IMG/VR virus record: IMGVR_UViG_3300010371_000034
Location: 1 to 64,000 of that record
DNA: 64,000 bases
Direction: 5' to 3' (one strand)
Source of the DNA: a virus
Both the position numbers and the translations under genes were made by a program. The notes below the pieces were generated by a model that did no database searches, was not told the DNA's origin, and saw nothing but the letters and a program-made list of their open reading frames with translations. Shown here one piece after another: positions 1-64,000 of this stretch. The stretch's first letter is position 1. Every line of letters starts with the position of its first letter.

Positions 1-1540
1 CCCGTCCTGTCCTGCCGGGCCGGTAGCTCCCATTGATCCGGTCGATCCGGTGGCACCGACCAACCCCCAGCCGTCCTCACCTTCGTCGCCTGGCATGCCG
101 ATGCCGGCCATGCCCCTTGGACCCGTTGGCCCCGTCGCTCCGTATATGCTTGTCCCATCCTCGCCGGCATCCCCTTCTGTCCCGGCAGGACCGGCGGAGC
201 CTTGCGATCCGGCAGGACCAGTGGCACCGGTGGCTCCCGCGCTGCCCGCCGGTCCGGGCCAGCCGATGCCGTCCTCTCCATCAGTACCCTGCGGTCCGAT
301 GCGGCCGGTGGAGCCGGTCGATCCAGTCGGTCCTGCCGTGCCCGTTCCGGTAGCCCCCGTTGCTCCAGGCCACCCGACAGCATCCTCTCCGTCATCCCCG
401 GCCGGTCCCATGTATCCGGTGGCGCCAGAAGCGCCCGTGGGTCCGACCAACCCGGTTGCACCGGTGGCACCAGGCCAGCCTGTGCCGTCTTCGCCATCCT
501 CGCCATCGTATCCGGCGGCTCCGATGCTGCCGGCTAACCCAGTCTGTCCGGTGGCTCCGGTCGTGCCGATGTACCCGATACCATCCTCGCCGTCGTCGCC
601 GGGCTGTCCCATCGCACCGGCCTGGCCCTGCGGACCTGCCAGGCCGGTCGCCCCTTGGTATCCGATCCCATCTTCACCGTCCTGTCCATCGCCGCCCGGT
701 ATGCCTTGGATTCCGACCTGTCCAGTCGCGCCCGTGGGTCCGGCCCAACCATAGCCATCCTCGCCATCTTCTCCAGCAGTGCCGGACAGGCCGGCAGGAC
801 CCTGTGGGCCAGTAGCACCAGTCTCCCCTGGGAATCCGACGCCGTCTTCGCCGTCCTGCCCATCGTCTCCGGGTATGCCAGCTGCGCCCCTCTGGCCGGT
901 TGCCCCTACAGGTCCGGTAGCGCCCTGCCAACCGACGCCATCCTCACCGTCAAGACCGTCCCGGCCAGGTATGCCCTGCAATCCTTGCAGACCGGTCGCG
1001 CCGGTCGCTCCGGGCCATCCGACGCCATCCTCGCCGTCATCGCCGTTGATGCCGTTCGTGCCGGTCAATCCGGTGGCCCCGGTCGACCCCTGCCATCCTA
1101 TCCCGTCCTCGCCCTGCTCTCCGTCTGTCCCCTGCATGCCGGTCGCTCCGGTGGAGCCGGTCGCGCCAGTGGCACCGGGCCAGCCGACAGCATCCTCACC
1201 GTCATCGCCCGGATATCCGACGCCTTGCACTCCCTGCGGCCCCGCCAAGCCAGTCGCGCCCGTGGCTCCCGGCCACCCGACAGCGTCTTCGCCGTCGTCG
1301 CCTGGGAACCCAGCGCCCGCGATGCCTTGAAGTCCCTGCGCCCCTGTCGGACCCGTGGCTCCTGGCCACCCGGCTCCATCTTCGCCGTCGTCTCCTGGGA
1401 ACCCTACTCCCGGCAATCCCTGCGGTCCGCCGAAGCCCGTGGCTCCAGTCCCTCCGATGTAGCTGATGCCATCTTCACCGTCTTCCCCCGTCTCTCCGAC
1501 TGCGCCCTGTGGTCCGTGCGGCCCGGTGGCCCCCATGCCG
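1..1540 (-). repeat. Collagen Gly-X-Y coding repeat with periodic GEDGEDG blocks
   Basis: Recurrent ccatcctcgccgtc / ccggtggc units on the plus strand. Confidence 0.9.
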
Positions 1541-2139
1541 CCGGTCGACTCCGAACCCGTGACCACCGCGAACACCCAGTCGTAGAGGTCGCTGAAGAAC
1601 GCCTTGCGCAGCAGCACTATCGAGCCGATGGTCAGCACCGCGTCGTTGGGGTCGAACATCGGGCAGACAGTCATCGTCCCTGACCTGCCGCCCGGCAGCG
1701 GCACGAACGCTGGTCTGGTGGACTGGATGTTTATAGTGTCGCCGGCGCCTGCCCCGGCCAGCGCTGACACGGTCACCGACGTGAGCGTGAAGAAGTCGTT
1801 GAGCGTGGTGTAGGTGCGCGTGCCGGCGCCGCTGACCAGGTTGACATCTTCCGACAGAGGTCCGCCCAGGCTGTCGGTGCCGACGTACGATATCGTGCCC
1901 GCCGTGATGGACATGTCCTCGTCCACCACCGTCGCCGCCATCGTCGAGCCGTTGGTGAACGAGGTGTTGACCAGCGTCAGAGGACCGTCGGCGATCACGA
2001 CCACGTCGACCACCACCAACGATACCACCGTCTGCTCGGTCCAGCCATAGAACTGGTCGCCATCATATGAGTCGACGCTGGCCCAGAACGGTGGGTCGTA
2101 TACGATGTCGTCGCGGCTCTGGATTATCGGGACGGCCAC
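1..2139 (-). CDS. Collagen-like tail/virion fibre protein (3' end off window)
   Basis: GTG at 2139 after GGAGGG, MAVPIIQSRDDIVYDPPFWASVD...; frame checked at the start and near 1620. Gly-X-Y repeats (GAT, GPQ, GEDGEDG) run from about 1540 to the edge. Absent from the ORF track because there is no stop in the window. Confidence 0.85.
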   Translation of the reverse strand, partial: MAVPIIQSRDDIVYDPPFWASVDSYDGDQFYGWTEQTVVSLVVVDVVVIADGPLTLVNTSFTNGSTMAATVVDEDMSITAGTISYVGTDSLGGPLSEDVNLVSGAGTRTYTTLNDFFTLTSVTVSALAGAGAGDTINIQSTRPAFVPLPGGRSGTMTVCPMFDPNDAVLTIGSIVLLRKAFFSDLYDWVFAVVTGSESTGGMGATGPHGPQGAVGETGEDGEDGISYIGGTGATGFGGPQGLPGVGFPGDDGEDGAGWPGATGPTGAQGLQGIAGAGFPGDDGEDAVGWPGATGATGLAGPQGVQGVGYPGDDGEDAVGWPGATGATGSTGATGMQGTDGEQGEDGIGWQGSTGATGLTGTNGINGDDGEDGVGWPGATGATGLQGLQGIPGRDGLDGEDGVGWQGATGPVGATGQRGAAGIPGDDGQDGEDGVGFPGETGATGPQGPAGLSGTAGEDGEDGYGWAGPTGATGQVGIQGIPGGDGQDGEDGIGYQGATGLAGPQGQAGAMGQPGDDGEDGIGYIGTTGATGQTGLAGSIGAAGYDGEDGEDGTGWPGATGATGLVGPTGASGATGYMGPAGDDGEDAVGWPGATGATGTGTAGPTGSTGSTGRIGPQGTDGEDGIGWPGPAGSAGATGATGPAGSQGSAGPAGTEGDAGEDGTSIYGATGPTGPRGMAGIGMPGDEGEDGWGLVGATGSTGSMGATGPAGQDG

Positions 2140-3359
2140 AGCGAACCCTCCACGAACGGGTCGGTCAGCCAGTCCAGTTGCTCACGCGGCCTGTCGGCGT
2201 TGAACCCGTCGCCCCATAGGGTAGACAGCATGTCGAAGTATTCCTCGTACATCGCTCCGACTCGCTCCAGCGAGTACAGCCGCCTGGCTCTGGTATTGAT
2301 GATCATCCTATCCAACCTGTCGGCGTTCTTGAGCGCCCAGACGAACTGCTCCATAGTCCTGCATCGGTAGCCGCTGACCCCGTGCTCCACCGTCTCGGTG
2401 AACGCGCCCCAGTCGGTAGATATCACTGGCGTGCCGCACAGCTGGGCCTCGACTCCCACGCCACCGAACGGCTCCAGGTACTGCGTTGGGCAGATGAACG
2501 ACTGCGCGTTGCCCATCAGGTCGGCTCGCTTCTTGGGGTCCGCGTATCCAACGAAGCCGACGTGCTTGGCGTTCAGCCGCATCCCATCAACCTGCAACAC
2601 GCCGTCCTTCAGTATGTGCGCCTCGCCCTGCCCGGCGACGATCAGCTTGATTCCTGCTCTGCGTGTGGCCTCGACCGCCAGCGCCAGGCCCTTGCGCTGA
2701 ATCAGCCTGCCAAGGAACAGGCAGTATGGATCGTTAGTGCGATTCCATGTAGGCATACCTGCTGGTATTCGAACAAATGGGAAGTCGTCTACGTCGAAAT
2801 AGTTGGGTATCACCGCGTCGAACGTCCTGCCGTCGACCGTCGAGCCGTCCCGCCACTGGCAGTAGACCGCGTGCATGTGGGCGTAGCTCTCGTAGACGCA
2901 GTGCGGCGCGAACGTGCCGTAGTAGCCGACGCCGAACTCCACCGCCGTGGTCAACTTGGGACCGTAGTGCCTGCCCTGCCGGAAGTGGTCGGCTATCGGC
3001 TTCTGCGAGCCGGCGATCAGGCACAGGAAGTCCCCCTTCTTAAGCTCGCGCTCCATCACCTCGACCGTCCGCCGCTTCTGCACCTGCCAGTACTCGGCTT
3101 TGGAGTCCCAGTCGATGGGGTAGACGTTCTTGGTCTCGTCGACGTGCCCGAACCATCGTCGCTGCTCCTCGGCGGTGATCACGTCGAAGTGCTTGTTGGC
3201 TATTACCTCGCTGCCCTCGACGCCGTAGTGCAGCACCTCATGCCCGCGCTTGGACATCATCTTGCAGAACTTGAGCACCTTCTGCTGGTACGCGCAGGCA
3301 CTGTGCTTCTTGGCGGTCGGTATGTGCGGCAATGCCACGACGTGCAACCTGTGCTTCAT
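2124..3359 (-). CDS. Glycosyltransferase, GT-B fold (GT4-like)
   Basis: FLGRLIQRKG and EPFGGVGVEAQLCGTPVISTDWGAFTETVEHG, the EX7E motif. Confidence 0.9.
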   Translation of the reverse strand: MKHRLHVVALPHIPTAKKHSACAYQQKVLKFCKMMSKRGHEVLHYGVEGSEVIANKHFDVITAEEQRRWFGHVDETKNVYPIDWDSKAEYWQVQKRRTVEVMERELKKGDFLCLIAGSQKPIADHFRQGRHYGPKLTTAVEFGVGYYGTFAPHCVYESYAHMHAVYCQWRDGSTVDGRTFDAVIPNYFDVDDFPFVRIPAGMPTWNRTNDPYCLFLGRLIQRKGLALAVEATRRAGIKLIVAGQGEAHILKDGVLQVDGMRLNAKHVGFVGYADPKKRADLMGNAQSFICPTQYLEPFGGVGVEAQLCGTPVISTDWGAFTETVEHGVSGYRCRTMEQFVWALKNADRLDRMIINTRARRLYSLERVGAMYEEYFDMLSTLWGDGFNADRPREQLDWLTDPFVEGSLWPSR

Positions 3360-3721
3360 GCTACTTCTCCCATCGATATGCTTCCGTGGATCAGATAGTT
3401 GACGGCGGAGTCCACCGTGCTGAGACCTGTAAGGAAATCTCCAGATGGCAACGGTAAGCCTCCGTCATAGTCTATTGCCCACGTAGAGTTCGGTTGCACG
3501 TTCTGCCGCACTAATACTTGGGCGGAGCTGGTCTGGATGATGCAAATTGAAGCGGAGTTTGAGATGTTTATCAATTGTATGCTGTCTATCGTTATGCACT
3601 CTACTTTGTATGCAGCCTGTCCCTGCGCATTTACGCCGCCGAATATGGTACCGGGCGCAAGTATTCGTTGACCGAATGCCCTTAGCATGCCAGGACCAGC
3701 CCTGAAAGGCATCGATTCCAT
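3356..3721 (-). CDS. Small beta-rich structural protein, paralog 3
   Basis: FRAGP...GGLPLPSGDFLTG; similar to 3733..4110 and 5436..5813. Confidence 0.7.
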   Translation of the reverse strand: MESMPFRAGPGMLRAFGQRILAPGTIFGGVNAQGQAAYKVECITIDSIQLINISNSASICIIQTSSAQVLVRQNVQPNSTWAIDYDGGLPLPSGDFLTGLSTVDSAVNYLIHGSISMGEVA

Positions 3722-3732
3722 TTTCAAGACTC

Positions 3733-4110
3733 CTACGTGCCGATGCCTACCTCGCCGTTGATGATTATGTCAAGCGCGTTGTTGACGTTGGCCGATCCAG
3801 TTATGAAATCGGCAGTTGACAGTCGCAGGCCACCTGGGTAGTTGAGCGTTGTCAAGCCGTTTACAGGTACTAAATCAGTTTTGGCCAACTCTGTGCCGGC
3901 CAGGCTGCCGCCAGATGCCCCCAGATACAATGTGAAGGTACCGCCGGAGCCGCCGCGGTCTACTATAGTGATTTGGTTCACCAGTATGTTCGTGTTGCTC
4001 CAAGGAGACGCCGTGGAGTTTGTGCCACCAGTCGTTATACCCGGATTCAGTATGTTGGTAACGATCGTGGTCAGCAGCAGCGGGCCGGATCGAAACTTTA
4101 CGTTTTGCAT
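3733..4110 (-). CDS. Small beta-rich structural protein, paralog 2
   Basis: MQNVKFRSGPL...YPGGLRLSTADFITG. Confidence 0.75.
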   Translation of the reverse strand: MQNVKFRSGPLLLTTIVTNILNPGITTGGTNSTASPWSNTNILVNQITIVDRGGSGGTFTLYLGASGGSLAGTELAKTDLVPVNGLTTLNYPGGLRLSTADFITGSANVNNALDIIINGEVGIGT

Positions 4111-4118
4111 CGCTCACC

Positions 4119-5402
4119 TCACGTCGCGTACAACTTGTCGGTAGGCTTGACCACCGCCATTGAATCGATTACTTCCTTCTTGGTGATCAATTCGGCCGCG
4201 ATCAGCTGGTCGACCACCTTTGTCACCCCCGCATCGATGCCGCTGGCGTAGTCGTGCAGAGCGATCAACCCGCCTGGTGCCAGGTGGCCCAGAGCGAAGT
4301 GGATGTCGCTGTTGACCGCATCGCCGGAGTGATCGCCGTCGACGAAGATGAAGTCGAAAAGCTGATCGGTCTGGTAATCGCAGCTCCTCGCCACGTGGAA
4401 CTTGACCTTGTCGGGGTATCCGTGCTTCTTGATGTTTACCATGAACTTGGCCAACGTCGACTGCGGCGCGGTGGTCGCCTGCCCGTCGAACGGGTCCACA
4501 CAATCGACCGACTCGGCTCTCGATGATATGTAGATGGTCGAGCGGCCGCAGTAGGAGCCGATCTCCAGCACCTTCTTGCCCTCCGCCAGCCTGGCCAGCG
4601 CGTGACCCTCGGCGCTGGTCAGCCACCCCTCCACGTCGGGATATTCTCCGATTGGCACCGTCGCCCCCCAGCTGACGTCCATCTCCTCGGAGCCCCACTT
4701 GCCCAGGTTCGGATACTCGGCCACTCCGTTGTGGTTGAGCTTGACCCTGCGCGTGCAGGCCACCTTGCCGCCCAGCATCTGTATCGCGCGGGAGAAGAAC
4801 CAGTCCTCCGGTATCATCTCGAACGACCACTTGCCGTCCTTCACCACGCCGCGGTTGGCCGTGGTGAAGTGGCAGATCAGCTGCCCGTCGACGGACGCCT
4901 TGGCCCACGGCCGGTCCAGCCGGCAGACGAAGCATCCGGTGTTGAGCAGCAGCCGCCTGTCCGGGTACCCGCAGTCGGCGGCGGTGAACGTGAACGGCAA
5001 GCGCGAGGCTTCCTTCATCGTTATCCGCCGCTCGATCTTGTAGGGATCGTCGACATGGTCGATCGCCGTCGAGGTCCTGCCGTGGTGGCTTTTGATCGGC
5101 GACAGCGCGCTTACCATGTCCGCTCCGCTGCGGTCTAGCTCCTCAAGCAGGATGTCCAGCCACCCGTCCTGCGCCTCGATGTCGTCGTGCAGCATGGCGA
5201 AGTGGGTGGCCTGCGGGTCATTGAGCGCCGCGAAGTACGGCTCGTCGAACGCCTGCGGCAGGAAAGACGACCTCGACAGCACCCGGATGATCACCCCCGG
5301 CGTCCACAGAGGAGAACCGGGTCGGGCGATGCCGTTCCAGAACGATTTGTGGGCGCCGGGGCAGTTGCCTCCGTACGCCGGGAACGCCGCGTAAATCTTC
5401 AT
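4119..5402 (-). CDS. GT-A-like glycosyltransferase fused to C-terminal class I SAM methyltransferase
   Basis: FAMLHDD, NTGCF, EDWFFSR; then VLEIGSYCGRST, FIFVDGDH, GGLIALHD. Confidence 0.85.
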   Translation of the reverse strand: MKIYAAFPAYGGNCPGAHKSFWNGIARPGSPLWTPGVIIRVLSRSSFLPQAFDEPYFAALNDPQATHFAMLHDDIEAQDGWLDILLEELDRSGADMVSALSPIKSHHGRTSTAIDHVDDPYKIERRITMKEASRLPFTFTAADCGYPDRRLLLNTGCFVCRLDRPWAKASVDGQLICHFTTANRGVVKDGKWSFEMIPEDWFFSRAIQMLGGKVACTRRVKLNHNGVAEYPNLGKWGSEEMDVSWGATVPIGEYPDVEGWLTSAEGHALARLAEGKKVLEIGSYCGRSTIYISSRAESVDCVDPFDGQATTAPQSTLAKFMVNIKKHGYPDKVKFHVARSCDYQTDQLFDFIFVDGDHSGDAVNSDIHFALGHLAPGGLIALHDYASGIDAGVTKVVDQLIAAELITKKEVIDSMAVVKPTDKLYAT

Positions 5403-5435
5403 CTGCCATGCTCCTGTTTTTGGGCGACTGGTTGA

Positions 5436-5813
5436 TTACGTGCCGACGCCGATCTCGCCGTTGATCACGATCGTCAGCGTGGTGTTGGCGTTTGCCAGCC
5501 CGGTCAGGAAGTCCGCGGTGCTCAGCCGCAGACCGCCGGGGTAGTTCAGCGTGTAGACGCCATTGGCCGCCACCGATACATTCTTGGCGATCTCGGTGCC
5601 GGCAGCAGAACCTCCCGTGGCGCCGATGAACAATTGGAACGTGCCGCCGCCGCCAGACTTGTCGCAAATCTCGATCTGGTTGATCAGGACGTACAGGTTG
5701 TTCCACGGAGAGGCGGTGCAGTTGACGCCGCCGGTCGTGGTACCTGGGTTCAGGATGTTGGTCGCCGTGTTGACCATCGCCAACGGGCCGGCGCGGAACT
5801 TGGTATTCTGCAT
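5436..5813 (-). CDS. Small beta-rich structural protein, paralog 1
   Basis: MQNTKFRAGPL...YPGGLRLSTADFLTG; RBS GGAGGAG. Confidence 0.75.
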   Translation of the reverse strand: MQNTKFRAGPLAMVNTATNILNPGTTTGGVNCTASPWNNLYVLINQIEICDKSGGGGTFQLFIGATGGSAAGTEIAKNVSVAANGVYTLNYPGGLRLSTADFLTGLANANTTLTIVINGEIGVGT

Positions 5814-5814
5814 A

Positions 5815-6039
5815 TCACATCTCCTCCACAGAGATCGACAGGTTGTTGTCTTTCCTGACGACCATCGCCTCTAGGTCAACTTCCAAACCGCTTGGAAAGT
5901 TGTAAGTCGCAATCTGATTCGGCCTAAGGCAGTCCTCGCAGACCATCGGCTCGCCCTCAGGGTCGGAGCCGAAGTTGAGTGCGTACCAACCCCCTCGGTT
6001 GGTCGGATCGCTGATGGTAACTTTTTTGATGGTCGCCAT
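5815..6039 (-). CDS. Hypothetical protein (CxxC)
   Basis: 74-aa ORF filling the gap between neighbouring genes. Confidence 0.6.
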   Translation of the reverse strand: MATIKKVTISDPTNRGGWYALNFGSDPEGEPMVCEDCLRPNQIATYNFPSGLEVDLEAMVVRKDNNLSISVEEM

Positions 6040-6045
6040 AGGACC

Positions 6046-6054
6046 ATTGTACCA
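6046..6054 (-). promoter_or_regulatory. Extended -10 promoter, probably leaderless
   Basis: TGGTACAAT 6 nt upstream of the ATG at 6039. Confidence 0.45.
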
Positions 6055-6058
6055 AAAC

Positions 6059-7246
6059 CTAATCGAGAATCTGAAACAAATCGGTCAGATCGGCATAGGG
6101 GTGCGGCGTCAGGAACGGCGGACTGAGCGAGCCGTCCGCGCCCCGCTTCGTCACCACCGGATACCACAGCGCGTTTCCCGACCATGGCATCAAGTTGTGC
6201 CCGCGGAACACCACCGTGTCAGGATCGCGGGGTGGGTCGAACAGGTCGAAGTGCAACACCACGTCGCACTGCTGCTGCGCTATCGCCTCGTTGTTGGAGA
6301 AGCTCGGTATCTGCATGAGGTACGGCGGCAACTGCAAGGGTCGCATCCTGATCTCAGCGAAGTCGTAGCGCAGCGTGCCCATTAAGCAGCCAAACAACCT
6401 GTTGGCCACTATCGAGTCGTTGGTGCCGCCGCCTATCGGCGAGTTCACCGCCATCGACAGTGGATACCCGACCGGGTAGACGTACCCGGTGATCGGGTTG
6501 GTAGCCGCGGTCTGCGAGTACATCAGGTTGAGCGCCTGCCCGTTTGGCGTCGAGTCCTGCGCCACCGCGAACAGGGCAGCCATCGGCACCTCGTACCACG
6601 TCCGCGTGACCTTCTGGTGCGTGATCGCCTGCCCCAGCGCCCCTGGGAATCCGCTGTTTACGCTCGGCGATGGATCATAGACGAACTGCGCGCCCTCCCT
6701 GGTCAGTATCTGCACGTTGGACGCCCACGCTATATCGACGTAGCGCAGCCACTCCTGCTGGTATCCGTTTTCGTCGAGTATATCTTCGTCGGACCGTATG
6801 TAGTACGGCGGGCGCCAGAACTGTATGTTGATCCTCGCCCTGTCGAAGTCCGCCCACGGACCGGTGTTCAGCGGCACCCCCGCGCCCACGCCGCCCTCGG
6901 TGGGAGCGAACGATTCGTTAGGGTCGTACTCGTTCTTCCTTGGCGGTCCCAGTCCTGACACCTCCGTGATGTTCTTCACCCACAGCTGGTTGAAGTACGG
7001 GTGCTGCCAAGGCAGCTTGCGCCGCAGCGTAGACACACCTATCGGCAGCGCCAGAGTCGACTGGTCCTTCCACGAGTAGCCCAGCAGTGACTGCACCGCG
7101 GTCTCCAAGTCCTCCCAGTTTATTTGCATCACTTCTGACCAGGCCACGCCGTCGTGTCCGAGCGACAGGTTGAACTTTCCCTCGAACGCCCAGGGGAACG
7201 ACAACCCGGAGGTAGGCTGCACCTTCAATTCCAGCGGCATCGCCAT
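6059..7246 (-). CDS. Tail tip/distal-tail-type protein
   Basis: Directly follows the tape measure; 395 aa; assigned by position. Confidence 0.6.
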   Translation of the reverse strand: MAMPLELKVQPTSGLSFPWAFEGKFNLSLGHDGVAWSEVMQINWEDLETAVQSLLGYSWKDQSTLALPIGVSTLRRKLPWQHPYFNQLWVKNITEVSGLGPPRKNEYDPNESFAPTEGGVGAGVPLNTGPWADFDRARINIQFWRPPYYIRSDEDILDENGYQQEWLRYVDIAWASNVQILTREGAQFVYDPSPSVNSGFPGALGQAITHQKVTRTWYEVPMAALFAVAQDSTPNGQALNLMYSQTAATNPITGYVYPVGYPLSMAVNSPIGGGTNDSIVANRLFGCLMGTLRYDFAEIRMRPLQLPPYLMQIPSFSNNEAIAQQQCDVVLHFDLFDPPRDPDTVVFRGHNLMPWSGNALWYPVVTKRGADGSLSPPFLTPHPYADLTDLFQILD

Positions 7247-10200
7247 TACTGGAGCCTCTCCCTGAGCCAGTTGAGAAGCGCGTTGCCCCCTGCGCCGCTG
7301 GCAATGCCAGCTCCGAACCCGGCCAGGGCCGGCGGCGGGCCGGGTATCGCGTTTCTGAACGCCTGCGTCAGACCGTCCAAGGTGAATTTATCGAGTATTT
7401 TCTGTATGTTTTGAAGTATCTCCAGCTGCTTGTTGGCTATGCTCGGTAACTCGGCATGCGTCGGCTCGCCCGGCGTGGTGGCTGCCGCCAATTGGAGCGA
7501 TTGCTGGTATTGGTCTATGCTCTGGAAGCTGGCCTCGCGGGCGGCTGCCCCAGAGCCGCTCTTCGCTGCCTCTTTGTCTTTTGGTTTTATCAGCCCCAGC
7601 GACTCAAGGAACGACCGCAATTGCCTGGCGACGTAGCTCAGTGCGCCGGCCACGTTCTTGAGCATCGCTCCCACCACCTTCAGCGGGTTGACCATCTCCA
7701 CCAGCGGCCCGACCATATCCTTCATCAGCCTGCCAACCTCGGACAGCAGGCCGCCGGCCGACTCCTTGAGGTCCGCGAAGATCGAGCCGAACTCCCCGAA
7801 CGCCGACCTGATCGCAGCGAACCCCTCCTTGACCGGCGCCACCATGTAGCCGACCGCTCCGGTTATGATGTCCGACACGAAGCCGACCGCGCTGCCGACA
7901 GCGCCGAGGGCGTCCCCGATGTTCTTGAGCGTGCCGGTGAACAGCTCGCCGCTGCTGCTAACGCCCGTCAAACTCCCGACCACCTGCATGATGGTCTTGG
8001 GTATGATCAGCAGCACGCCGACCGCCTTGCTCAAGCCGTCCCAGAACTTCATAGCGCCCGCGATGTACGAGGCGACGTCGGTGATCATCCTGCCCATAGC
8101 TTCGAGCGACTTCGACAGTCCCTCGGTGCCGCCGACCATCCGGGTGACGATTGACACCACGGTGCCGAGCAAGGAGGCTACCGGCTTGAGCAGTTCCGAC
8201 AGAGTCCTCAGGACGACCACCATCCCCTTGGCGGCATCCGGCACGTACTTGGCCAGCGCATCACCAACCAGCTTCACCATCTCCGTGAATTGCCCGCGAA
8301 TCTGAGGCCCGACCGCTCCGAGCGCGTCGCGGATTATCTTGGAGGCATCGTCGAACGCCCCGCGCAGACCGCCCAGCGCCCCTTGCACGTCCCTGGTGCT
8401 GGGGATGATGTTGGCCAGCACGTCGCCGAACAGCCTGATGCCGTCCCGAACCATGTCCAGCACCGGTATGAACGCCTGGCCGATCACCGCCTGCACGTCG
8501 TCCAGCGCGTAGGACAGCAGCTTGATCTGGACCGGCGACGCCTTGCCCGCGAAGTTGGCCAGCGTCTCCAGCATCCCCTTGAGCGCTCCTGGCATCGCGC
8601 CAAGCTCGCGCACCACCGGACCCAGCAGGTCGCTGACGATCGGCATCCCCTCGATCGAGTCTGCCAGCTTGTCGAAGCCCTTGCTCGCCAAGTTCAGCCC
8701 GGCACCCACCGGCCCCAGCGGCCCCTGCAAGTCCGACAATGAGTCGTTGACTAGGTTGAGTCCGCCCGATATAACCTTGAACGGAATCTTGGCCAGCTGA
8801 CCGCCGACCTTAGCGGCGGCTTGGGCGGCAAGCTCCGCGAGACCTATCGGTCCGCCAGCCGCCTCCATCGCCACGCCCGCGCCCGCTCCGATGCCTGCCT
8901 CCGCCCCGCCGGTCATCGCGGCTCCTGCGACCTCGCCGGCAGCCTGCGGGCCGATCTTGCTTGGCATCGCAGGTGGAACCCGCCCAGGAGCCTGGCCCGC
9001 AGGAGCACGGACTTTAGCAGCCTGGGCGGGTCGTGGTTCACCCGCGGTCACGTTCAGTCCGGCACCAGCTATGCCGCCAGCCACGGCACCCAACGCACCC
9101 TTGATCCCCTGTCCCTTGAGCGCTCCTAACGCGCCGGCTACCAGCTGCGGCAAGTCTACTCCTTTGAGCAACCCAGACATCACGGACTTGATGCCCGCGC
9201 CCAGGCCGCCTTTCTTGATCGATGTCAGCACTTCCTTGATGTCCAGCTTCGGGCGCTCGGCTCGCTGCTGCGGTTCGGGCTGCTTGTGCTTTGCCTCAAC
9301 CGCTTCGCGCAGCTTGGCCTCCTGCTCCCTTATCGCCAGCAATTCCCGCTCCCTGCGGACCGTCTCCTCCATCGCGGCGGGGTCCAGCCTGGCCTGCGCC
9401 TCGGCGACCGCCCGCTGGTGGGCGACCTCGGACTCCTCCCGCGAGAACTCCAGCCGCTTCTTGACCACCTCCGGGTCCAGCAGCAACCGCTGGCGTTCCA
9501 ATTCCGACCGCTGTTTGGCCAGCTCCTTGGTCACCTCCCTCATCACCTCGGCGCGAGCGTCCAGAGCTTCGGCAGGCTTGGCTTGAAGCTTGCGCTCGGC
9601 CTCAAGCGCGTCAGCGTACTTCTGGTGGGCCTCGGCCAGCAGGTTCTCCTGACGCACCCGCTCCTTGATCACGGCCGGGTCGCTCTGGTCTTCGGTCTGT
9701 TGGAGGTTGGTCACCGTGGTCCTGGTGATGTGCTCGACCGACTCGTCCCGCCGGCGCTTGATGCCCGCCTCTGACTGCCTGGCCGCGGCCTGCTCGATCC
9801 GCACGTCCCTTATCTGCCGCTCGATGTCCAGGCGCTTGACCTCGTGCCGCGGGTCGTCAAGCGCCCTCATCTCCAGCAGCTTGTCGCGCTCCTGCTGGAG
9901 GGCGTCCAGCATCTTTTCCTCTGCCGCCAGCCTCATGGCCCGCGGAGAGTTCTGCATGGAATGGGCCAGCTGTCCCTCGATCTCCGACTGCTCGCGCATC
10001 GCGTCGGCGATCTTGTCTTCGATCTCAAGACGCTTGCGGGTTGCGGCCTCGGCCATTGCCGGCGTGGCGCTGCCCTGGTTCTTGAGCGATTGGTTCGCCT
10101 TCTCGATGTCCTGCTGAACCTTCAGCTGGCTGAGCAGCTCGTCGGTTATCTTTTCAAGGTCCTGCCGGCGCTCGACCAGGTCCGGCAGTATGCCCAGATC

Positions 10201-10401
10201 GTCGAACGCCCGCTTGAGATCGGCGGTCGGCAGCTTGATCTTGGCCAGCGCATCTGCCATAGCCCGGCCGGTGGCGACGCCGGCCTCCTTGCCGGCGGAG
10301 ACGGCGTCCCCGACGAACCTGGACAGCTTGCGCTCCAGCGCGCCCTGGTCCATGTCCGGCGTGAACACCACCCTCAGGTCGTCGTCGCTAGGTAGCGGCA
10401 C
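7246..10401 (-). CDS. Tape measure protein
   Basis: 1051 aa; coiled-coil N-half and Ala/Gly/Leu amphipathic repeats; follows the tail chaperone. Confidence 0.85.
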   Translation of the reverse strand: MPLPSDDDLRVVFTPDMDQGALERKLSRFVGDAVSAGKEAGVATGRAMADALAKIKLPTADLKRAFDDLGILPDLVERRQDLEKITDELLSQLKVQQDIEKANQSLKNQGSATPAMAEAATRKRLEIEDKIADAMREQSEIEGQLAHSMQNSPRAMRLAAEEKMLDALQQERDKLLEMRALDDPRHEVKRLDIERQIRDVRIEQAAARQSEAGIKRRRDESVEHITRTTVTNLQQTEDQSDPAVIKERVRQENLLAEAHQKYADALEAERKLQAKPAEALDARAEVMREVTKELAKQRSELERQRLLLDPEVVKKRLEFSREESEVAHQRAVAEAQARLDPAAMEETVRRERELLAIREQEAKLREAVEAKHKQPEPQQRAERPKLDIKEVLTSIKKGGLGAGIKSVMSGLLKGVDLPQLVAGALGALKGQGIKGALGAVAGGIAGAGLNVTAGEPRPAQAAKVRAPAGQAPGRVPPAMPSKIGPQAAGEVAGAAMTGGAEAGIGAGAGVAMEAAGGPIGLAELAAQAAAKVGGQLAKIPFKVISGGLNLVNDSLSDLQGPLGPVGAGLNLASKGFDKLADSIEGMPIVSDLLGPVVRELGAMPGALKGMLETLANFAGKASPVQIKLLSYALDDVQAVIGQAFIPVLDMVRDGIRLFGDVLANIIPSTRDVQGALGGLRGAFDDASKIIRDALGAVGPQIRGQFTEMVKLVGDALAKYVPDAAKGMVVVLRTLSELLKPVASLLGTVVSIVTRMVGGTEGLSKSLEAMGRMITDVASYIAGAMKFWDGLSKAVGVLLIIPKTIMQVVGSLTGVSSSGELFTGTLKNIGDALGAVGSAVGFVSDIITGAVGYMVAPVKEGFAAIRSAFGEFGSIFADLKESAGGLLSEVGRLMKDMVGPLVEMVNPLKVVGAMLKNVAGALSYVARQLRSFLESLGLIKPKDKEAAKSGSGAAAREASFQSIDQYQQSLQLAAATTPGEPTHAELPSIANKQLEILQNIQKILDKFTLDGLTQAFRNAIPGPPPALAGFGAGIASGAGGNALLNWLRERLQ

Positions 10402-10948
10402 TCTTCCCCCTCTTCATCCGGCCCCTCAGCCCGCCCTTGCCGTACAGCGGGTTGTCGTCGAGGAACTTCTGCCACAGCTTGTCGATGTCCGCCTCGGCCA
10501 GCCCCAGCTCGCGGTTGGCCCGGTAGGTCGCCTCCTTGAGGCTGATCTTCGGTCCCGTTATCACCCGCATCCCGTTGGCGTCGACCTCGACGCCCTCCGG
10601 CAAGTCGCGGTACCTGCGCTTGAGCCGTCCGTGTTGGTCCCTCGGGTAGAACAGTGCCATCCGGGTCCACGGAGTGTAACCGGCTATCTGCTCCGGCGTC
10701 TTGCCCGCGTACAGAAGCTCCGACACCTGCTCGCAGTAGGTCAGCGGACGGTTCTCGTCCTCTAGTTGAACGTCGCCATCGGCTGCGGACTGGCCGCTTG
10801 CGCCTCGGAGGCGGTTCTTCCAGGTTCTGAGCCGCTCCCGTTCTTCTGCGCCTTCTTTGCCTCCTGGACCAGCCTTGCCTTCTCCGCCTCCAGCTCGGCC
10901 GACCCGTCCTCGTTCGGCTGCTGCTGAGCTGGGGCCTTCGAGTTTCCC
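10388..10948 (-). CDS. Tail assembly chaperone, frameshifted (gpGT-like) extension
   Basis: The -1 frame opens across GGGAAAC and reads KLEGPSS...TPEQIAGYTPW. Confidence 0.7.
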   Translation of the reverse strand, partial: GKLEGPSSAAAERGRVGRAGGGEGKAGPGGKEGAEERERLRTWKNRLRGASGQSAADGDVQLEDENRPLTYCEQVSELLYAGKTPEQIAGYTPWTRMALFYPRDQHGRLKRRYRDLPEGVEVDANGMRVITGPKISLKEATYRANRELGLAEADIDKLWQKFLDDNPLYGKGGLRGRMKRGKSAAT

Positions 10949-11514
10949 ACGATGCCCAGCGCCCACAGGTACGCGGCGAGCGAGTCCTTGGAGTTGGCTA
11001 TCCACGCGTCCCGCGCGGTCTCTTCGGTCACCGAGGCGTCGCACCGCCTGAGCAGCAGGTAGACCAGGTACAGGGCGCCCCAGGTCTTGCCGCGGGCCAG
11101 CCTGACGTGGTTGATCACGTTGGCCCCGTCGTCGTCCCAGTTGTACGCGCCCGCCGAGAAATCCGCCATGTACTGCGCCCGCATCGCGGACGCCTCGGCC
11201 GGGTCGGACTGCTCGATCTCAAGGTAGGCCGACCTGGCCTTGCGGCGCACCTCCTTCTCGAACTGAGCGGTGATCCGATCCTCCAGCGCCGACACCTTCC
11301 ACTCGCGAGCCTTCAGCGGGTTGTTGCACCCCTCGCACGGCTCGCCGGCCAGCCCGTAGGATACCGCGCCGCCGTCGGGGTTCTGCTTCCAGCGGATGCG
11401 CTTGCACCGCGGGCACCACGCCGTGCCGATGGTGGTGCCCCCGAACCCCTCGGAGTTGTTCGGTGGGTTCGCGGCGTATTCGCCCAAGATTTCGCTTCTG
11501 CCGGGGTTGTTCAT
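10762..11514 (-). CDS. Tail assembly chaperone (gpG-like) with Zn-finger
   Basis: Upstream of the TMP; CPRC/CEGC; contains the slippery site. Confidence 0.7.
   Translation of the reverse strand: MNNPGRSEILGEYAANPPNNSEGFGGTTIGTAWCPRCKRIRWKQNPDGGAVSYGLAGEPCEGCNNPLKAREWKVSALEDRITAQFEKEVRRKARSAYLEIEQSDPAEASAMRAQYMADFSAGAYNWDDDGANVINHVRLARGKTWGALYLVYLLLRRCDASVTEETARDAWIANSKDSLAAYLWALGIVGNSKAPAQQQPNEDGSAELEAEKARLVQEAKKAQKNGSGSEPGRTASEAQAASPQPMATFN
10942..10948 (-). promoter_or_regulatory. -1 programmed frameshift site G GGA AAC
   Basis: XXXYYYZ heptamer in codons V-G-N at the position typical of tail chaperones. Confidence 0.75.
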
Positions 11515-11647
11515 TTCAAAACGCTCCTGTAAACTGGTCAATTTCGATCCAGATTGGGGCGAGGCTGCGTCCGAACCGTTCGGGCGAGTAAAATCCCGAA
11601 TCGCTGATGCGGACGCGGCAGAATCGATCCTGGGCGAAACAAACGGG

Positions 11648-12283
11648 CTAGGGATTTTTCCCTATGGTGTCTGGGCACAGGCCGCCCTCCTCGGTCGATA
11701 TCACCTCGCCCCTGGCGTCGACCAGCCGAGGCCCTTGGAAGTGCTTGGAGCAGAAGTACCGCCTGCCGATCACGGCGCGGCGGTCGAACAGGTAGCGGCC
11801 CGACAGCAGCCTGCGGGCGCCCGTCACACTGCCCTCGCTGGGCGTCGCCTCGACCTCGTCGACCACCGACCACGTCGCGTCGGCGGAGCACCGCTCGCAC
11901 CTGCGGAACTCAAATGGCCCGCACTGCTCGGCGGCGATCGGCCTGCCCATCTCCCTGCGCCTGCACGCCGGGCACAGCTCGTCGCCCCGCAGCGTCAGCG
12001 GGCTGGAGCACTTGGCGCACTTGGAGGCGCCCATGTTGATCTGCATCCTGTGGACCGGCTTGCCTGCCGGGACCAGCTTGAACCGCCCCTTGAGCATCAC
12101 TGTCTGGAAGCCAATCTCGCCGCCTGGGCACACCTGCGTCAGCCGCTCGCCCCTGTCGTTGAACCGGTACGCCTCGGCTTGGCCGAGCTCCTCGTCGACC
12201 CACAAGACGCCGCGGATCGGGCGGCCTGTGTCCAGGTCCACCACCCGCGCCTTCACTCGCAGCTGTCCGGCGTAGATTCGCAT
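11648..12283 (-). CDS. Hypothetical protein with Cys motifs
   Basis: CAKC, CPAC, CERC, CSKH. Confidence 0.6.
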   Translation of the reverse strand: MRIYAGQLRVKARVVDLDTGRPIRGVLWVDEELGQAEAYRFNDRGERLTQVCPGGEIGFQTVMLKGRFKLVPAGKPVHRMQINMGASKCAKCSSPLTLRGDELCPACRRREMGRPIAAEQCGPFEFRRCERCSADATWSVVDEVEATPSEGSVTGARRLLSGRYLFDRRAVIGRRYFCSKHFQGPRLVDARGEVISTEEGGLCPDTIGKNP

Positions 12284-12285
12284 TG

Positions 12286-12555
12286 CTATTCCTTATCGCT
12301 TCGCGTCATCTCGACCTTGACGATGATTCCATACCGTTGCTCGCATGGCGTTAGCACCACATCGACGGTTGTTTCGGTCACGGCACTAACGATGTCGGTG
12401 AGGTCCGCTTGCACACCGTTTATCGTCATGATGGCACGGAAATCGACGAGGAATGCTTGAGCTGGATACTTGCCGTCCATTAAGACTTTGATGGTCCAGA
12501 ATTCCGAACCACCAAAGGCAATGTCTGAGACTCGGCCTTTGATCGATGGATGCAT
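12286..12555 (-). CDS. Hypothetical protein
   Basis: ATG at 12555 with RBS CAGGAG. Confidence 0.6.
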   Translation of the reverse strand: MHPSIKGRVSDIAFGGSEFWTIKVLMDGKYPAQAFLVDFRAIMTINGVQADLTDIVSAVTETTVDVVLTPCEQRYGIIVKVEMTRSDKE

Positions 12556-12579
12556 TTTCAATCTCCTGTTTGCCCTTTG

Positions 12580-12617
12580 AAAAAAGCCGCACCACCGCGC
12601 CATGTCGGCAGTGCGGC
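12580..12617 (-). terminator. Intrinsic terminator
   Basis: GCCGCAC...GTGCGGC stem followed by TTTTTT. Confidence 0.7.
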
Positions 12618-12687
12618 CGCGGAAACCTGCTCTCGCAGGAGATTGGATCACCTCCTTTCGAGAACCTTCTTCACGCACGCCTGAATG

Positions 12688-13101
12688 TCAGCGGAACCTA
12701 CCGAATATCCTGAACCGGCCGCTGCCGCACGATCCTCCCGCGCATGCGTCGCCCGCCGACTGGTTTAGCATCATCGGCGCGGTTTGCTGCTGCGGGGGCA
12801 GAGTCGCCTGGAACGTCTGCGGGGCGCCCCACGCGGTCGGCGGTTGCGCGACCAGCGTCACCTGCCTGGCGTTGGCCAGCGCGTCGATCTTGGAGGATAT
12901 CTCGGCCAGCTTGTCGTTGACTGACTTGATGTCATCCTTCTGCTGCGCGATGGCAGCGTTGACCGCTGCAAGGCCAGCCTCCAGGGACGCCTGGCTCTTG
13001 GCCAAGTTTTGCAATCGGAACGATATGTTGTCGGCGTCGTCCTGCCCGAAGGCAGACAGCGGCAGGGCGAACAGTGTCAACAATGCGATTACTTTCTTCA
13101 T
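12688..13101 (-). CDS. Secreted coiled-coil protein
   Basis: Signal peptide MKKVIALLTLFALPLSAFG; C-terminal CAGGSC...RFRIFGRFR. Confidence 0.7.
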   Translation of the reverse strand: MKKVIALLTLFALPLSAFGQDDADNISFRLQNLAKSQASLEAGLAAVNAAIAQQKDDIKSVNDKLAEISSKIDALANARQVTLVAQPPTAWGAPQTFQATLPPQQQTAPMMLNQSAGDACAGGSCGSGRFRIFGRFR

Positions 13102-13682
13102 GGTACCTCCAGCACGGCCAGCTGCCCACCGTTTACCACCCGCAGCGCGGACGACTTCTTCTGCGGGACGAAGTTGCCTATGATCCGGTTCTGCTGCTCG
13201 ATCCGGTCGAGCATGGTGCCCTGGTCCTTCCTGATGTCGGCGATGGCCTTCTCAAGCGCGTCGACCTGCTTCTTGAGCGGGTCGAACACCGCACCGGCGT
13301 CCTTGAGCTTGGCGTCGGCCTTGGGCGGAGCGATCTTCTCCTGCGCCGGTGCCTGCTCTGGCTTGACCTCGACCTTGACCGGTATCTGCTGAACAGGTGC
13401 CGGCGGGTTGATCGCCTTCTGGATCATTCCGCCGGCCGTGCCGATGATCGAGCAGACCAGTATGATGGTGGGCCAATACTGCTTGAGCGTCGGCCACATC
13501 TTGCCGGCCTGATCGACGAGGAAGTCCACTTGCTCCTGGGTAAGTGCGACCTTGGGAGCGTCGTGGTCGGTCTCAGGCACGCCGGCTGGCAGGCTGACGG
13601 TGTTCTCGACGTGGTGCACCGGGGGCGAGTCGGTGTCTGGTTGATCGTTGGTCGGTTGGTCCGGTACCTGTACCCATCCCAT
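13098..13682 (-). CDS. Single-TM coiled-coil membrane protein (spanin-like position)
   Basis: TM segment YWPTIILVCSIIGTAGGMI. Confidence 0.6.
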   Translation of the reverse strand: MGWVQVPDQPTNDQPDTDSPPVHHVENTVSLPAGVPETDHDAPKVALTQEQVDFLVDQAGKMWPTLKQYWPTIILVCSIIGTAGGMIQKAINPPAPVQQIPVKVEVKPEQAPAQEKIAPPKADAKLKDAGAVFDPLKKQVDALEKAIADIRKDQGTMLDRIEQQNRIIGNFVPQKKSSALRVVNGGQLAVLEVP

Positions 13683-13781
13683 GTGTTGCTCCTGTGAAAG
13701 TGGAAGGTGATGTGCGGGCGGCCTTCGCCGGTCGGTCCGCCAAGACTCCGGCTCCGGACGCCCGCGGTGATAGTGACCGCT

Positions 13782-14885
13782 TCATGGCCCGGTGATGATC
13801 GCCATGATCTGCTGGATCAGGGCAACCAGCTTTGTCGGGTCCGCGCCCGAGGAGAACCAGCCGAACACCAGCATGGCGATCTGGATCAGTTTGAGGAAGT
13901 TGATCTTGCCGACCGGGCTGCCGTGGCTGCTGACATAGTCGGCCACGCCGATCTCGACGTTCTGCCTGACCATCGGCGGCACCGGCATGTTGAGGAACGC
14001 CAGGAAGTCATTGATGAGCTGCGGCAGCTTGCTCATGTCGACGTTCCAGCCCGTCCCGCCGCCAGCGACGAATGTGCCGTCGGTGTTGAAGGTGATGCTC
14101 GCGGGAAGCGCGGTCGGCCACGTGCCGGGCGCCGGAGGAACCGGAGGCGTGGGCGGGGTAGGAGGTGTCGGTGGAACCGGAGGGGTCAGTGGCGGCACTC
14201 CTACCGTAGTGGGGTTGCGTACCCAAGCCTCGACGCAGGTGGACATGATCCACTTGTGGTCGACGAATCCGATGGTGCTCCAGGTGTACAGCAGGTAGCC
14301 CGGCTGAGACGCCGACAGGGCACTGGGCAGCGGGACTCCGAGCTGCTGGTAGAGCCAACCGGCCGGTCCGTATCCGCATAGCGCGACGCAGTGGTCGGTG
14401 TTGGGGAAGTTGCCGTGACCCAGCGAGTACCAGCCCTGGTTGTTGCCGGCGCCCGACGGTAGCGCGTTGGCATCGATGGCAATCTTGACCGGACCTTGGC
14501 TGATGGCGGACTGCAGCACCGTCTCGTTGCTGTAATCGACACCGGAGTACTTGCCATCATTGTATTGTTGTGAGCCAACCACGAACCCGTCGTTCTGCAT
14601 CATGTCCATTACTTGCGATAGGTCCGCGCCGTTCAGGACTCCATGCTTGCTGGCCCACGCCGTGACGGTGGCGGTCGGGATGAAGATTTCAGGCTGGTAG
14701 GTCGCCTTGGCGAACGCTTCCTCGGCCGTCACGCAGTCGCCGTACTGGTCGTTGCCCCACATGTCCAGCTTCTGCGGAATCCAGGCCCACTGTGGGGGCG
14801 GGGCCTTGATCACGGTGTGTGGGTGCGCCGCCAGCAGCTTGTGCCGCGGCGACTTGAGGGCGCCCCTCATGAGTTGGTTTGCCAT
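13782..14885 (-). CDS. Papain-like cysteine peptidase (candidate lysin)
   Basis: GNDQYGDCVTA (Cys), DHCVALCGY (His), YTWS; Pro/Thr linker and amphipathic tail. Confidence 0.7.
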   Translation of the reverse strand: MANQLMRGALKSPRHKLLAAHPHTVIKAPPPQWAWIPQKLDMWGNDQYGDCVTAEEAFAKATYQPEIFIPTATVTAWASKHGVLNGADLSQVMDMMQNDGFVVGSQQYNDGKYSGVDYSNETVLQSAISQGPVKIAIDANALPSGAGNNQGWYSLGHGNFPNTDHCVALCGYGPAGWLYQQLGVPLPSALSASQPGYLLYTWSTIGFVDHKWIMSTCVEAWVRNPTTVGVPPLTPPVPPTPPTPPTPPVPPAPGTWPTALPASITFNTDGTFVAGGGTGWNVDMSKLPQLINDFLAFLNMPVPPMVRQNVEIGVADYVSSHGSPVGKINFLKLIQIAMLVFGWFSSGADPTKLVALIQQIMAIITGP

Positions 14886-14907
14886 TTTGTCGCTCCTGTT
14901 GGTTAGG

Positions 14908-15486
14908 TTAGTGGTTGTTGTCGCTGTCCTTGACCTCTTGATGGTCTGGGTTGTCCTGCTGGTTTACTACCTCCAGCGTCACCTTCGGCGTGTCCCGGTC
15001 TCGTTGCAACCGATCGATCACGCGATCGATGTTCTCGACCTTGAGCCCCATCGCTATGGCCAGCGCCTTGATCTCGTCCAGGTCGCGCTTGAACTTGTTG
15101 CCGGGATCAGAATCCCACGCGTCCAGCTTCTTGAGGCTGAGCGTCTGGTTCTCAAGGTGCTGAGTCTGCTTGACCTGCTCCTCGGTCTGGCGTTTGGACT
15201 CCTCGGTCTGCCGCCTCGATTCCTGAAGCAGTTCCGACACGTCCTCGACCATCTTCTTTGGCAGGGTCTCGCGCAGCATCCGCTCCCGCTCCGAGGCCGC
15301 CAGCAGCTTGGCCTCGCTCATCCGGTTGCGCTGCTGGCACTCCTCCTCGGCCAGCTCGACGCTCAGCAGCCGCTTGGACAGGCTCGCGATGTCCTTGTCG
15401 TTGACCCTCTTGACCAGATAGGTAGCGGCCGCGCTCAGCAATCCCGTTACGGCTGCTCCTATCGCTATCCATGCTCCGGCATCCAT
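14908..15486 (-). CDS. N-terminal TM coiled-coil protein (holin-like)
   Basis: WIAIGAAVTGLLSAAATYLV followed by coiled coil. Confidence 0.55.
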   Translation of the reverse strand: MDAGAWIAIGAAVTGLLSAAATYLVKRVNDKDIASLSKRLLSVELAEEECQQRNRMSEAKLLAASERERMLRETLPKKMVEDVSELLQESRRQTEESKRQTEEQVKQTQHLENQTLSLKKLDAWDSDPGNKFKRDLDEIKALAIAMGLKVENIDRVIDRLQRDRDTPKVTLEVVNQQDNPDHQEVKDSDNNH

Positions 15487-15540
15487 ATGCGCCTCCGCGT
15501 GTGTCGATACGGGCGACTCGTCGGTATCGCGCGGAGAATC

Positions 15541-16254
15541 TCACACCGAGCCGGACGGGAAGGCGAAGATGCCCTGGTTCATGTACCCGCAGGTGAACGT
15601 CACCGCGTTGGCTCCGGAGCAGTCCGCCCCGGTCGAGCTGGTGCGGATACGCATGAAGGGGAACGACCAGGGCGTGATCGCGTCGATGATCGACGTGTAG
15701 AACTCGACACCCGTCAGGTCGTCGCGCGGGTACAGGCCCGGCGGCGTCGCGCCCGTCAGGTCTTCGGGGTTGAGGTGGGCGTCCCAGTTGCCGCCGAAGT
15801 CTCCCGCGCAGCCGATGAAGCCCAGGATGCCCTCGTTGTACGCCTGCTCGGTCGCCAGGTCGAAGTCCTCGAAGTTGTTGGTGACGATGTCGTCGCCCGT
15901 CACGTTGACCACCCAGCTGGTGTAGGCCAGCGCCGTGCCGCCGATCGAGATGCGGCTGCTCTTGGATGCTCTTTGATACGCGGAATCCACTGTTACCAGT
16001 GGCGCAGACTATACATTCACCTGACCGTGGCGGGGAGAAGCCGCTTCACTCTTCTAGGTCAGGGCCGGCGTGTTATGGCTTTCGCCATCCAAGGTTCTCA
16101 CCCTTGAGTCGTTACGGGGATCGTCGGGCACTCGATCTTACCCACGGGATTGCCGCTGGTCGTACAGTACGGTTCCCCCGTTTTGAGCCGGTCGTCGTGC
16201 TGAGTCACCCCAACACCGGGCTGTCACTCAACCCGTTGCTAAAATTTCGGCCAT
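15541..16254 (-). CDS. Tail tube protein, spliced (exons 16231-16254 and 15541-15978)
   Basis: RBS GGAGGG, ATG 16254; joined reading MAEILATG|YQRASKSSRISIGG, 153 aa. Tube-like composition and position. Confidence 0.75.
15979..16230 (-). ncRNA. Group I self-splicing intron, 252 nt, no ORF
   Basis: P1 CGGGU/GCCCG with U-G at the 5' splice site; P CAAAACGGGGGAA; Q GGCAATCCCGTG; R TAACGACT; S TGTATAGTC; P9 CCACTG-GTAA-CAGTGG; terminal G. Confidence 0.88.
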
Positions 16255-16258
16255 GTAG

Positions 16259-16498
16259 TTACCCTCCACTTTTCTTGGCTGTTCGTTTAGCGGCTCCTGC
16301 CCGTAAGTTAGCGAGGGCTTCCGGTCCACGCCTCATACCACGCAATTTTGCGACCCTCTTGGCAACGGTCTCGGCTGATTGCTTCTTGCCAAGAGCCCTT
16401 TGCCGTAACATCTCTATCTGTTCTGGTGTCTTCTTCAGCTTGTTTTTGTGCTCCTCCGACAATTTCCGGCCCGTTAGTTTCTGCCTTATCGCCTCAAT
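16259..16498 (-). pseudogene. NUMOD3-type homing endonuclease remnant
   Basis: GRKLSEEHKNKL, GKKQSAETVAKR repeats; lower GC; no catalytic domain. Confidence 0.7.
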
Positions 16499-16499
16499 G

Positions 16500-17435
16500 T
16501 CAACTGGTCGCGCCGAACACGTCCACCTCGAAGGTGATCGCGTTGGTCCCGTCCAGGTTGATCAGCTTGATGTTCTCGTGAGTCGAGTCGATGGTCACGA
16601 AGCCTGCGGCGATCGGATCGGCGTATCCGGTGAACCCGCCGGTCGCGACCGTCCGCTGACCGACCTCGACGCTGGGTACCGTCGCGCCGGTGTAGCCTGC
16701 ACCGCCCGCGATCAGCGTGACGGTGGTCGGCACTCCGGAGCCGTTGGTGACCACTCCCACCGTGCAGCCGGAGCCGCCGGCCTGCGTCGGGGAGACCAGG
16801 AACGAGCTGCTCTTGGGGTATCCGGTGCCGGCCGCGCCGATCGACACCGCGGACACCGCCCCGGCCGCGGTCAGGTCGAGCGTCAGGCCGGAGCCCGTGC
16901 TGCCGAAGATCGCCGCCGGAGTCGCCGGCCCGATGTTGGTGACCGCCCCTATCGACGTGGCGGTGGGCGGCGGGGATATGGTCGGGTCATCGGTGGCCGA
17001 CAGGAGGCGGAACGCGCAGCCCTTGATCCTGGCCAACGTCACAGCGGTGCGGCCGATGATGTCGGTCATCCCGTTGAGGTTGACCGTCGCCGAGCCGCCC
17101 GCGACCACTCCCTGCTGGAAAGAGAAGAACTCGTCGCATCCTCCGCTCTGGGCGTTGGTCGCTTGAGTGCCCAGCGACTGCCTCTTGTTGATCGTGCCGG
17201 TGTTGGTGGTCGGCGAGTAGGCCACGCCCGTAAGAGCCACCTGCGCGTTCCAGCTGATCGACAGGCCCAGCGAGCCGGTCAGGGCGGACAGCCCGGTGAA
17301 ACGCATCCTGCGAGCCTTGCGGCGGAACTTGCGCCACCGCCTGGGCTCGCGCTTCGGCGGAACCGCCGAGCAGTCCAGTTCGGCATGGTCCAGCAGCAGC
17401 AGTTCTCCCCTGCTATGTTCAACGATGTCGAGCAT
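16500..17435 (-). CDS. Virion structural protein
   Basis: Gly/Thr/Ala-rich beta-type protein in the tail module. Confidence 0.6.
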   Translation of the reverse strand: MLDIVEHSRGELLLLDHAELDCSAVPPKREPRRWRKFRRKARRMRFTGLSALTGSLGLSISWNAQVALTGVAYSPTTNTGTINKRQSLGTQATNAQSGGCDEFFSFQQGVVAGGSATVNLNGMTDIIGRTAVTLARIKGCAFRLLSATDDPTISPPPTATSIGAVTNIGPATPAAIFGSTGSGLTLDLTAAGAVSAVSIGAAGTGYPKSSSFLVSPTQAGGSGCTVGVVTNGSGVPTTVTLIAGGAGYTGATVPSVEVGQRTVATGGFTGYADPIAAGFVTIDSTHENIKLINLDGTNAITFEVDVFGATS

Positions 17436-17489
17436 TGATGATTCTCCGCGTTGGTGTGTTGTTGTGTGGTGGTGGTGATGTTGACCGGT

Positions 17490-17945
17490 TCAGCTCTCCG
17501 GGTCGATCGTGGGTTCGTCCGCGTCGGTGGCAGATGTCGGCTGCGCCACTGGTAACTGCTCCTTCTTCTCCTCGCAGCAGTGGCAGCTGTGCATCGCCCT
17601 GGCGGTCGGATCGATCTTGACGCCTGGGTAGTGCAGCGTCGCGCCGGTGGTCGGATCGGAGATGTCCAGGTTGAGCGATCCGTCCTCGTTGACGGCGGTC
17701 ACCACCGCGTCCCAGGGCTTGTGGCAGTGCAGCGGCACCAGCTTGGCCCGCTCGTTGGCGGCGTGGCTCGCCGGCTGCTTCTTGATGTGCTTGAGCTTGA
17801 GCAGCGCCTCGTCCTGGGTCAGTTGCTTGACGTTCTTGCCCTCCTTCCAGCCGAACACGAACGGGAAGCCGTCCTTGTTCATCTGGTGGGCGTGGATCGA
17901 ATGCGGAACGTACTTCACCTTGTCGCCGACTTTCGATGGTGCCAT
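17490..17945 (-). CDS. Hypothetical protein
   Basis: MAPSKVGDKVKY...AVVTAVNEDGSLNL; RBS GGGAG. Confidence 0.65.
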   Translation of the reverse strand: MAPSKVGDKVKYVPHSIHAHQMNKDGFPFVFGWKEGKNVKQLTQDEALLKLKHIKKQPASHAANERAKLVPLHCHKPWDAVVTAVNEDGSLNLDISDPTTGATLHYPGVKIDPTARAMHSCHCCEEKKEQLPVAQPTSATDADEPTIDPES

Positions 17946-17955
17946 GTCAGTCTCC

Positions 17956-18465
17956 CTATGATGATGTCGGCGCGTTGGTGTGCACCGAGCAGGTCCAGTA
18001 AGTGTCTCCGCGGTAGAGGAACTCCGACGTTGCGGTCCTAAGCTCGGCATCCTGCCAGCATCCATATGTGACCAGCGTCATCTGGATGATGTAGTTCGGG
18101 TTGCCGGGCGGCCCGCCTATGTTCACGTTGGTGTAGACCGCCACCTGCTTCTCAAACGCCTCCTCTATCCAGTTCATCACCTTCTCGGCGTCGGCCCTCG
18201 TGGTGGCCCACACCTTTACCATGATCGTCCCGTCGTCCTTGGCCGCGTCGGCGCCCAGCACGTGCTCCCGCGTGAACCCCGGCTCCTGCATCGCCAGCAT
18301 CACCACCGGCCAGCTGCCCACCTGGTTGCTGGGGCCTACGGGGTGGCCGCTCTCGTCGAACCTGGGCACCTCGCCGTCCCACACGCTGAATGCGTCGGTC
18401 TCGGCGTTGGCCGCCAGTATCGGCGACAGGTAGTTGATCAGCCCGGCTATGGTCGGCGGTATCAA
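17956..18465 (-). CDS. Tail terminator/completion protein
   Basis: Position in the neck module; WPVV...VKVWATTRADAEKV pattern. Confidence 0.6.
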   Translation of the reverse strand: MIPPTIAGLINYLSPILAANAETDAFSVWDGEVPRFDESGHPVGPSNQVGSWPVVMLAMQEPGFTREHVLGADAAKDDGTIMVKVWATTRADAEKVMNWIEEAFEKQVAVYTNVNIGGPPGNPNYIIQMTLVTYGCWQDAELRTATSEFLYRGDTYWTCSVHTNAPTSS

Positions 18466-18957
18466 TCACACGCTCCTCAGCCTGAAGTTCTTGCCGATGA
18501 TCCGCACCAGGTCCTTGCGGTAGCGCCTAAGCGTCGGGACCACGAACTTGTGGTGGTCGCTCTCCAGCGCCTTGGGGTAGTTGAACCCCCTGGGGCTGCG
18601 GGCCTTTACGCCCACCACTGCGGTAGGCTGCAACTTGCCGAACAGCTTGCGTGGCTTATTGCCAGACCCTTGCACCCCTCCGCCCGGCTGGTGTATCGCG
18701 TAGGTGATGCTCTGCCGCAGCTTGCCGCTCAGCTTCCGGGGAGGTGCCCCGTGGATCGCTCGCACCTTGGCCCGGTAGCTGATGTCGCCCAACCGAGACA
18801 CCGACCGTTTGCGAGGGGCCGGAACGCTTACCACTTCCTTCAGCCGGGCGGCGAAGAATATCGCCGCGGCCTTGGTGCCCTTTCCAGCGCTGCGCATCAC
18901 CTGGTCAGCTATCCGGGCCGCTATCACCCTGATTTGCTGTCTGGGATCAGTCGGCAT
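18466..18957 (-). CDS. HK97 gp10-like neck protein
   Basis: PPRKLSGKLRQSI...YPKALE...FVVPTL. Confidence 0.7.
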   Translation of the reverse strand: MPTDPRQQIRVIAARIADQVMRSAGKGTKAAAIFFAARLKEVVSVPAPRKRSVSRLGDISYRAKVRAIHGAPPRKLSGKLRQSITYAIHQPGGGVQGSGNKPRKLFGKLQPTAVVGVKARSPRGFNYPKALESDHHKFVVPTLRRYRKDLVRIIGKNFRLRSV

Positions 18958-19330
18958 AGGGCGACTCCATCGGCACGTCCGACGCGTCGATCAGTTCGCA
19001 GTCGACCGACCACAGCTGTCCCCTGGCAACCGGCTGAGCCCTTCCCATCACGTTGTAGTGGTTGGTCAGCTCAAGCGTTTCGTCCGTCGCCACGATTCGG
19101 TCGTTCTTGGTGGTTCCTGGGTCGTCGGCGAAGTACAGCGTGGTTGACAGCGAGGCATTGTTCTGGCCGTACAGAATCTTGCTCATCACGCCCGCCTGCT
19201 GCTGCGAGCAGGGGACCTGGAAGGCGATCCGGGACCAGTTCTGCACGGTCCCCTGCGCGGCGTCCCTGGACACGCTGGTCGGCCGGTATATGTCAGCGAC
19301 CGAGTCCATCATCGTTGTCCAAAGAGACAT
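18947..19330 (-). CDS. Head closure (stopper) protein
   Basis: ADIYRPT...VPCS...NDRIV; follows the adaptor. Confidence 0.65.
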   Translation of the reverse strand: MSLWTTMMDSVADIYRPTSVSRDAAQGTVQNWSRIAFQVPCSQQQAGVMSKILYGQNNASLSTTLYFADDPGTTKNDRIVATDETLELTNHYNVMGRAQPVARGQLWSVDCELIDASDVPMESPYAD

Positions 19331-19335
19331 AGCAA

Positions 19336-20331
19336 TCACCAAGAAATATCGCGATACCGGCTGAGCACGCTGCGGTTGTTGTCCAGGTCCAGGAACTCCG
19401 GGCTGGTCAACACGCTGTAGCTCCATGCTCCTAGATTGGCGCTGGATAGCTCGGAGCCCATCGGCATGTTGCGGACCATAGCCGCCACCAGCTTGGTCGC
19501 CACGTTCTGGACGTCGTAGGGCACCGTCGCGTAGCCTGAGCTGTAGCAGACCTTGATGTTGCGGTAGCCCCTGGGCCAGCACGGCAGCCGGTAGCTCGAC
19601 AGCTTGTCGTTGCCTCCCCAGACCGAGGGGTAGCTGCCGATGAAACCCGCCGCCATGAACCCGCCGATCCTGCGCAGCGTGCCCGCGTAGCTCTTGCGCT
19701 GCTCCCTGTCGGTGTCCACCATGAAGTTGACGCCCTGTATCTGCAAGGTCTGCGGTCCGAACGGTCCCTGCCCGCTGGCGTATGGCGACACCCCAGATGG
19801 AGCCTGCGCGGCGTATGCCGTCGGGTCGAACCACACCGCCGGCTGGCTGACCGAGTTCAGCCCCATCTGCGAGCTCAGCGTGCCTGACCCGCCGACGCAT
19901 CCCGTCAGCGAGGTCGGGGTGGTGCCGCTGTAGGTGAACGTCGTCCAGGTCGCTGCCCCTGTCTGCACCGCAGCGCACGGCTGCTGCCCGTCGCGGTTGG
20001 CCGGATCGAACATCGGGCCGCCGCTGTCGTCCAGCGTGGTCGCCACGTTCAGGTCCCAGCTGCTGCCGTCAGTCGGAATCTCGAAGCCGCTGGAGGCTGC
20101 CGCCACCGTCGTCGTGCCCGACCACACCGGAAACTGCCTGAGCACTATCTGCGGCATGTTGTTGCCGTCGTAGTACTCCGTCCGCGCTTGCAGCTCGATG
20201 TCCTGCCTGCACCAGCTCTTGATCGATAGGTCGGCGGACAGTACCAGCTGCTGTAGCCACTGGTTGGTCACCTTGGCGGATGACTTGACGCTCGGCACCA
20301 GCCGGCACAGTTCTATGGTTGTCAGCGGCAT
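19336..20331 (-). CDS. Head-tail adaptor with inserted domain
   Basis: IKSWCRQD, TEYYDG, LRQFPV, NIKVCYSSGYATVPYDVQ, GAWSYS. Confidence 0.75.
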   Translation of the reverse strand: MPLTTIELCRLVPSVKSSAKVTNQWLQQLVLSADLSIKSWCRQDIELQARTEYYDGNNMPQIVLRQFPVWSGTTTVAAASSGFEIPTDGSSWDLNVATTLDDSGGPMFDPANRDGQQPCAAVQTGAATWTTFTYSGTTPTSLTGCVGGSGTLSSQMGLNSVSQPAVWFDPTAYAAQAPSGVSPYASGQGPFGPQTLQIQGVNFMVDTDREQRKSYAGTLRRIGGFMAAGFIGSYPSVWGGNDKLSSYRLPCWPRGYRNIKVCYSSGYATVPYDVQNVATKLVAAMVRNMPMGSELSSANLGAWSYSVLTSPEFLDLDNNRSVLSRYRDISW

Positions 20332-20340
20332 CGCCGGTCC

Positions 20341-20694
20341 TCACGCTGCCGCGGTTGACTTCGCGGCGGCCTGGTCGCGAGCGCGCTGGATCGACACTGC
20401 CTCGTGCATCGGGTGCGTCCAGGAAACCGGGTTGCAGACGACCTGCGTGATCTCCAGCGGGTCCGCTCCGTCCTTCTGCGGCAGCTGCGTCGTCTTCTTG
20501 GCGGTGCCGGTCTTGGGACCCTCGCCGGCCGGGTCCGACCAGAACGAGTTGCCAAGCTCGTCACGCCCCTGCTCGGTCCAGCCGGCCTCGTTGAGGTACT
20601 TGCGGGCTTCGTCGGCCGGCAACGGACGCCCCGCGCCTGGCCGGGTCATCGGCGGCACCTCAACCTGCATCTGGTTCGGTTTGTCTTTCGCCAT
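20341..20694 (-). CDS. Hypothetical protein, paralog of 23664..23909
   Basis: LNEAGW...EAVSIQRAR. Confidence 0.6.
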   Translation of the reverse strand: MAKDKPNQMQVEVPPMTRPGAGRPLPADEARKYLNEAGWTEQGRDELGNSFWSDPAGEGPKTGTAKKTTQLPQKDGADPLEITQVVCNPVSWTHPMHEAVSIQRARDQAAAKSTAAA

Positions 20695-20698
20695 GTCG

Positions 20699-20881
20699 TC
20701 ACTCCTGATCTTCTGGGTAGTTGGGGCGACCCTGCTTCCACCACTCGCCGTCGGCCACGTCCGAGCGGTCGAGCTCGTTCAACCTGTGCCTGATCCTGCG
20801 CACGTCCGTCGCCAACCCCACCAGCGTCACCAGTATCAGCAGGAAGGACGTGGCGCACATCGCCAGCAGCAACAGCTCCAT
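20699..20881 (-). CDS. Small membrane protein
   Basis: N-terminal hydrophobic helix. Confidence 0.55.
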   Translation of the reverse strand: MELLLLAMCATSFLLILVTLVGLATDVRRIRHRLNELDRSDVADGEWWKQGRPNYPEDQE

Positions 20882-20882
20882 C

Positions 20883-22337
20883 TCATTGCTCCTTCTTGGG
20901 CTCCCACTGCGGGGCCGAGTCTTTGTCGTATTCGTACTCGCCCCACGTGGTGTCGTTGGTGAAGTCCGCTATCCCCTGGTGCCGCAGCCGCACCTTCTTG
21001 GTGATGAACGTCCGGGCGCCCAGCTGGGCGAGCTGCCGGGAAAAGAACCAGTCCTCGCTCTCCCTGCGGTTGACCCACTTGCCGGTGTCCTTGTCGCGGA
21101 CGATGTCCGTGGGGAAGTCGAACCACGCGGTCAGCCGCCCTTGCGCATCGGTCTTGTAGAAGGGGTTGGCGTTGACGTTGTCGACCATCCTCGGCCGCAG
21201 GTCCGCGACGAAGCAGCCCGTGTTGTGCAGCAGCACCGCGTCGGCGTGCACCTTAGGGTCGGCGCCCCGCCAATCGAGCAGGCGCTTCAGGTCCTCGCAG
21301 CCGAACGTCGCGGGCAGCTTCTGTACCAGCTCCCGCACCGTCAGCCGGCGGAAGCTGCCCCAGCGGTTGCTCGGCGTTCCCAGTCCGCAGTTCATCACGC
21401 CCCGCAGGTCCTTCATCGCGCATGCGACCGACACCAGGTCGGCCTTCTTGTCCTCGCACTCGTCGACCAGGATGTCCAGCCAGCCCGCCTGCGGCTTGCA
21501 GTCGCTGTGCAGCATCACCGCGTGGCTGATCTCGCCGGCCTCGGCCCGGTTGAGCGCCCTGGCCCACATCGCGTTGAAGTCGTCCCAGCCGTTGCCGTTG
21601 TTGTCGAGGTCCACTCGGTGCAGCCCGATGCTGGCGTGGGCCACCGCCTCGGTGGTTCCCCAGCTGAAGGTGTGCCCTGGGCACATCAGCTGCACGGTGC
21701 GAGGAATGCTCCTGCGCTTCTGGAACACGATCGCGCTGTCGATCCGGTCGAGCAGCCTGAACTCCTGCGGCCTCGACAGCACGCGGTTGTCGAGCGCCTC
21801 AACCACCCCTGGGTCGGTCGTCGTGCAGTCGTGCATCATCACGAAGCCGCCGTCCGCCACCTTGGGCAGCCACACGTCCAGGTCTCGGCAGACCGCCTGA
21901 AAGCTGTGGTCGCCGTCGATGAACAGCACCGCTATGCCGTCGGGCACGTGCTGCGAGCCGCTAGCGCTGTCGTAGTGGACCATCTTGACCGCCCCGTTGA
22001 CTCCTGCGGCGTCAAGGTTCCTGCGCAGCAGCTCCGGCCCGGTCCTCTCGACCTCGGGCGCCAGGTTGCCCAGGCTGGTCTTGCGGGCGTCGGCTATCTG
22101 GTAGAACGGGTCCACCGCGTATACCGAGTGGCCCTTGCCGGCCATGCTGCCCAAACCAAGCGCTGCCGTCGAGCGACCCTTCCACGAGCCGATCTCGACG
22201 ATGTGCCCGGTCGACCGAACTGCCAGACCGTACAGCGCCTCGGCCTCCGACCTGGTCAACCAACCGTCGATGCCGGTCACCTTGTCCATTGCCTCGTCCC
22301 GCCTGACTTCGGCGGGAGTCTTCGTTGCCTCTGCCAT
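20883..22337 (-). CDS. Class I SAM methyltransferase fused to C-terminal GT-A-like glycosyltransferase
   Basis: IVEIGSWKGRST, LFIDGDH, GGFVMMHD; then VMLHSD, NTGCF, EDWFFSR. Confidence 0.85.
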   Translation of the reverse strand: MAEATKTPAEVRRDEAMDKVTGIDGWLTRSEAEALYGLAVRSTGHIVEIGSWKGRSTAALGLGSMAGKGHSVYAVDPFYQIADARKTSLGNLAPEVERTGPELLRRNLDAAGVNGAVKMVHYDSASGSQHVPDGIAVLFIDGDHSFQAVCRDLDVWLPKVADGGFVMMHDCTTTDPGVVEALDNRVLSRPQEFRLLDRIDSAIVFQKRRSIPRTVQLMCPGHTFSWGTTEAVAHASIGLHRVDLDNNGNGWDDFNAMWARALNRAEAGEISHAVMLHSDCKPQAGWLDILVDECEDKKADLVSVACAMKDLRGVMNCGLGTPSNRWGSFRRLTVRELVQKLPATFGCEDLKRLLDWRGADPKVHADAVLLHNTGCFVADLRPRMVDNVNANPFYKTDAQGRLTAWFDFPTDIVRDKDTGKWVNRRESEDWFFSRQLAQLGARTFITKKVRLRHQGIADFTNDTTWGEYEYDKDSAPQWEPKKEQ

Positions 22338-22399
22338 ATCAACGCTCCTGTGGCTTCCCCACGAGGGTCGCCAGTTGATGTAAAGGGCGATCGGTTGGT

Positions 22400-23110
22400 T
22401 TAGACGATGGTCTCCGGGTCGGTGTACCACTGCGTCGCGGACACCGCCGTGAACACCCGCTGGCCGAGGTTGGGCACGTTGTAGACCGCGTTGGCAGCCG
22501 CGCCGTTGATCTTGGACCCCACCTGCGGGAATATCTGCAAGGTGCTGCCCGACGTGGTGCTCTTGACCGTCACCTTTTCGCCGGCCACCGCAACCGGCAG
22601 CAACGCAGCCGCGGCATTGTTGGCCCCGGAGATGTAGCTAAACTGGCTTGGGTTGCCGGCCGACAGCGCCGTGGCGTTGCCGATCGCGGTGCCACCCGCG
22701 GCCACCGAGTACACCGGCTCGTAGGGAGCAGTGCCGGAGGTCTGGAGAACGCCGCTGCCGTCGAACACCGACACCGAGAAGTTCTGCACCGGCGGGGTGT
22801 TGCCCGGCCCGGCGCCCGTGCCGGTCAGGTCGTAGTCCACCGTGGTCGCGGTGGTGGTGTCGGCGAACAGCGAGTCGTTGGACTCCATCGGGATGCCGCT
22901 GATGACCGCGGACCCGCTCACCGGGATCGTGACTGAGCCCGGCAGCGTGCGGGCGGTGCCGCCGTTGCGCTTGACCTCCAGCGTGACCACCTGGGCCACC
23001 GAGGAGGAGGTGTTGCGAAGCCGCAGCGACCAGTAATCGGACTGCGTCGCGGTGGCGAGCGCCGTGGTCAGCGCGGTGGGCAGCTGCCCGTTGGCAATCA
23101 ATAAGCTCAT
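22400..23110 (-). CDS. Head decoration/fibre-like protein
   Basis: Beta-rich two-domain protein following the capsid genes. Confidence 0.55.
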   Translation of the reverse strand: MSLLIANGQLPTALTTALATATQSDYWSLRLRNTSSSVAQVVTLEVKRNGGTARTLPGSVTIPVSGSAVISGIPMESNDSLFADTTTATTVDYDLTGTGAGPGNTPPVQNFSVSVFDGSGVLQTSGTAPYEPVYSVAAGGTAIGNATALSAGNPSQFSYISGANNAAAALLPVAVAGEKVTVKSTTSGSTLQIFPQVGSKINGAAANAVYNVPNLGQRVFTAVSATQWYTDPETIV

Positions 23111-23152
23111 GCGTTGTTTCCCCTTATGCTCCTGGCCGTGGTTTGTTATTGG

Positions 23153-23617
23153 TTACTGAGCGACCACTTTGCTGGTCCAGGTCACGTCGTCCTCCTGGTT
23201 GCCCGGAGACTGCGAGGAGCAGTCGGCGATCAGGAACCCGTGGACCGGGGCGTCGTGGCTGGCGGTCTCGGCCACCAGTCCCTTGACCCAGCTCATGCCG
23301 GCTCCCAGCTGGTCGGCCCGCACCTCGATCGACACCGGCGTGTTGGCCGTGTTGACGCCGGTGAGCGCGGGGTTGGTCGTCGGGCAGTTGATCGCCGTGT
23401 AGGTGCCGTTCTGCGTGTTGGACTGGACGATGCTGGCGTTGATCAGCGAGGACGCGTTGATCGCGCCCAGCGAGCAGATCAGCCGGACCCGCCGCATGAT
23501 GCTCATGTTGATCGCGCCGGTCGAGGCGTTGGCAGTGGCGCCGTTGTTGAGCGTCTGCGGCGGAAACTCCGCATACGCCTGACCCTCGGTCAGCTGTTCC
23601 GTGAAATCGCGAGGCAT
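23153..23617 (-). CDS. Capsid cement/decoration-like protein
   Basis: 154-aa beta-sandwich-like sequence near the MCP genes; RBS GAGGAG. Confidence 0.6.
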   Translation of the reverse strand: MPRDFTEQLTEGQAYAEFPPQTLNNGATANASTGAINMSIMRRVRLICSLGAINASSLINASIVQSNTQNGTYTAINCPTTNPALTGVNTANTPVSIEVRADQLGAGMSWVKGLVAETASHDAPVHGFLIADCSSQSPGNQEDDVTWTSKVVAQ

Positions 23618-23663
23618 TGCACTGTCTCCTCTGTAGGGTTACGTGTTGTTGTCGGTTGGTTCG

Positions 23664-23909
23664 TTACACCCTGCGCTTCTTGGCCAGGCTGACTGCCGCG
23701 TCGAACGAGCGCACGGTGCCCTCGTCGACGTGGGCCACCTGCGATCCCTCCTTGCAGCGGAAGGACTTGGCACACTTCCACTTGCCGTCGGGCTGCTTGT
23801 CCCAGCCGGCCTCGGTGAGCTCGGCCTCGGTCATCGGTGGCGGGGCGGCCACGGGCTTGGCGGTGTTGGCAGCCTTCGGAGTCTGGGCTTGTGGTTTTTC
23901 GTCGGCCAT
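23664..23909 (-). CDS. Hypothetical protein
   Basis: LTEAGW...DAAVSLAKKR. Confidence 0.6.
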   Translation of the reverse strand: MADEKPQAQTPKAANTAKPVAAPPPMTEAELTEAGWDKQPDGKWKCAKSFRCKEGSQVAHVDEGTVRSFDAAVSLAKKRRV

Positions 23910-23920
23910 GTCATGTCTCC

Positions 23921-25027
23921 CTAGTTGAGCACCACGATGCTGCTTACTTGCGAGCCGGCAGCGTCGGGCAAGGTAACGAAGTTGTCAAGAATCGGTTTGC
24001 CGTCCTGCCGCAGCCACACCCGGAACATCGCTTGGTTGCGCTGGAAGGCGCTGGTGTTTGTCGAGTACGGCGCATGCTCGGACACGTCGATCACCACCTG
24101 CATCCGGTCGCCGATCGCGTACAGCGACGGGTCGGTCAGGATCAGGTCGCCCTTGGTGCCGATAGCCGGCAGCTTGTCGGTGACGTACAGCGGCCGGTTG
24201 GCCAGGTATCCCACGCACTCATCGGCGTCGTCCCGCCGGTTGATGTTCGGTATGTAGCCGGTGATCCCTATGATGTCGGCCAGCGCCGTCACCGAGCAGC
24301 ACCATATCGCGTTGGCCCAGCCCATCGGCAGCAGCATGGCCACCATCGCCTTGACGTCGGCCTGAGCGATATGGTTGGAGCCAGCCCTGTTTTGCAGCAG
24401 CGCGCACGGGGCGTTTAGCATGCCCAGCGGCAGGGAGTTGGCCGCGCCCGTGCCGTTGAAGAACGCGTACTCCGCGTACCACGCTCCCGCCTGTCCGAAG
24501 TTCTGTAGCAGCCGGTCATCGGCGCCAGGACCCATGTCCATCAGCAGTTGGTTGGAAGCGATCGCGTAGTACAGGTTGTCCCAGGCGTGCAGCGTCATTG
24601 AACGGAACTGCGGCTCGAACTCGTTGGCGCTGAGCAGCCCCATCTGGGCGCCCCAGGTCGACAGGATGCCGCCGAAGAACGGCACGGTGCCGGCGGCCTG
24701 CGCGGTGGTCGCGTCCAGCATCGGGCAGGTCATCTCCAGCGACGCCATCGGCTGCACGTGAGCCCTGCGATAGATGATCGACCGCTCAGCCAGTGGCTTG
24801 ATGAACCGGGCGGTGTAGTCCATCGGCACCAGCCAACCGCCGGCGGCGCCCGACAGCTCGTCGTTGGCGGCAGACTTCTGTACGGAAGTGTGGACGCCAC
24901 CCTGCCGCTCGATCGCGTCGGGGTTGCCGCGCGCGACCGCCCGCAGGAACCCGCCGAAGGACTTGCGTTCTTCGGTAAGTCCTGAACCGTTGCGGGTCGG
25001 TACCGTTCTGTCGATGACTGCCGCCAT
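23921..25027 (-). CDS. Second HK97-fold capsid protein
   Basis: GGWLVP, SNQLLMD, AFFNGTG...PLGML, GDLILTD, FQRNQ...RQDGKP. Confidence 0.9.
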   Translation of the reverse strand: MAAVIDRTVPTRNGSGLTEERKSFGGFLRAVARGNPDAIERQGGVHTSVQKSAANDELSGAAGGWLVPMDYTARFIKPLAERSIIYRRAHVQPMASLEMTCPMLDATTAQAAGTVPFFGGILSTWGAQMGLLSANEFEPQFRSMTLHAWDNLYYAIASNQLLMDMGPGADDRLLQNFGQAGAWYAEYAFFNGTGAANSLPLGMLNAPCALLQNRAGSNHIAQADVKAMVAMLLPMGWANAIWCCSVTALADIIGITGYIPNINRRDDADECVGYLANRPLYVTDKLPAIGTKGDLILTDPSLYAIGDRMQVVIDVSEHAPYSTNTSAFQRNQAMFRVWLRQDGKPILDNFVTLPDAAGSQVSSIVVLN

Positions 25028-25101
25028 GTTGGGTGCCCGGTTTGTTGGTTATTTGTGTCGGCCTGCGGTATCGGCTCAGCCCGACTGCCAGCCGTTGGTT
25101 G

Positions 25102-26520
25102 TCAGTGCAGCACGACGAACGGGCTGATTTGCCACCCTTGGGCATCCTGAATCGGTTGCTGGAGCCAGGGCTTGCCGTCGCAGCGCGTGATAACCCTCCA
25201 CATCAGCTGGTTGCTCTGGAACAGCACGTGCGGGCTGACGTCGATCTGCATGTCCATGCGGTTGCCGACCACGTACCGGCTGAAGTCCGACAGCATCACG
25301 TCGCCCGTGGTGCCCAGCGTCGGCAGGCACTCGGTTAAGTACACCGGCAGGCCGTTGAAGAACACCATCGGCAGCTTCATCGCGGCCGGCCCGACCTGCC
25401 CGTTGCCGAACGGGCTGACCCAGATCAGCTGGTTGCGGGTAGAGTTGTCCACCATCTGCGCCAGCTCCGGCAGCACGCTCTGGTGCATGATCCAGCAGGC
25501 GGTGTCCCAGCTCCTGATCTGCGCGTGCGCCATCATCGCGCAGGCGTCGGCGTACTTGAAGTGTCCGGGGGTCGTGCGGCCCTGGAGCAGCGTCGCGGGA
25601 CTGTTGATGATGCCCAGCGGCATCGAGGCGCCGGCACCGAGGCCCTGGAGGAAGGCGTACTGCTTGTAAAAGCCGATGCCCCAGCCGAACAGCTGTGTCA
25701 GCAGCGCGTCCAGGCCGATGCCGTTGTCGGCGAGCAACTGGTTGGAGGAAACCGTCACGCCCACCAAGTCCCACGCGGTCCAAGTTGACTGGCGGAACTG
25801 CGGCTGCGTCTGGTTGTAGGTGACCGCCTCCGGCTGCCACTGGAACAGGATGCCGCCGCCGTAGGGCGTGGTGCCCCGGCTCTGCGCGGTCATGATGTCC
25901 AGCATCGGCAGGTCCATCGTCCTGCTGTTCATCGGAATCTGCTTGCACCGCTGCTCGACGAAGGCGTCCTCGCCCGCGATCGTCTGGAGCTCGGCCATGA
26001 ACTGCGGCGGGATTGTGTAGCCGCCGGCCATGCCGCTGTTCTCGGCCAGCGCGGTCTTGCGGCGCTCGTTGAGCAGCACCTTCTTGGTCCGCGGGTCCCA
26101 GCCGGGGACGCCCTTCTCCTTGGCCTTGACCACCGGCGTGCAGCCGTATTGCGCCTCAAGCTTGTCAGCGTCGTAGTCGCTGGCCCAGTCCGGCAGGTTG
26201 CGGGCGTACGCCATCGCGTCCTTGTCGCCGGCCAGCGCGGCCATCTTGATGAAGCACGGACCCATGCCGCTGAGCCGCTTCTCCTTGCCCGCGGTCAGGT
26301 GGTTGACCGCCGCGGAAGCGTAGGCGCCGCCCAGGTTGGCGTACTTGTATTTGTCCACTTCCCACGGGCCGGGAGCCTCCTGCGCGAATCCGGTGAACAG
26401 GCCGCGGGGATCGACCCCCTTGGCGGGAGTGCGCTCCATCTCGTCCAGGCGCTTGGTCAGAGCCTTGGTCATCTCGACCGAGCCCATGATCAGTTTGGTT
26501 TCTTCGGCGGTCAGAGCCAT
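25102..26520 (-). CDS. Major capsid protein (HK97 fold) with N-terminal scaffold-like domain
   Basis: GGYTIPP, SSNQLLAD, AFLQGLG...PLGII, GDVMLSDFSRY, RCDGKP; RBS AGGGGAG. Confidence 0.92.
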   Translation of the reverse strand: MALTAEETKLIMGSVEMTKALTKRLDEMERTPAKGVDPRGLFTGFAQEAPGPWEVDKYKYANLGGAYASAAVNHLTAGKEKRLSGMGPCFIKMAALAGDKDAMAYARNLPDWASDYDADKLEAQYGCTPVVKAKEKGVPGWDPRTKKVLLNERRKTALAENSGMAGGYTIPPQFMAELQTIAGEDAFVEQRCKQIPMNSRTMDLPMLDIMTAQSRGTTPYGGGILFQWQPEAVTYNQTQPQFRQSTWTAWDLVGVTVSSNQLLADNGIGLDALLTQLFGWGIGFYKQYAFLQGLGAGASMPLGIINSPATLLQGRTTPGHFKYADACAMMAHAQIRSWDTACWIMHQSVLPELAQMVDNSTRNQLIWVSPFGNGQVGPAAMKLPMVFFNGLPVYLTECLPTLGTTGDVMLSDFSRYVVGNRMDMQIDVSPHVLFQSNQLMWRVITRCDGKPWLQQPIQDAQGWQISPFVVLH

Positions 26521-26534
26521 CTGTCGTCTCCCCT

Positions 26535-26591
26535 TTGTCAAAAGAAAAACCCGCGTTGACCGGCACCGTGCGGTGCAGCCATTCGCGGGTT
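26535..26591 (-). terminator. Terminator-like hairpin just upstream of the MCP RBS
   Basis: AACCCGCG...CGCGGGTT followed by TTTCTTTT. Confidence 0.5.
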
Positions 26592-26648
26592 CTGCGGGAG
26601 TCGCCACCAGGCGGGCCGCCGATAGTCCGTGTTCGGGTGTGTTGTCTT

Positions 26649-26831
26649 CTACTTCGCTTCCACCTTGCTCTCTATCCACGTCCGCCTGACGCAGCCCTCG
26701 TTCATCACGGCCCGCCAGGCTATCTCGCCGGTCACCTTGTCGGCCCGGCGGTTGATCAGGTCGCGCAGCACGGTCTCCGCCAGCTTGCGCTCCTGCTCGG
26801 TCGCCATCTTCAGCAGTTGGTCCATCGCCAT
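26649..26831 (-). CDS. Hypothetical protein
   Basis: MAMDQLLKMATEQ; coupled to the upstream stop. Confidence 0.55.
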   Translation of the reverse strand: MAMDQLLKMATEQERKLAETVLRDLINRRADKVTGEIAWRAVMNEGCVRRTWIESKVEAK

Positions 26832-27163
26832 TACTTGTCGACCCCCGCCATCTGCCGCAGCTGGGCCATCCGGGCCGCCCACTGCCCGTCCTCGGCGAAG
26901 TCCGGCGCGAGGTTGATCTCGACCGTGATCTTGCCGCCCTTGGTCAGCAGTATCTTGTGCAGCAGCTGGTCGTCTCGGCAATCGACTGCGAACACCAGAT
27001 GGCTCTCCAGCGAGGGTCCGTCCAGCTGCCCCGCATCTGCGAGCAGCGCATGCTCGATCGCTTGCAACACCGCCGCCAGCTTGGGCGACGGATCGGCCGC
27101 AGCAGAGACGGTCGGCACCTCACGGTGCTCGCTCCAAATCAGTCTTTTTAGCCACCGCGGCAT
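26831..27163 (-). CDS. Hypothetical protein
   Basis: 110-aa ORF in the operon. Confidence 0.55.
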   Translation of the reverse strand: MPRWLKRLIWSEHREVPTVSAAADPSPKLAAVLQAIEHALLADAGQLDGPSLESHLVFAVDCRDDQLLHKILLTKGGKITVEINLAPDFAEDGQWAARMAQLRQMAGVDK

Positions 27164-27362
27164 GTTGCCTCGCTATCATCGCCCTGGCCAGCTGCGCCCC
27201 CACCGCTCTCGCAGTGCAGCTGGTCGCGTACCTGGCGGCGAAACCCACTTCTCGTTTTATTCCGACCCCCGTAAGACTGCCGGTCATCACGTCGGCGTAT
27301 ACCCGGCCCCACAGCACCTGCCAGCCTGGCAGCACCGGCACGCCTGGGTATCTGTCCGTCAT
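27120..27362 (-). CDS. Hypothetical protein
   Basis: ATGA overlap with the protease stop. Confidence 0.45.
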   Translation of the reverse strand: MTDRYPGVPVLPGWQVLWGRVYADVMTGSLTGVGIKREVGFAARYATSCTARAVGAQLARAMIARQHAAVAKKTDLERAP

Positions 27363-30300
27363 CGCCGGCTCCCGTTGAGGCCGACACGCTTGACGGTAGT
27401 CTCAAGCTCCATCGCGGAGTCCCGCAGCATGTCGAACAGCGCCTTCTGCTCTTCGTTGGTCGATTCCTCGGCCTTCTGCTCGGTCTCGGCGCCGGCTTCT
27501 TCCTTCTCCTCCTCCGGCTCGTCCTCCTTGGTCTCCTCCGGGTTGCCCATGTCGTTGAGGGCCTTCTTCAACCGCTTGGCGTTGTAGGACAGCGCGTCCT
27601 TGTGGTGTTCGGGAACGTCGGGGGCGCCCTTGAGCGACTGCATGTGGTCCAGCGCCTTGCCCATCGCGGCCTCGTGCGTGCCGTCCTCCAGCCCCTTGGC
27701 CAGCGCGTCGCCGTGCATGTCCAGCGCGGACTTGTGGTGCTCCGGCATGTCGTGCGCCACGGCCATGCCTTTCATCGCCGCGGACACTGACTTGATCGTC
27801 TCGGCGTGCTCCTCCTTCAACTCGGCGGGGTTGCCCTCGTCGTGCAGGTCGCCCATCGCGCCCTTGCCGCTGTCCAGATTGCCGGGGTCGGAGACGGAGG
27901 ACTTGCGGCGGAGTGATTTATATGCGGGGGATTTTCCAATCTTTTTGTCATCATGACCGTCTTCATATCCTGTGTTATAGTCTTGAAATTCCCTTGTACC
28001 ATTTTTGTATGGATTATTATGAATTTTACCACCATATCCAGCAACATAACCTGCCTTGAAAGCAGTGTCCAATGCTTTCTGCGCATGCCTCGGCAGCACC
28101 AGCCACTTGCGGCCGTCGCTGCCCGACTTGACCACGCCGCCCGCCGCCAGCACCTTGGCCACCTTCGCGGCCGACGCCTTGCGCGTGCCCCAGCGGCCCT
28201 TTTCGTTCTGGTAGCGCTCCAGTATCTCTTCAGTCGACGGATCGGATTCCTCCGCCTCGTCGCCCAGCGCTCCCTGGTGCTCTGGCTCGGCTGCTTCCTC
28301 GGCCGCCCACTCCGGCGAACCGATCTCGGACTTGTCCTCCTCGCCCTCCAGATCAGCCTGCAGCGCGTCATCCTCTTCCATATCGACCTCGCCGCCCAGG
28401 TCCATGTCCACTTCGGGAATCTCCCCGCGATCGACCAGGTTGGCCTCGCCCACTTCCTCGTTGGTGGTGTCGCTCAACCCCTTGCCGACCTCCTCGATGT
28501 CCTTCTCGCTGTGCTCGCCGAACATCGCCTTCAGCGACTCGGCCCGCTCGCCCAGCGACGCCAGGTGCTCGGTCAGCGCCTTATGCGCCTTGTTCTCCGC
28601 GCCGGTCTGCGGGTCAAACGGAGTGATGTCCTTGAGCGCCTCGGTCAGGTAGTCGCGGTCGGACTTGGCGGACTGGTACAGGTGAGCCATCGCCACTTCG
28701 TGGGGCGCGACGTCCATCGGGGCCGGGTCGTCGCTTTGCACCTCGGCGCCATCGTCGACCGATTCCTTCTGCACTCTCGTCTTCATGTTCTTTCTCCCGG
28801 CCAGCAGCTCCTTCGCTCCGTCCACCCAGCCAGCGTCCCAGTCCTCGCGGTACTGCGGGCCGCGGCCCTCGTTGTCGTTCTTGTAGGGGTTGGTGCTGCG
28901 GGCGCGGCCATCCCACGCGGCGACGTAGCCTTGGTCGTATTGGGTGTCCATGTCCTTGCGGCGGTTGAACGACTTCTTCAACCACACTTGCAAGGTATCC
29001 TTTGTACCTATCTGCCGTGGGTTAGGCACGCTGGCCAGATACCCGCCTAGTTTGTAATCCTCACTGTCCTCCGGCTTATCATATAACCAGTCGACCAGCT
29101 GGTCGTACTCGCCGTCGGACATCGTCACCCGCTTGCCGGCCTTCAGGTCGAGCCACTTGCTGCCCAGTCCCGACTTCTGCGCGATGTACCCGCCCGACGC
29201 GCCGGAGGTCTCGCCAAGCGATTTTTCAACCTTTCCATCATTCACTTCCGCAATCGTTTCTCCATGCTCATTTTCAATACTCACGCCGAATGATGGTTGC
29301 AATTCTTCTTCCATCTTTATTGCAGCGACAATAGCTTGCTGTTCTGAGCCGTTTACCGTTTTAGTTCCTTTGGAGGAAACTAAACGGTAACGATTTTTTT
29401 GCACCAGTCCTTTTGCCTTCCCGCCGCTGCCGTCGTCCAGGCCGTTCAGCCAGTCCTTGCCCGCCGGAGTGTGCGGATCGTAGGGGCAGTCCCCACTGGA
29501 CTTGCCACGCTTTCCCGCGGCGAACCCCTCGCGGTACTCCTTGCTGCCGTAGTCCTTCCGCAGCGCCTTCTCCCTTCCGGTACCGCCGCAAGCCGTGCAT
29601 TCGATCATTTCGCCGTTGCCGCTCCTGACCCATCCACGACCTTTACAGCGTTTACAGGGGTCTACGCCAGCTTTCAGTACCTTCGTCACCCGCGCCATCG
29701 ACCCCTTCGCCACCGCCCGGCCGTCGGCTCGGTGCGCGACGTGGATCGGTCCCTGCTTGGTGCGGTAGGTGGCGATGTATCCCTTGCCCACCCGTCGCAG
29801 CAGGCTCTTCTTGCCGCACGCCGCGCCGAACATGCCGCGCTGCGCCTCGGTCAGCGGCTGGCCGTTAGCCTCACCGTCGCGGAGGATTTGGCAGGCGTCC
29901 GAGGAGGTGATCTCTTCAGAGGGTTGCGCCTTGGTCATATCGATCTCCCCCTCGCCGCGGCCGTGGTCCATGTCGGCCTGGACGAGGGCCTTGTGCCGCT
30001 TCCACAGCGCTTTCGCCTTGCCGCACGGGCAGGCGTCGCCCTTGGAGCAGGCGGAGCAGCCGCAGGATTTGCGCGTAACTTCACGGCTCTTGATCTGCTG
30101 TTGTTTCGGCATCGGACACCACCCCGTGAAGCAGCCGCCGGATTCGTTGGTCGATTTGATCGCGCACGTGCCGCGGATGCACTTCTCCATCCGGTTGCTG
30201 ATGTGGCCATGCTCCTTGTCCGCGATGTCCCGCCACTCGCACATCTTGTCGTGGCAGTCGCGGCACCAATCCTTCAGCTCGGCCGGCGCGGACTTGTACC

Positions 30301-30931
30301 ACTTGGGTTGCACCGTGGCGAACGGGTTGCTGGGCACGCCGACCCAGCTGCCCTCGGTCTCGTCCCACCGGATGAAGTCGTATCCGCCAATGTCGCCTTG
30401 GTGCTGGTGCGCCTTGACCCGTTCCTTGCGCTGCGCCTCGATCGGCACGAACGCTACGGAGGTGGCGTTGACGAACCCGCGGTCAACCTTGCCCTTGAGG
30501 AAAGCGGCGTCCGGGTCCACCATGTCCCACCAGCACCACTGCTGCATCCGGTTCTCTTCCGGGAAGCAGCACAGCCGGCCGTCCGGCGACATCGCCTTGC
30601 CCACCGGTATCTGCCACTCCTGGTGCCCGAAGAACCACACCGGGTTCCTCTGGTAGTTCCCAAGGTAGGCGCCCATCGGGTGGACCGTGTCGCCGACCCG
30701 GTCCTCTTCAAGGCTGACCAGCGTAGCGACCGTGTACTGCTCCTTGCGGTCTTCGGCGCCCGTCACCCCGCTGCGGCCGTATCCCAGCACCGCCGAACCG
30801 TCTGGAGAGTCTTTGTAGATGTAGCAATAGTTCTCGACCAGCGACTTGGTCGACAGCGAGCCATCGCGCAGCGCCTTCTCGATCGCGCCGCGGCGGGAGG
30901 CCACGTCAGCTACGGATGGGTGTACCAGCAA
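27359..30931 (-). CDS. HK97-family prohead protease with long modular C-terminal extension
   Basis: EDRVGD, NPVWFFGH, PVGK, ATSVAF, EGSWVGVPSNP; then a Zn finger, three RMF-like modules and acidic scaffold-like tracts. Confidence 0.9.
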   Translation of the reverse strand: MLVHPSVADVASRRGAIEKALRDGSLSTKSLVENYCYIYKDSPDGSAVLGYGRSGVTGAEDRKEQYTVATLVSLEEDRVGDTVHPMGAYLGNYQRNPVWFFGHQEWQIPVGKAMSPDGRLCCFPEENRMQQWCWWDMVDPDAAFLKGKVDRGFVNATSVAFVPIEAQRKERVKAHQHQGDIGGYDFIRWDETEGSWVGVPSNPFATVQPKWYKSAPAELKDWCRDCHDKMCEWRDIADKEHGHISNRMEKCIRGTCAIKSTNESGGCFTGWCPMPKQQQIKSREVTRKSCGCSACSKGDACPCGKAKALWKRHKALVQADMDHGRGEGEIDMTKAQPSEEITSSDACQILRDGEANGQPLTEAQRGMFGAACGKKSLLRRVGKGYIATYRTKQGPIHVAHRADGRAVAKGSMARVTKVLKAGVDPCKRCKGRGWVRSGNGEMIECTACGGTGREKALRKDYGSKEYREGFAAGKRGKSSGDCPYDPHTPAGKDWLNGLDDGSGGKAKGLVQKNRYRLVSSKGTKTVNGSEQQAIVAAIKMEEELQPSFGVSIENEHGETIAEVNDGKVEKSLGETSGASGGYIAQKSGLGSKWLDLKAGKRVTMSDGEYDQLVDWLYDKPEDSEDYKLGGYLASVPNPRQIGTKDTLQVWLKKSFNRRKDMDTQYDQGYVAAWDGRARSTNPYKNDNEGRGPQYREDWDAGWVDGAKELLAGRKNMKTRVQKESVDDGAEVQSDDPAPMDVAPHEVAMAHLYQSAKSDRDYLTEALKDITPFDPQTGAENKAHKALTEHLASLGERAESLKAMFGEHSEKDIEEVGKGLSDTTNEEVGEANLVDRGEIPEVDMDLGGEVDMEEDDALQADLEGEEDKSEIGSPEWAAEEAAEPEHQGALGDEAEESDPSTEEILERYQNEKGRWGTRKASAAKVAKVLAAGGVVKSGSDGRKWLVLPRHAQKALDTAFKAGYVAGYGGKIHNNPYKNGTREFQDYNTGYEDGHDDKKIGKSPAYKSLRRKSSVSDPGNLDSGKGAMGDLHDEGNPAELKEEHAETIKSVSAAMKGMAVAHDMPEHHKSALDMHGDALAKGLEDGTHEAAMGKALDHMQSLKGAPDVPEHHKDALSYNAKRLKKALNDMGNPEETKEDEPEEEKEEAGAETEQKAEESTNEEQKALFDMLRDSAMELETTVKRVGLNGSRR

Positions 30932-30940
30932 AGCGGTCCC

Positions 30941-31318
30941 CTAGTTCTTGCCCCTGGTCAGCAGGTCGTTGACCTCGACCAGTATCTCGTCGCAGATCAC
31001 CTTGTACGCCTGCCACTTGCGGTCCCACGCGGCCAGCTCGTCCTGGTTCTTGTCGTGGGCGCCTTGGTCGTAGCTGGCCGAGAACCCGGTGATGTTGCCC
31101 TTGTCGTCGAACCCGCTGGGCAGCACCGTCACCTGTCCGCGCAGCATGTCAGGCACCTGGGGCTGAGGGCTGCACGCGAACATGTACGCCTTGTGCAGCT
31201 CCAGCGGCTCCAGCGACCACACCGGCAATTGCCCGCCGGCAACCGTGCTGATGAACGCGGTGGGCGGCGCTTCTTGCCAGTTTCCCAGCGGATCAAGCTG
31301 TACGATGACCACGGACAT
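30941..31318 (-). CDS. Hypothetical protein
   Basis: MSVVIVQLDPLGNW; ATG 7 nt after a -10 box. Confidence 0.65.
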   Translation of the reverse strand: MSVVIVQLDPLGNWQEAPPTAFISTVAGGQLPVWSLEPLELHKAYMFACSPQPQVPDMLRGQVTVLPSGFDDKGNITGFSASYDQGAHDKNQDELAAWDRKWQAYKVICDEILVEVNDLLTRGKN

Positions 31319-31325
31319 CAGAGGA

Positions 31326-31354
31326 ATTCTAATTTCGGAACACGGGATTTTCAA
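31326..31354 (-). promoter_or_regulatory. Sigma70-type promoter at the start of the head operon
   Basis: TTGAAA-N17-TAGAAT with an AT-rich upstream tract. Confidence 0.7.
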
Positions 31355-31407
31355 TGCTGAAATTGAATTAATAATCGGGAAAACCACCCGCGAAGCTGTC
31401 CGCGGAA

Positions 31408-31659
31408 CTACCCTATCGCGTTGATGTAGCGCACCTTGCGGTAACCGCCGTCCTCGAAGATCACCGTCTCCGGCAGGCCCATCCGCCTGATCTTCACGCG
31501 CACCGAGCTCATGAGGCAGCGCAGCGTGCCGACGCTCATCTGCGAGTCCAGCATCAGGCATAGGTCCTCGACCTCATGCACCTCGCCGTCCGCCATCGCA
31601 TCCCACAGCTTCTGTTCGGCGGTGTTCAGTTTGTCTCGGTCCTCGAACTTGGCCATCAT
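31408..31659 (-). CDS. Winged-helix-like DNA-binding protein
   Basis: EQKLWDAMADG...TLRCLMSSVRVKIR...GGYR. Confidence 0.6.
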   Translation of the reverse strand: MMAKFEDRDKLNTAEQKLWDAMADGEVHEVEDLCLMLDSQMSVGTLRCLMSSVRVKIRRMGLPETVIFEDGGYRKVRYINAIG

Positions 31660-31886
31660 TTCGCCTCCGCCATGTAGACTCGCATCCCGCAGCTAACTGG
31701 TTGATTTGCGGCATCTGTGCCGGCAGTCGGGCAGCCGACGCACGGCCGCGGGCCGAAGCCTGGGTCTATCCTCGTCTGGCACTCCGACCTTCTGCACCGG
31801 ACCACTCGACCGCACGACGGGCACCTGCCGACCATGACGTCGTCGGGGTCACCTTGCGGAGCAGAGTTCGTGGTATTCCTCAGCAT
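31656..31886 (-). CDS. Small Cys-rich protein
   Basis: CPSC...CVGCP...CG. Confidence 0.5.
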   Translation of the reverse strand: MLRNTTNSAPQGDPDDVMVGRCPSCGRVVRCRRSECQTRIDPGFGPRPCVGCPTAGTDAANQPVSCGMRVYMAEAK

Positions 31887-32676
31887 GTCGATTCCTCAGT
31901 TTGTCCAGTGCGCAATGCTTGATCTGCCGCACGCGTTCCTTGGTCAGGTGCAGCGCGTCGCCCAGCTGCCGCAGGGTCTTGCCGTTCATGTAGTACCCGA
32001 CCAGTATCCGCCGCTCGACAGAGCTTATCACGCGGGAATGTAGCACCATCTCGGTCGCCTCGTAGTTGACCTTGTGCTCCTCCCCAACCGTCAGCCAGTA
32101 GTCGGCCGGCTCGTTCTTGGCGATGTCGGTGTCGTAGCAGTCCACCATCGGCGCCAGCACCCTCTCAGCGGCCTCCACAGATACCATCAGCTTCTTGCGA
32201 AGCTTTTCGCCCGCCTGCTTCCTCTTGATCAACTTCCACAGGTAGTCCGGCACCCGCACCTGGTTGTCGTGCGACGAACGCTGCCTCCGCGCCTTCAGCA
32301 TCTCCGTCGCGATAGCCTTGCTGGCGTAGGTGATGAATTTGACCGGCCTGCCGTCCTTGATGAAATCGCCCCTGTAGTTGTAGATCGCCGCTATGACAGC
32401 CAGATTGCCCTCGGACACCATGTCCAGCATCTCCTGCTGGCCGCACCTGTTCAGCCTGGTAGCTATCGACACCACCAGCGGTAGGAAGCTGACCATCACT
32501 CGGTTCCTGGCCGCGACGCCCTCGGCGGCCAGCTCGCTCAATTCGACGCACGGCCTGCCGCGCTCGCTCAGCTGCTTTTCTGCCGTCCTGCCAGCCTGCG
32601 CCTGCTCTATCAGCGGCACCAGCTGCTCCTGCGGAATCTGCTCCAGGTTGTTGAGCTCGCTCATGTACTCGCGCAT
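31849..32676 (-). CDS. Sigma70-family sigma factor
   Basis: Region 2 LPLVVSIA, DMVSEGNL, KFITYA, VRVP; region 4 TLRQLGDALHLTKERVRQI. Confidence 0.9.
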   Translation of the reverse strand: MREYMSELNNLEQIPQEQLVPLIEQAQAGRTAEKQLSERGRPCVELSELAAEGVAARNRVMVSFLPLVVSIATRLNRCGQQEMLDMVSEGNLAVIAAIYNYRGDFIKDGRPVKFITYASKAIATEMLKARRQRSSHDNQVRVPDYLWKLIKRKQAGEKLRKKLMVSVEAAERVLAPMVDCYDTDIAKNEPADYWLTVGEEHKVNYEATEMVLHSRVISSVERRILVGYYMNGKTLRQLGDALHLTKERVRQIKHCALDKLRNRHAEEYHELCSAR

Positions 32677-32704
32677 TGGTGTCCCTCTCCGTTGCGTGGA
32701 TTGG

Positions 32705-33397
32705 TTAGGTATACCCAAAATGCGGGCATATCCCACCGTTCTGCCTTTTACCCCAGTTACAGTTAGCGCACAGCACTTGAAACCCTTCAGGAAACTTATG
32801 CCTCTTTAGCCACAGGTATAAAGCACCGCTACCTATCTCCCTACGATGAACTGCGCCATCGTTTTCAACATGGTCTATCTGTAGAAACAAAACCTCCGTC
32901 TCGCCGCAGCAATTGCACCTATACCCACCATACGCGGCAAATACATCGTCCTTTAATTTCCTACCCCGTTTAATGTAATAGTCTTTGCATTGCTGGCAGT
33001 GCTTCGTTCCAGATACTATATCACTCGATCCACATTTCAGGCATTGTTTGTTTTGTAGTCGTTTCTTTCTACGTTCCTTGTGGCAATCCAAGCCTCTCTG
33101 CCGACATACCAGACACCTTTTCTTTCCCTCTGTCAATTCCCTACCACACTGAGGGCAGATTCCAGTACCAACCCTTCTCTTCTTCCTGGTATGGTAATAC
33201 TTCTTTGATTTTTGTAAGCATGATTCGCATATATCCTTGCCGTTGCTACGATCATGCGCCGTACAGCATTTTGGACATTTTCCGGCTGCCACCCGCCTAG
33301 CATATCTACCAGAGTCTCTTTTCTTTTGTTTACCTAGACAAGCCCAGCATAATCCACCTTCCCTATCAACCGACTTTCCACAGTGCAAGCAATTCAT
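32705..33397 (-). CDS. HNH endonuclease with multiple CxxC fingers
   Basis: YGGYRCNCCGE, LQIDHVENDG, QVLCANCN; low GC. Confidence 0.85.
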   Translation of the reverse strand: MNCLHCGKSVDREGGLCWACLGKQKKRDSGRYARRVAAGKCPKCCTAHDRSNGKDICESCLQKSKKYYHTRKKRRVGTGICPQCGRELTEGKKRCLVCRQRGLDCHKERRKKRLQNKQCLKCGSSDIVSGTKHCQQCKDYYIKRGRKLKDDVFAAYGGYRCNCCGETEVLFLQIDHVENDGAVHRREIGSGALYLWLKRHKFPEGFQVLCANCNWGKRQNGGICPHFGYT

Positions 33398-33493
33398 TAC
33401 CGGCGTCTCCCCCGGTTGTCTCAAGTGTAGCGGTGGAAGGCGGTGAGACTTACCGCTTTGTCGGGTGCCCCCTATCCACCACTATACAGTCAA

Positions 33494-34357
33494 TCAATTT
33501 CCTCTTGAGTCGTGCAAAAGCAGAAAGGGATGAGCCGGAGGGTAAAGAATTACCGCATACGGCCCCCCTTTCTGATCTACGTGAAACGGTTCTCCGATGT
33601 TGACCGTCTTGCCATCCAGCGATAGGCATTGTTCGCACGCGTCCGCGCTGGCCAGCCAGCTGTGCCGCTTGACTCCCGCCTCTACTGCCGCCATCATCTG
33701 CCCTCCATGCACGGCGCGCGAGCCCTCGGTCGCCGCTATACGAAACGCTCGCATGGGGTCCGCGAAGATCATCCGCACCTTCTTGGCCAACAAAGCCACC
33801 GCGTCGCCCTGCGGCAAGCCCTCCCGCATCAGCCTGCGCAGGTCGTCCAGCGCATCGCCTAGCTCGCGTGTAGCCGTCTCGTTGGTCTCCCGGCAGAACG
33901 CATAGGCGGCTGCGTCGACCGCGTCCAGCACCTTAGGGTTGAACAGGTCGAACGAGAAGCCCAGGTCCTCTGTCTTGCGCTGGCCCGACGCCTTGCAGAC
34001 CAGCCGCTTGCGGACCAGCGTGAGCATTGGAGCTGACCGCTGCTCCATCCTGGGGCCAAAAATCGACTCATTGCCCGGCTGGTGCCTGCGCATGCCGTCC
34101 ATGCTCGGCGCGGGAACCCGCGGCATGTCCGCCTCGGCACGCTTGCCCAGCTTCGCCGCGATCCTGGCGGACGCCTGCACCATCCCCTGCTGCCACATCT
34201 CCAGCAGCAGCGGCTTGACGGCGTCGGCGGTCGCGCGCACCCAGCCCGACGTGTCCGGCGGCGGGTCGCCCGGCCGCACCTTTGACAGCACGTCCCGCGC
34301 CTGCTGCTGGTACAGCAGGTTGAGCAGTCGCATCAGCTTGGTCGGGTTGTTGCTCAC
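33494..34357 (-). CDS. MuF/SPP1 gp7-like minor head protein
   Basis: RAFRIAATE, WLAS..ACEQCLSLDG, PPAHP; the terminal CxC lies in the +1 frame. Confidence 0.85.
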   Translation of the reverse strand: MSNNPTKLMRLLNLLYQQQARDVLSKVRPGDPPPDTSGWVRATADAVKPLLLEMWQQGMVQASARIAAKLGKRAEADMPRVPAPSMDGMRRHQPGNESIFGPRMEQRSAPMLTLVRKRLVCKASGQRKTEDLGFSFDLFNPKVLDAVDAAAYAFCRETNETATRELGDALDDLRRLMREGLPQGDAVALLAKKVRMIFADPMRAFRIAATEGSRAVHGGQMMAAVEAGVKRHSWLASADACEQCLSLDGKTVNIGEPFHVDQKGGPYAVILYPPAHPFLLLHDSRGN

Positions 34358-34587
34358 CTATTGTTCTCATCACAGTAGACGATGTCGGGCTGCTCGGCGA
34401 CTAACTGTGCTAGAGCCACGCCCTGCTCCTCGGTCAATGTGCTCTCATATGACACCGCGATGGTCGGCGTCTCGTTGACTTCAACGTGCAGCGATATCGC
34501 CCTCACCTGCTTGCCTTCCAAGCCGAGAATCTTGGCAATCTTTGCGCCCAAAGCGTTCGCAGTTCCGGTCCTGATTATGCTCGCCAT
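34354..34587 (-). CDS. Hypothetical protein
   Basis: 77-aa ORF overlapping the MuF start. Confidence 0.55.
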   Translation of the reverse strand: MASIIRTGTANALGAKIAKILGLEGKQVRAISLHVEVNETPTIAVSYESTLTEEQGVALAQLVAEQPDIVYCDENNR

Positions 34588-34591
34588 AAAA

Positions 34592-34834
34592 TTACTTACT
34601 CAAAAATATGCCGGCTTCCACCTTCTCCAGCGCGTCGTACCATGCATCATCTGGGTCGGGAAACGCCCGGCTCACCTGCACGTCGCGCACCCAGCTGCCC
34701 CTGATCACCGTCGCCTCGATGTACCAGCCATTGGGGCTGTGCACCAGCCGGGCCATACCATATCTGCGCTGCACAGCCATCGCGGCCTTCATCCAGCCCA
34801 TGCTGTGCTTGGCTTGCAGGAACCTGGTTGTCAT
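34592..34834 (-). CDS. Hypothetical protein
   Basis: 80-aa ORF. Confidence 0.5.
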   Translation of the reverse strand: MTTRFLQAKHSMGWMKAAMAVQRRYGMARLVHSPNGWYIEATVIRGSWVRDVQVSRAFPDPDDAWYDALEKVEAGIFLSK

Positions 34835-34835
34835 A

Positions 34836-34940
34836 AGCACCCGTCGGAGGAATCGAACCTCCTGTTCGGCCTAACTTGGATGTAGGCTTAACCGCCACGT
34901 TCGCGGATCGCAGCTTTTCGGCTCTGCTGCCAGCACGGGT
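34836..34940 (-). ncRNA. tRNA-like RNA (non-canonical)
   Basis: Acceptor-like ACCCGT/ACGGGT, perfect T arm GGAGG-TTCGATT-CCTCC, three internal hairpins. Confidence 0.55.
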
Positions 34941-35016
34941 AATTGCCGACCGCGACCCCAGCTAGAGCATCGCGGTCGGCCCTCGGTGGATCGACGCGAT
35001 CCGCCGCTCCCAAGCA

Positions 35017-35199
35017 CTATCGACAGCCACCCTGTCCACCGCGATGCGCGAAATGCCCGTTGAACGGGTGCAGCACTCGGTGGACCACCCTGCAGCCGAA
35101 CCCGCCGCGGCTTCCGCCGCGACTGCAACCGGCCTCGATTCCCTGCACGGCCGCCAGCATCATCGCCAGGGCCAGCGCGAACATCACGAGAACCTTCAT
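35017..35199 (-). CDS. Small secreted Gly/Cys/Arg peptide
   Basis: Signal peptide MKVLVMFALALAMMLAAVQGIEA. Confidence 0.6.
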   Translation of the reverse strand: MKVLVMFALALAMMLAAVQGIEAGCSRGGSRGGFGCRVVHRVLHPFNGHFAHRGGQGGCR

Positions 35200-35459
35200 C
35201 ACGCTTCTCCTTGTTGTTGCTTGGCGGCCATCTCCCTGGCATGTGCTCCGCAGATGCAACCCGCCATGATGTTGCACCGGCATTCCAGCATCGCGCAGCT
35301 AGGGTTTACCATGAACGTGGTGGCGTCGTCCAACGTCACCACCAGCGCTCCATACTCGTTGATCGAGGACACAGTTCCACGGCGACCAGCGAACTCGTTC
35401 ACCCTGAGCTCGCCGTCGTCCTTGAGCACCACCCTGTCCCCGACCTTGAACGAGATCAC
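35199..35459 (-). CDS. Small SH3/KOW-like protein
   Basis: FKVGDRVVL...GRRGTV...VVTLDD. Confidence 0.55.
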   Translation of the reverse strand: MISFKVGDRVVLKDDGELRVNEFAGRRGTVSSINEYGALVVTLDDATTFMVNPSCAMLECRCNIMAGCICGAHAREMAAKQQQGEA

Positions 35460-35848
35460 GAAACAGCCTCCAGGTTGCCCGCTGCCGTCACCGGCTGCGC
35501 ATTGCCGCCGGAGAACAGGCAGTCGGGGAACGTCACGTTGCCCTGATACGTCAGTCCGTCCGCGTAGCGCAGCGTTGCGAATGCGACTATCGCTTTGGCC
35601 ACCACGCTCGGCAGGCTGACTATGAACACGTTGCCTGCCGCGTCCTGCCCTTGGCCAGTGCACGCGGCAACCGTGGCCACGTCCGGGAACCGCAGGAAGT
35701 GCATCTGTACCGGCGTCGGTGGGATGGTCACGGTGAACGTGGTACCGTCCTCGCAGGTCAGCATCATCGGCTCCTCCGCCGTCATCCGGTGGAGGAACCC
35801 GTCGCGCGATACAGACATCTTCGGGCAGTACAAGCTGACCTTCATCAT
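35456..35848 (-). CDS. Hypothetical protein
   Basis: MMKVSLYCPK; ATGA-coupled. Confidence 0.55.
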   Translation of the reverse strand: MMKVSLYCPKMSVSRDGFLHRMTAEEPMMLTCEDGTTFTVTIPPTPVQMHFLRFPDVATVAACTGQGQDAAGNVFIVSLPSVVAKAIVAFATLRYADGLTYQGNVTFPDCLFSGGNAQPVTAAGNLEAVS

Positions 35849-36849
35849 CGCACCTCGATCGGCCACCTGTGGTCGATGTTGCCGGACTCGTCGAACGGCC
35901 GCCACGAGAACCGACCGTCGTCCCCCCACCGCACCCTGCGGTAGATGCGCCCAGGCACGTCGTGGATGGTCGCGGTGGTCGAGTGGCACGACGCGCACGA
36001 CCGTTCCAATCCATTGTACCCGACCGGGAACTTGGTTTTGTCGCGGAATGGTATCGAAGTTTCCCAGTCGGAGTCGCCCTTGACCTGCTGGCGGACCTCG
36101 AACACCTGGCCATCGTTGTTGAGCAAGATGTCCAAGGCCCTGGTGCCTTCTGGGAAGCTCCACCGGATAAGCGGCGTCGGCGCGAACGCCCGCACGTCCA
36201 CCGATTGCTTCCACACGACGATCTTCTTTCCCTGCGGCACCTCGATCCTCTTCACGCTCTTGAAGGAGTGGCCCAGCATGCCGCCCGACACCGTCATCTC
36301 CGGGTGCTCGTCGTGCAGCGTATCGACCTGCATGTAGGGGATCGAGTTCATGGTGAATAGGTTCTGGTAGCGCGGAGCCAGTTGGTAGAACCACCCTCGG
36401 CCCAGCTTGACCTCCTTGGGCAGCAGCTTGGCCAAACGCTCCTGCTCAGCTTGCGGCAGCCACGGACCCGCGGCGTCGGCGCTACCGTCAGCAGTTGGTC
36501 GGCCGGGTGAGCCATCGAAAGGGGGTTGGACCAACGCCTCCCTCCCTTCCTGTATCGCTATGTGCACGTTTTCAGGCGTCGGTTCCTTGACTTTGAGCGC
36601 GCTGAACCACCCTCGGCCGTCGGGAGTCAGCACGATCACGCGGGCCGGACCCTCAAGCATCACCTCCATCGACAGCGCGCCGGTGACCGGCTTTATCTTC
36701 TGGTTGACGAACACCACCAGCGGCGTGTTGGCCTTCAGCGACTTGAGCACGGTCGGGTTCTTCTGCGGCAGGCTCAACTGCTGCTCCTGGCCGATGGCGA
36801 CTGCCACCAGCGCCAACACCGCTGCGCACGAACATAGCTTCCACATCAT
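35845..36849 (-). CDS. Exported protein with CxxCH (c-type heme-binding motif)
   Basis: Signal peptide; SCASCH near the C-terminus. Confidence 0.65.
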   Translation of the reverse strand: MMWKLCSCAAVLALVAVAIGQEQQLSLPQKNPTVLKSLKANTPLVVFVNQKIKPVTGALSMEVMLEGPARVIVLTPDGRGWFSALKVKEPTPENVHIAIQEGREALVQPPFDGSPGRPTADGSADAAGPWLPQAEQERLAKLLPKEVKLGRGWFYQLAPRYQNLFTMNSIPYMQVDTLHDEHPEMTVSGGMLGHSFKSVKRIEVPQGKKIVVWKQSVDVRAFAPTPLIRWSFPEGTRALDILLNNDGQVFEVRQQVKGDSDWETSIPFRDKTKFPVGYNGLERSCASCHSTTATIHDVPGRIYRRVRWGDDGRFSWRPFDESGNIDHRWPIEVR

Positions 36850-36907
36850 CTCACCAACCCTCCAAATGGTTGCGGGCGAGGTCCATCGAAACACTACTCC
36901 GGTTGTT

Positions 36908-37036
36908 TCACTTCCTGACTTCTTTGGGTATGCTCGGCCCGCCGTGGCAGGCGGCGCACAGCAGCTTGCCGCTGTTGTTGCGGATCAGCACGCCGCGCCT
37001 GCCGCAGTTCTGGCACTTGCCGTAGGTCGAGGCCAT
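36908..37036 (-). CDS. 42-aa Zn-finger protein
   Basis: CQNC...CAAC; upstream GGAG. Confidence 0.55.
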   Translation of the reverse strand: MASTYGKCQNCGRRGVLIRNNSGKLLCAACHGGPSIPKEVRK

Positions 37037-37037
37037 A

Positions 37038-37334
37038 TCACAACTCCATCAATTCCATTATAGCGACCAGCAGGGCCGAGGTCCGGTTGCGCCGGGTTAT
37101 GTCCTCGTCCCTGTAAAAAGGGGCGTAGAACCGCTCGCTGCCGGAGCTAGGGCCGTAGAGGACGCGGTTGGCATCGGGGGTCGAAGGCGGCACGATGTAG
37201 CCGCCTGACGCGCCGGAAGACTCCTTCAGGCTGGGCTGGACGATGACCGGCTGGGATGGTGGCGGAATCACGCCGGCGGCATATCCCTGCGTCACCAGCT
37301 CGTCGCTCAGTAGTCCTTGAACAATGACGAACAT
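37038..37334 (-). CDS. Small protein with capsid N-arm-like motif
   Basis: MFVIVQGLLS...TQGY...SLKESSGASGGYIVPP. Confidence 0.65.
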   Translation of the reverse strand: MFVIVQGLLSDELVTQGYAAGVIPPPSQPVIVQPSLKESSGASGGYIVPPSTPDANRVLYGPSSGSERFYAPFYRDEDITRRNRTSALLVAIMELMEL

Positions 37335-37447
37335 CAGGAGGCCGCCTTGTATCCCTGGGTGATGACGAAGCTGTAGACGACCGGGCCACCGGCGTACCCC
37401 TGGGAGAGCAATCTGGGCGACAACAGTCCCTGCACCACGATGCACAT
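37334..37447 (-). CDS. 37-aa peptide, paralog of the next gene's N-terminus
   Basis: MCIVVQGLLSPRLLSQGY...TQGY; TGATG coupling. Confidence 0.55.
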   Translation of the reverse strand: MCIVVQGLLSPRLLSQGYAGGPVVYSFVITQGYKAAS

Positions 37448-37448
37448 G

Positions 37449-39878
37449 TTAGGTCCTCGAAGTCGGCGCCGTTGCGCTGTCCAGCGTGAACGTCCTGACC
37501 ACCGTCGTGCCGTTGGCGGCGTACAGGGTCAGCGTGGTTCCCACCAACGTCCACTTGCCGAACCCCTGTGCGCGGGCGGCGTTGAGCGCGTCGCCCACCG
37601 TCTGCGCGGTGTTGCTGGTCGGCACCGCCTGGGTCATGTCTTGCTGCATCACGTCGCCCGGCACCGCGAACCCGGTCGCGGTCACCCAGTGGATCGCGCC
37701 GTAGGACTCGATGCTGGTGACGGCGCCCGACACGTCCGATGCCGCCGCAAGCGTGCTGCCCGGATCGTGACCCGCGAGCGTGCCCAGGTTGGTCGCCAGC
37801 GAGTTGGTCCATTGCGCGGTGCTCAGCGCCGTGGCTGCCGGTGCCCGACCGCTGATGGTGTCGTCTATGTCCGTCGCGAGCAGTAGCCCTATGCTCCCCG
37901 CCACGTTGAAGTCTCCGCCGGCCAGTAGGTCCTGCCACACGGCCGCGGCGTTCTCCGCTGCGGTCGGGGCGGTGGCACCTGGGATGGAATCGAACGGCAG
38001 TACCGCGAACGTGGTGGTGTTGTCTGGAACCACGGACCACGCCGCCACCGTGGCCACCTTGGTCGTGCCGTCGTAAGCAGTGCAGAACCGTGCCTGTCCG
38101 GCACCCGTGCCGCCCGTCAGGTAGATGATGTCGTTGGCGTAGTATCCGTCAGCGGAGCTCGCCGAGGCATCCAGCGTGATTGACGTCGCTCCGCCTGCCT
38201 GCGCCGTGTCGCTGCGGACGGTCTGCAACCCCGTGTCTGGGTCGAACGACGCCCGCGTGATGCCGCCGGCCGCTATACTTCCAACGGTGGTGATCGTGCC
38301 AGCCGTGATGTTGGTGGGCGTCGCCAGGCCCGCCTGTATCGCGGCGACGGCCGTGGCGTTGGGTGCGTTGACCAGGTCCATCTGGTCGCCCGGAACCGCG
38401 AAGCCAACAGCAGTGCTCCAAGTCGAATCTCCGTGACTCGCCAGACCGTCCAAAGTTGTTATCGTTCCGGACGCCTGCACCGGGCTTCCGACGGCGGCCA
38501 AAACCAAGGTCTCATCCGCGATGTCGTTGACAGGTAGCTTGTTGTAGATGCTGGTCAAGTGCATTTGGTCCGTCACGGTGAACACAGCCGTGGCGAAGTC
38601 AACCGTCTGTGCATACGCAGACAGGGTATAGGTGACGGTCGTTATGGTCGCCGAACCGTCGAACCTGATCTGCTCCAGCGTCGGCGTCGACCCCGGCGTG
38701 TAGGTCCAGCGATACACGCCCGTGGCCGGGTTGGTCGCGGCAGACAAATTGGCGGACAAGTCGCCGCTGACCATGCCGGTGGCTGTGAGCGTCGGCGTGG
38801 TGTCGGCATTGACCGCGCTGCCGGTCAGCGCATCATATGTACGCATCTCGACCGTGTACGTCTCATCTGGTTCGTATTGTCCGACAGTGGTCAAGAGTAG
38901 GTGCTTGCTGGCAGATTGGTTGATGGCAGCGATGTCGGCGTGAGAGGCAACCGCACCACCGACGTTGAGATTGTCGATGTATCCCGCCCGCGCACTCGTC
39001 CACTGCGCCGTGCTGAGAGCTGTTGCGGCGAGCGCCCAGTCGCCTTTGCCGTTCAGCGCGCTCGCCGCGATGCCGGCGGCCGTCAGCCAGTTGTTGGGAA
39101 TGCTCGGCAGGTTGGTCAGGTTGGTGGTCGTCGTGATGGTTCCGGCTGTGATGTTCGTGGTACTGGCGATGGTGGCGTTGGGGAAAGTTATCGTGCCCGA
39201 TGCTGACACCGTCTGCCCGTTGAGCTGCTCCGCATCACCCTTGACTAGAGCCGACGCCCCGGTGCCGCTGAAGTTGATAGGCTGCGTTGTGCCCATGTTG
39301 GCGCCCACCGTGGTGACGCTGGTGGTGGCCACACCGTTGATCTTCGCCGCGTCAGCCTGCCCCACGCCGCCCGACACGCTCAGCTGCGCCATACCTGTGC
39401 CTGCCGTGATCAATGCACCGGCTGTCGGGTTGGTGGTGCCCTTCAACCCTTGCAGCGCGAAGTTCACGTCGTAGGGGTTGACCGTCCGCAGCGGTATCGT
39501 CACGTCGCAGTTGCTCATGCCAGAGACGCCGCTGATCGATATCAGCAGGCTCTTGGCGCTGGACACCGCGAAGCGCGCGTCGGCGATCTGTATCTCGTAG
39601 ATGCCGGGATGGTTGGTGTTGTCCACCAGCTTGAACCGACACTTGGTCGCAGTCGGCGCGGCGTAGGTGCCCAGCGTCGTGATGGTCTCGATGGTCGAGC
39701 CGGCCTGGGTGTAGGTAGTCGGCGTCGCCTCGTCGTCGGCGATCGTCGAGATGATCAGGCCGGTGCTTGCGCTGGTCAGCGCCGTTATCCCATTACCTGG
39801 GTTGGCTCCGGTGGTGTCCTGCCGCAGCTTGACCCGCAGGATAATTGACGTCTGTCCGAGCGTGTAGTCGATCAGCAT
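37449..39878 (-). CDS. Large Thr/Ala/Gly-rich fibre-like virion protein
   Basis: 809 aa; internal repeats ATALSTAQWT, TNITAGTITT and GFAVPGD, twice each. Confidence 0.7.
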   Translation of the reverse strand: MLIDYTLGQTSIILRVKLRQDTTGANPGNGITALTSASTGLIISTIADDEATPTTYTQAGSTIETITTLGTYAAPTATKCRFKLVDNTNHPGIYEIQIADARFAVSSAKSLLISISGVSGMSNCDVTIPLRTVNPYDVNFALQGLKGTTNPTAGALITAGTGMAQLSVSGGVGQADAAKINGVATTSVTTVGANMGTTQPINFSGTGASALVKGDAEQLNGQTVSASGTITFPNATIASTTNITAGTITTTTNLTNLPSIPNNWLTAAGIAASALNGKGDWALAATALSTAQWTSARAGYIDNLNVGGAVASHADIAAINQSASKHLLLTTVGQYEPDETYTVEMRTYDALTGSAVNADTTPTLTATGMVSGDLSANLSAATNPATGVYRWTYTPGSTPTLEQIRFDGSATITTVTYTLSAYAQTVDFATAVFTVTDQMHLTSIYNKLPVNDIADETLVLAAVGSPVQASGTITTLDGLASHGDSTWSTAVGFAVPGDQMDLVNAPNATAVAAIQAGLATPTNITAGTITTVGSIAAGGITRASFDPDTGLQTVRSDTAQAGGATSITLDASASSADGYYANDIIYLTGGTGAGQARFCTAYDGTTKVATVAAWSVVPDNTTTFAVLPFDSIPGATAPTAAENAAAVWQDLLAGGDFNVAGSIGLLLATDIDDTISGRAPAATALSTAQWTNSLATNLGTLAGHDPGSTLAAASDVSGAVTSIESYGAIHWVTATGFAVPGDVMQQDMTQAVPTSNTAQTVGDALNAARAQGFGKWTLVGTTLTLYAANGTTVVRTFTLDSATAPTSRT

Positions 39879-40933
39879 TATAAGCTCCCCATGCCCATAG
39901 ATGACATTCCGCCAGTTGAATCATTGTCGAGATACGGCCATACCTGTGCAGTGATGGCAGCTGAACCGCCAAAACGTACACTTTTTCCTGTTCCTGTTGG
40001 CAACGTCCCAGGATTTGAGTATTTGCTCCCAAACCCACTGCTCCAGGGATAGGCTGTCACGTAGGGAGAACCCGCATGACCTACTGAAATATCAGTCCCA
40101 GCCATTGAAAACGATACGCCGTAACCTGATCCAGATGGTAACGTGCCTGGGTTAGAATACTTGGTTCCGAATCCACTTGACCACGGATATGCTGTGATAT
40201 TAGGCGAGTTATTGTGAGCCAGAGCGATATCGTTGCCCGATGGTGAAAATGATACATCCTTGCCTGCAAATCCTGATGGCAATGTTCCAGGATTGGTGTA
40301 TTTTGTTCCAAATCCACTGCTCCAGTGATACGCTGTTATGTACGGAGAGTTGGAATGTCCAATCGCCACATCATTGCCCGAAGGAGCAAATGCAATGGCT
40401 CCTCCGGTTCCAGGTAAGCCTGATACCGGATTAGCGTACTTGGAGCCGAAACCGCTGCTCCAGGGATACGCTGTCACGTATGGAGATGAATTATGTGCTA
40501 CCCCTATGGCATTGCTTGACGGGGTAAAACTAACTTTGTTCCCTTGCCCTGCCGGAAGAGTACCTGGATTGGAGTATTTGCTGCCAAAGCCTGCGCTCCA
40601 AGGATACGCCGTGACAAATGGACTGGTACCATGTGATACCGCGATATCCGATCCAGCAGGCGTAAATGATATTCCAAACGCGTTTCCTGCTGGAAGCGTC
40701 CCTGGGTTGGAGTACTTTGTTCCGAAACCACCGCTCCAGGGATACGCCGTGACAAATGGAGTGATTATATGCGCTACAGCTAAACTCGTCGCTGATAGAG
40801 AAAACCCGACACCGCCACCGGCATTGGACGGCAGTGTCCCTGGGTTAGAATATTTGGAGCCGAAACCGCTGCTCCAGGGATACGCTGTCACGTATGGAGA
40901 TGAATTATGCCCCACGACTATGTAACTCGACAT
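39878..40933 (-). CDS. Seven-repeat beta-propeller-like protein
   Basis: Seven approximately 44-aa repeats H..SPYVTAYPWSSGFGSKYSNPGTLP. Confidence 0.8.
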   Translation of the reverse strand: MSSYIVVGHNSSPYVTAYPWSSGFGSKYSNPGTLPSNAGGGVGFSLSATSLAVAHIITPFVTAYPWSGGFGTKYSNPGTLPAGNAFGISFTPAGSDIAVSHGTSPFVTAYPWSAGFGSKYSNPGTLPAGQGNKVSFTPSSNAIGVAHNSSPYVTAYPWSSGFGSKYANPVSGLPGTGGAIAFAPSGNDVAIGHSNSPYITAYHWSSGFGTKYTNPGTLPSGFAGKDVSFSPSGNDIALAHNNSPNITAYPWSSGFGTKYSNPGTLPSGSGYGVSFSMAGTDISVGHAGSPYVTAYPWSSGFGSKYSNPGTLPTGTGKSVRFGGSAAITAQVWPYLDNDSTGGMSSMGMGSL

Positions 40934-40941
40934 AAAATCGC

Positions 40942-41343
40942 CTACTTCTGTTGAGAAATACGGGTTACAGCAGCCGCTCGCCTCGGACCTTGCGGCAGCT
41001 GCTTGCACAGCCCGCGGTAAACCATCTCGACCATCATCGCCGCCGTCCTGTTGGTGATCAGGTCATGGGTTATCTTGTCGCGCATCTGGAGCTTGGCAGC
41101 GACCAGGTAGTCCTCCGGCATGTCCTTCAGAGCCGCTGCCAGCTTCTCCCGGTCCAGGCCGCGGCAGTGGCGGATGTTCTCCGGCCACTCCTTGGGCACC
41201 GACGGGTCGGCCTCCAGCTCCGCCAGCAGCGACTCGTAGTTGAGCCGGTTCAGCTCGTAGTGGTGGTGCTCCTTCTCGCGCTCCACGATGGCGCGCGCCA
41301 CCACATCGTCCTGGTAATCCTGCGTAACATGATCGTACTTCAC
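40942..41343 (-). CDS. Hypothetical protein
   Basis: 133 aa; RBS GGAGG. Confidence 0.65.
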   Translation of the reverse strand: MKYDHVTQDYQDDVVARAIVEREKEHHHYELNRLNYESLLAELEADPSVPKEWPENIRHCRGLDREKLAAALKDMPEDYLVAAKLQMRDKITHDLITNRTAAMMVEMVYRGLCKQLPQGPRRAAAVTRISQQK

Positions 41344-41355
41344 TGTCAGTCCTCC

Positions 41356-42195
41356 CTATAAGCGAGGCAGGTACCTGCGCTGCGCCAGTTGTTGGATGAA
41401 CGAAAACTGCCTGTCGAGGTGCTCCGACAAGTCGTCCGGAAGCACGCCGACCCACGACTCGCCTATGTCCGGTTCGACAACTTTGCGGACCTCGTGCAGC
41501 CCCATCCCGTAGACCGTGTCGTCTTCCTTGACCATCTGCACCACGTTGTTTGGGTCGCACGTGAACGATTCGACGCCGCACTCCTCGCACACCCGCTTGA
41601 CCGTCTCGATCGGTCGGTGGGTCAGCTCGTGGTACGGCACGATAACCAGCCTGTCCTGCAGCCCGCGCTCGAAGGCGTCTTGCAGGCAGTTGACCACGTA
41701 CCCTATCGTATGGTCGATGCTGCACAGCCGCTCCGCCCTGCCGCGGACGGTAAGCGTGCGGTAGACGTCGTTGCCCGACAGCGGGTGGTCGGTTACGAAC
41801 GACTTGCGGTATAACTTCTCGAACGACGCCACCACGTCCCTGATGTCCCGAATCGGAACTATCACCTTTATCTTGCGTCCCAGCACCGCCTCCAGCAGCT
41901 CGATCTTGGACAGGTGGCCGCGGCTTTTGTCGAATACATGCTTGCCCAGCGACAGTTCGCGTGCGTAGAACCCCTCAACCATCCCGTGCATCGACGCCAC
42001 CACGCGCGGCTCGATCTGCTTCAAGCCTTGGGCGATGAACGTCGGGCGCTGCATCCACACGTCACGCACCGTGCACAGCAGGTCCAGCAGCCCGTCGTTG
42101 GTCGGCGTGCAGTGGTGTCGCGGGCACTGCGCAAGCAGGTTCTGCAGCAGCGTGCTGCCCGACCTCGGCATGCCGGATGAGAAGAATATCGTCAC
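41356..42195 (-). CDS. Sulfotransferase family protein
   Basis: 5'-PSB motif GMPRSGSTLL; 3'-PB motif IRDIRDVVASF. Confidence 0.88.
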   Translation of the reverse strand: MTIFFSSGMPRSGSTLLQNLLAQCPRHHCTPTNDGLLDLLCTVRDVWMQRPTFIAQGLKQIEPRVVASMHGMVEGFYARELSLGKHVFDKSRGHLSKIELLEAVLGRKIKVIVPIRDIRDVVASFEKLYRKSFVTDHPLSGNDVYRTLTVRGRAERLCSIDHTIGYVVNCLQDAFERGLQDRLVIVPYHELTHRPIETVKRVCEECGVESFTCDPNNVVQMVKEDDTVYGMGLHEVRKVVEPDIGESWVGVLPDDLSEHLDRQFSFIQQLAQRRYLPRL

Positions 42196-42204
42196 GCTAT
42201 CTCC

Positions 42205-42756
42205 TTAAACCCGCTCCACCTCGGACACCTTGCCATCGTCCGAGTGCCTGACCACCAGTCGCGTGGGCCTCTCCATCTTCTCCATCCGCTTGACCAGCCC
42301 CGCCAGCGTCGCGATCATCTCCCTATTGGACCGCTCGATCGCACCCATCGTATCGGCGTTGGCCTTGACGAAGGACTTGACCAGCTGCTCGATCGACTCC
42401 GACAGCGCGATCCCTTGGCTTTCGATCGCGTCGACCACGCCTGAGAAATCCACCACGGCGTCTGCCGGCTTGACCGTCACCTCGTTGACCGGCTGCATCA
42501 CCGCAATCGATGCGCTCAGTTGCTTGATCGCCTCCAGCACCACCCCCTGGTCCACCGCTACGCGCTCGTTGTGGAGCAGTACGTCGGCCAATCCCTTCTC
42601 GATACCGTCGGCTAAGCTCTGCTGGTCCACCACCGGCCGGTCGGCCTGGTATTCAAGTGCGTTCAGGCGCTTGACCAATGGCTGGAGCACCCGCTCCTTG
42701 ATCGAGTCCACCAGCGCCTTGACCTTGACGCCGTCGCTGACGGTAATCGCGCTCAT
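42205..42756 (-). CDS. Hypothetical helical protein
   Basis: Coupled to the portal stop; RBS GGAGG. Confidence 0.6.
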   Translation of the reverse strand: MSAITVSDGVKVKALVDSIKERVLQPLVKRLNALEYQADRPVVDQQSLADGIEKGLADVLLHNERVAVDQGVVLEAIKQLSASIAVMQPVNEVTVKPADAVVDFSGVVDAIESQGIALSESIEQLVKSFVKANADTMGAIERSNREMIATLAGLVKRMEKMERPTRLVVRHSDDGKVSEVERV

Positions 42757-45700
42757 AGCACCCCCTCCAGCATCTTGTCGATCTCCTGGCGACAAGCCGC
42801 GTACTCGTCTTGCTCCTTCAGCCGCGGCCGCAGTCGCTTGCCCGCCAGCGCCCCGTGCACGCCCCTGATCGTCTCGGCGACTGCAACCACGGCCGCGATG
42901 TTGCCCGGTATCGGCATCGTCGCCAGCATGCCCACGGCCATCGCCAGCGCTCCCTTGCGCCCGTAGCGGCTCTCAAGCGACAGCCACTTGTCGGCAAGCC
43001 ACCTGCCGGCCTGCTGGACCGACAGCGCCTTGGCCCGCATCTCTCTGGTGGCCGGGTAGACGCGGTCCCGCTTCTCCGCATCGTACAGCTCGCGCAGGTG
43101 GAACTGCACCTCGACGACCATGCCGCAGGGCGTCCGGTAGTTGCGCAGCATGTCCCGGTAGCCGCCCTGGAGCGGCTGCGCGAACCGGTCCTTCTGCCGC
43201 ACCAGCACCAACCGCCCGTCGATCTCCTCGGCCGCGTCCCGCAGCTCTTGCTCGGTGTCTCTAACCACCGACGCCCGCACCACGTCCAGCAGCCGCGACC
43301 AATCGCCGCCGTAGTCCCGCTCGACCTTCTCCTCGGCCCGCTCAAGCGACTTGATCGGAACCTGCACCGCGCCTTCGACGCCTTGCAGCGCCCGGTCCAG
43401 TTCGCCCTGCGCCTGGACCACCAGCGCGTACAGCTCCTCCGGCTTGTCCACCGGCTGCTTGACCATCTCGCCGCCACGCTGCTCGACCTCGGCCAGGATG
43501 TCCGGCCAGGGGGAGCGGCCGTCTATCGCCCGGTCGTCCACGTACAGGTCCGCCACGACCTTGGCGCTGGCTCCCGCGGGCTGGTCGCTGTTGGTGTTGA
43601 TCGAGTCGTATTCTATCCCGCTGCCGTCCAGCTGGTCCTTGATCGCCTGCACGTCGCCGCGGGTCGTCCACACGATGATCTTCCATCCCCGGTTCCGCAG
43701 CGCCGCCAGCGCCTCCCGTGCCCCGTCGCGGACCTCGCCGAAGTGCCCCTCGCCCCGCCAGCCGTCGTACTCCAGGATCGTGCCGTCCAGGTCCACGGCC
43801 ACGGTCTGCTGGTGCTTGTAGACGGTCCAGCCCTTGCGCACCAGCTGCTTGCTCGGCTTGCCGTTTGGCTTGTCAATCTTGCCGCCGTCGGCCTGCGCCT
43901 CTTCGACTTCTTGCGCTTGCTCGTTCGCGTCGTCGGCCTTGCCGCTGTCGCTGACTTCCTCGCTGGGCAGGTCCTCGTTTGACTCCACCGTGCCCAGCTT
44001 GTCGGAGTCTTTGCCGGCTGCCATCGACTCGGAGTACTGCCGCACAAGGTCGGTCAGGTCGTCCCCCTTCTCCTCGACGTTGACCGGCGCTGGCATCGGA
44101 CCGCCCGGACCCTGGACCCACGGGTTGTCGCCGCCCATCGCGTATGGCTTGCGGCCGCGCAGCACCCGGACCTCGTTGGTGGTGATCGCGGGCGGGCTGG
44201 CCTGCATGTCCACTTGGAGGTCGCTGTTGACCTGCGCGGGGTCTGCCGGCGTCAGGTTGTCGTACCATATCCTTGCCTCGCGGACGCCGCCCGACCCGCC
44301 GTGGCCCGACCCGGTCAGACTGGACCACGCGGGAGTCTCCTCGTCGAACTCCTTGGCAAGGTGCTTGGTCTCGACTTCGCCCTCCTGGGCCAGCAGGGGG
44401 TTCAGGCCGTTCTCGCAGTTTCCAGTAACGTGAACCTTGCCATTTCTGCGCACGAAGAACAGACCTGTCGGCACCGTTACACACCACACCGTGCCGTCGT
44501 ACTCAACGGTGCTGCGCATGTCTGGTGATAGCACAACCTCTTGCCTGGTTGATACGTCAACGCGGTACGCTACCTTCCTGTCGCTGCGTGGGTCTGGTTG
44601 TACACATACAGTTGCAGAGAATCCACACTTGACTGCGATCTCTGCAACGTCATCAGCAAGTTGCTTGCTAACCGTCTTGTAATTGGAGCTAGAGTTGCCG
44701 GTGTTCTCGCAGTCCATCCATGCGTGCCCGTCTCCTTCCATAAGAGCATCAAACAGTACCCTCAAGTCCTCAGCCGACCATGACTTTACCTCTTCAGGAA
44801 CGCGCTTGTTCTGGGAACCAATGCCTAGTGATACTAAGTAGTCATAGATTCCCTTGTCGCTCGCTTTCCAAGTGTGGCAACTGGTGTCTCTAGGGTCAAC
44901 CTTGTCTGTCCACTTTAGTGGCAGCGCAAGGATTCCTGCCTTTACTGACTCAAACGTTCTTGTTGATTTCTCTGATTGCGTAATACATATTCCCCACCCT
45001 CCGTTCGTCCTGTCGCAAAGATGCCCCTCACTCAGGTAGAGGCCAAGAAACCGCAACCACACCTTCCTGTCTACGCACCTGTCGTCCAACTCATGCACTA
45101 TATTCCTGCTACCGCATGGGTTGTATGATGGGAATGACACGTACTTCGGCGGGTCAGTTGCTCCTATTAGCGGTGCCGACCTCTTTATCCTGTACGTCGT
45201 GGCAGGCGTCATGTCGTCTATCTTGATCGTTTCCCAGGGGTAGTTCAGGTGTTTCCTTGACGCAGCCGGGAACCGCTGCAAGTGTACCCGATGCCCTGGA
45301 GTCATGCAGGCGTCAACGCGCTGCCCTTGCCACAGGTGCATCGGCCCCTTATACGGCTCAACGACGATCCTAGACGGTTTGTGGTACACCATGCTCTGGG
45401 ATGCTTGATCGTAGCAAGCGACCACAGTATCGTCAGTCAACTCCCAGCACTTCTTCCAACCACAGTCAGTCAAGCACTCCGTGTCATCATCCAAGCACCA
45501 GCCGGCCAGCGTCGCCAGCACCGAGCCGAACGTCATGTCTTGCACCATGCCAAGTGCAGCTTGAGGCGTGCCAAAGCCGGCGCAGATCGCCTTGGCCATC
45601 TGGTCGAACCCCTCCATGTAGGCCATGTCGGTCGGGGAGAACGACAGCGGGGTGACCACCGTGCCGCTGGGGGTGAACAGCGGCTTGCCCACGTTGAACT

Positions 45701-46769
45701 CGCCCTGGTGCTTCTGGGCGATCTTGGCCTCCCAGCGCGATATCATGTAGTCGTCGGGATCGGTGTAGCCTGGCGGCATCGACACCCAGAACTCAGGCCG
45801 GGCCATGTTGATGAACTGCGACCAGCGGGACCGTGCTATCGACTCCTCCGTGTCGATCCACCTTGACAGCGACCACAGCTTGCTGTATCCGTCCAGCTTG
45901 TTGACGGGAGACTTGAACAGATGGATGATCACATCGTCGATGGGAATCTTGAGCATGCCGGCCGAGCCCATGCCGCCCCACGGCCGTACCTCCAGGTACT
46001 CGATAAGCCGGTCAGCGTCGGGATGCTCCGGGTCGACGTGCTTGTGGCCGCCGGTCCTTGGCCACACCCAGTGCGACGGGATCACCCACCGCTCGCACGG
46101 CCTGCCGAACCTGTTGCGCACCTTCCACTCGTAGGCCACACCGCACAGGAACTTGAACATCCGCAGCTCGTACATGTAGTCGAAGTGCGTATCAACGGGA
46201 TTGGGGTTCTGGATCAGTGAAGGGAGGAGGTGCCTGCGCTCTATCGGCTCAAGCTCCTCGTGCGGCTTGAGCACGCTGAGCGCCTTGGAACGGTACTCGC
46301 CGATGGTGAGGAACGAGCTGTTGCTGCCGGACAGCTTCCGAGCCGCGTCGTAGTTGGAGTAATCCACCCAGTCGCCGCCGGCCGGCGCCTGCGGTTTGGC
46401 CCCCCACTTGCCCGGCTGGCCTTTGTGGATGTCTGATCCCACGTGGCCAGTACCACCGAAACCCCTACCGGTGGCGTTGAGCAGCGACCGCTCGCACGCC
46501 TTGACCGTCCTGCCCGGCACGCCGGAGTCATGCACCCAGGCGACGTTGGGGTAGACGCTGGACAGCTTCATGCAGTTGGCGTGGATGACGACGTAGGTCC
46601 AGTCCAGGTAGTGCTGCACCTGGGAGATGCGGTCCTGCGACCAGCCGCCGGGATATCCGGTGCCATGCGCGGCCGGGAACAGGCGGCCCAGTATCCGCTC
46701 GCCCGGCGTGGCGCTCTTGCTCACCGCGCCAGCCGATGCCCTGGTCAAGTGCCTGGCCGATTTAATCAC
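42753..46769 (-). CDS. Portal protein with intein and C-terminal HAD-like and RelA/SpoT-like domains
   Basis: Portal motifs LIQNPNP, DGYS, FINMARP, GEFNVGKP, ICAGFGTP, TTNEVR; then VDLDGT...YVDDRA; then IKSLERAEEK...DVVRAS...GYRD...EVQFH. Confidence 0.9.
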   Translation of the reverse strand: MIKSARHLTRASAGAVSKSATPGERILGRLFPAAHGTGYPGGWSQDRISQVQHYLDWTYVVIHANCMKLSSVYPNVAWVHDSGVPGRTVKACERSLLNATGRGFGGTGHVGSDIHKGQPGKWGAKPQAPAGGDWVDYSNYDAARKLSGSNSSFLTIGEYRSKALSVLKPHEELEPIERRHLLPSLIQNPNPVDTHFDYMYELRMFKFLCGVAYEWKVRNRFGRPCERWVIPSHWVWPRTGGHKHVDPEHPDADRLIEYLEVRPWGGMGSAGMLKIPIDDVIIHLFKSPVNKLDGYSKLWSLSRWIDTEESIARSRWSQFINMARPEFWVSMPPGYTDPDDYMISRWEAKIAQKHQGEFNVGKPLFTPSGTVVTPLSFSPTDMAYMEGFDQMAKAICAGFGTPQAALGMVQDMTFGSVLATLAGWCLDDDTECLTDCGWKKCWELTDDTVVACYDQASQSMVYHKPSRIVVEPYKGPMHLWQGQRVDACMTPGHRVHLQRFPAASRKHLNYPWETIKIDDMTPATTYRIKRSAPLIGATDPPKYVSFPSYNPCGSRNIVHELDDRCVDRKVWLRFLGLYLSEGHLCDRTNGGWGICITQSEKSTRTFESVKAGILALPLKWTDKVDPRDTSCHTWKASDKGIYDYLVSLGIGSQNKRVPEEVKSWSAEDLRVLFDALMEGDGHAWMDCENTGNSSSNYKTVSKQLADDVAEIAVKCGFSATVCVQPDPRSDRKVAYRVDVSTRQEVVLSPDMRSTVEYDGTVWCVTVPTGLFFVRRNGKVHVTGNCENGLNPLLAQEGEVETKHLAKEFDEETPAWSSLTGSGHGGSGGVREARIWYDNLTPADPAQVNSDLQVDMQASPPAITTNEVRVLRGRKPYAMGGDNPWVQGPGGPMPAPVNVEEKGDDLTDLVRQYSESMAAGKDSDKLGTVESNEDLPSEEVSDSGKADDANEQAQEVEEAQADGGKIDKPNGKPSKQLVRKGWTVYKHQQTVAVDLDGTILEYDGWRGEGHFGEVRDGAREALAALRNRGWKIIVWTTRGDVQAIKDQLDGSGIEYDSINTNSDQPAGASAKVVADLYVDDRAIDGRSPWPDILAEVEQRGGEMVKQPVDKPEELYALVVQAQGELDRALQGVEGAVQVPIKSLERAEEKVERDYGGDWSRLLDVVRASVVRDTEQELRDAAEEIDGRLVLVRQKDRFAQPLQGGYRDMLRNYRTPCGMVVEVQFHLRELYDAEKRDRVYPATREMRAKALSVQQAGRWLADKWLSLESRYGRKGALAMAVGMLATMPIPGNIAAVVAVAETIRGVHGALAGKRLRPRLKEQDEYAACRQEIDKMLEGVL
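44418..45497 (-). mobile_element. Intein (360 aa) with LAGLIDADG endonuclease in portal
   Basis: W|CLDDDTECLTDCGW ... TPGH ... FLGLYLSEG ... ALMEGDG ... VWCVTVPTG...TGN|C; lower GC. Confidence 0.92.
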
Positions 46770-46826
46770 GCCGCATCCCCTGCGCTCCTGTTGACTCCAG
46801 TCAGCGGCCCCACGCGGCCGCGCAGA

Positions 46827-47057
46827 TCACTGCACCTGCTTCGCGCCCACCACCGCCCTGTCCACCACCTCGTCAAGCGCCCGCACATCACGCTCCAGCT
46901 CTCGCAGTCGCTCGTCGTTCCTGTCCTCGCGGTCCGCCCGCCGCACGTGCAGCCACCACAGCGCGGGCAGGCTGGCCGACAGTAGCGCCGCCACCAGGCT
47001 GAGCAACCCGCAGCAGACGGCGAGCACCAGTATCGTGAGGGCCGGCTGATCGTTCAC
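46827..47057 (-). CDS. Small membrane protein
   Basis: Long hydrophobic N-terminus. Confidence 0.55.
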   Translation of the reverse strand: MNDQPALTILVLAVCCGLLSLVAALLSASLPALWWLHVRRADREDRNDERLRELERDVRALDEVVDRAVVGAKQVQ

Positions 47058-47347
47058 TTCTTATCCGCCTCCACCAGCCGCTTGATCTCGTCCAGCATCC
47101 ACTGCCGCCCGGTGTCCGCCTCGGCCGCGCCGGTCTGGCATACCAGGGCGTTGACATCGTTCACGAACATCCGTTCCAACTCAAGCGCCGCCTCCAGGTG
47201 CCGCAATCTGTCCGCCATCTCGCCGCGGTCCCTCAGCAGCGCCTTCACGTCCTTGTAGTACCGCTGCGACAGCTGCCCGGTGTCGTAGCCGAACTGCACT
47301 CGACCCAGGAAGTCCTCGATCTTGGCGATGTCCTTCTCGTCGATCAT
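47054..47347 (-). CDS. Hypothetical protein
   Basis: 97-aa ORF. Confidence 0.6.
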   Translation of the reverse strand: MIDEKDIAKIEDFLGRVQFGYDTGQLSQRYYKDVKALLRDRGEMADRLRHLEAALELERMFVNDVNALVCQTGAAEADTGRQWMLDEIKRLVEADKK

Positions 47348-47348
47348 G

Positions 47349-47537
47349 TCACTTCTCCCTGTCCGGCGTCCTCGCGCTGCTGCGCAGGTCGGTCAGCTCC
47401 GGCCCGTCGATATCCACGTCCGCCGCGGTCTTGGCCCGCGCGTCGGAGCAACCCGCGCACACCTCGGTGTCGGGAATCGCCTCAATCCTGCCCCGCAGAA
47501 TCTTCTTACCGCACCTGCTGCATGTTCGATCCATCAT
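47349..47537 (-). CDS. TraR/DksA-type C4 zinc-finger protein
   Basis: CSRCGKKI...RIEAIPDTEVCAGC. Confidence 0.8.
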   Translation of the reverse strand: MMDRTCSRCGKKILRGRIEAIPDTEVCAGCSDARAKTAADVDIDGPELTDLRSSARTPDREK

Positions 47538-47679
47538 CAGTCTCCATACAACGCATTGCATATGCCGCTACGATGTCGCTGTCGCCCGATTTCTCCAACT
47601 CCGCGACAGCGACCACCAGGTTCTGCAATTCCTGCCTCACTATGGCGCAGACGGCGGCGAGGTCTTCGGCGGTAAGCAT
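47506..47679 (-). CDS. Hypothetical 57-aa protein
   Basis: MLTAEDLAAVCAIVRQEL; RBS GAGGTG. Confidence 0.45.
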   Translation of the reverse strand: MLTAEDLAAVCAIVRQELQNLVVAVAELEKSGDSDIVAAYAMRCMETDDGSNMQQVR

Positions 47680-47816
47680 CGCATCACCTCAAGAAAGCGC
47701 GGCTGGCAGGGATTTTCCCGGCGTTTCGGGCGCCCCGTAACTTGGTCTTCGCTGCATGCCGAATCCAAGTTTAGCTGGGTTCACCTAGCTTGAACCGGGC
47801 CAGTTCCGCGCGTTCA

Positions 47817-48578
47817 TCATCTCACCCAGAAGTCCCTGCTCTTCTGCTCGCCGCACCACAGGCCGATGGCGCATGCCAAGACCTGATCGTCATGGTCCTT
47901 CTCTCTCCAGGCCTCGAAACTCTCGTGCCCCGTCTCAGCGTTCTGCTTCACCTTGAAGTTCAGCAGCTCGTCCACCAGCCCGCCGCAGTTCTTCATGTCC
48001 TGCTCGATCGTCAGCCGCTTGGTCCCCAGCAGCACCTGCACGATCGACACCAGCTCCGACTTGGGTACGTTCCAGCCGCCCGCGGCGTTCTCCACCACTG
48101 TCTTGCCTGATTGTATCCATATCGGCCTGATCGTGCAGCGGGTGGACTTCGCCAGCGACATCTCCTTGCGCAGCCACTCGACAACCGGCACACCCACGCC
48201 CGTGTAGTCCACCGCCAGCACCGTGCCGCCCAACCCGCCCCGGTCCGCGCCCCGCGAGTACGCCTTGACCAGCCAGCTGAGTATCCTGTCGTAGTCCGTA
48301 CCGACGTCCCAGCGCTCCATGCGCACCAGGTGATACCGCCACTGCCGCGCCCTGCGCTCCTCTGCCGTCAGAGCGCCGGACATCGGCCTGCGGGCCAGCA
48401 GGTCGGGCTTCGGCAGAACCGCCACCGTCTGCTGCCCGTACAGCTCGTCCAGGTCGTTGACCACCTCTGGGCCGCTGGGGGCCAGCATTGGACGCGACCT
48501 CTCGAACAGCGCGAAAGCACTAAAATCGACAAGTTTTCCAATGTCGAGCCCCGCTATGTATTCACGCTCGACGCTCAT
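47817..48578 (-). CDS. Terminase large subunit nuclease (RNase H-like) domain, stand-alone
   Basis: IAGLDIG..VDFSA, AVDYTGVG, VPKSELV, DELLNF, HDDQVLACAI. Confidence 0.85.
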   Translation of the reverse strand: MSVEREYIAGLDIGKLVDFSAFALFERSRPMLAPSGPEVVNDLDELYGQQTVAVLPKPDLLARRPMSGALTAEERRARQWRYHLVRMERWDVGTDYDRILSWLVKAYSRGADRGGLGGTVLAVDYTGVGVPVVEWLRKEMSLAKSTRCTIRPIWIQSGKTVVENAAGGWNVPKSELVSIVQVLLGTKRLTIEQDMKNCGGLVDELLNFKVKQNAETGHESFEAWREKDHDDQVLACAIGLWCGEQKSRDFWVR

Positions 48579-48769
48579 CCACCCACTCCCAGCTCCACCC
48601 ATTCACCCCATGTCGGGTCGTCGTGCCGCAGCTCCTGCGCCATGATCACCGGCTCGCCGATCTCCTCGAACGCCTCCAAAGTGCACGCCTCGCAGCAGCC
48701 GTGGGTCACTTGGAGTGGGTCGCCGTCTCGTATGACTGCGCCGCACCAGGAACACACTCGTCTGAGCAT
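48575..48769 (-). CDS. Small Zn-finger protein
   Basis: CSWC...THGCCEAC. Confidence 0.65.
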   Translation of the reverse strand: MLRRVCSWCGAVIRDGDPLQVTHGCCEACTLEAFEEIGEPVIMAQELRHDDPTWGEWVELGVGG

Positions 48770-48948
48770 ATCTCTCCCACCTTCCTTGAGTAGATGCTGT
48801 CAACATGCTCCGCGAACGCTCTGCGAGCCTCCGTCTCGACCACCACGATGAACCGCGCCTGTGCGGACTTGGGCAACGATGGAAAGCTGGAGTCTTCAGC
48901 CTTCAGCCGCTCCAGCGCGGCCTCAGCCACCTTCATCGGGTCGAACAT
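48706..48948 (-). CDS. Hypothetical protein
   Basis: RBS GAGGTG. Confidence 0.5.
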   Translation of the reverse strand: MFDPMKVAEAALERLKAEDSSFPSLPKSAQARFIVVVETEARRAFAEHVDSIYSRKVGEICSDECVPGAAQSYETATHSK

Positions 48949-49032
48949 CGCTCTGCACCTCTGAAGTTAGTCCGGCGGCTTCAGACAATTCCACGCCGCT
49001 CTGCCCTACGCCGCCGGGCTGATTCCATCATA

Positions 49033-49428
49033 TCACGGAGCCGGGCTGGGCGCCAGTGTCGGGGGCGGGGTTGGCGTGTTCGCGGCCACCGCGTCCGACA
49101 ACGCCTTGGACTTCGCCGCCACGTCGTCCTTCAGCGTCACCAGGGCTTTCAGCTGGTCCGCCGTCGCTCCGCCCGCAAGCGCTGCTGCGATAGCGCCGGT
49201 AAGCCGCTGCTGGAACCCGTTGATCAGCGCCACCGCGCTGTCGATCACCGCATCCTCGGCGGCCACCGCGGCCACCAGGTCGTCAATCGTCTGAGGCATT
49301 TCCGTCTCCTGAGCGGGCGCGTTAAGGAACTTGGATACAGCGTCGCGCAGCTTCGCCGTGTGAGCCCGCACATCGCGGCAAAGCATGCGCAACTTGTTCA
49401 AGTGATGTTGCTGCTCCTGCACATCCAT
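49033..49428 (-). CDS. Ala-rich helical phage protein (alternative start 49299)
   Basis: DDLVAAVAAE..VIDSAVALI...AVAANTP. Confidence 0.65.
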   Translation of the reverse strand: MDVQEQQHHLNKLRMLCRDVRAHTAKLRDAVSKFLNAPAQETEMPQTIDDLVAAVAAEDAVIDSAVALINGFQQRLTGAIAAALAGGATADQLKALVTLKDDVAAKSKALSDAVAANTPTPPPTLAPSPAP

Positions 49429-49432
49429 TATA

Positions 49433-49618
49433 TCACCTAATCGGCGGGCCGAAGACGCCCCAGCCCAGCAACCCGAACAGGATCAGCTCGACCACCACCC
49501 AGCCCAGCGGCCGCCAGGGCGGCTGACCGCCCGACTGCGTCGACCAAGGCCAGTTGAAGAACACTCCCAGCAGGGCGCACAGCACGTAGATAAGCCAGAA
49601 CCAGGTTCCTGCGGTCAT
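49433..49618 (-). CDS. Two-TM small membrane protein
   Basis: WFWLIYVLCALLGVF; LILFGLLGWGVFG. Confidence 0.65.
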   Translation of the reverse strand: MTAGTWFWLIYVLCALLGVFFNWPWSTQSGGQPPWRPLGWVVVELILFGLLGWGVFGPPIR

Positions 49619-49818
49619 GTCTCAGACCTCCGCGCTCCTGAAGCCGGGCGAAGTTGTTCGGTCGCAGGTGGCAACGTGACTATCGCATATCCTGTCGGCG
49701 TAGAACCAAACGGCGTTGACTTCACGCAACTGCAAACCACGCACAGCTCGGTTGTATGGCTGGCTGCCAACTCCTCGAATGTTGTGACGTCAAGCCACTT
49801 GTGTGAGCATTCAGTCAT
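49615..49818 (-). CDS. Small hypothetical protein
   Basis: CSHKW...CVVC. Confidence 0.5.
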   Translation of the reverse strand: MTECSHKWLDVTTFEELAASHTTELCVVCSCVKSTPFGSTPTGYAIVTLPPATEQLRPASGARRSET

Positions 49819-49821
49819 AGT

Positions 49822-52248
49822 TCACTCGAACCACAATCGCTTCTCTCCGTCGCCCTTGACCACCGCGGCCTGCACCGCGTCGCGGCTGAAAACGCTGTCT
49901 ATCGCGTCGACGAACTCGCAGAAGTATTCCTGCCTGTACCACCTGTTGCCTATCATGGCCCGTTCCTCTTCGAGGAACGACGCCTCGATCCGCGGGCACT
50001 GGTCGGCGGTCACCCGGTACGTCTCGAACGGCGGCCGCGCTTCTTTGCCTTCGGCGCCGAGCTGGTAGTGTCGGTTGAGCCAGGACTCGGTGCCGGTATA
50101 CGGGCCTTGCGAACGCGGAGCAACTTCACTTGCCCTGGGTACCACGACCGAAACGACTCTTTCTCCGTCCCGAACATATCCCGAAATTGGAATACCTCCG
50201 GCGGTTCCATTCCCGGCTGCACCTCGAACTCGTATATCCACGTCGTCGGTTGCTCGGCGACCGCGCTCATATGCTTGTTCTGCTTTTTCACAGTTCTGCC
50301 ACGCCTCCCAGAACCAGCCCCGCTTGCCATACGGCGTGCTGGCCACCACAAGCCTCGGCGCCCTTCCGTGGACTGCCTTCGTAGCTGCCTGGAACGGCCG
50401 CACCAGGTTGTACAGCTGGTCCGGTATCCTGCTGGCCTCGTCGAGCACCAGAAGCGTCACCGAGCTGAAGCCCACGATGGTGTCGGGGCTGCCGGGCAGG
50501 CTGATGATGCGCGAGCCGTTGGGCAGCTCCATCGACAGCGCCTTGTCCTTGGTCGCCTCGGACACCTCGATACCCACCAGCGCCGCCCCGTCCCAGCCCT
50601 TGGCCTTTATCATCCCCTGCTCGTGCGCCGCGTCTTCCGCCAGGCTCTTGGGGTTCCACGGCCGCCTGTGCACCTTGCCGCCGATCAGCCCGCGCCACAG
50701 CATCTTCACCTTGAGCAGCAATTCCGCCGACTGCCGCAGCGTCTTGGATATCAGCAGCACCTCGCTGTGCGGGTGAAGCAGCGCTTCAAGCAGCGCCATC
50801 GCGGCCAGCGTGAAGCTGTTGTGGGTTGGGATCATCGATTCCCCGGCTAGATACAGGCAATTCGGAGAGTCAACAGTTATGCACTTTACAATCCTTTTAC
50901 CGACGGGTTTTATTCCAACTATGTATCTCAACCTACGTTGTCCTTGCCTGCCACCATCCAGATTGACTGTCGCTTTCTTCCTCGTCAGACGGAATGGCAT
51001 AATTGTAGGGGTAAATCCGATCCTCCATTTTGGACCGCAATCCTTACCATTCATCTTTGCTCGACCCTCAGACATCGTTGCAATTATACCCAGACTCCTG
51101 GATAGTTCGAGAAACCCAGCAGCGAGCATCGGGTTAGTGCTAGTGAATTCACACCTACTGTTGTTCGGATTACTGCTACCACAACCATCAGTGTCCATCA
51201 ATCCTTGAAACAGCGCTAATCTTTGCTGAAACGATGCACGAAGGTATTTGTCTGGTATGTGCTTATTGTTGAGCAGGTTTTCCCTTCTCAATACAGCAAT
51301 TAACTCTATGTTGGTCCAAGCATCAGATTTACCTGATCGCCTTCGCAGTCTCTCACACTTTCTGCAATGACCCTTATGCCAATGTTCAGCCTTTGGATGA
51401 CCTCGGCGGCATACTTTAGAACCATCTATACCACCTATAGTGAATATGTACGCTTGGCTTCCTGGCTTCATTCTGGGCTGCGATACGTTGTAGCCAGCCT
51501 TGGCAATCTCCATCGTTATCTCATCATCCATTGTAGTAAACTGCGCACTGCAAGAGGTGCCGTCGCCCAGCCATGCACCAAGTACATACGGGTCTATCGG
51601 TAAATCAGCTTCAGGCAAATCTAACGGCCGGCAAGCCGGAATAGCATGGTTATTCTCTTGGCATTTTCCCTTTTTCAATGTGTCTGCTATGCCGTTAGTC
51701 GTAAGAGTATTTACCTTCAACTGACTGCCGTTCTTCCATACCGACTTCCAACCGGCCCAGTTTTCAACTATAGTTCCGTGTGCACGTAGCATAGCATTTT
51801 TAGTTGCTAAGTCTATCGTGTTCCACTGGTGGTCTCCGTCAGCTATGATTACAGAGCCATCAGAGAATGATACCTCATACGCCTCCCTGTATTCAAGTTC
51901 TGAACATCCAATGACCTTTGTTGGATTTCCCATCTCATCAATTACTGAATCACCTATCTCCAACGCGCCCATGCTGGTCCATCCGGTTGGAGTCGGTATA
52001 GGCGTATCTATGTCTAAAGCCTTGCCGCTCTGCCGCGAGCAAAGCAGCAGCAGCTTCTCCGCGCTGCTGGTCAGCACCGATCTCTGCCAGGGGTCCGCCT
52101 CCGCGTTCAGCGGTGCGAACACCAGGCACGGGTCGTCCCTCAGCGCGGCCATCGGGTCGACTAGCACGTCCGCGAACAGCTCGCTCGCCGCCCGCCACAG
52201 CGCGTCCTCGCTCCGGCGCGGCTTAGCAGATACCAGAGGGTTGTTCAT
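49822..52248 (-). CDS. terL: Terminase large subunit ATPase domain with intein
   Basis: DPWQ, CSRQSGK|S Walker A, LLVLDEA Walker B, ASTPYGKRGWF, YRQEYFCEF. Confidence 0.92.
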   Translation of the reverse strand: MNNPLVSAKPRRSEDALWRAASELFADVLVDPMAALRDDPCLVFAPLNAEADPWQRSVLTSSAEKLLLLCSRQSGKALDIDTPIPTPTGWTSMGALEIGDSVIDEMGNPTKVIGCSELEYREAYEVSFSDGSVIIADGDHQWNTIDLATKNAMLRAHGTIVENWAGWKSVWKNGSQLKVNTLTTNGIADTLKKGKCQENNHAIPACRPLDLPEADLPIDPYVLGAWLGDGTSCSAQFTTMDDEITMEIAKAGYNVSQPRMKPGSQAYIFTIGGIDGSKVCRRGHPKAEHWHKGHCRKCERLRRRSGKSDAWTNIELIAVLRRENLLNNKHIPDKYLRASFQQRLALFQGLMDTDGCGSSNPNNSRCEFTSTNPMLAAGFLELSRSLGIIATMSEGRAKMNGKDCGPKWRIGFTPTIMPFRLTRKKATVNLDGGRQGQRRLRYIVGIKPVGKRIVKCITVDSPNCLYLAGESMIPTHNSFTLAAMALLEALLHPHSEVLLISKTLRQSAELLLKVKMLWRGLIGGKVHRRPWNPKSLAEDAAHEQGMIKAKGWDGAALVGIEVSEATKDKALSMELPNGSRIISLPGSPDTIVGFSSVTLLVLDEASRIPDQLYNLVRPFQAATKAVHGRAPRLVVASTPYGKRGWFWEAWQNCEKAEQAYERGRRATDDVDIRVRGAAGNGTAGGIPISGYVRDGERVVSVVVPRASEVAPRSQGPYTGTESWLNRHYQLGAEGKEARPPFETYRVTADQCPRIEASFLEEERAMIGNRWYRQEYFCEFVDAIDSVFSRDAVQAAVVKGDGEKRLWFE
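50818..52020 (-). mobile_element. Ala1 (class-3-type) intein, 401 aa, with LAGLIDADG endonuclease
   Basis: GK|ALDIDTPIPTPTGW; ADGDHQW; LGAWLGDG; GLMDTDG; VKCITV; IPTHN|S. Confidence 0.92.
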
Positions 52249-52256
52249 CAACAACG

Positions 52257-52913
52257 TCACGCCACCACCTCGTGCCTGTCGACCACGCTCAGAGGGGCCA
52301 GCGCGGCGGTCCTTTGCGCCACCGCCCGCCACAGGTCCGGATGGTCCTCAAGTACTTCCCGCACCGCATCTTTTATCGCCGCTATCACCGCCAGCGCCTG
52401 CTCCAGCGTCACCAGCCCCGGTTTGCACTCGTCCAGACCCAGCAGTTCGCGCTCCGCCTCCAGCGTCCGCATGATCGTCGTCAAGTAGGAGTTGTCCGGC
52501 AGCCGCCCTTCCTTGGTCACTATCTTCTTCAGCAGCACCTCGCTGGTGATGTAGTCCTCGACCCCCACCGCCTCGCTGTCCGTGCCGTACTCCTCGACCA
52601 GCTTGTGCGAGTCCTCCATGCTGCGGTCGTATGCCAACCACGCCTCGCGTCTGATCTCCCGGTACTGTTCGATCTTCGTGTTGACCTCGTCCTGCCGCTC
52701 CTTCAGCCGCGCAGCCTTGTACTCCGCCCGCAGCTGCTTCAGGTACACGCTCACCTGGACGTTGGTGATGTTGATCCCGTTCGACCGCTCCAGCTCGTCC
52801 CGCACCTGCCACAGCGAGTAGCCGCGGCGGTCCAGCTTGGCCACCAGCGCCTTGACCTCCTCACGCTGCGTGTTGGAGAACTTCGGTCCACGCTTCTGTT
52901 GTTCGCCGGCCAT
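52257..52913 (-). CDS. Terminase small subunit-like HTH protein
   Basis: N-terminal HTH, ELLGLD; immediately upstream of TerL. Confidence 0.7.
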   Translation of the reverse strand: MAGEQQKRGPKFSNTQREEVKALVAKLDRRGYSLWQVRDELERSNGINITNVQVSVYLKQLRAEYKAARLKERQDEVNTKIEQYREIRREAWLAYDRSMEDSHKLVEEYGTDSEAVGVEDYITSEVLLKKIVTKEGRLPDNSYLTTIMRTLEAERELLGLDECKPGLVTLEQALAVIAAIKDAVREVLEDHPDLWRAVAQRTAALAPLSVVDRHEVVA

Positions 52914-52942
52914 TAAAAATCCTGATATCAAAAACTGAGCGA

Positions 52943-53161
52943 CTATTTCTCCGGTGATATGATCACCTGCACCATCTCCATGCTCTTGATGCGCCTGGGA
53001 ACGTCTTTCAGCGTCAAGGGATTACTGTTGGTAAACAAACCTCTCACGCCGTCCTCGGCTTGCTTGGCAATTTGGTCGAAGGTGCATTCGCCGCCCCACA
53101 CGCTGTCTGCTTCAACGTCCAACGTGATGCGGACTATGGCTCTTACTCGCTTGTTGGACAT
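52943..53161 (-). CDS. Hypothetical protein
   Basis: 72-aa ORF. Confidence 0.55.
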   Translation of the reverse strand: MSNKRVRAIVRITLDVEADSVWGGECTFDQIAKQAEDGVRGLFTNSNPLTLKDVPRRIKSMEMVQVIISPEK

Positions 53162-53162
53162 T

Positions 53163-53372
53163 TCAATACTCCGGCCGCTGCCGACTGACGTACTTCAGTG
53201 CGTCCTGCCATGCTCCGGCCTCTGTCGGGCACGTCTCGCTCAGCGCGACGAACGTCACCTTGTCCCGGTAGACCTTGAACCCGCCCCGGTCGCTGTTGTA
53301 GACCGCCCACGCCGACGGATGCTTCTCAAGAACCTGCCGCTGCGCGTCGGTCACCAGTTTCTCGTTGTCCAT
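53163..53372 (-). CDS. Hypothetical protein
   Basis: MDNEKLVTDAQRQVLEKHP...AWQDA. Confidence 0.55.
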   Translation of the reverse strand: MDNEKLVTDAQRQVLEKHPSAWAVYNSDRGGFKVYRDKVTFVALSETCPTEAGAWQDALKYVSRQRPEY

Positions 53373-53377
53373 CGCGG

Positions 53378-53773
53378 TCACGGCACCCACTCCATGAACT
53401 TGCACGACCCGTCCTCGGCGAACAGTAGCACGTTCTTGCCGTCGATCGACGCCCGCAGCATCGCCGCGAACTCGGCGCCCACCTGCGTCTGCGTGGTCAC
53501 CACTTCGCACTCGATTTCGTGCAGCATTACCTTGGTAATCGCGTCAGGCCGAGCCATCAGCAGCATCAGCGGTATGTCCCCTGTCAGCGAAGGTCGAGTT
53601 CGGCAATCTCTGGGCACCTCATCGATCAACGCCTTCGGCCACACAACCACTTTGATCTGCGCCCGTTCGGTGCGGCTGAACCTCGCGTTGTGCGCGACCT
53701 CTTTTCCGAAAGCCGCCATCACCGCGTCGTACGGCGAGGTGGTGGTCTTCGGCATGATGGTGGGCTCTGTCAT
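53378..53773 (-). CDS. Hypothetical protein
   Basis: 131 aa; RBS GGAGGG. Confidence 0.6.
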   Translation of the reverse strand: MTEPTIMPKTTTSPYDAVMAAFGKEVAHNARFSRTERAQIKVVVWPKALIDEVPRDCRTRPSLTGDIPLMLLMARPDAITKVMLHEIECEVVTTQTQVGAEFAAMLRASIDGKNVLLFAEDGSCKFMEWVP

Positions 53774-53776
53774 GTA

Positions 53777-54094
53777 TCATCCCTCCGCGTCCAGCGGCGT
53801 CACCTTCCAGCCGGCGCCCAGCACCCGCTGCGCCCGGCCCGCCAGCAGCTCCGCGGCCATTCTGACCGCCTCCGCGGCCGTGCCGTCTGCGCCGTGCCCC
53901 AGCAGGTGCTCCGATACCACCCTGGCGATCTTGGTCGCGTTGTCCCGCTCAAGCCGGAGCAGGTGCCCAGCCACCGTGACGGTCAGTCCGGTCCACACCA
54001 CGTTGATGGCGCTCCTCTGCGCCTGGCGATGCCACGCCACGTCCGGCCTCGGAGGTGCCCTACGCCGTCCAGTCCCCACGTTGAATGATACCAT
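53777..54094 (-). CDS. Hypothetical protein
   Basis: RBS CAGGAG downstream of a promoter. Confidence 0.6.
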   Translation of the reverse strand: MVSFNVGTGRRRAPPRPDVAWHRQAQRSAINVVWTGLTVTVAGHLLRLERDNATKIARVVSEHLLGHGADGTAAEAVRMAAELLAGRAQRVLGAGWKVTPLDAEG

Positions 54095-54138
54095 CGGTCG
54101 CTCCTGTTGTAAATTTCAAGGCAAGTTGCCCCGCAGGA

Positions 54139-54167
54139 ATTATAAGCGACCGATGCGCAATTTTCAA
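54139..54167 (-). promoter_or_regulatory. Sigma70-type promoter
   Basis: TTGAAA-N17-TATAAT. Confidence 0.75.
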
Positions 54168-54199
54168 GAGCAAAATCTGAGTAGTGATTTTTCCCCGCG

Positions 54200-54496
54200 T
54201 TAATCACATTGTTCCACTGCCCGCAGGCAGAACTCCACCCGCTGCGCCCCGCCCAGCCGGTCGGTGGGGAACTTGAACGTGGTGTCTCGCCAGTCGGGCA
54301 GCGCGATCAGCCTGTTGAACATTGACTGCATCACCGCATCGCTTACCGTGCCCCGCCGGTGCAGCTCAGTTATCATCGGACACAGACCGTACAGCGTGGC
54401 GAACCCCAGCGCACTCCTGACGCCCCATACGTCCGGCTGGACTTCCTCCGGCTTCCACGTCTCCGCCAGGAACAGCCATGCGGTCATCTCGTCCAC
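54200..54496 (-). CDS. Hypothetical protein
   Basis: 98-aa ORF. Confidence 0.5.
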   Translation of the reverse strand: MDEMTAWLFLAETWKPEEVQPDVWGVRSALGFATLYGLCPMITELHRRGTVSDAVMQSMFNRLIALPDWRDTTFKFPTDRLGGAQRVEFCLRAVEQCD

Positions 54497-54575
54497 ATAT
54501 CCATTCTATCACGTTGTTGATTAGCGCCTGCGCCGGACGGACGGAAATATTTTCAAGATTTTCGCGGAACCGACC

Positions 54576-54604
54576 TTGACGTGAACCGCCGCAGGCATTA
54601 TTAT
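54576..54604 (+). promoter_or_regulatory. Sigma70-type promoter, leaderless
   Basis: TTGACG-N17-TATTAT; ATG 6 nt downstream. Confidence 0.75.
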
Positions 54605-54610
54605 AAGGAT

Positions 54611-55027
54611 ATGCCGACAATCCCTAAATCCCTCGCGAATACCATCACAACCCTCATCCGCGTCCCGGAGGCGCGCGTGCTGTCCGTGCTCGTGCCATCT
54701 GACCGCAAGGGGTACTGGCCGGTGCTGCCGCGTCAGGTGCTCGCCGCCGAGGCGGGCTTCGTGCCGACCACCGGCACCATCAACCGCGTGCTCAACGGCG
54801 TACCCGCCGGCTCCTCGTCCGGCCCTGCGTCGCCCGGCCTGCTGAAGCTCGGCCTGGTCTCCAAGGTTGTGATTGACCTCGACGGCGAGACGCAGGACTG
54901 CTACAAGGCCACCCCCAGGGGCGCCGCGGCGCTCGACGCGTTCCTCGCGGCCCGCGGCGGCGCCATGCCCCCCGTCCGCGACAGGTCGTCGAGCACCAAC
55001 AAGCGGTACGACAAAGCTCACGATTAA
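54611..55027 (+). CDS. Winged-helix-like DNA-binding protein
   Basis: MPTIPKSL...LLKLGLVSK...YKATPRG. Confidence 0.7.
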   Translation: MPTIPKSLANTITTLIRVPEARVLSVLVPSDRKGYWPVLPRQVLAAEAGFVPTTGTINRVLNGVPAGSSSGPASPGLLKLGLVSKVVIDLDGETQDCYKATPRGAAALDAFLAARGGAMPPVRDRSSSTNKRYDKAHD

Positions 55028-56391
55028 ACTCCGAATATATTCCGGTACATCCTGTCCACCCGCCCGCAGACTTTCCAATGGCCGCTGCTGTGTGACGATC
55101 CCACGTGCTCGATCACCCCGATCTTCTGCAAGAACTGCATGTATTCGATCAACTTGGGCTCGCTTGCGTATCCGGCCCACCGGCTCAACGTTGAGGACAT
55201 GATCCCGCCCGCCTGCTGGTACTGCCTGCCGCTGCGGCTGTCGACCATGTAGAACCAGCGCAGCGTGTCCAGAGTCTTGCCCTTGCTGGTGTCAATAGCC
55301 CGGTCCGCCACCATCCTCATCACCTCGGCGTCCACGGCCCACTTGTTGAGCACGAACGCGTAGCAACGCGCCAGGCGTACCAGCTGCCGGCCGATACGGG
55401 TGGGCAGCTCCTTGGTATCGTGGCTGTCGGTCCTGCGAGGGTCGTTGTTGGGCTTGGCCCGCATGTCGGCCGCGAACTCGGCGAAGTCAGCGATCAGGTG
55501 CCGGTAGTACTCGCTCATTGTCACCTTGTTGATCTTCGCCACGTTGTCCCGCAGCCACTCGATGTATCCGCCGGTCATCGCGTAGGCGTTGCGCAGCTTG
55601 TGCTCGATCCCACCTGAGCTGCCGTTGCTGTGCTCGGTCACCGCGTGCCACTCGCTGTCCATCGCCGCCAGCACGATCTTGCGCCGCTCGTCGTCGGTCG
55701 GCTCGTCCAGCCAGAACCGCAGGAACCTGTCCCCCAGCCCCGACTGCTCCCAGTAGTCGATGATCATCGGGGTGCCAGCGATTACCCAGGGTGTACGCAG
55801 CCCGAAGAAGTTGAGGTCCTCGTCGGTGGTCTTGTACACCTGGCTGTAGCTGCCGTCGAATATCCTGCGGGCCTGCGCCATGATCTCCGCGAACAGCGGG
55901 GACTTGACCATCACGTCCCCCTCTGGCGTCACCCAGGTCAGGTGGTTGGCCCGCGCCAGGAACGACAGGTCCCTGCCGTCCTCGGACTTGGCGCCGCTTA
56001 CGAACCCGGTGATGCCCTCCACTATTATGCACTTCTTGGTCACCAGCATCGCGTCGCATATCACCGTCTTCATCGACCCTGCCGGCGCTATCAGCAGCAG
56101 GTGCAGCTGGTTGCCGGTCTGCGAGGTCGAGGCGGCCACCGCCAGAGCCGTCGCCAGCATGTCCGACAGCGACCGCCTCCACCGCTGCGCCGACGACCAC
56201 GCCGCGACCAGGTCGTCCCAGCTGCGGCACGGGGCGGGGTTGATCCGGTCCTTCTCTTCCCTGCCCCCGCCGGCTGCCGCCTCCTGCTTCCACTCGTCAG
56301 GCACCTCGGACACCTTCTCCAGCAGCGACTCAAGCCTGGCTATCCTCTGGCGCAGCTCGGCATTAAACCCACCAAGCAACTGCGGCATCAC
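55024..56391 (-). CDS. MCM-like AAA+ ATPase, probable replicative helicase
   Basis: LHLLLIAPAGSMKT, GFVSG, RRIFDG, IAGTP, GDRFL, PTRIGRQL. Confidence 0.65.
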   Translation of the reverse strand: MMPQLLGGFNAELRQRIARLESLLEKVSEVPDEWKQEAAAGGGREEKDRINPAPCRSWDDLVAAWSSAQRWRRSLSDMLATALAVAASTSQTGNQLHLLLIAPAGSMKTVICDAMLVTKKCIIVEGITGFVSGAKSEDGRDLSFLARANHLTWVTPEGDVMVKSPLFAEIMAQARRIFDGSYSQVYKTTDEDLNFFGLRTPWVIAGTPMIIDYWEQSGLGDRFLRFWLDEPTDDERRKIVLAAMDSEWHAVTEHSNGSSGGIEHKLRNAYAMTGGYIEWLRDNVAKINKVTMSEYYRHLIADFAEFAADMRAKPNNDPRRTDSHDTKELPTRIGRQLVRLARCYAFVLNKWAVDAEVMRMVADRAIDTSKGKTLDTLRWFYMVDSRSGRQYQQAGGIMSSTLSRWAGYASEPKLIEYMQFLQKIGVIEHVGSSHSSGHWKVCGRVDRMYRNIFGV

Positions 56392-57404
56392 TTCCTCCTC
56401 TGGTTCAGGGGCACCAGTGCGAACCCCTCGCCCATGCGCGGCTTCCTTATGTACTCGTCATCCGTTGGAACCATACCTACCGCCTCCATGAATGACCTGA
56501 TAAACATGGCAGCGACCTGCGGCACTATCGCGTTTCCGTAGGCGCTAATCTGCTCCACCGTTCCGGGAACCCTTGGAGCCAGCGGCAAAATTCCTTGTTC
56601 AGAACAGGGTACCCTCCTGAACTTACCGTCTGTGCACTCAATCCAGACAGATCGACCCCAAGGTGCAACAGCACTCTCTCGTGTAGGTTCTGCGGCTCGC
56701 CCCCTGATGCGATATTGCGCGTTGTCTCGCCGTCTTTCAGGTTCTCCAGACGATCTGCCGACGGCATCATGAAGTTGGTCTTCACCACTGTCGGCCACCC
56801 TGATACACATAGATGAACCACCTCTTCCAAGTTTGACTTGTGGCCCTTCTCGCAATCCTCTCTTAACCCGCCCATCCTGGTTGCTTGCTTCTGCACAGTA
56901 GGCCGCCCAAAATAGTCGTTGCCTCTTGTGCGGCGCAGTGACGCACGCAGCTGGTAGATCGGCGGCCCCGACTGCATATCCAACAGATTCGAGGTCATCT
57001 CGTACTCCGGCGAGCCAACCAAGTCCAGATTGACCCGCAACCTGCTCTCCAAACACGACTGGAGGTCTGCACTCCCTGATAAGCCTGAAGAACTCTGGCC
57101 ATAGATGTCGCTCATCCTCTTCTCCTAGTTGCTTGCCCGCCACGCTGAACGGTTGGCACGGGCAGCTGCCAGTCCACACTGGATTACTTGCAGACCACCC
57201 TGCGATCTCAAGCGCGTACTCCCACCCTCCGATACCCGCGAAGAAGTGGCAGCGATTGTACGCCATCAACTCGGCTGGCATAACGTCAACTATGCTGCGA
57301 CTGTCTACTACAGAGTTAGGGAACAGGTTACGTAACCACCTGGCAGCGTAGTCTTCCCACTCGTTCATGTAGACGCTGCGTAATCTTGCAGGTATTGATG
57401 GCAT
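56388..57404 (-). CDS. C5 cytosine DNA methyltransferase (alpha chain)
   Basis: FFAGIGG, PCQPFS, EQV, RQRLF, YGNAIV. Confidence 0.9.
   Translation of the reverse strand: MPSIPARLRSVYMNEWEDYAARWLRNLFPNSVVDSRSIVDVMPAELMAYNRCHFFAGIGGWEYALEIAGWSASNPVWTGSCPCQPFSVAGKQLGEEDERHLWPEFFRLIRECRPPVVFGEQVAGQSGLGWLAGVRDDLESVGYAVGAADLPAACVTAPHKRQRLFWAAYCAEASNQDGRVKRGLREGPQVKLGRGGSSMCIRVADSGEDQLHDAVGRSSGEPERRRDNAQYRIRGRAAEPTRESAVAPWGRSVWIECTDGKFRRVPCSEQGILPLAPRVPGTVEQISAYGNAIVPQVAAMFIRSFMEAVGMVPTDDEYIRKPRMGEGFALVPLNQRRK
56525..57115 (-). CDS. Nested alternative-frame beta chain of the C5-MTase
   Basis: Own RBS AGGAG; motif-IX-like LNKEFCRWLQGFP. Confidence 0.75.
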   Translation of the reverse strand: MSDIYGQSSSGLSGSADLQSCLESRLRVNLDLVGSPEYEMTSNLLDMQSGPPIYQLRASLRRTRGNDYFGRPTVQKQATRMGGLREDCEKGHKSNLEEVVHLCVSGWPTVVKTNFMMPSADRLENLKDGETTRNIASGGEPQNLHERVLLHLGVDLSGLSAQTVSSGGYPVLNKEFCRWLQGFPERWSRLAPTETR

Positions 57405-57417
57405 TAGTACGCATCCC

Positions 57418-58897
57418 TCAGCTTATCCGGTATCTTCGGCATCACTTCCTCCCTATCTTTAGCTGCGTCGGTGCAAACCCCTCGCCCATCTTCGGCTTCG
57501 CCATCTTACCGGCGTCCATCAGAGCGCGCTGAACCCTACCCACCGCCGTCTCCCAATACTCCGGGTTCTTCTCGATGCCGATAAACCGCATCCCCTCCCT
57601 CACGCACGCCACCCCGGTGGTCCCGCTACCCATGAACGGGTCGGTCACCAGCCCGCCCTTGCGCGTCACCAAGCGCACCAGCCAGCACATGAGGTCTACG
57701 GGCTTGACGGTCGGGTGCGTACCGTTGTATCCGCGGTCGTCGCTGCTCGCTTTAGAGCAGTAGAAGAACCTCGCAGCGCTGCCGGAGTCCGCATACACCT
57801 CAGAGTTCGGTATGCTGTCCCCCTTATCCGCTCCAATGTTTGCAAACCCTCCGTTACGCTTGCCGTCACACTTTCCCCGGTTGTCTCCACCCCCAGCTTC
57901 AGGAAACAACCTCACCACCTCGTCGCTACCATCGTGAGCCAGATTAGCCGGCCAGCGCCCCGTCTTAGTTCCGCAGTCTATCCTCCCTGTATTCGGGGCG
58001 GCCATCGCCCGGTTCTCGGATATAACCTGCCCGTCACGAGGAGTGACGGGCATGTCCTCAACCCCCACCCTGCACCCATCCACATTGATTCCACCCGTCC
58101 CGTACCTCATCACGTTCTGCGCCACCGTCCCGACCAGCGGCTTGCGCGCGATGATTACTGGCTCATAGCTCGGCTTGAGCGCTGTGCCCCAGCCGTTCCA
58201 CTCTGCTGCTGCTGCTGTGGCGGGTTTGGAGTGTGTTACATTAGATACAACGCCTTTTGAGCTAAGTGAAGTTACACCTATAACAGTGGTTGTTTGCGAT
58301 ATTATTTCTCTGTTGTGTAGCTCTCCCAACTCCCTGTCAATCGCCTTACTAATATCGTGTGATTTAGGAAATCCTGATCCGTACACCCATGCAGCAGTAT
58401 CTCTCACATCCCACCCAGCGTCCTCCACACCGCAGGCCAACCTGTGCCACATCCTTGTCCCACCGAACGCAGCACAGTGAGCGCCAGGCTTGCTTATACG
58501 CAGCAACTCTGCCGCCCACTCCTGGCACCACACCTGGAACAGCGGAGACCTGCCGTATGTAATTCGCTTCGTCCCATCCCGAAAGGGATGGGACGCATGA
58601 GTACCCTCGTCACACACCTCTATTCCACCGAGATGATCCGAAGTTACCTGGTTCTTCCACGGTGCATCCCAGTCCTTACCCATGAACTCCAATCCGTAAG
58701 GTGGATCGCTCACCACGCTGTCTATCGTGTCTGCAACTACCCCACGCATCACGTCCATATTGTCGGCGCATATCAGCGTGTACCCGCCGCACGGAGACGT
58801 CCACGTAGGGTACTCCTTCTGCTGCGTCGCGGCGGCCGGAGGCGCAGGTGGTGCTTGGTGCTGCTTCAGCTTGTCCGGTATCTTCGGCATCACTTCC
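57418..58897. repeat. 32-bp direct repeat (57418-57449 and 58866-58897) bracketing the amino-MTase
   Basis: tcagctt[a/g]tccggtatcttcggcatcacttcc, 31/32 identical. Confidence 0.9.
57442..58893 (-). CDS. N4/N6 DNA methyltransferase (beta order)
   Basis: SDPPY, HPTVKP, DPFMGSGTTG. Confidence 0.92.
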   Translation of the reverse strand: MMPKIPDKLKQHQAPPAPPAAATQQKEYPTWTSPCGGYTLICADNMDVMRGVVADTIDSVVSDPPYGLEFMGKDWDAPWKNQVTSDHLGGIEVCDEGTHASHPFRDGTKRITYGRSPLFQVWCQEWAAELLRISKPGAHCAAFGGTRMWHRLACGVEDAGWDVRDTAAWVYGSGFPKSHDISKAIDRELGELHNREIISQTTTVIGVTSLSSKGVVSNVTHSKPATAAAAEWNGWGTALKPSYEPVIIARKPLVGTVAQNVMRYGTGGINVDGCRVGVEDMPVTPRDGQVISENRAMAAPNTGRIDCGTKTGRWPANLAHDGSDEVVRLFPEAGGGDNRGKCDGKRNGGFANIGADKGDSIPNSEVYADSGSAARFFYCSKASSDDRGYNGTHPTVKPVDLMCWLVRLVTRKGGLVTDPFMGSGTTGVACVREGMRFIGIEKNPEYWETAVGRVQRALMDAGKMAKPKMGEGFAPTQLKIGRK

Positions 58898-59402
58898 CCC
58901 TTGCCTTCATGAATCCCTTGAGATAGTAACTCGCCAGCTCCCGCAGGTTGATTCCCGACGTTGACTCCTGTACCAGATCATGCTTGGGCGGCTCCCACCC
59001 CTCCGGCTCCTGGAACTTGCCGTCGGCATCGAACACCGCCACGCCGTCCGGGAACTTGTCCTCGTTGGCCGAGCACACCTCCTGGAAGTGTGGTTCGTCC
59101 GGCACGCCACAGGCTACCAGCGTCCCCACCAGCACGTAGTTTAGGTCGGCGCAGCCGTCGATGATTTCGTGGATGTCCAGGTCTGCTGGTACGGGCCGCG
59201 GTTCGCCGTTGATGCTGACCACGAACCCCAACGCCTTGATCGTCTCCAGCGCCTCCTCCAGGATCAGCTGCGCCCGCAGCCGCCTGGTCACTTCGTCAGG
59301 TACAGAGTACGGACCGCCGACCGATTGTCGCTTGTCGTGCCTAGCGCAGATCGACATGGTGATTAGGTTCGACACCATCACCGGACTTATCACTCCCTGC
59401 AT
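58890..59402 (-). CDS. MazG-like/PRA-PH nucleotide pyrophosphohydrolase
   Basis: LILEEALE, EIIDGCADLNYV, EVCSANEDK, PEGWEPP. Confidence 0.8.
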   Translation of the reverse strand: MQGVISPVMVSNLITMSICARHDKRQSVGGPYSVPDEVTRRLRAQLILEEALETIKALGFVVSINGEPRPVPADLDIHEIIDGCADLNYVLVGTLVACGVPDEPHFQEVCSANEDKFPDGVAVFDADGKFQEPEGWEPPKHDLVQESTSGINLRELASYYLKGFMKARGK

Positions 59403-59427
59403 GATCCACCTCCCTGGTTTCGATTCG

Positions 59428-60381
59428 TTACTTGCCCCTCAAGTGGTCCCGCACGTCGTGCCCGCTTGGCAGGCTTAGGTCGTAGCCACCCCCGCCCCAC
59501 TGCAGCCACCTGACCCGCGCGGCCACCTGTGCTATGATACCGTGAACCCTTCTGACCCCGTCGGCACCGGCCACCGATTGCTTGCCCCCCGGCATGGTAC
59601 GCGGGTGGTCGTTGTCATAGTACAGCGTCACGTCCTTGCCCCGACACAGCTCGGTCCATTCGGTACGCCATACGTTGCAACCAGGTACGGCCACCACGTT
59701 GGTGTCCGCAATGATCGACGCCGCCGGATTGCCGGTGTACTCATAACCGTCCGCTGTCCGCTTGGTGTGCCGGGCGACCTCCCACAGCGCCATCCCGTCC
59801 CACGGCCCCTCGCAGACCTCCACCCTTGGCCTCGCCGGGTCGAAGTCCAGCGCCGGCATATGCAACCTGTGCGCCTCCCCCTTCGGCCACAGACCGGGTG
59901 TCGGCATCAGCGTCCACTTCCATAGCCCGCCGCTCATCTGCTGCACCCGCTTGTACAGCTGGTCTAGTCGTCCTGCCTTGGACTCCGCAGTGTCGACGGC
60001 CGAGTATCCGGGCACCATCCACGAGCCGTCGATCACGCTGCGGCACACCCCCCAGGCGGTCAACGTCGCCCGGTCCAGGTACCCCCGCTCCTTGGCAAGC
60101 TCTTCTCCGTGCCCGTTGGTGGCGGCGTCGGACGCCTCCCACAGCTGCCGCAGGAAGGTCAGCGGGTTGCCAGACAGCCCGCAGACCCAGCAGCGCCACA
60201 GCCCGGTCTGGCTTTCCACCGAAAACTTGCCGTCCCGCCGGCAGAACGGGCAGTCTCCGACCGCCTGGCCGCCGTGGTCGTGCAGCTCGACCCCGTGGAA
60301 GCGGAATGGGCGGATAGGGTCGGCGGCAGCGTCATCGTGCCTACCGTTTCCGTTCTCAATACTAGCCGGTATAGTAGGCAA
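59428..60381 (-). CDS. DNA primase (Zn finger + TOPRIM)
   Basis: CPFC...CWVC; VCEGPWD; YYDND; HDVRD. Confidence 0.85.
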   Translation of the reverse strand: MPTIPASIENGNGRHDDAAADPIRPFRFHGVELHDHGGQAVGDCPFCRRDGKFSVESQTGLWRCWVCGLSGNPLTFLRQLWEASDAATNGHGEELAKERGYLDRATLTAWGVCRSVIDGSWMVPGYSAVDTAESKAGRLDQLYKRVQQMSGGLWKWTLMPTPGLWPKGEAHRLHMPALDFDPARPRVEVCEGPWDGMALWEVARHTKRTADGYEYTGNPAASIIADTNVVAVPGCNVWRTEWTELCRGKDVTLYYDNDHPRTMPGGKQSVAGADGVRRVHGIIAQVAARVRWLQWGGGGYDLSLPSGHDVRDHLRGK

Positions 60382-60423
60382 CCACGCCTCCTACAATTTA
60401 TCCAAGATTCTGCAAAATTGCTG

Positions 60424-60452
60424 TTGACGCAATTGGCTCACCAGTGTATTAT
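60424..60452 (+). promoter_or_regulatory. Sigma70-type promoter
   Basis: TTGACG-N17-TATTAT. Confidence 0.75.
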
Positions 60453-60522
60453 ACCATTGTCAGGTTGGTGATAGGTTAGCACTTCGCTTACCAGCCGAAC
60501 CCTGGCAATCAGGAGTTTTATC

Positions 60523-60900
60523 ATGGCCAAGGTCATCAAAAAGTTCGAGCACCCGGTTTCTGGCGGCAGCACCGCGAAGCACGACTGGGACAAGATGTTC
60601 TCCGTCGAGTCCCCCGGCGCCTACGTGATCGTCCACGGCGAGGACTTCACCGGCGATCCGCAGAACTTCGCAGTGGCGATCAAACGCAAGGCCGCGGAGC
60701 GGCACATTCACGTCAAGGTCTCGATCGGCAAGGACGAACCCAAGACGATCGCCATCACCAAGACCGGCGCGATGACTGACGAGGAAGCCGCCACGGTGGA
60801 CGCTCGCCTCGAAGCCGAGAAGCAGCGCCTCAAGGAAAAGCGGAAAGTCTCCAAGACCGATGAAGCCTCGCAGACCACCGATCAGTCTGCCGCAGCCTGA
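60523..60900 (+). CDS. Small basic, probably DNA-binding protein
   Basis: RBS AGGAG, own promoter and terminator; KHDWDKMF...GEDF. Confidence 0.75.
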   Translation: MAKVIKKFEHPVSGGSTAKHDWDKMFSVESPGAYVIVHGEDFTGDPQNFAVAIKRKAAERHIHVKVSIGKDEPKTIAITKTGAMTDEEAATVDARLEAEKQRLKEKRKVSKTDEASQTTDQSAAA

Positions 60901-60925
60901 ACCGTCACTTTCACCTGTTTCACTC

Positions 60926-60958
60926 ACACCCGCCATAACTAGGCGGGTGTCATATTTT
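60926..60958. terminator. Hairpin between convergent genes
   Basis: ACACCCGCC-ataacta-GGCGGGTGT. Confidence 0.65.
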
Positions 60959-63290
60959 ACAGCGACATCCCGGTCGCCCAGGTCTCGCTGTGGTACTCGA
61001 CGCTGACCGGCGTCGGCACCCCGATCCCCTCGCCACCCATCTCCATCAGCCGCTGGAGCGCCCGCATCCTGGGCAGGTTGGTCAGCCACGGCTCTGGCCC
61101 AGTGCCAGCCGGACAGTCGAACAGAATCTCGTCATGTATCTCAAGCGAGATGTACCCGTCCCAGCCCTCGGCGTTCCACTCTGCTATCTGCTCGCCGCAC
61201 CTGACCAGCGCTTGGTTCTTGACCCAGCAGGCCGTGCCCGACACGTGGTAGTTGAACGGCGTCGTGCTCAGCACGTACCCGTCCTCGGTGCGCGACGCCA
61301 GGATCGGGTACCCCCTGTCGGGGTCCACGAACTTGTCCGGCATGGTCTCGACGTACCCCAGCTTCTCGGCCATGTTGAGGTAGTGCCGTTGTAGCGCGCT
61401 AAGCAGAGGAAACTCGTTGTCCACCAGATCAAACGAGTTCCTGATCCCTGACAATGCGTCTCCCTTCTTGCGTCCGCAGCCGTACTGCTTGGCCAGGTCG
61501 AAGAACTTCGACCTCTTGTACAGGTTGGGCCGCTCCTTCTTGAACGCATCCTTCCTGTCAGCCAGTGGCCAGTATTCGTCGGGATAGAGCACCGACGCCG
61601 TCAGACAGTACAGGCTGCCAAAGAACGGCGGTTCGTCGGGCCGCTCGAACACCTCTACCATCTTGGGCTCGCCAGACTCGAACGCCGGTATCCTGCGCTC
61701 GATGTTGTGGTAGTCCATAGTCCACCACTCCCGGCCGGGCATCGGGCCGAAGCAGTTCCTGAGAGATTTAAGCGCCCGACCTGTTCCGCCGCACGCCCCG
61801 CAGCCCTCCCCGTCGCAGTACCCGCACTCAGCCTCCTTCTTGCTCACGTTCTGGAGGTTGGGGGAGTTAGACGCCCACCGCAGGTGGTTGGTGGCGCACG
61901 GGTTCAGGCTGGAGTGTATCCGATAGTACCCTGGGTGCTGCGTCGGCAACTGGTGCCGCTTGTACGCCAGCATGTACGTCAGCGCCGTCTCCCTAAGTCG
62001 CTTCTCCTGGAACGTCCGCATGAAGTCCAGCGCTGGGCCATCGTCCGCGGTTGCTATGTACTCGGCCAGCGCGTCCTTGTCCAGCGAGGCGTTGCCGGTC
62101 TTGCTGCTCTTGATCGGCCTCAATCCAAGGCACGGGTTCTGGCTGGTCACCAGCTCGACCGTCTTTGGATTGCGCTTGCGTCCGGCGCACTTGGGGCAGT
62201 GCTTGTCCACCGCCTCGCCGCCGTTCCAGTGCTTTACGTGCTTGACGTACTTGCACCGCGGGCATCCCTGCACCACCGCCCCGTAGAAGAACTCCCGCGT
62301 GCTGTCCGTCATCGACGTGCCAGCGGCCAGCTTGATGTCGTGCCCGAACTCTGCGGCGATCTCCACCAGCCTCTCGTCAGCCGCCGTCGTGGACTGGTCG
62401 TACTCCGCTATCATCTCGTCTGTGCTGCTGCCTATGATGGTGACGCCCCTGGACTCCATCTCATAGGCCACCCGCGGCAGCTCGCTCCTGTGCGCGAATA
62501 TCTTGCACAGCTTCCTCTCTGTCACCAGCTGCTCCATCCGCAGGTACAGGGGAAGCTCCACCGCGCTGTCGGCGTTGGCGTAGTCCAGCGCCGCGGTCCA
62601 CCACTCAAGCGGATAGCCGGACCCCTGCAACCTGGCCTTGTGGAGGTCCGTCAGCTTCGTCAGGTTCGGCTCGCGCAGTATCGCCCGTGCCAACGCCCGC
62701 AGCAGCCACATGTCGTTCTTCCACGGCTTGTCCTGCTCACGGTCGCTGCTGCCCTTCACCGACGGCATGTCCTCCAGACCCTCCCTGGCTATCCGCCAGC
62801 AGCGGGTGTCGATGCCGACGTGGGAGAACGAGTTGTCCTCAACCACCTTGCGGCACTGCTGCGTAGCCACCATCACCCGCTGCTCGAACTTGAGTATGTT
62901 GGCCTTCGGTCCAAGGTACTCGATGGCGGTGTCCGTCAGGTTGTGCGGGTGGTTGGACGCCAGCAGGTGTGCCATCACGAACGTGTCCCGAACCTTGGGC
63001 CACGGCACACTTACTCCCACCGCCTCAAGCATCCCCACGTCGAACTTCGAGTTGTGCAGGCAGACGATGTCGGCGTGGTCGATCTCCGCCTGGATTGCGG
63101 CCACGTCGTCCATGTCGACGTCCGGCTGCCGGGTGACCGGGTCCACCGGCCACTCCCACCAGGTCTGCATCCCCTGCTGGTTGCAGGTGGTCACCAGGAA
63201 CGGCCGGGAGCCGTGTTGCAAATCGACTCCCGTCGACTCGGTGTCCAGTGATATAACTACCGGTAACCGTTTCGATGGCATGATCGGCAT
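60957..63290 (-). CDS. polA: Family A DNA polymerase with 3'-5' exonuclease and Zn-finger inserts
   Basis: LDTESTG, HNSKFD, YANAD, PNLQN, DYHNIERR, KFFDLAKQYG, IHDEILF. Confidence 0.92.
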   Translation of the reverse strand: MPIMPSKRLPVVISLDTESTGVDLQHGSRPFLVTTCNQQGMQTWWEWPVDPVTRQPDVDMDDVAAIQAEIDHADIVCLHNSKFDVGMLEAVGVSVPWPKVRDTFVMAHLLASNHPHNLTDTAIEYLGPKANILKFEQRVMVATQQCRKVVEDNSFSHVGIDTRCWRIAREGLEDMPSVKGSSDREQDKPWKNDMWLLRALARAILREPNLTKLTDLHKARLQGSGYPLEWWTAALDYANADSAVELPLYLRMEQLVTERKLCKIFAHRSELPRVAYEMESRGVTIIGSSTDEMIAEYDQSTTAADERLVEIAAEFGHDIKLAAGTSMTDSTREFFYGAVVQGCPRCKYVKHVKHWNGGEAVDKHCPKCAGRKRNPKTVELVTSQNPCLGLRPIKSSKTGNASLDKDALAEYIATADDGPALDFMRTFQEKRLRETALTYMLAYKRHQLPTQHPGYYRIHSSLNPCATNHLRWASNSPNLQNVSKKEAECGYCDGEGCGACGGTGRALKSLRNCFGPMPGREWWTMDYHNIERRIPAFESGEPKMVEVFERPDEPPFFGSLYCLTASVLYPDEYWPLADRKDAFKKERPNLYKRSKFFDLAKQYGCGRKKGDALSGIRNSFDLVDNEFPLLSALQRHYLNMAEKLGYVETMPDKFVDPDRGYPILASRTEDGYVLSTTPFNYHVSGTACWVKNQALVRCGEQIAEWNAEGWDGYISLEIHDEILFDCPAGTGPEPWLTNLPRMRALQRLMEMGGEGIGVPTPVSVEYHSETWATGMSL

Positions 63291-63319
63291 GGTGATGTGT
63301 CAGCAGGTAGGTTTGCAAG

Positions 63320-63390
63320 AAAAGGAGCGCCAGACACTTACAGGTCCCCCGACCCCCCAACCCTCGCGGTGCTTGGGAATCTGGCGCTCC
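63320..63390 (-). terminator. Long-loop hairpin with T tract
   Basis: GGAGCGCCAGA/TCTGGCGCTCC followed by TTTT. Confidence 0.5.
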
Positions 63391-63403
63391 GTCCGTCCAT
63401 CGT

Positions 63404-64000
63404 CTACGACAGCTGGTCGAACGGCACCTTCAGCAGCTCCTTCTTGCCCCCCGGACCCGGCGGGCCGAACATCGCCTTCTTGTCCGGCCCCTTCAGCGTC
63501 ACCGTCCGCAGCTGCTCGTTGACGCTGGTCACTTCGCACTGGCCCCCGTTGTAGGTAACGGCGGCGCCCTTGACCGGCGCCGGCTTGGCAGCTGCCGGCG
63601 CACCTGCGGGCGAGCCGTTGCCCGACCACCACGGCTGCGCGATCACCTCGCCCCAGCTGCCCACAGACCCCAGCTGCTCGTCGGTGATCCCCCGCTGCCT
63701 GGCGATCTCCACCAGCTGCGCGATGGCGGCGTTGCCGTCGTCGGTCTCCCCCTGCGGGTCCGCGTCGGCCATCTCGGCCAGCGCTACAATATCCGGCAAC
63801 CCATCGTCCGGCTGGTGCTGCGGCTGCTGTCCCGTGACCGGTGGAGAGGCTGCCCCGCGGCTTGTGGCGGGTTGGGGCGTTGGGGTGTCCTCGAACGGCC
63901 GCGGGCCAAGGTTGGTGTTGGCGGTTTGGTGCTGTCCGTTGGGAGGAAGCTGCTGGCCAGCTGACTGGTCGTTGAACCCCGCAGCCGGGTTGGCGGCCGC
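63404..64000 (-). CDS. C-terminal part of an unidentified replication-block protein
   Basis: Frame open from the window edge; Pro/Gln linker followed by a small SH3-like domain. Confidence 0.65.
   Translation of the reverse strand, partial: AAANPAAGFNDQSAGQQLPPNGQHQTANTNLGPRPFEDTPTPQPATSRGAASPPVTGQQPQHQPDDGLPDIVALAEMADADPQGETDDGNAAIAQLVEIARQRGITDEQLGSVGSWGEVIAQPWWSGNGSPAGAPAAAKPAPVKGAAVTYNGGQCEVTSVNEQLRTVTLKGPDKKAMFGPPGPGGKKELLKVPFDQLS

Follow-up and report, generated by a model that had tools for sequence, protein, structure and literature searches.

What interrupts a phage tail-tube gene after its eighth codon, and can the gene still yield the protein that its relatives encode? The question arises on the (-) strand of the window, the whole 64-kb stretch of viral DNA that was analysed, where ORF calling returns a 149-aa frame with a GTG start (15990..15541 (-)). 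The original prediction placed a group I intron after codon 8 of this gene, missed by ORF calling, and the analysis upholds it at the exact coordinates and on the (-) strand. In the reading that we favour, with a probability of about 0.88, codon 8 of the tube gene is followed by a splicing intron of IA type and of the L1951 lineage, which probably spread together with a GIY-YIG gene. The sequence elements, the homology, the covariation and the restored N-terminus are observed directly, and from them we infer splicing itself and the mode of movement.

Gene architecture and splice junction

A Shine-Dalgarno sequence that can be read directly, GGAGGG (16262..16267 (-)), lies 7 nt 5' of the ATG of exon 1 (16231..16254 (-)). 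Exon 1 consists of eight codons, ATG GCC GAA ATT TTA GCA ACG GGT (MAEILATG; ATG at 16254..16252, codon 8 GGT at 16233..16231), and its last base is U. The ORF-less intron (15979..16230 (-)) is 252 nt long; its first three bases form an in-frame TGA (16230..16228), and it is followed by TAT CAA AGA in frame with the 149-aa ORF. Exon 2 (15541..15978 (-)) comprises 145 codons and the stop, and is identified by 12 homologues and by a tail-tube/Hcp fold. Removal of the insert joins the two exons as MAEILATG|YQRASK and gives a product of 153 aa, the length typical of the family, which is predicted to begin MAEILATGYQRASKSS (the start of the 153-aa protein is also given as MAEILATGYQRASK).

The 12 relatives, of 138-153 aa, come from a search of 5.8 billion proteins, and the tube homologues, the window's own protein excepted, are 50-73% identical. 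Nine of the 12 open with MAQILATGxQRAAKSS or a close variant (family consensus MAQILxTG), and uninterrupted homologues open alike (MAQILATGYQRAAK; for example MAEILATGYQRAMK); P0003 and P0010, both of 138 aa, have the N-terminus MKSSR. The N-terminus of P0006, MAEILATGYQRAMKSS, is identical to exon 1 at 8 of 8 residues and to the spliced MAEILATGYQRASK at 13 of 14, and in a tblastn search the eight-residue exon-1 match falls exactly on 16254..16231. The junction that had been predicted, ACGGGT|TATCAA, proves correct, as splicing gives back the conserved N-terminus of the family, and the proposed comparison with intronless homologues bears it out, uninterrupted relatives sharing the spliced N-terminus. 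Both splice sites can be slid by one base to give an identical mRNA; the intron ends in G only with the sites chosen here. The 5' and 3' boundaries obtained from protein homology are those obtained from RNA homology, and the two were reached independently.

Translation from the GTG called as the start (15988..15990 (-)) would give MDSAYQRASKSS (MDSAYQRASK), which lacks the conserved N-terminal residues. This GTG is an artefact, since it lies in the 3' strand of the P9 helix of the intron and has no Shine-Dalgarno sequence. Because exon 1 is only eight codons long, the tube protein has been mis-called, and its conserved N-terminus lost, both in the window phage and in L019, a contig with an intron at the same site that is described below.

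The tail-tube protein

That the interrupted gene encodes a tail tube had also been predicted, and this is borne out at the level of the fold. The AF2 model of the homologue P0006 (26 aligned relatives) has a mean pLDDT of 69.8, and its best Foldseek matches among solved structures, 8r5g_C, 6j0f_a, 6tba and 8gtb_A (TM 0.5-0.6), all belong to the tube/Hcp family. The structures matched include the phage 812 neck-tail junction, the PVC and AFP tubes, the GTA and R4C tail tubes, monocin and Hcp, and in a viral structure library TP901-1-type major tail and tail-tube proteins. The order of genes agrees with a tube, the gene being located downstream of the head genes and within the tail module. Searches for the protein gave no family in Pfam or PHROGs, no match by protein or by DNA in the phage GenBank collection, and none in the bacterial genomes scanned. 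The modelled fold thus points, with moderate confidence, to a tail tube, a tube-type beta-sandwich of ~150 aa. Two genes downstream of the tube gene, window 13782-14885 (-) encodes a 367-aa protein with a Pro/Thr-rich linker and a weak, sub-threshold match to the papain-family peptidases (PF00112, E 0.009).

Structure of the intron and proposed splicing

The insert folds into the two domains of a group I intron (all positions in this section are on the (-) strand). P1 (16235-16229/16223-16217) pairs the end of exon 1, C16235-G16234-G16233-G16232-U16231, with the guide, G16221-C16220-C16219-C16218-G16217, and is extended by U16230-G16229/C16223-A16222; the 5' exon therefore ends, as in group I introns, in a U that forms the U.G wobble at the splice site (U16231.G16221, within CGGGU/GCCCG). 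P2 (16216-16209/16204-16197) is closed by a GUGA loop. The P4-P6 domain (16181-16116) is made up of P4 (16181-16176/16149-16144), P5 (16172-16170/16155-16153), P5a (16167-16165/16158-16156), P6 (16143-16141/16118-16116) and P6a (16137-16133/16123-16119). The P3-P7-P8-P9 domain, with its P3/P7 pseudoknot, is formed by P3 (CCGGC 16191-16187/GCCGG 16069-16065), P7 (GACU 16110-16107/AGUC 16010-16007), P8 (16063-16058/16025-16020) and P9 (16002-15997/15992-15987, GUAA loop). P9.0 pairs GCG 16005-16003 with CGC 15982-15980, and the terminal G (omega G) is at 15979, where the last position of the 3' covariance model aligns. The guanosine-binding strands of P7 are present, reading CGACUC ... GUAUAGUC in the window against AGACUA ... 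GAUAUAGUC in the Rfam consensus.

Two further hairpins, P7.1 (16106-16090, CAAGG/CCUUG) and P7.2 (16088-16075, AUGGC-GAAA-GCCAU), are located between P7 and P3'. P7.1 and P7.2 are a hallmark of subgroup IA (PMC3984707), and in this position they mark the intron, as judged from its sequence, as one of IA type. P1, P2, P3, P7, P8, P9, P9.0 and the terminal G, all named in the original prediction, are present in the sequence; P4-P6, P7.1 and P7.2 were absent from it. An unconstrained MFE fold shows P1, P2, P3, P7.1, P7.2, P8, P9 and P9.0, the MFE z-score of the intron is only -1.75, and a P10 pairing, when sought, was weak.

Exogenous guanosine is used by every group I intron. In the proposed mechanism, the primary transcript of this ~79-kb uncultured phage would fold into the usual ribozyme core, guanosine would attack after U16231, held by the U.G wobble in P1, and exon 1, once released, would in turn attack downstream of G15979, the last base of the intron, so that ACGGGU and UAUCAA become joined. 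The spliced message would then direct synthesis of the 153-aa tube protein starting MAEILATGYQRASK, whilst the UGA at the first intron codon would presumably halt ribosomes that load on unspliced RNA. At the DNA level, the intron probably arrived and spread with a free-standing GIY-YIG gene just upstream of the tube gene, a gene that L019 retains in full and of which decay has left a C-terminal stub in the window.

Homology to 23S rRNA introns and the silence of Rfam

A profile and covariance models were built from 15 bacterial 23S rRNA L1951 introns, with no window sequence included. The nhmmer profile has one match in the 64-kb window, at 16230..15984 (E 7.7e-42; profile positions 6-279 of 284). 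Covariance modelling was carried out as two halves, of which the 3' domain (CM R1; P7, P7.1, P7.2, P8, P9.0 and P9) scores 124.3 bits at 16119..15979, full length and ending on G15979, and the 5' domain (CM R2; P2, P4, P5, P5a, P6 and P6a) scores 76.2 bits at 16217..16107, also full length. These matches, together with the restored conserved N-terminus, support the group I identity that had been proposed. CM R2 also weakly matches RF00028-positive introns at L005:3102-3208 (38.5 bits) and L035:4065-4177 (35.4 bits), which ties the class of the window intron to certified group I introns.

When the RNAalifold consensus of the rRNA introns is laid on the window, 53 of 58 evaluable pairs form, 12 of them via two-sided changes, and most of the broken pairs result from misalignment by MAFFT in P1 and the inner part of P8. 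In an alignment of 113 introns to the 3' model, pairing is seen in 96.5% of cells and falls to 33-43% when the partners are slid; it is somewhat inflated because the alignment was fitted to the structure of the model. The covariation score is 0.505, against 0.04-0.08 in slid controls. In this alignment P7.1 and P7.2 both covary across relatives, and P7 gives no covariation signal because it is invariant. The rRNA introns were gathered with a pattern taken from the window, and the set is therefore an ascertained one.

Rfam RF00028, at its gathering threshold and at E<=10, has no match in the 64-kb window, in 801 nt or 271 nt of it, or in the whole 78.8-kb record, so that by the RF00028 gathering threshold the window intron would not be called group I. 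The check with Infernal group I models that accompanied the original prediction is split, negative for RF00028 (no match at E<=10) and positive for both L1951-derived models. RF00028 is equally silent on the L1951 introns of L106 and L156, although the same Rfam run finds their LSU rRNA, and because it misses L1951 introns inside recognised 23S genes, its silence on the window looks like a blind spot and no refutation. The miss is likely due to P7.1/P7.2, as the consensus has no counterpart of these ~37 nt that separate P7 from P3'. Rfam's single group I model misses a whole IA-type class, and surveys that rely on RF00028 undercount such introns. In the 23S rRNA genes of L106 and L156, where this was checked, the upstream-neighbour introns go unmatched by RF00028 too.

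A second intron at the same site

The phage metagenome contig L019 also carries a tube homologue, and 255 nt are inserted in it at the identical codon (L019:1152-1406; junction MQLLGTG|SQRAAK). The Thr codon of exon 1 is ACG in the window and ACU in L019, a synonymous difference that is matched by the guide (GCCCG to GCCAG), and P1 accordingly reads CGGGU/GCCCG in the window and CUGGU/GCCAG in L019. The other helices also differ whilst remaining paired: from window to L019, P3 goes from CCGGC/GCCGG to CCAGC/GCUGG, P7.1 from CAAGG/CCUUG to UGGGG/CCCCA, P7.2 from AUGGC/GCCAU to AUGGA/UCCAU, P8 from CUGACC/GGUCAG to CUGGUC/GACCAG and P9 from CCACUG/CAGUGG to CCACAA/UUGUGG, and compensating changes are also counted in P2. 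Compensating changes in P1, P2, P3, P7.1, P7.2, P8 and P9 argue for active splicing, and the window intron is genuine and probably active.

These changes bear directly on the possibility that the intron is a dead relic and has lost the ability to splice, with the tube translated from GTG 15990 without its first eight conserved residues, or with the gene inactive. The lack of a match in Rfam would fit such a relic, as would the decay of the adjoining endonuclease gene, which suggests that the mobile unit is ageing; however, all core helices are intact and are kept so by compensating changes relative to both L019 and the rRNA introns, the pair of exon and guide in P1 included. Moreover, the P9 stem encloses GTG 15990, which lacks a Shine-Dalgarno sequence, whereas exon 1 has GGAGGG at ideal spacing, and a second tube gene was not found in the window, the genome being estimated as 94% complete. 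We consider a relic unlikely and a splicing intron to be the better reading.

In exon 2 of L019 (L019:1407-1823) an in-frame stop is found nine codons before the normal end (..NQGP*DRPTGSA*), which reflects either a sequencing error in this low-coverage contig or a decaying gene.

A free-standing endonuclease and repeated invasion of the tube gene

Between exon 1 and the upstream virion gene, which encodes 311 aa (16500..17435 (-)) and abuts the tube gene in intron-less relatives (tblastn synteny), the window holds a decayed free-standing GIY-YIG/NUMOD3 homing-endonuclease gene (16259..16498 (-)), of which only the C-terminal ~79 codons are left. The stub has no ATG or GTG start, and its only TTG, at 16462, would give 67 aa; it is 45% identical to residues 204-267 of the L019 endonuclease (E 5e-11). 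The gap between the 311-aa gene and the tube gene is 245 nt in the window, compared with 9-57 nt in eight intron-less loci, and has ~50% GC against 65-75% around it. The same gap in L019 contains an intact 282-aa GIY-YIG/NUMOD3 endonuclease gene (L019:295-1143; phrog_314 'homing endonuclease', E 1e-27; Pfam GIY-YIG and NUMOD3 matches below threshold), and homologous genes are found at this position in L005/L027 and L003/L016, the L005 copy being intact.

An ORF-less intron with a free-standing endonuclease is the layout of collaborative homing, exemplified by the ORF-less psbA intron of cyanophage S-PM2 with F-CphI and by T4-type mobE/I-TevIII (PMC3984707, PMC2790892). In contrast to these pairs, the window has a 79-codon C-terminal remnant of the endonuclease, and L003 and L016 carry the endonuclease upstream of an intron-less tube gene. 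The locus and its relatives offer a natural system for testing collaborative homing, as well as intron transfer between rRNA and phage protein genes.

The endonuclease ORF of L019 overlaps exon 1 by 13 nt. In L003 (L003:2090-3426) and also in L016, a 217-aa GIY-YIG endonuclease gene homologous to that of L019 precedes the intron-less tube gene, whose usual start in L003 reads ACG after GGAGGG; the only ATG there is 11 codons upstream and overlaps the end of the endonuclease gene. The endonuclease cassette may carry or replace the first codons of the tube gene.

Introns occur at several sites in the tube gene. The L1951-type intron follows codon 8 in the window and in L019. The tube homologue at L015:667-950 contains an unrelated group I intron (RF00028, 73.7 bits at 690-911), inserted 12 nt downstream of the window site (..KQRA|AKTSR), and has no endonuclease gene upstream. 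The tube gene of L005 (L005:1797-3641 = L027, IMGVR_UViG_3300021476_000040) has two RF00028-positive introns, near codons 6 and 38 (2777-2956 at 62 bits and 3081-3266 at 51.5 bits), with a 303-aa GIY-YIG endonuclease gene directly upstream of its 16-nt exon 1; we infer the exon boundaries 2726-2741 | 2990-... for this gene. Read from these sequences, the 5' end of the tube gene is a site that different group I introns have invaded at least three times, beside a shared free-standing endonuclease.

The original prediction went further and suggested that tube synthesis, being dependent on guanosine-driven splicing, may be linked to GTP/alarmone status, in which case splicing would act as a control point. 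Group I splicing does require a guanosine cofactor, as is established chemistry, and the tube gene is a highly expressed late gene, but no sensor element lies inside or beside the intron and the 64-kb window has no riboswitch or other Rfam match. Close relatives are intron-less, and other phages carry unrelated introns at other sites of the same gene; such a combination of intron-less close relatives with different introns at different sites is what selfish invasion leaves behind, and it does not fit a conserved regulator. The suggested link finds no support here and is less probable still than a relic. A gap crossed without RNA splicing can be dismissed, since, although a glycine codon followed by a stop resembles the take-off site of T4 gene 60, translational bypassing of the 252-nt gap is ruled out by the lack of a matching landing codon (GCG precedes UAU), and a group II intron or IStron is contradicted by the full-length homology of the insert to group I introns and by the lack of any transposase or reverse-transcriptase ORF.

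Comparison with known phage introns

A selfish intron in a virion gene has precedents. RT-PCR has documented the splicing of introns in capsid and tail genes of phages, and the published cases include Tuc2009, LittleE and BAKA (PMC3706429); the novelty implied for a tail-gene intron in the original prediction falls away. The cluster J mycobacteriophages (LittleE capsid; BAKA/Optimus minor tail) share with the window small introns in virion structural genes, high G+C, a U at the exon end and a G at the intron end, and discovery via intron-less relatives (PMC3706429). The BAKA intron, of 265 bp (PMC3706429), is ORF-less, like the 252-nt window intron. They differ in that cluster J splicing was shown by RT-PCR (PMC3706429) whilst splicing in the window is predicted from sequence, and in the host gene, which is a capsid or minor tail gene in cluster J and the tube gene, after codon 8, in the window. 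No sequence match to the window feature was found in the phage GenBank collection.

The T4 td, nrdB and nrdD introns belong to subgroup IA2; they have P7.1 and P7.2 and reach an in-frame stop shortly beyond the 5' splice site. The window intron is like them a protein-gene IA intron with P7.1/P7.2 and an early in-frame stop, with a putative resemblance to the td sequence; the T4 introns differ in having the endonuclease ORF inside the intron and in residing in nucleotide-metabolism genes. The window intron is a real but ordinary selfish element and no new kind of element, and its modest interest lies in the link to rRNA introns and in the useful warning on Rfam coverage.

Relationship to rRNA introns and possible origin

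A pattern derived from the window and L019 inserts, TAACGACT..TGAANGTATAGTC, detected one further viral copy (L035) and >120 loci in bacterial genomes, mostly insertions in 23S or 16S rRNA. L036 and L039, also from pattern scans, do not look like intron relatives, and the exact 16-mer GATCCCCGTAACGACT gave chance matches only in viral contigs. The closest relatives are ~17 ORF-less inserts of 270-300 nt located after ...UUGUCGGGU in 23S rRNA; 15 or more ORF-less L1951-type copies are found in Gammaproteobacteria and other MAGs (loci L054-L156), and in L066 and L077 an L1917 intron precedes the L1951-type site by 34 nt. In a FastTree analysis of the 3' domain, L1951 introns make up 17 of the 21 members of the clade that holds the window (support 0.96), and L019 joins at the next node (support 0.81); this tree comes from a short model-fitted alignment of an ascertained set, with an arbitrary root, and the direction of transfer is not readable from it. 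By this homology, the window intron is assigned to the lineage of L1951 23S rRNA introns.

Many 23S genes (L106, L156 and ~15 further MAG loci, L054-L135) carry, besides the L1951 intron, a second one at L1931 or L1917, 20 or 34 nt away, an arrangement shared with Coxiella. The 34-nt spacing in L066 and L077 matches the 34-bp exon named in the title of a study of the Coxiella introns, and Cbu.L1951 is presumably labelled IA3. Both introns in the 23S rRNA of Coxiella burnetii, Cbu_L1951 being one of them, are self-splicing group I introns (PMC4990558; site table PMC1995217).

The L1951 introns of the bacterial genomes scanned (15 or more copies) resemble the window intron in sequence and structure over the full length, in the P1 exon CGGGU with guide GCCCG, in P7.1 and P7.2 and in the GNRA loops on P2 and P9. 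They differ in being inserted after U1951 of host rRNA, whereas the window intron resides in a phage protein-coding gene, and the 3' exons are unrelated, UAUCAA in the window and AAGUUC in the L1951 introns. Cbu_L1951 is 720 nt long with a LAGLIDADG ORF (PMC1995217), in contrast to the ORF-less window intron with its GIY-YIG gene outside.

Ectopic transposition needs only 4-6 nt of guide complementarity (PMC3984707), and identical guide pairing with unrelated 3' exons fits such an event. Tentatively, and on balance doubtfully, an rRNA L1951 intron may have entered the mRNA or gene of the tube where nothing but the 5-6 guide-pairing nt (CGGGU) is shared, the signature of ectopic transposition of the reverse-splicing type, and may then have been kept by the free-standing GIY-YIG endonuclease targeting the 5' end of the tube gene. 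If true, transfer from rRNA to the tube gene with such upkeep would explain why the first ~40 codons have taken up three or more unrelated introns.

In L035 (L035:3216-5058), the window-type intron (~3690-4016) interrupts a different virion gene, putatively tail-fibre-like by eye, whose 158-aa N-terminal part ends ...LMDASSGGNELVYAG. Another intron, which RF00028 does recognise (4045-4272, 70.8 bits), follows it within ~30 nt, and an HNH-type ORF (4441-5058) comes next.

Follow-up and report, generated by a model that had tools for sequence, protein, structure and literature searches.

In phage HK97, the delta domain of the capsid protein and the prohead protease leave the prohead before DNA packaging. 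Lambda C/Nu3 and P2 gpO provide a second type of arrangement, in which one reading frame begins with a protease and ends with a helical part resembling a scaffold, and we know of no such protease-scaffold fusion that carries swappable small domains or RMF-fold modules. IPI-III and Alt, the internal proteins of T4, and the ejection proteins of SPN3US and phiKZ enter the prohead, are trimmed there by its protease and stay in the particle until they are ejected along with the DNA. The loci of such internal proteins are hypervariable. Small proteins of the Rmf/CrpP fold are found in phages and mobile elements. Polyvalent proteins, phage proteins that each gather 2-15 unrelated domains and are encoded in a head-gene context, have been surveyed (Iyer et al. 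2017, PMC5512222); in that survey the word 'prohead' occurs once, and HK97 and RMF are absent.

Here we describe a prohead protease polyprotein of an uncultured phage, encoded in the window, the 64-kb stretch of viral DNA that was analyzed as a whole and that belongs to a 78.8-kb virus record. All features reported below lie on the minus strand and are given in window coordinates. The open reading frame (27359..30931) is open over 1190 codons and encodes 1190 residues, the version predicted by gene callers being an 1181-residue protein that starts at residue 10. It is flanked by portal, MuF and sigma genes on one side and by two HK97-fold capsid genes, MCP1 (25102..26679; PF05065, E 5e-29) and MCP2 (23921..25027; PF05065, E 3e-17), on the other. 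The protease gene stands between those for the portal and the major capsid proteins, and this synteny, with the order protease, MCP1, MCP2, is retained in six related IMG/VR loci. The portal protein of this phage has a long C-terminal extension. MCP1 presents a long N-terminal delta-like domain (~155-200 residues); its cut is predicted at K208|T209 and that of MCP2 at K51|S52. The locus resembles HK97 gp4/gp5: its protease belongs to the family of gp4 and shares the His and Ser motifs, the adjoining HK97-fold capsid gene has an N-terminal delta-like domain, and the capsid cut is predicted to follow a Lys whose surroundings are nearly identical (K|SLG...GG/SL..P). It differs in that gp4 has 225 residues, whereas the phage polyprotein has 1190, including many added modules and a capsid-type cut site of its own, and in the presence of two capsid genes instead of one.

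The N-terminus of the polyprotein is an HK97-type (S78) prohead serine protease. Its core (residues 55-205; 30317..30769) contains the catalytic His103 (FFGHQEW) and Ser158 (NATSVAFVP), both invariant in 17 relatives; the His103 motif FFGHQEW..PVGK aligns with FFNHKTW..PVGK (His65) of HK97 gp4, and the Ser158 motif NATSVAF with GMSVGF (Ser114). A model of residues 55-199 matches T4 gp21 (5jbl_A; Z 9.6, rmsd 3.4, 126 residues aligned), the sole match in the top ten of the structure search that is not a helical bundle. The polyprotein itself yields no PF04586 hit at E<=1 and scores 14.3 bits with TIGR01543, against a cut-off of 59. PF04586 matches six of the 17 relatives at E<=0.001, and its cut-off of 21 bits is passed by three of the seven relatives scanned individually (P0003, 29.6; P0008, 27.5; P0006, 25.5). 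A profile built from the N-terminal domain of the family retrieves HK97 gp4, and the prohead protease of Bacillus phage Flasso shows 33.6% identity. The core is followed by a conserved helical, Cys-containing extension (residues 206-275; 30107..30316; RD..D.E...GGCxTGWCP), with invariant columns at R234, D235, D238, G270 and C272.

The tail that follows the protease spans ~980 residues. Part of it is a framework conserved among relatives, comprising a scaffold-like helical segment (residues 739-830; 28442..28717), an adaptor (residues 896-948; 28088..28246; TEEILERYQ ... TRKAS..VAKVLAAGG ... DGRKWLV) that precedes a variable slot, a four-helix bundle with the repeated motif PEHHK.AL (residues 1036-1130; 27542..27826; pLDDT about 90), for which structure matches are generic helical bundles only, and a C-terminal helix (residues 1151-1190; 27362..27481) conserved in close relatives, which the known behavior of HK97 gp4 marks as a candidate capsid-docking tail. 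Other parts are shared with particular relatives: a two-helix module lying between K334|A and K375|S (residues 335-375; 29807..29929) is common to P0003, P0012 and P0013 (64-78% identity), the last two being protease polyproteins otherwise distant from the phage protein, and the module at residues 587-653 (28973..29173) is common to P0004, P0005 and P0008. A zinc-ribbon module (residues 422-455; 29567..29668; CxxC...CxxCxGxG) shows weak matches to DnaJ_CXXCXGXG, DUF5817 and phrog_26056. In the alignment of relatives, the conserved framework alternates with slots occupied by differing small domains, including YajC/KOW (SH3/KOW-like barrels), DUF1918, DUF2188 and AAA ATPases, and P0011 has the protease alone in common with the phage polyprotein. 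The tail is a mosaic, its module content varying among relatives, and this bears out the short modules described in an earlier sequence-only reading.

With at least eight distinct modules after the protease, in a head-gene context, the polyprotein lies within the range of 2-15 unrelated domains that characterizes polyvalent proteins. Like these and the MuF- and portal-fused effectors, it is a multidomain protein of the head region, a class for which packaging and delivery with the DNA, and sometimes processing by an own protease, are predicted (PMC5512222). The polyvalent proteins of that survey differ in being processed by a zincin-like MPTase and in carrying mostly enzyme domains instead of mini-domains of 40-70 residues (PMC5512222). 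Scans of the polyprotein with Pfam, PHROGs and NCBIfam found no conflict-effector domains (anti-restriction, methylase, nuclease and similar).

Three of the tail modules are RMF-like, as the sequence-only reading had it, and our searches bear this out. The whole polyprotein matches PF04957 (E 9.9e-12) in three stretches, corresponding to module 1 (residues 456-505; 29417..29566), module 2 (residues 654-714; 28790..28972), which is flanked by conserved K|S, and module 3 (residues 950-1006; 27914..28084). A six-frame search of the whole 78.8-kb record recovers the same three (29429-29545, 28814-28963 and 27986-28090), all inside the one 1190-residue reading frame, and no other RMF copy. Scored as separate pieces against the PF04957 cut-off of 27.9 bits, module 1 lies above it (residues 464-501, 31.2 bits) and modules 2 and 3 below (~655-705, 21.2; ~952-990, 21.8). 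A module of the second type reaches an RMF score of 34.1 bits in relative P0010. The Rmf/CrpP families score module 1 at 27.4 bits (NF041886, cut-off 28) and 14.1 bits (NF041887, cut-off 40). A profile of six modules retrieves RMF chains only from the PDB (E 1.7e-5), and module 1 can be aligned to 2jrm. The fold comparison was made on module 2 only, with the weak E-values that a domain of 55 residues leads one to expect: its AlphaFold model (pLDDT 77.5) has RMF chains as its top three Foldseek matches (2jrm; 9iot_y, TM 0.76, rmsd 2.8; 6h4n_v) and RMF as its top VIA match (4v8g_AV, Z 6.0, rmsd 3.2, 51/53 residues). The modules share with RMF (PF04957) and the Rmf/CrpP families (NF041886, NF041887) the pattern GY.AG..G....(C/N)PY......W..GW and a two-helix fold. 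Module 2 is an old part of the family, kept in eight relatives at 60-75% identity, and module 1 has no counterpart in relatives. Module 3 matches phrog_26995 (E 3.4e-11), and a search of 1.8 billion representatives found nothing closely related to it.

Whether these modules could act as RMF does is a separate matter. RMF is a free, strongly basic protein of ~55 residues, whereas the phage modules are three diverged copies embedded in a polyprotein and are near neutral or acidic. The net charge of their cores is about -1, -4 and 0 for modules 1, 2 and 3 (+1, -4 and 0 when the spans are drawn slightly longer), and +1, 0 and +2 with flanks included, against about +5 for E. coli RMF over the 43 residues aligned, and basic positions of RMF are replaced, the Arg before GY by Q/D/E and the Arg after GW by V/D. 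Lack of the net positive charge of RMF speaks against an RMF-type binding of 16S rRNA, and it is unlikely that the modules act on ribosomes in the canonical RMF manner. Taken in full, the sequence-only reading would mean that all three modules are released, packaged and ejected and silence host ribosomes as RMF would, through 100S formation or by blocking the anti-Shine-Dalgarno region. Although the homology and fold on which it builds are real, we consider this sequence of events highly improbable: in addition to the charge and the replaced positions, no single module reaches the cut-off of the NCBIfam RMF equivalog NF011162 (32.3, 27.1 and 18.0 bits for modules 1 to 3; cut-off 40), and genuine RMF is known as a gammaproteobacterial factor, while the host of this phage may not be a gammaproteobacterium. 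Neither ejection of the pieces nor RMF-like hibernation of ribosomes is supported, given that no module is strongly basic, their charge being neutral or acidic, and that module 2 has been conserved, not captured.

Base composition sets two segments of the tail apart. Cassette A (residues 506-570; 29222..29416), which has no family or Atlas match, shows a GC3 of about 0.3 versus 0.9 in its flanks, and cassette B, identical with module 3, a GC3 of about 0.15 versus about 0.9 outside; the slot of cassette B is filled by other small domains in relatives. Both look recently acquired in frame, judging from their composition. Capture of in-frame cassettes, as originally suggested, is supported for A and B but does not extend to module 2, given its conservation in relatives. 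Of three patches described as abruptly AT-rich, 27915-28080 and 29220-29410 are low in GC and GC3, corresponding to in-frame patches at 27888-28104 (minimum GC 0.30) and 29202-29430 (minimum GC 0.39), but at 28985-29090 the AT-richness is slight (GC 0.54). AT-rich islands are not peculiar to the protease gene, with 26 in the 64 kb. Patches whose GC is so far from that of their flanks could also be chimeric joins of the metagenome assembly, in which case the long reading frame would be unreal. This we find barely credible, since the frame is intact across both patches, one of them encodes a recognizable RMF-like domain, the same 1181-residue protein occurs with 0-3 substitutions in four contigs from different assemblies (JGI, ENA and Logan), and relatives carry other inserts in the same slot.

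The junctions between modules look like cut sites of the protease itself. The eight junction strings noted from the sequence are all present (LRKD 457, VQKN 510, VEKS 568, AQKS 584, LKKS 651, RRKD 657, AQKA 950 and AYKS 1003), but the notion of Lys-bounded modules applies to some of these dipeptides only: K-S and K-A are enriched in the polyproteins of the family (KS, 279 observed vs 114 expected, 2.5-fold, P 6e-39; KA, 295 vs 172), and K-D and K-N are not. Neither is E-S, and the KS/KA excess is absent from 14 other proteins of the phage. The signal is directional (279 KS vs 103 SK, P 7e-20), Leu is enriched 3.8-fold at P2' of K-S, and the KS excess is present in non-homologous tails too (P0011, L002, L006, L010 and P0012). 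Homology breakpoints fall within five residues of K|[SA] in 42% of cases, versus 32% at random, which is not significant (P 0.096). Conserved K|S columns are located at 653 and 714, around RMF module 2, and at 1010, closing the slot of module 3.

At residues 568-586 (29174..29230) the tail also imitates the maturation site and N-arm of the capsid proteins, with VEK|SLGETSGASGGYIAQK|S. This capsid-site mimic, K|SLGETSGASGGY, occurs once per polyprotein, and the motif to which it conforms, K|[ATSV]..E.SG..GGY, is found in all capsid proteins: it follows the predicted cut in the MCP1 (K208|T) and the MCP2 (K51|S) of this phage and in the capsid proteins of every relative. The corresponding site of HK97 gp5 is K103|SLGSDADSAGSLIQP (K103|SLGSDADSAGS). 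The ten polyproteins with S or A after the mimic Lys all show a KS excess (2.4-4.1-fold), and two of the three with a K|G mimic lack one. A rule of cutting at Lys|Ser(Ala) is supported by the directional dipeptide excess together with a mimic in each polyprotein, and self-processing, as a prediction from these two features, is well supported. Since its junctions resemble the site at which the protease itself cuts, the tail probably enters the head and is dissected there.

What such cutting would accomplish depends on where the sites lie. K-S sites occur within conserved helices (756, 1047 and 1067), and Lys sites inside RMF modules 1 (K477|S) and 3 (K959|A) indicate that cutting everywhere would destroy, not release, those two modules. 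Sites inside conserved helices are as compatible with a scaffold that disposes of itself as with effectors being released. The tail could accordingly be an assembly scaffold or capsid filler that is chopped up in order to leave the prohead before DNA packaging, its mini-domains acting in assembly or riding along and the next host receiving nothing. The long helical segments, which are conserved, and the acidic linkers are features typically seen in scaffolds, and HK97-type proteases are known to digest themselves. We nevertheless judge this account somewhat unlikely: MCP1 possesses its own delta-like domain, so that an extra scaffold of ~1000 residues is not obviously needed; slots for foreign cassettes, and AAA ATPases in relatives, are hard to square with a disposable scaffold; and module 2, with conserved K|S on both sides, has no internal K-S or K-A.

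A single frame that opens with a protease, closes with scaffold-like helices and has a possible internal start at Met716 recalls lambda C/Nu3 and P2 gpO, although the tails of those proteins are short and single-purpose. An internal in-frame start such as Met716 would give a separate scaffold-like protein of ~475 residues, making the C-terminal product available in higher amounts, and the modular look would stem in part from overlapping products. The sequence GGGAG, 7-8 bases upstream of ATG716, resembles a Shine-Dalgarno element, and in most close relatives the Met stands in a basic motif, [KR][NST]MK[KR]R, where the conserved C-terminal region begins. Nested genes would leave the K-S excess and the site mimic unexplained, and as the main explanation they seem to us quite unlikely, while being compatible with the one that we prefer.

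That preferred explanation, which we hold to be moderately probable, is a giant prohead protease whose tail combines a framework with module slots, co-assembles with the capsid proteins, cuts itself after Lys and leaves surviving mini-domains. The framework consists of the scaffold-like helical segments, the mimic of the capsid site and N-arm, and the C-terminal helix, and the slots take small, independently folding modules, here zinc ribbons and RMF/CrpP-fold hairpins. Our computations show this architecture, the identity of the protease, the RMF fold, the turnover of modules, cassettes of foreign appearance, the excess of K-S and the mimic of the capsid site; Lys cleavage, encapsidation and the retention or ejection of pieces are the steps that we infer. 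The polyprotein would probably co-assemble with MCP1 and MCP2 within the prohead, where the protease would probably cleave behind Lys, at K|S and K|A and in some relatives at K|G. These tail sites would be of the same kind as those used to trim the capsid proteins, and cutting there would yield tail pieces of 16 to about 100 residues. The likeness to T4 internal proteins would concern a possible way of working, not family membership: T4-type cargo is encoded by separate genes, bears an N-terminal targeting peptide and is cut after Glu (LxE), whereas the candidate cargo of this phage resides within the protease, between Lys junctions, and a separate cargo gene with a T4-type leader was not found in the phage. 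Folded mini-domains, such as RMF module 2, may survive as internal head proteins of this phage, and would probably exit with the DNA.

The minus-strand ORF at 27359-30931 encodes a polyprotein of 1190 aa in which an N-terminal protease domain is followed by a modular tail of about 980 residues. The N-terminus is, by family, an HK97-type prohead protease. The polyprotein itself scores below the Pfam and TIGRFAM protease cut-offs, and among 17 relatives six match Peptidase_S78, three with scores over the cut-off. Across residues 77-210 the protein shares 33.6% identity with the sequence annotated as prohead protease in Bacillus phage Flasso, and 17/17 sequences keep both the His103 motif, FFGHQEW..PVGK, and the Ser158 motif, NATSVAFVP, unchanged, with counterparts in gp4 of the HK97 record reading FFNHKTW..PVGK (His65) and GMSVGF (Ser114). 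The full-length AlphaFold model matches the T4 gp21 protease over residues 55-199 (pLDDT ~75-87; 5jbl_A, Z 9.6, rmsd 3.4, 126 residues). A K173-A174 pair is also invariant within the domain (30380-30415, minus strand, residues 173-186) and is followed by HQH....GGY/GW.F; judging by its residues, this stretch loosely resembles the cut-site motif described below, and it may be a self-cleavage site or a mere part of the fold.

The IMG/VR record holding the window spans 78,777 bp and is estimated to be 94% complete; no cultured close relative of this uncultured phage was found, and a search of genome contigs did not find a prophage copy. Head genes on the minus strand run in the order portal, MuF-like protein, sigma factor, polyprotein ORF, and the HK97-fold capsid proteins MCP1 (25102-26679, minus) and MCP2 (23921-25027, minus), both matching PF05065. 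The portal protein (42753-46769, minus, 1338 aa) carries PF04860 at residues 177-416 and a C-terminal extension of ~900 residues without Pfam explanation, within which lies an AT-rich island (44592-45033). The sigma-70-type factor gene, with regions 2 and 4 (31849-32736, minus), occupies a central position among the head genes, two genes upstream of the protease. The N-terminal extension is long in MCP1 and short in MCP2, and MCP1 has no PDB match by sequence. Tandem diverged capsid genes follow the protease here and in loci L003, L004, L006, L008 and L010, which are all the related IMG/VR loci long enough. The gap between the protease ORF and MCP1 (26680-27358) measures ~680 bases, or more if MCP1 starts at Met54, and contains only small unannotated ORFs (26831-27163, 110 aa; 27120-27362, 80 aa).

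Long forms dominate among relatives of this protein. The protein collection yielded 12, of 962-1736 aa, of which ten belong to the family and two are distant proteins with just one module in common, and IMG/VR yielded ten loci with polyproteins of 868-2046 aa, each with two capsid genes after it wherever the contig extends that far. Few stand-alone short versions of this protease clade turned up: three proteins, two on short contigs and one without contig data, which may be truncated fragments. A metagenome search added short fragments only. Individual loci have features of their own: the polyprotein of L009:10001-16060 (2020 residues) holds an AAA ATPase domain (PF00004, residues 647-764) within its tail, that of L002:950-5920 comprises 1657 residues, and that of L004:2230-7415 takes the form of two ORFs that overlap (517 and 1227 aa, measured stop to stop), which may reflect a frameshift, whether programmed or an error. 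Assemblies from JGI, ENA and Logan provide four contigs that encode the same 1181-aa protein with 0-3 substitutions, so the long frame with its AT-rich parts is no assembly chimera, and an assembly artefact behind the long ORF can be regarded as extremely improbable.

Alignment of the close relatives reveals conserved segments with hypervariable stretches in between. The conserved elements comprise PHEVAMAHLY...PFDPQTGEANKAH, TGEANLVD, TEEILERYQ, W.TRKAS..VAKVL.AGG..K...DGRKWLV, a four-helix bundle with the repeated motif PEHHK.AL (pLDDT ~90) and a C-terminal helix; the GEANL framework is absent from the tails of the IMG/VR relatives L001-L010, and relative P0011 shares the protease only. In the slot after DGRKWLV the present protein has a module resembling ribosome modulation factor (RMF; module 3 below), P0007 has a different RMF-like module, and the rest have segments that are SH3/KOW-like or unclassified; the slot ends in a conserved K-S in 9/13 sequences. 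Other relatives carry zinc ribbons, YajC/KOW-like domains, DUF1918 and DUF2188, and two contain an AAA ATPase. Invariant module content across relatives would have told against the sequence-only reading; the contents of these slots vary. A two-helix module of 41 residues (335-375), delimited by K334|A and K375|S, recurs at 64-78% identity in P0003, P0012 and P0013, which suggests that it is passed among such proteins or serves a conserved function there. P0012 and P0013, in which identity is 64-67%, are long proteins of other lineages on other contigs; the former has a recognisable HK97-like N-terminal protease domain, and the latter may start with a putative protease of a different family. 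A Foldseek search with the whole 1190-residue model returned generic helical bundles only, and residues 508-572 and 330-422 gave no usable match in Protein Atlas.

Three modules in the tail, at residues 456-505, 654-714 and 950-1006 (modules 1, 2 and 3), had been read as RMF-like, and the similarity was recovered by Pfam and PDB profile search and, for module 2, by Foldseek and VIA-align. Pfam RMF matches the whole protein over three stretches with an E-value of 9.9e-12; scored separately, the modules reach 31.2, 21.2 and 21.8 bits, so that only module 1 exceeds the cut-off of 27.9, and NCBIfam scoring agrees. A search of 177,635 PDB sequences with a profile of these modules plus three small proteins from a library of 1.8 billion proteins retrieved RMF chains only (2jrm, E 1.7e-5; 6h4n and 4v8g, ~2e-3). 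Module 2, modelled from 13 sequences as two helices (pLDDT 77.5), had RMF structures as its best three Foldseek matches among 350,542 PDB chains (2jrm; 9iot_y, TM 0.76, rmsd 2.8 Å; 6h4n_v), and its best VIA-align match among 48,161 chains was ribosome-bound RMF (4v8g_AV, Z 6.0, rmsd 3.2, 51/53 residues). These scores, obtained with a predicted model, are modest, as is necessary at ~55 residues, and the ranking is clear.

Net charges of the module cores are about -1, -4 and 0 (module 1 counted over the aligned span), or +1, 0 and +2 with flanks, compared with about +5 for E. coli RMF, as counted over its 43 residues in the alignment, and the modules have Q, D, E or V at the positions beside GY and GW that are basic in RMF. 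To judge from these residues, the modules do not resemble working RMF, and canonical RMF action on host ribosomes is highly unlikely. Module 2 is the best-conserved portion of the middle region, with 60-75% identity in eight relatives, against 40-53% for their proteases, and is acidic in each of them (-2 to -6); such conservation contradicts the view of this module as a captured cassette. No counterpart of module 1 was found in the relatives, a word-based homologue search with it gave zero candidates, and no RMF modules were found in L001-L010.

Base composition singles out two parts of the tail. Third-position GC is ~0.9 along the gene, falling to ~0.3 over residues 506-570 and to ~0.15 over residues 950-1006, the latter region, which is RMF module 3, being the most AT-rich 90-base window in the whole 64 kb (GC 0.30). 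Both of these foreign-looking in-frame cassettes had been anticipated as AT-rich patches, and a third patch proposed at 28985-29090 proved only mildly AT-rich. Across the 64 kb, in a genome of 62.6% GC, we identified 26 AT-rich islands (GC < 0.47, 90-base windows); since such islands are common, mosaic uptake of low-GC DNA seems to be a trait of the phage genome-wide and not solely of the polyprotein gene. Islands lie inside large ORFs (e.g. 32710-33564, 40073-40392 and 50809-51989), several in other large virion genes. No donor of the cassettes was found, and a search of 1.8 billion representatives with the module 3 cassette yielded neither a donor nor a close relative, its matches being small multi-module proteins and low-complexity sequences. 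We rejected a diversity-generating retroelement or DNA duplication as the cassette source, given that the window contains no repeats of the cassettes or RMF modules, nor any DNA-level repeats between RMF modules.

The family is further marked by an excess of certain Lys dipeptides. Counted over 17 members, there are 279 K-S pairs where composition predicts 114 (P 6e-39) and 295 K-A pairs where it predicts 172, with no excess of K-G, K-T, K-D, K-N, R-S or E-S, and 14 other proteins of the same phage have no dipeptide excess. The effect is directional (279 KS versus 103 SK, P 7e-20), is present in the tails alone and extends to the non-homologous tails of P0011, L002, L006, L010 and P0012; Leu, Ile, Met and Phe are enriched after KS (Leu 3.8-fold). 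Conserved K|S columns flank RMF module 2 (653 and 714) and end the module 3 slot (1010). Three observations count against delimitation by Lys: the K-D and K-N joints, three of the eight named in the sequence-only reading, are not enriched; several K-S sites fall within helices or within RMF modules 1 and 3; and homology breakpoints are not significantly nearer to K|[SA] than chance (P 0.096).

A longer motif is common to the polyproteins and the capsid proteins. The motif K|[ATSV]..E.SG..GGY.[VI]P ends the N-terminal extension in every MCP1 and MCP2 of the family, and exactly one copy of it, at a position that differs among relatives, is present in each polyprotein, here as VEK|SLGETSGASGGYIAQK|S (residues 568-586). 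The corresponding stretch of gp5 in the HK97 record, FNK|SLGSDADSAGSLIQP, has the same context; its K103|S104 is the experimentally known maturation site. Ten polyproteins have S or A after the lysine of this capsid-site mimic, all with a K-S excess (2.4-4.1-fold), and L001, L003 and L008 have G, two of the three without K-S excess.

The domain map, protease identity, RMF fold, module turnover, cassette composition, dipeptide excess and site mimic are established computationally. The sequence-only observation is confirmed, and its interpretation is borne out in part. As a working model, the polyprotein would be built into the prohead via the conserved framework or the C-terminal helix; the protease would cut after Lys before a small residue, in capsid proteins and its own tail alike; and compact modules such as RMF module 2 would survive, remain in the head and exit with the DNA. 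A complex prediction pairing MCP1 (54-525) with the C-terminal 155 residues of the tail scored 0.00, which speaks neither for nor against binding. We consider prohead incorporation and Lys cutting, together with at least partial retention of modules, to be somewhat probable. The main rival, in which the tail is scaffold or filler and its many cut sites serve only clearance from the shell, appears rather unlikely; the K-S sites inside helices and inside modules 1 and 3 speak for it, and the conserved K|S columns around module 2, which has no internal K-S or K-A, speak against it. A nested in-frame start at Met716 may also add a separately made C-terminal protein, like lambda C/Nu3: GGGAGAAAGAAC (28784-28805, minus) precedes its ATG within the ORF, with GGGAG 7-8 bases upstream, and Met716, with which the conserved C-terminal region begins, is itself conserved among close relatives. 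The fullest version of the cargo model, in which this phage lineage would use its prohead protease as a carrier whose tail modules, RMF-fold hairpins included, are cut out in the capsid, retained and delivered along with the DNA to form a rapidly evolving first-strike set acting on host translation or defence, new modules being gained by in-frame cassette capture at Lys-Ser joints, is unlikely.

By design the polyprotein is similar to the protease-scaffold fusions lambda C/Nu3 and P2 gpO, and by probable use to T4 internal proteins, to giant-phage ejection proteins and to the polyvalent proteins and MuF- or portal-fused effectors treated in a published survey (Iyer et al. 2017, PMC5512222), where 'prohead' occurs once and HK97 and RMF never. 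Our literature searches returned no account of an HK97-type protease whose tail bears RMF modules. Proteins packaged in the capsid and processed by a protease are a known kind, as are protease-scaffold fusions; what sets this protein apart is the presence of cargo-like modules on the protease itself, with joints after Lys. If the tail is truly cut into packaged mini-proteins, it would constitute a third route of capsid loading, located on the maturation protease and with built-in cut sites, beside T4-type leader peptides and MuF or portal fusions. The family, with slots that K|S joints delimit, also lends itself naturally to designs that package small foreign domains into HK97-like shells. Should the tail be a self-clearing scaffold instead, it would still offer a useful example of a protease and scaffold growing by domain accretion. 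If the cargo reading is true, it would provide a concrete setting, as virion-delivered proteins, for the widespread and unexplained small Rmf/CrpP-fold proteins of phages and mobile elements.

Follow-up and report, generated by a model that had tools for sequence, protein, structure and literature searches.

The phage portal protein encoded in the window (the whole 64,000-nucleotide stretch of DNA analyzed here) carries a predicted phosphatase and a predicted nucleotide pyrophosphokinase in its C-terminal region. A single reading frame of 1338 codons runs in order through an intein-split PF04860 portal, an acidic linker, a HAD domain, a RelA/SpoT-like (RSH) domain, and a helical-hairpin module (Table 1). 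The preferred reading, for which the chances appear about even, is that the HAD and RSH domains are portal-borne cargo of a tailed soil phage that is held inside the capsid, enters the cell with the DNA, and acts on host nucleotides. The GTG start of the frame matches the N-termini of relatives in an alignment (including portals P0005 and P0021), and an identical protein with its start placed 15 codons later is present on two contigs of the protein collection. The source is an uncultured tailed soil phage, and its record (78.8 kb) is ~94% complete.

The original prediction, that the portal is fused in frame to HAD and RelA/SpoT-like domains, is borne out by one uninterrupted frame and by Logan contigs that span the junctions. 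A contig of 9,643 bases covers positions 42000-47000 with zero differences, and a contig from a second soil run reaches from the downstream gene across the RSH domain, the HAD domain, and the linker to the conserved C-terminal part of the portal. A separate assembler gives the same sequence over all junctions without differences or indels, in a comparison of assembled contigs, not raw reads, from two soil runs that may both be source samples of the genome. The fusion is real as far as the assemblies show. It is extremely improbable that the fusion is an assembly chimera or that the extra domains are inactive remnants: the genome is metagenomic and the check is confined to contigs from its possible source samples, but in addition to the agreement between assemblers, homologous in-frame fusions occur in other samples, and the catalytic residues of both HAD and RSH are all conserved. 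A search for in-frame internal starts ahead of the RSH domain found none with a usable ribosome-binding site, and no promoter-like or terminator-like sites were found on the coding strand within the frame.

Table 1. Features of the portal-cargo locus and of related head genes in the window.
Feature	Coordinates	Strand	Basis
Whole portal-cargo ORF	42753..46769	-	1338 aa, uninterrupted; GTG start; stop TGA 42753-42755
Portal, N-terminal part, aa 1-424	45498..46769	-	PF04860 72.4 bits (cut-off 39.1); phrog_2662, phrog_12
Predicted intein with LAGLIDADG endonuclease, aa 425-784	44418..45497	-	C-L-D-D-D-T start, G-N end, Cys+1
Portal, C-terminal conserved part, aa 785-900	44070..44417	-	Aligned in P0004, P0005, P0021, and 12 IMG/VR portals
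Acidic linker, aa 901-975	43845..44069	-	Composition; ends in conserved D-K-PNGKPSK motif
Capless HAD phosphatase, BT0820-like, aa 985-1102	43464..43817	-	phrog_1238 6.9e-21; NF046079 1.4e-11; 2obb 2.8e-7
RSH 3'-pyrophosphokinase domain (predicted), Tas1/Apk1-like, aa 1103-1250	43020..43463	-	Motifs, phmmer, profile, AlphaFold2, Foldseek
Conserved tail module, aa 1251-1312	42834..43019	-	Helix, P-x-P-G-N turn, helix; ~55 aa
Downstream ORF, 183 aa, helical	42205..42756	-	ATG overlaps portal stop (ATGA), behind GGAGGGGG
MuF-like head protein, 287 aa, without toxin domain	33494..34357	-	PF04233 30.2 bits (cut-off 29.6); PHROG head morphogenesis families
Prohead protease polyprotein (S78-like, N-terminal), three RMF modules	27359..30931	-	tblastn with protease parts of P0007 and P0092

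A PF04860 match above the Pfam gathering cut-off and the position of the gene in the packaging module identify the protein as a portal, which is ~50% identical to those of P0004, P0005, and P0021 (51% for P0004). A large terminase gene lies upstream at 49822-52332. No second portal was found among the ORFs scanned, save for a match of the MuF gene to the MuF part of the portal-labelled family phrog_2662. The 360-aa insert that splits the portal is missing from P0004, P0005, and P0021 at the same column, where they are ungapped; it has characteristic boundaries (C-L-D-D-D-T at the start and V-T-G-N / C-E-N at the end), two LAGLIDADG-like blocks, a weak match to LAGLIDADG_3, and Gly, not His, as its penultimate residue, and by these sequence features is a predicted LAGLIDADG-type intein. 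At the end of the linker, just before the variable cargo, D605, P607, N608, G609, P611, and K613 (P0004 numbering) are invariant in four portals. The proposal that domain boundaries fall at Lys junctions (LVRKG, MVKQ, and RAKA) holds in part, with details that differ per site. LVRKG comes after a D-x-PNG-x-P-[ST]-K motif conserved in all four aligned portals, and 10 of 17 tail-module proteins have K/R-G, mostly (E)KG, at the position equivalent to RAKA. MVKQ is not a processing mark, because it belongs to a [KR]-Q-P motif that opens the RSH domain and is intrinsic to it, even in non-phage relatives bearing signal peptides.

Within the cargo, the motifs from which a HAD domain had been predicted are in place (VDLDGT at aa 992, 43779-43796; WTTRG at aa 1034; YVDDRA at aa 1076), SAK is also present, and phrog_1238, the NCBIfam BT0820 family, and PDB entry 2obb support the assignment. 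HAD superfamily motifs I-IV (DxDx[TV], T/S, K, DD) are all present, and none of them is lost in an alignment of 24 HAD domains. The best-scoring family is NF046079 (the BT0820 family), with 44.9 bits against an equivalog cut-off of 165 over profile positions 2-112 of 137; the domain is related to this family and not an equivalog. BT0820 itself (PDB 2obb) is likewise small and capless and shows the motifs DxDGT, T/S, K, and DD (~31% identity in the fold alignment; phmmer 2.8e-7), whereas the HAD described here, which also matches NF046079 and phrog_1238, forms one part of a longer chain, in association with RSH. A structure search with the HAD part retrieved viral proteins resembling the phosphatase of polynucleotide kinase-phosphatase (PNKP), and a match to phrog_415 was weak. 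No paper naming the BT0820 family was found in a full-text literature search, nor one combining HAD with 3'-pyrophosphorylated-nucleotide terms, and we know of no HAD enzyme that hydrolyzes such nucleotides.

The RelA/SpoT-like domain had also been recognized correctly, given that its motifs are in place at 43098-43355 (IKSLERAEEK, aa 1139; DVVRAS, 1162; KDRF, 1193; GYRD, 1203; EVQFH, 1220), its sequence matches Tas1 (6ox6; phmmer 3.3e-7), and its predicted model has the RSH fold. The AlphaFold2 model has a pLDDT of 88-98 over aa 130-260 of a 365-aa piece, and Foldseek matches it to RelP, SAS1, Tas1, CapRel (rank 8, 9.7e-7), and Rel at about 3e-7 to 1e-5 with probability 1.0. The syn1 K-x3-R-x3-K, the Mg-binding Asp of syn2, the G-Y of syn3, and the catalytic E-x-Q of syn4 are all present. 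In the numbering of the 365-aa piece, K167, K175, D189, R192, R222, G230, Y231, and E247 do not vary among 40 sequences, and K167, K175, D189, R192, G230, Y231, and E247 are invariant again in 68 relatives. Model and motifs together identify a predicted RSH-fold synthetase domain with intact catalytic residues. The Pfam model PF04607 (RelA_SpoT) matches 21 of the 68 relatives (best 5.2e-8, 33.6 bits against a cut-off of 27) and fails to match the RSH of the window even at E<=10, so that the link between the two is transitive only.

A profile of the RSH family searched against the PDB retrieves Tas1 at 2.6e-22, SaEAS at 5.1e-5, RelSeq at 7e-5, and other solved RSH structures at 5e-5 or weaker; at the sequence level, the family lies closer to Tas1 than to housekeeping RSH/SAS enzymes. 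Among solved structures, none is nearer in sequence than Tas1/Apk1, a type VI effector of P. aeruginosa, which also ranks with the best fold matches and shares syn1, syn2 (D-x-x-R-x-[ST]), and syn4 (E-x-Q). It differs in having G-Y-S-G-V-N where the window has G-Y-R-D-M-L, in travelling via PAAR and the type VI system instead of a virion, and in having a binding immunity protein, Tis1. Apk signatures comprise an R-Y-T type syn2, a G-x-N syn3, and a Y-H syn4 (PMC12226406). Here, syn2 (R-A-S) is Apk-like, syn4 (F-H) is Apk2-like, and syn3 (D-M-L) is neither GxN nor the guanosine-type SxH. Swapping Apk signature motifs leaves specificity unswitched (PMC12226406), and the Apk1/EAS family contains (p)ppApp-specific, (p)ppGpp-specific, and promiscuous enzymes (PMC12691689).

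What had been described as a hydrophobic tail is real and constitutes a separate conserved module, present in a single copy in the genome. Copies that are 60-78% identical occur on portals, S78 proteases, and ART, NUDIX, and 2H proteins, and this sharing with prohead proteases and other effectors is counted as new. A protein atlas search with the module gave no usable match. AlphaFold2 predicts a helical hairpin, whose first helix has a pLDDT of 85-90; Kyte-Doolittle hydropathy over 19 residues peaks at 1.71, P-x-P-G-N lies mid-way, and a membrane-hairpin reading is doubtful. Most likely, the module would be a shared address or anchor for proteins of the procapsid interior.

Fusion of portals to cargo is not unique to the window, and the general idea is already found in Iyer et al. 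2017 and in the papers on MuF-fused Apk2. At least eight other portal-RSH fusions exist, in two unrelated portal families. Within the same portal clade, the cargo is the same HAD in P0004 (on the 51% identical portal), an Acb1-like 2H in P0005 and P0021, ART in L074, RSH in P0080, and 2H plus RSH in P0121, while the unrelated PF06381 portals with RSH are L030, L038, P0051, P0096, P0098, and P0102. A search of species-representative genomes with the portal alignment found no relative. The portions of Iyer et al. 2017 drawn on here describe portal fusions to PBECR, 2H, and InPase, place RelA/SpoT on MuF, and predict injection (PMC5512222). The window's protein resembles these systems in having several effector domains per chain in a virion gene context, and with HAD, RSH, and the tail module on one chain among virion genes it is a polyvalent protein; however, in those same portions RelA/SpoT is mentioned neither on a portal nor paired with HAD. 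A survey of delivery domains in the Apk1 family lists Sec, LXG, XopAD, MuF, DUF4157, and PAAR/Rhs, with portal not among them (PMC12691689).

The nearest described system is Apk2, the MuF-fused (p)ppApp synthetase toxins of temperate phages (PMC10083569, PMC12226406; Bartoli 2023 as cited therein), in which MuF-Apk2 makes (p)ppApp and is neutralized by IapK/Tis1 and the hydrolase Aph1 (PMC10083569, PMC12226406). In both systems, a phage head protein from the packaging/head module carries a Tas1-like RSH C-terminally, and both include a partner enzyme that could undo the product. In contrast to Apk2, the carrier here is a PF04860 portal and MuF is a separate gene, the genome lacks an IapK/Tis1-like small ORF and an HD hydrolase and instead has HAD fused directly upstream, syn3 reads G-Y-R-D where Apk has "GxN", and the activity is predicted from sequence. 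In a cultured phage, the 94-kb Bordetella phage vB_BbrM_PHB04 (MF663786), a comparable block encodes a 493-aa protein directly after the portal, a 70-aa ORF, and a 192-aa HD hydrolase; its RSH is 37% identical, but it lies on a separate protein without HAD, and the small ORF and HD hydrolase are present.

HAD stands N-terminal to RSH, mostly adjacent to it, in 23 further proteins, with architectures from a 384-aa stand-alone form to polyvalent proteins of >4000 aa that combine the pair with MuF, ART-PolyVal, or 2H. On the RSH tree, the HAD label requires 4 changes, versus 21.9 when shuffled, and the window's RSH forms a long branch outside the main HAD-linked cluster (FastTree). These patterns indicate that HAD followed by RSH is a recurring ordered cassette, hitherto undescribed. 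When the HAD-RSH alignment was searched against species-representative genomes, the matches listed were HAD-only proteins. Among HAD-less IMG/VR loci, the RSH gene is directly followed by a conserved 56-86 aa ORF in 25 cases, and an HD hydrolase of 192-198 aa is encoded in 22. Homologs of both are absent from the window's 78.8-kb genome and from HAD-RSH loci L002 and L003, and the HD_4 and MazG (PF03819) models gave no match to the genome. This absence at three HAD-RSH loci is counted as new, in a comparison of IMG/VR loci only, where exclusivity is not significant by itself. The suggestion that HAD neutralizes the synthetase is indirectly supported by these sequence comparisons, since the pair travels in a fixed order and immunity and hydrolase genes of the usual kind are missing from three loci.

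Splicing out the intein would leave a portal made of the N-terminal ~540 aa, followed by a C-terminal extension. The C-terminus of PF04860-type portals points to the capsid interior, and portal architecture suggests that the extension would hang from the crown into this space in up to 12 copies per virion. An S78-type phage protease would then free the cargo inside the prohead, or the cargo would remain tethered; the prohead protease polyprotein (Table 1; P0092, one of the search queries, matches Peptidase_S78) is a candidate enzyme for any such processing. Cargo still covalently attached to the portal cannot leave the capsid, which counts against delivery. The original prediction of packaging and delivery in up to 12 copies fits the orientation of the C-terminus, the recurring portal-cargo fusions, the S78-like prohead protease, and the injection proposal in the relevant portions of Iyer et al. 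2017 (PMC5512222). Once the cargo had entered the cell together with the DNA, RSH would transfer pyrophosphate from host ATP to the 3'-OH of purine nucleotides, and the resulting (p)ppApp and/or (p)ppGpp would quickly lower host metabolism, transcription, and ATP-dependent defenses. By acting on the same pool of nucleotides, HAD may serve as a brake or detoxifier within the protein itself; in HAD-less relatives, a small immunity protein and an HD hydrolase of the Aph1/SAH type, encoded separately, would do this instead. Measured Apk1/EAS-family enzymes turn over about 10^5 times per minute (PMC12691689); as a rough estimate, twelve such molecules could drain the ATP of a cell within minutes, harming the phage too, so that the activity would need tuning.

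It is unlikely that the cargo is not delivered at all and works late in the producing cell, on free portal subunits before assembly, with the portal as a convenient late carrier. Acting there, it would reset alarmone and nucleotide pools for late expression and packaging, or blunt defenses that sense late proteins. The near portal relatives bearing Acb1-like 2H domains, useful when late proteins trigger nucleotide-signalling defenses, are consistent with such a role, as is the T7 portal, which itself binds both RelA and SpoT and reduces the alarmone content of infected cells (PMC13483052), and the cargo cleavage sites are only putative. However, RSH, ART, and 2H cargo also occurs on MuF and giant polyvalent proteins beside virion genes, the pattern of injected effectors in the portions of Iyer et al. 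2017 drawn on here (PMC5512222); the tail module is common to prohead proteases, which act inside the capsid; and a 1:1 fusion to a structural protein would dose a cytoplasmic enzyme poorly.

Two further alternatives are both very unlikely. One holds that the synthetase is CapRel-like and that the capless HAD, with its PNKP-like fold, takes 3'-phosphates off RNA ends. The Foldseek match to CapRel, the PNKP-phosphatase-like viral proteins, and the weak phrog_415 match point in this direction. Capless HADs often act on large substrates. Nevertheless, the family profile is far nearer to Tas1/Apk1 than to all other solved RSH structures, CapRel is missing from its sequence matches at E<=0.01, and characterized Apk1/EAS-family members use free nucleotides (PMC10083569, PMC12691689). 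The other alternative is a polymorphic toxin, as in MuF toxins, that serves the lysogen or phage population in antagonism between bacteria or phages, with the downstream 183-aa ORF, translationally coupled to it, as its immunity protein. This ORF is preceded by a strong ribosome-binding site, and its overlap with the portal stop is the position of IapK/Tis1 in Apk2 loci (PMC10083569), but it is long, helical, and unlike any small ORF (the 56-86 aa family) that follows HAD-less RSH genes. Searches of Pfam, PHROGs, NCBIfam, PDB sequences, and the related loci returned nothing for it. A complex prediction with RSH (score 0.00, partner fold uncertain) favors neither side. The ORFs at 39878-41008 and 37449-39878 also gave nothing in Pfam, PHROGs, NCBIfam, and PDB sequence searches.

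An extension of the preferred reading of delivered cargo, decidedly unlikely in this full form, is that HAD-RSH is a self-contained two-enzyme cassette with its own chemistry, loaded on the portal, and that the virion injects a kit mimicking the stringent response and ribosome hibernation, with the tail module as procapsid address. The three RMF modules on the protease polyprotein would then be part of the injected kit. Two versions of the chemistry stand open: the phosphatase may remove the product of the synthetase, giving a self-limiting alarmone pulse that needs no separate immunity gene, or pyrophosphorylation followed by trimming may amount to a net 3'-kinase that yields a different 3'-phosphorylated nucleotide. 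A sulfotransferase gene adjoins the locus; it had suggested a PAPS-like 3'-phosphate donor made by RSH and HAD, an idea that was dropped because the sulfotransferase is missing from all related loci.

Phage-borne alarmone synthetases have so far been known on MuF carriers, and their packaging and injection are still a question (PMC10083569). Fusion to the portal limits the cargo to at most 12 copies and fixes its location inside the capsid, where the DNA exits, so that packaging and ejection become directly testable. The tail module, common to portals, prohead proteases, and effectors of the ART, NUDIX, and 2H types, is a candidate tag for capsid targeting that, if confirmed, could be used for finding virion cargo in metagenomes. 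With the HAD-RSH cassette, the partners of toxic alarmone synthetases would come to include a class of phosphatase, and the cassette could reveal a new nucleotide product.

The portal gene of this soil phage encodes one continuous polypeptide in which an intein-bearing portal is followed by an acidic linker, a HAD phosphatase-like domain, a RelA/SpoT homologue (RSH) pyrophosphokinase domain and a short conserved tail module (see table). The domain matches, intact catalytic motifs and in-frame fusion without stops confirm the portal-HAD-RSH arrangement first noticed in the bare sequence. The GTG start (V-I-K-S-A-R-H-L) lines up with the N-termini of two relatives (M-x-L-K-S-[AS]-R-H-L), and the long form of the protein was therefore taken as real. 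The source record, from soil metagenomes, is a single contig of 78,777 bases (completeness ~94%, CheckV) with nearly all genes on the minus strand. The ends of the portal intein read C-L-D-D-D-T ... G-N followed by C, the penultimate residue being Gly where His is usual; GC content is lower across this stretch. The portal-cargo region is present in Logan contigs from two soil runs: in one, a single 9,643-base contig spans 42000-47000 with zero differences, and in the other, the stretch is shared by two contigs, the first beginning in the downstream gene, crossing RSH, HAD and linker and reaching 44091 within the conserved C-terminal portal part, the next picking up at 44064. Both runs may be the source samples, and these contigs count as a second assembly and not as an independent sample. 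Independent support for the fusion comes from relatives, namely P0004, a protein from other data with a 57% identical HAD in frame with a 51% identical portal.

Features of the portal-cargo ORF and of neighbouring genes (window coordinates; residues of the encoded protein)
Feature	Window	Residues	Strand	Remarks
Portal-cargo ORF	42753-46769		-	1338 codons, zero internal stops
Portal core		1-424	-	PF04860 72.4 bits (cut-off 39.1); portal PHROGs also match
Intein	44418-45497	425-784	-	360 aa; LAGLIDADG blocks; three homologues ungapped at exactly that column
Conserved C-terminal portal part		785-900	-	
Acidic linker		901-975	-	terminates in D-K-P-N-G-K-P-S-K
HAD domain		985-1102	-	
RSH domain		1103-1250	-	
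Tail module, conserved		1251-1312	-	followed by 26 more residues
ORF after portal			-	183 aa, helical; ATG overlaps portal stop (ATGA), behind GGAGGGGG
Sulfotransferase	41356-42195			inside the portal-MuF interval; PF13469 2.1e-17
Large ORFs	39878-41008, 37449-39878, 35845-36894			no family match
MuF gene	33494-34357			
Sigma-70-type factor	31849-32736		-	phrog_351 1.8e-21
1190-aa ORF	27359-30931		-	starts with S78-like prohead protease (aa ~53-223)
Ribosome-modulation-factor (RMF) modules in 1190-aa ORF	29429-29545, 28814-28963, 27986-28090			first above Pfam cut-off, other two weaker
Two adjacent ORFs	25102-26679, 23921-25027		-	525 and 368 aa; each matches phrog_10 (major head protein)
70-aa ORF	47349-47561		-	weak DksA/TraR-type zinc-finger match (2kq9, 0.0036)
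Large terminase	49822-52332		-	836 aa; profiles match in two separated blocks (~aa 86-390 and 504-827)

The HAD domain is small, lacks a cap domain and matches phrog_1238 (6.9e-21), the BT0820 family of HAD-type phosphatases (top NCBIfam match, 1.4e-11, well below the equivalog cut-off) and the solved BT_0820 structure (2obb, 2.8e-7); this domain and 23 related ones all retain motifs I-IV (DxDGT, T, K, DD). For the RSH domain, a direct search gave no match to Pfam RelA_SpoT, but the remaining lines of evidence agree, and PF04607 is matched by 21 of 68 mid-sized relatives. Its closest solved relative by sequence is the type VI effector Tas1 (3.3e-7), which a profile from 40 relatives finds at 2.6e-22; SaEAS and RelSeq, which rank next among solved structures, reach only ~5e-5. 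The AlphaFold2 model (pLDDT 88-98 over the domain) falls among RelP, SAS1, Tas1, CapRel and Rel in Foldseek, and the ATP- and Mg-binding residues and catalytic E-x-Q are invariant in alignments of the relatives. By the count of an exhaustive search (1735 cluster representatives at E<=0.001), the family is large.

Portal cargo recurs in related proteins. Many IMG/VR relatives in the same portal clade end at ~480-510 aa without cargo, and at locus L074 (1714-4002) the cargo at the C-terminus of a same-clade portal is an ADP-ribosyltransferase of the exoenzyme type (PF03496, 4.2e-17). In other members of this clade the cargo is HAD alone (P0004), an Acb1-like 2H phosphoesterase (P0005, P0021), an RSH domain (P0080) or 2H plus RSH (P0121). 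All four of the aligned portals share, without variation, the motif that closes the linker, immediately N-terminal of differing cargos. The same kind of RSH domain is also found on unrelated PF06381 portals (L030, L038, P0051, P0096, P0098, P0102); portal-RSH fusion therefore has more than one origin, and the window is not a unique case. The general kind is already known, both as effector enzymes on portal and MuF proteins and as Tas1-like synthetases of phages. Iyer et al. 2017 (PMC5512222) report PBECR, 2H and InPase domains fused to portal and MuF proteins, and RelA/SpoT domains on MuF, with injection predicted, and Apk2 is a tested MuF-(p)ppApp synthetase (PMC10083569, PMC12226406); portals are absent from the 2025 list of delivery domains for the Apk1/EAS family (PMC12691689).

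The HAD-RSH pair recurs as well: among the proteins and loci gathered, 23 further proteins place this HAD ahead of such an RSH domain, most having only the RSH N-terminal helices in between. Architectures include a 384-aa stand-alone protein (P0014), MuF + HAD + RSH + ART-PolyVal (L002, 2095 aa), 2H + HAD + RSH + MuF (L003, 1744 aa) and chains of >4000 aa. On a FastTree of 174 RSH domains, where the window's domain falls outside the main cluster on a long branch of its own, the HAD label changes 4 times versus 21.9 with shuffled labels; related rows share labels, so this count shows joint inheritance of the pair and nothing more. Gene context offers a second hint. Loci lacking HAD have a conserved 56-86 aa ORF right after the RSH gene (25 loci) and often an HD hydrolase of 192-198 aa (22 loci), the order of toxin, immunity protein and hydrolase known from Apk2. 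Such an RSH gene and small ORF, often with the HD hydrolase, were seen on non-MuF carriers (local test) at L009, L013, L016 (Bordetella phage PHB04), L019, L021, L024 and others; in PHB04 the homologous RSH is encoded beside the portal. Neither the small ORF nor the HD hydrolase occurs in the window's genome or in L002 and L003, the two HAD-RSH loci for which context was at hand (n=3, too few for statistics), and searches of the genome for Pfam HD_4 and MazG (PF03819) gave no match. The literature search found no paper linking HAD phosphatases with alarmone synthetases. Nor did we find earlier accounts of HAD-RSH as a cassette, of the way it apparently replaces immunity and hydrolase genes, or of the shared tail module. 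An 898-aa phage protein at L011 (5471-8164), with an RSH of this kind and an InPase domain (PF18823, 2.1e-42), is another pairing of synthetase and phosphohydrolase.

The tail module shares 60-78% identity with stretches of proteins that are unrelated in other respects, including other portals (P0021), S78 prohead proteases, where it is N-terminal (P0092, P0007), ADP-ribosyltransferases (P0067, P0115), NUDIX proteins (P0103, P0142, P0151) and 2H proteins. Its ~55-aa pattern, A-G-x-W-L-A-x-K-W-x-x-L-E-x-R-Y-G-R-K ... P-x-P-G-N ... A-E-x-I-R-G, has 19 invariant columns in 11 sequences, matches no Pfam family, occurs once in the genome and is modeled by AlphaFold2 as two helices, the first of them long, joined by a P-x-P-G-N turn. 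Since its companions are virion-internal proteins and effector enzymes, the most economical reading is that the module would act within the procapsid as an address or an anchor. The original prediction placed domain boundaries at lysine junctions, an idea kept alive by L-V-R-K-G after PNGKPSK and by a K/R-G pair, mostly (E)KG, 8-10 residues upstream of the tail module in 10 of 17 proteins (R-A-K-A in the window). The third proposed junction, M-V-K-Q, however, is no such evidence, because it belongs to the [KR]-Q-P motif with which this RSH domain begins even in non-phage relatives that bear a signal peptide.

The ~8.4 kb between portal and MuF gene (34358-42752) have no counterpart in related phage loci. 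RMF modules on a capsid-internal protease polyprotein are unusual. Taken with the RSH domain and these modules, the sigma-70-type factor and the 70-aa ORF with the weak DksA/TraR-type match would fit a stringent-response theme. As in the portal, an intein or some other insertion may lie within the large terminase gene, where GC drops to 0.54 (50-52 kb).

Several explanations of the cargo can be weighed. An assembly artefact or dead domains would be very hard to reconcile with the intact motifs and the fused relative, and we give this almost no credence. The sequence does not dictate the product: some enzymes of the Apk1/EAS family make only (p)ppApp, some only (p)ppGpp, and others are promiscuous (PMC12691689), and by published signatures (PMC12226406) the window's syn2 and syn4 look Apk-like but syn3 (G-Y-R-D-M-L) matches neither type. 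A tRNA-directed toxin paired with an RNA-end phosphatase is improbable. We think it similarly improbable that the cargo is a polymorphic toxin against which the downstream ORF gives immunity; the start codon of this ORF overlaps the portal stop, and no relatives of it were found in Pfam, PHROGs, NCBIfam, PDB or the related loci. Action in the producing cell, with no delivery, is somewhat less unlikely than either.

Portal C-termini form the crown, and the extension would for this reason be positioned within the capsid. The proposal that a portal carries a synthetase-phosphatase pair into the host is supported in part: domain identities, catalytic motifs, the fusion and the recurrence of portal cargo and of the HAD-RSH pair are shown, and delivery is a step that we infer. 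Cargo freed by the prohead protease would exit with the DNA, and the whole course of events, the proposed roles of both enzymes included, seems to us equally easy to credit and to doubt. In the infected cell, the RSH domain would convert host ATP to (p)ppApp and/or (p)ppGpp, and the HAD domain would limit or edit that product, replacing a separate hydrolase.
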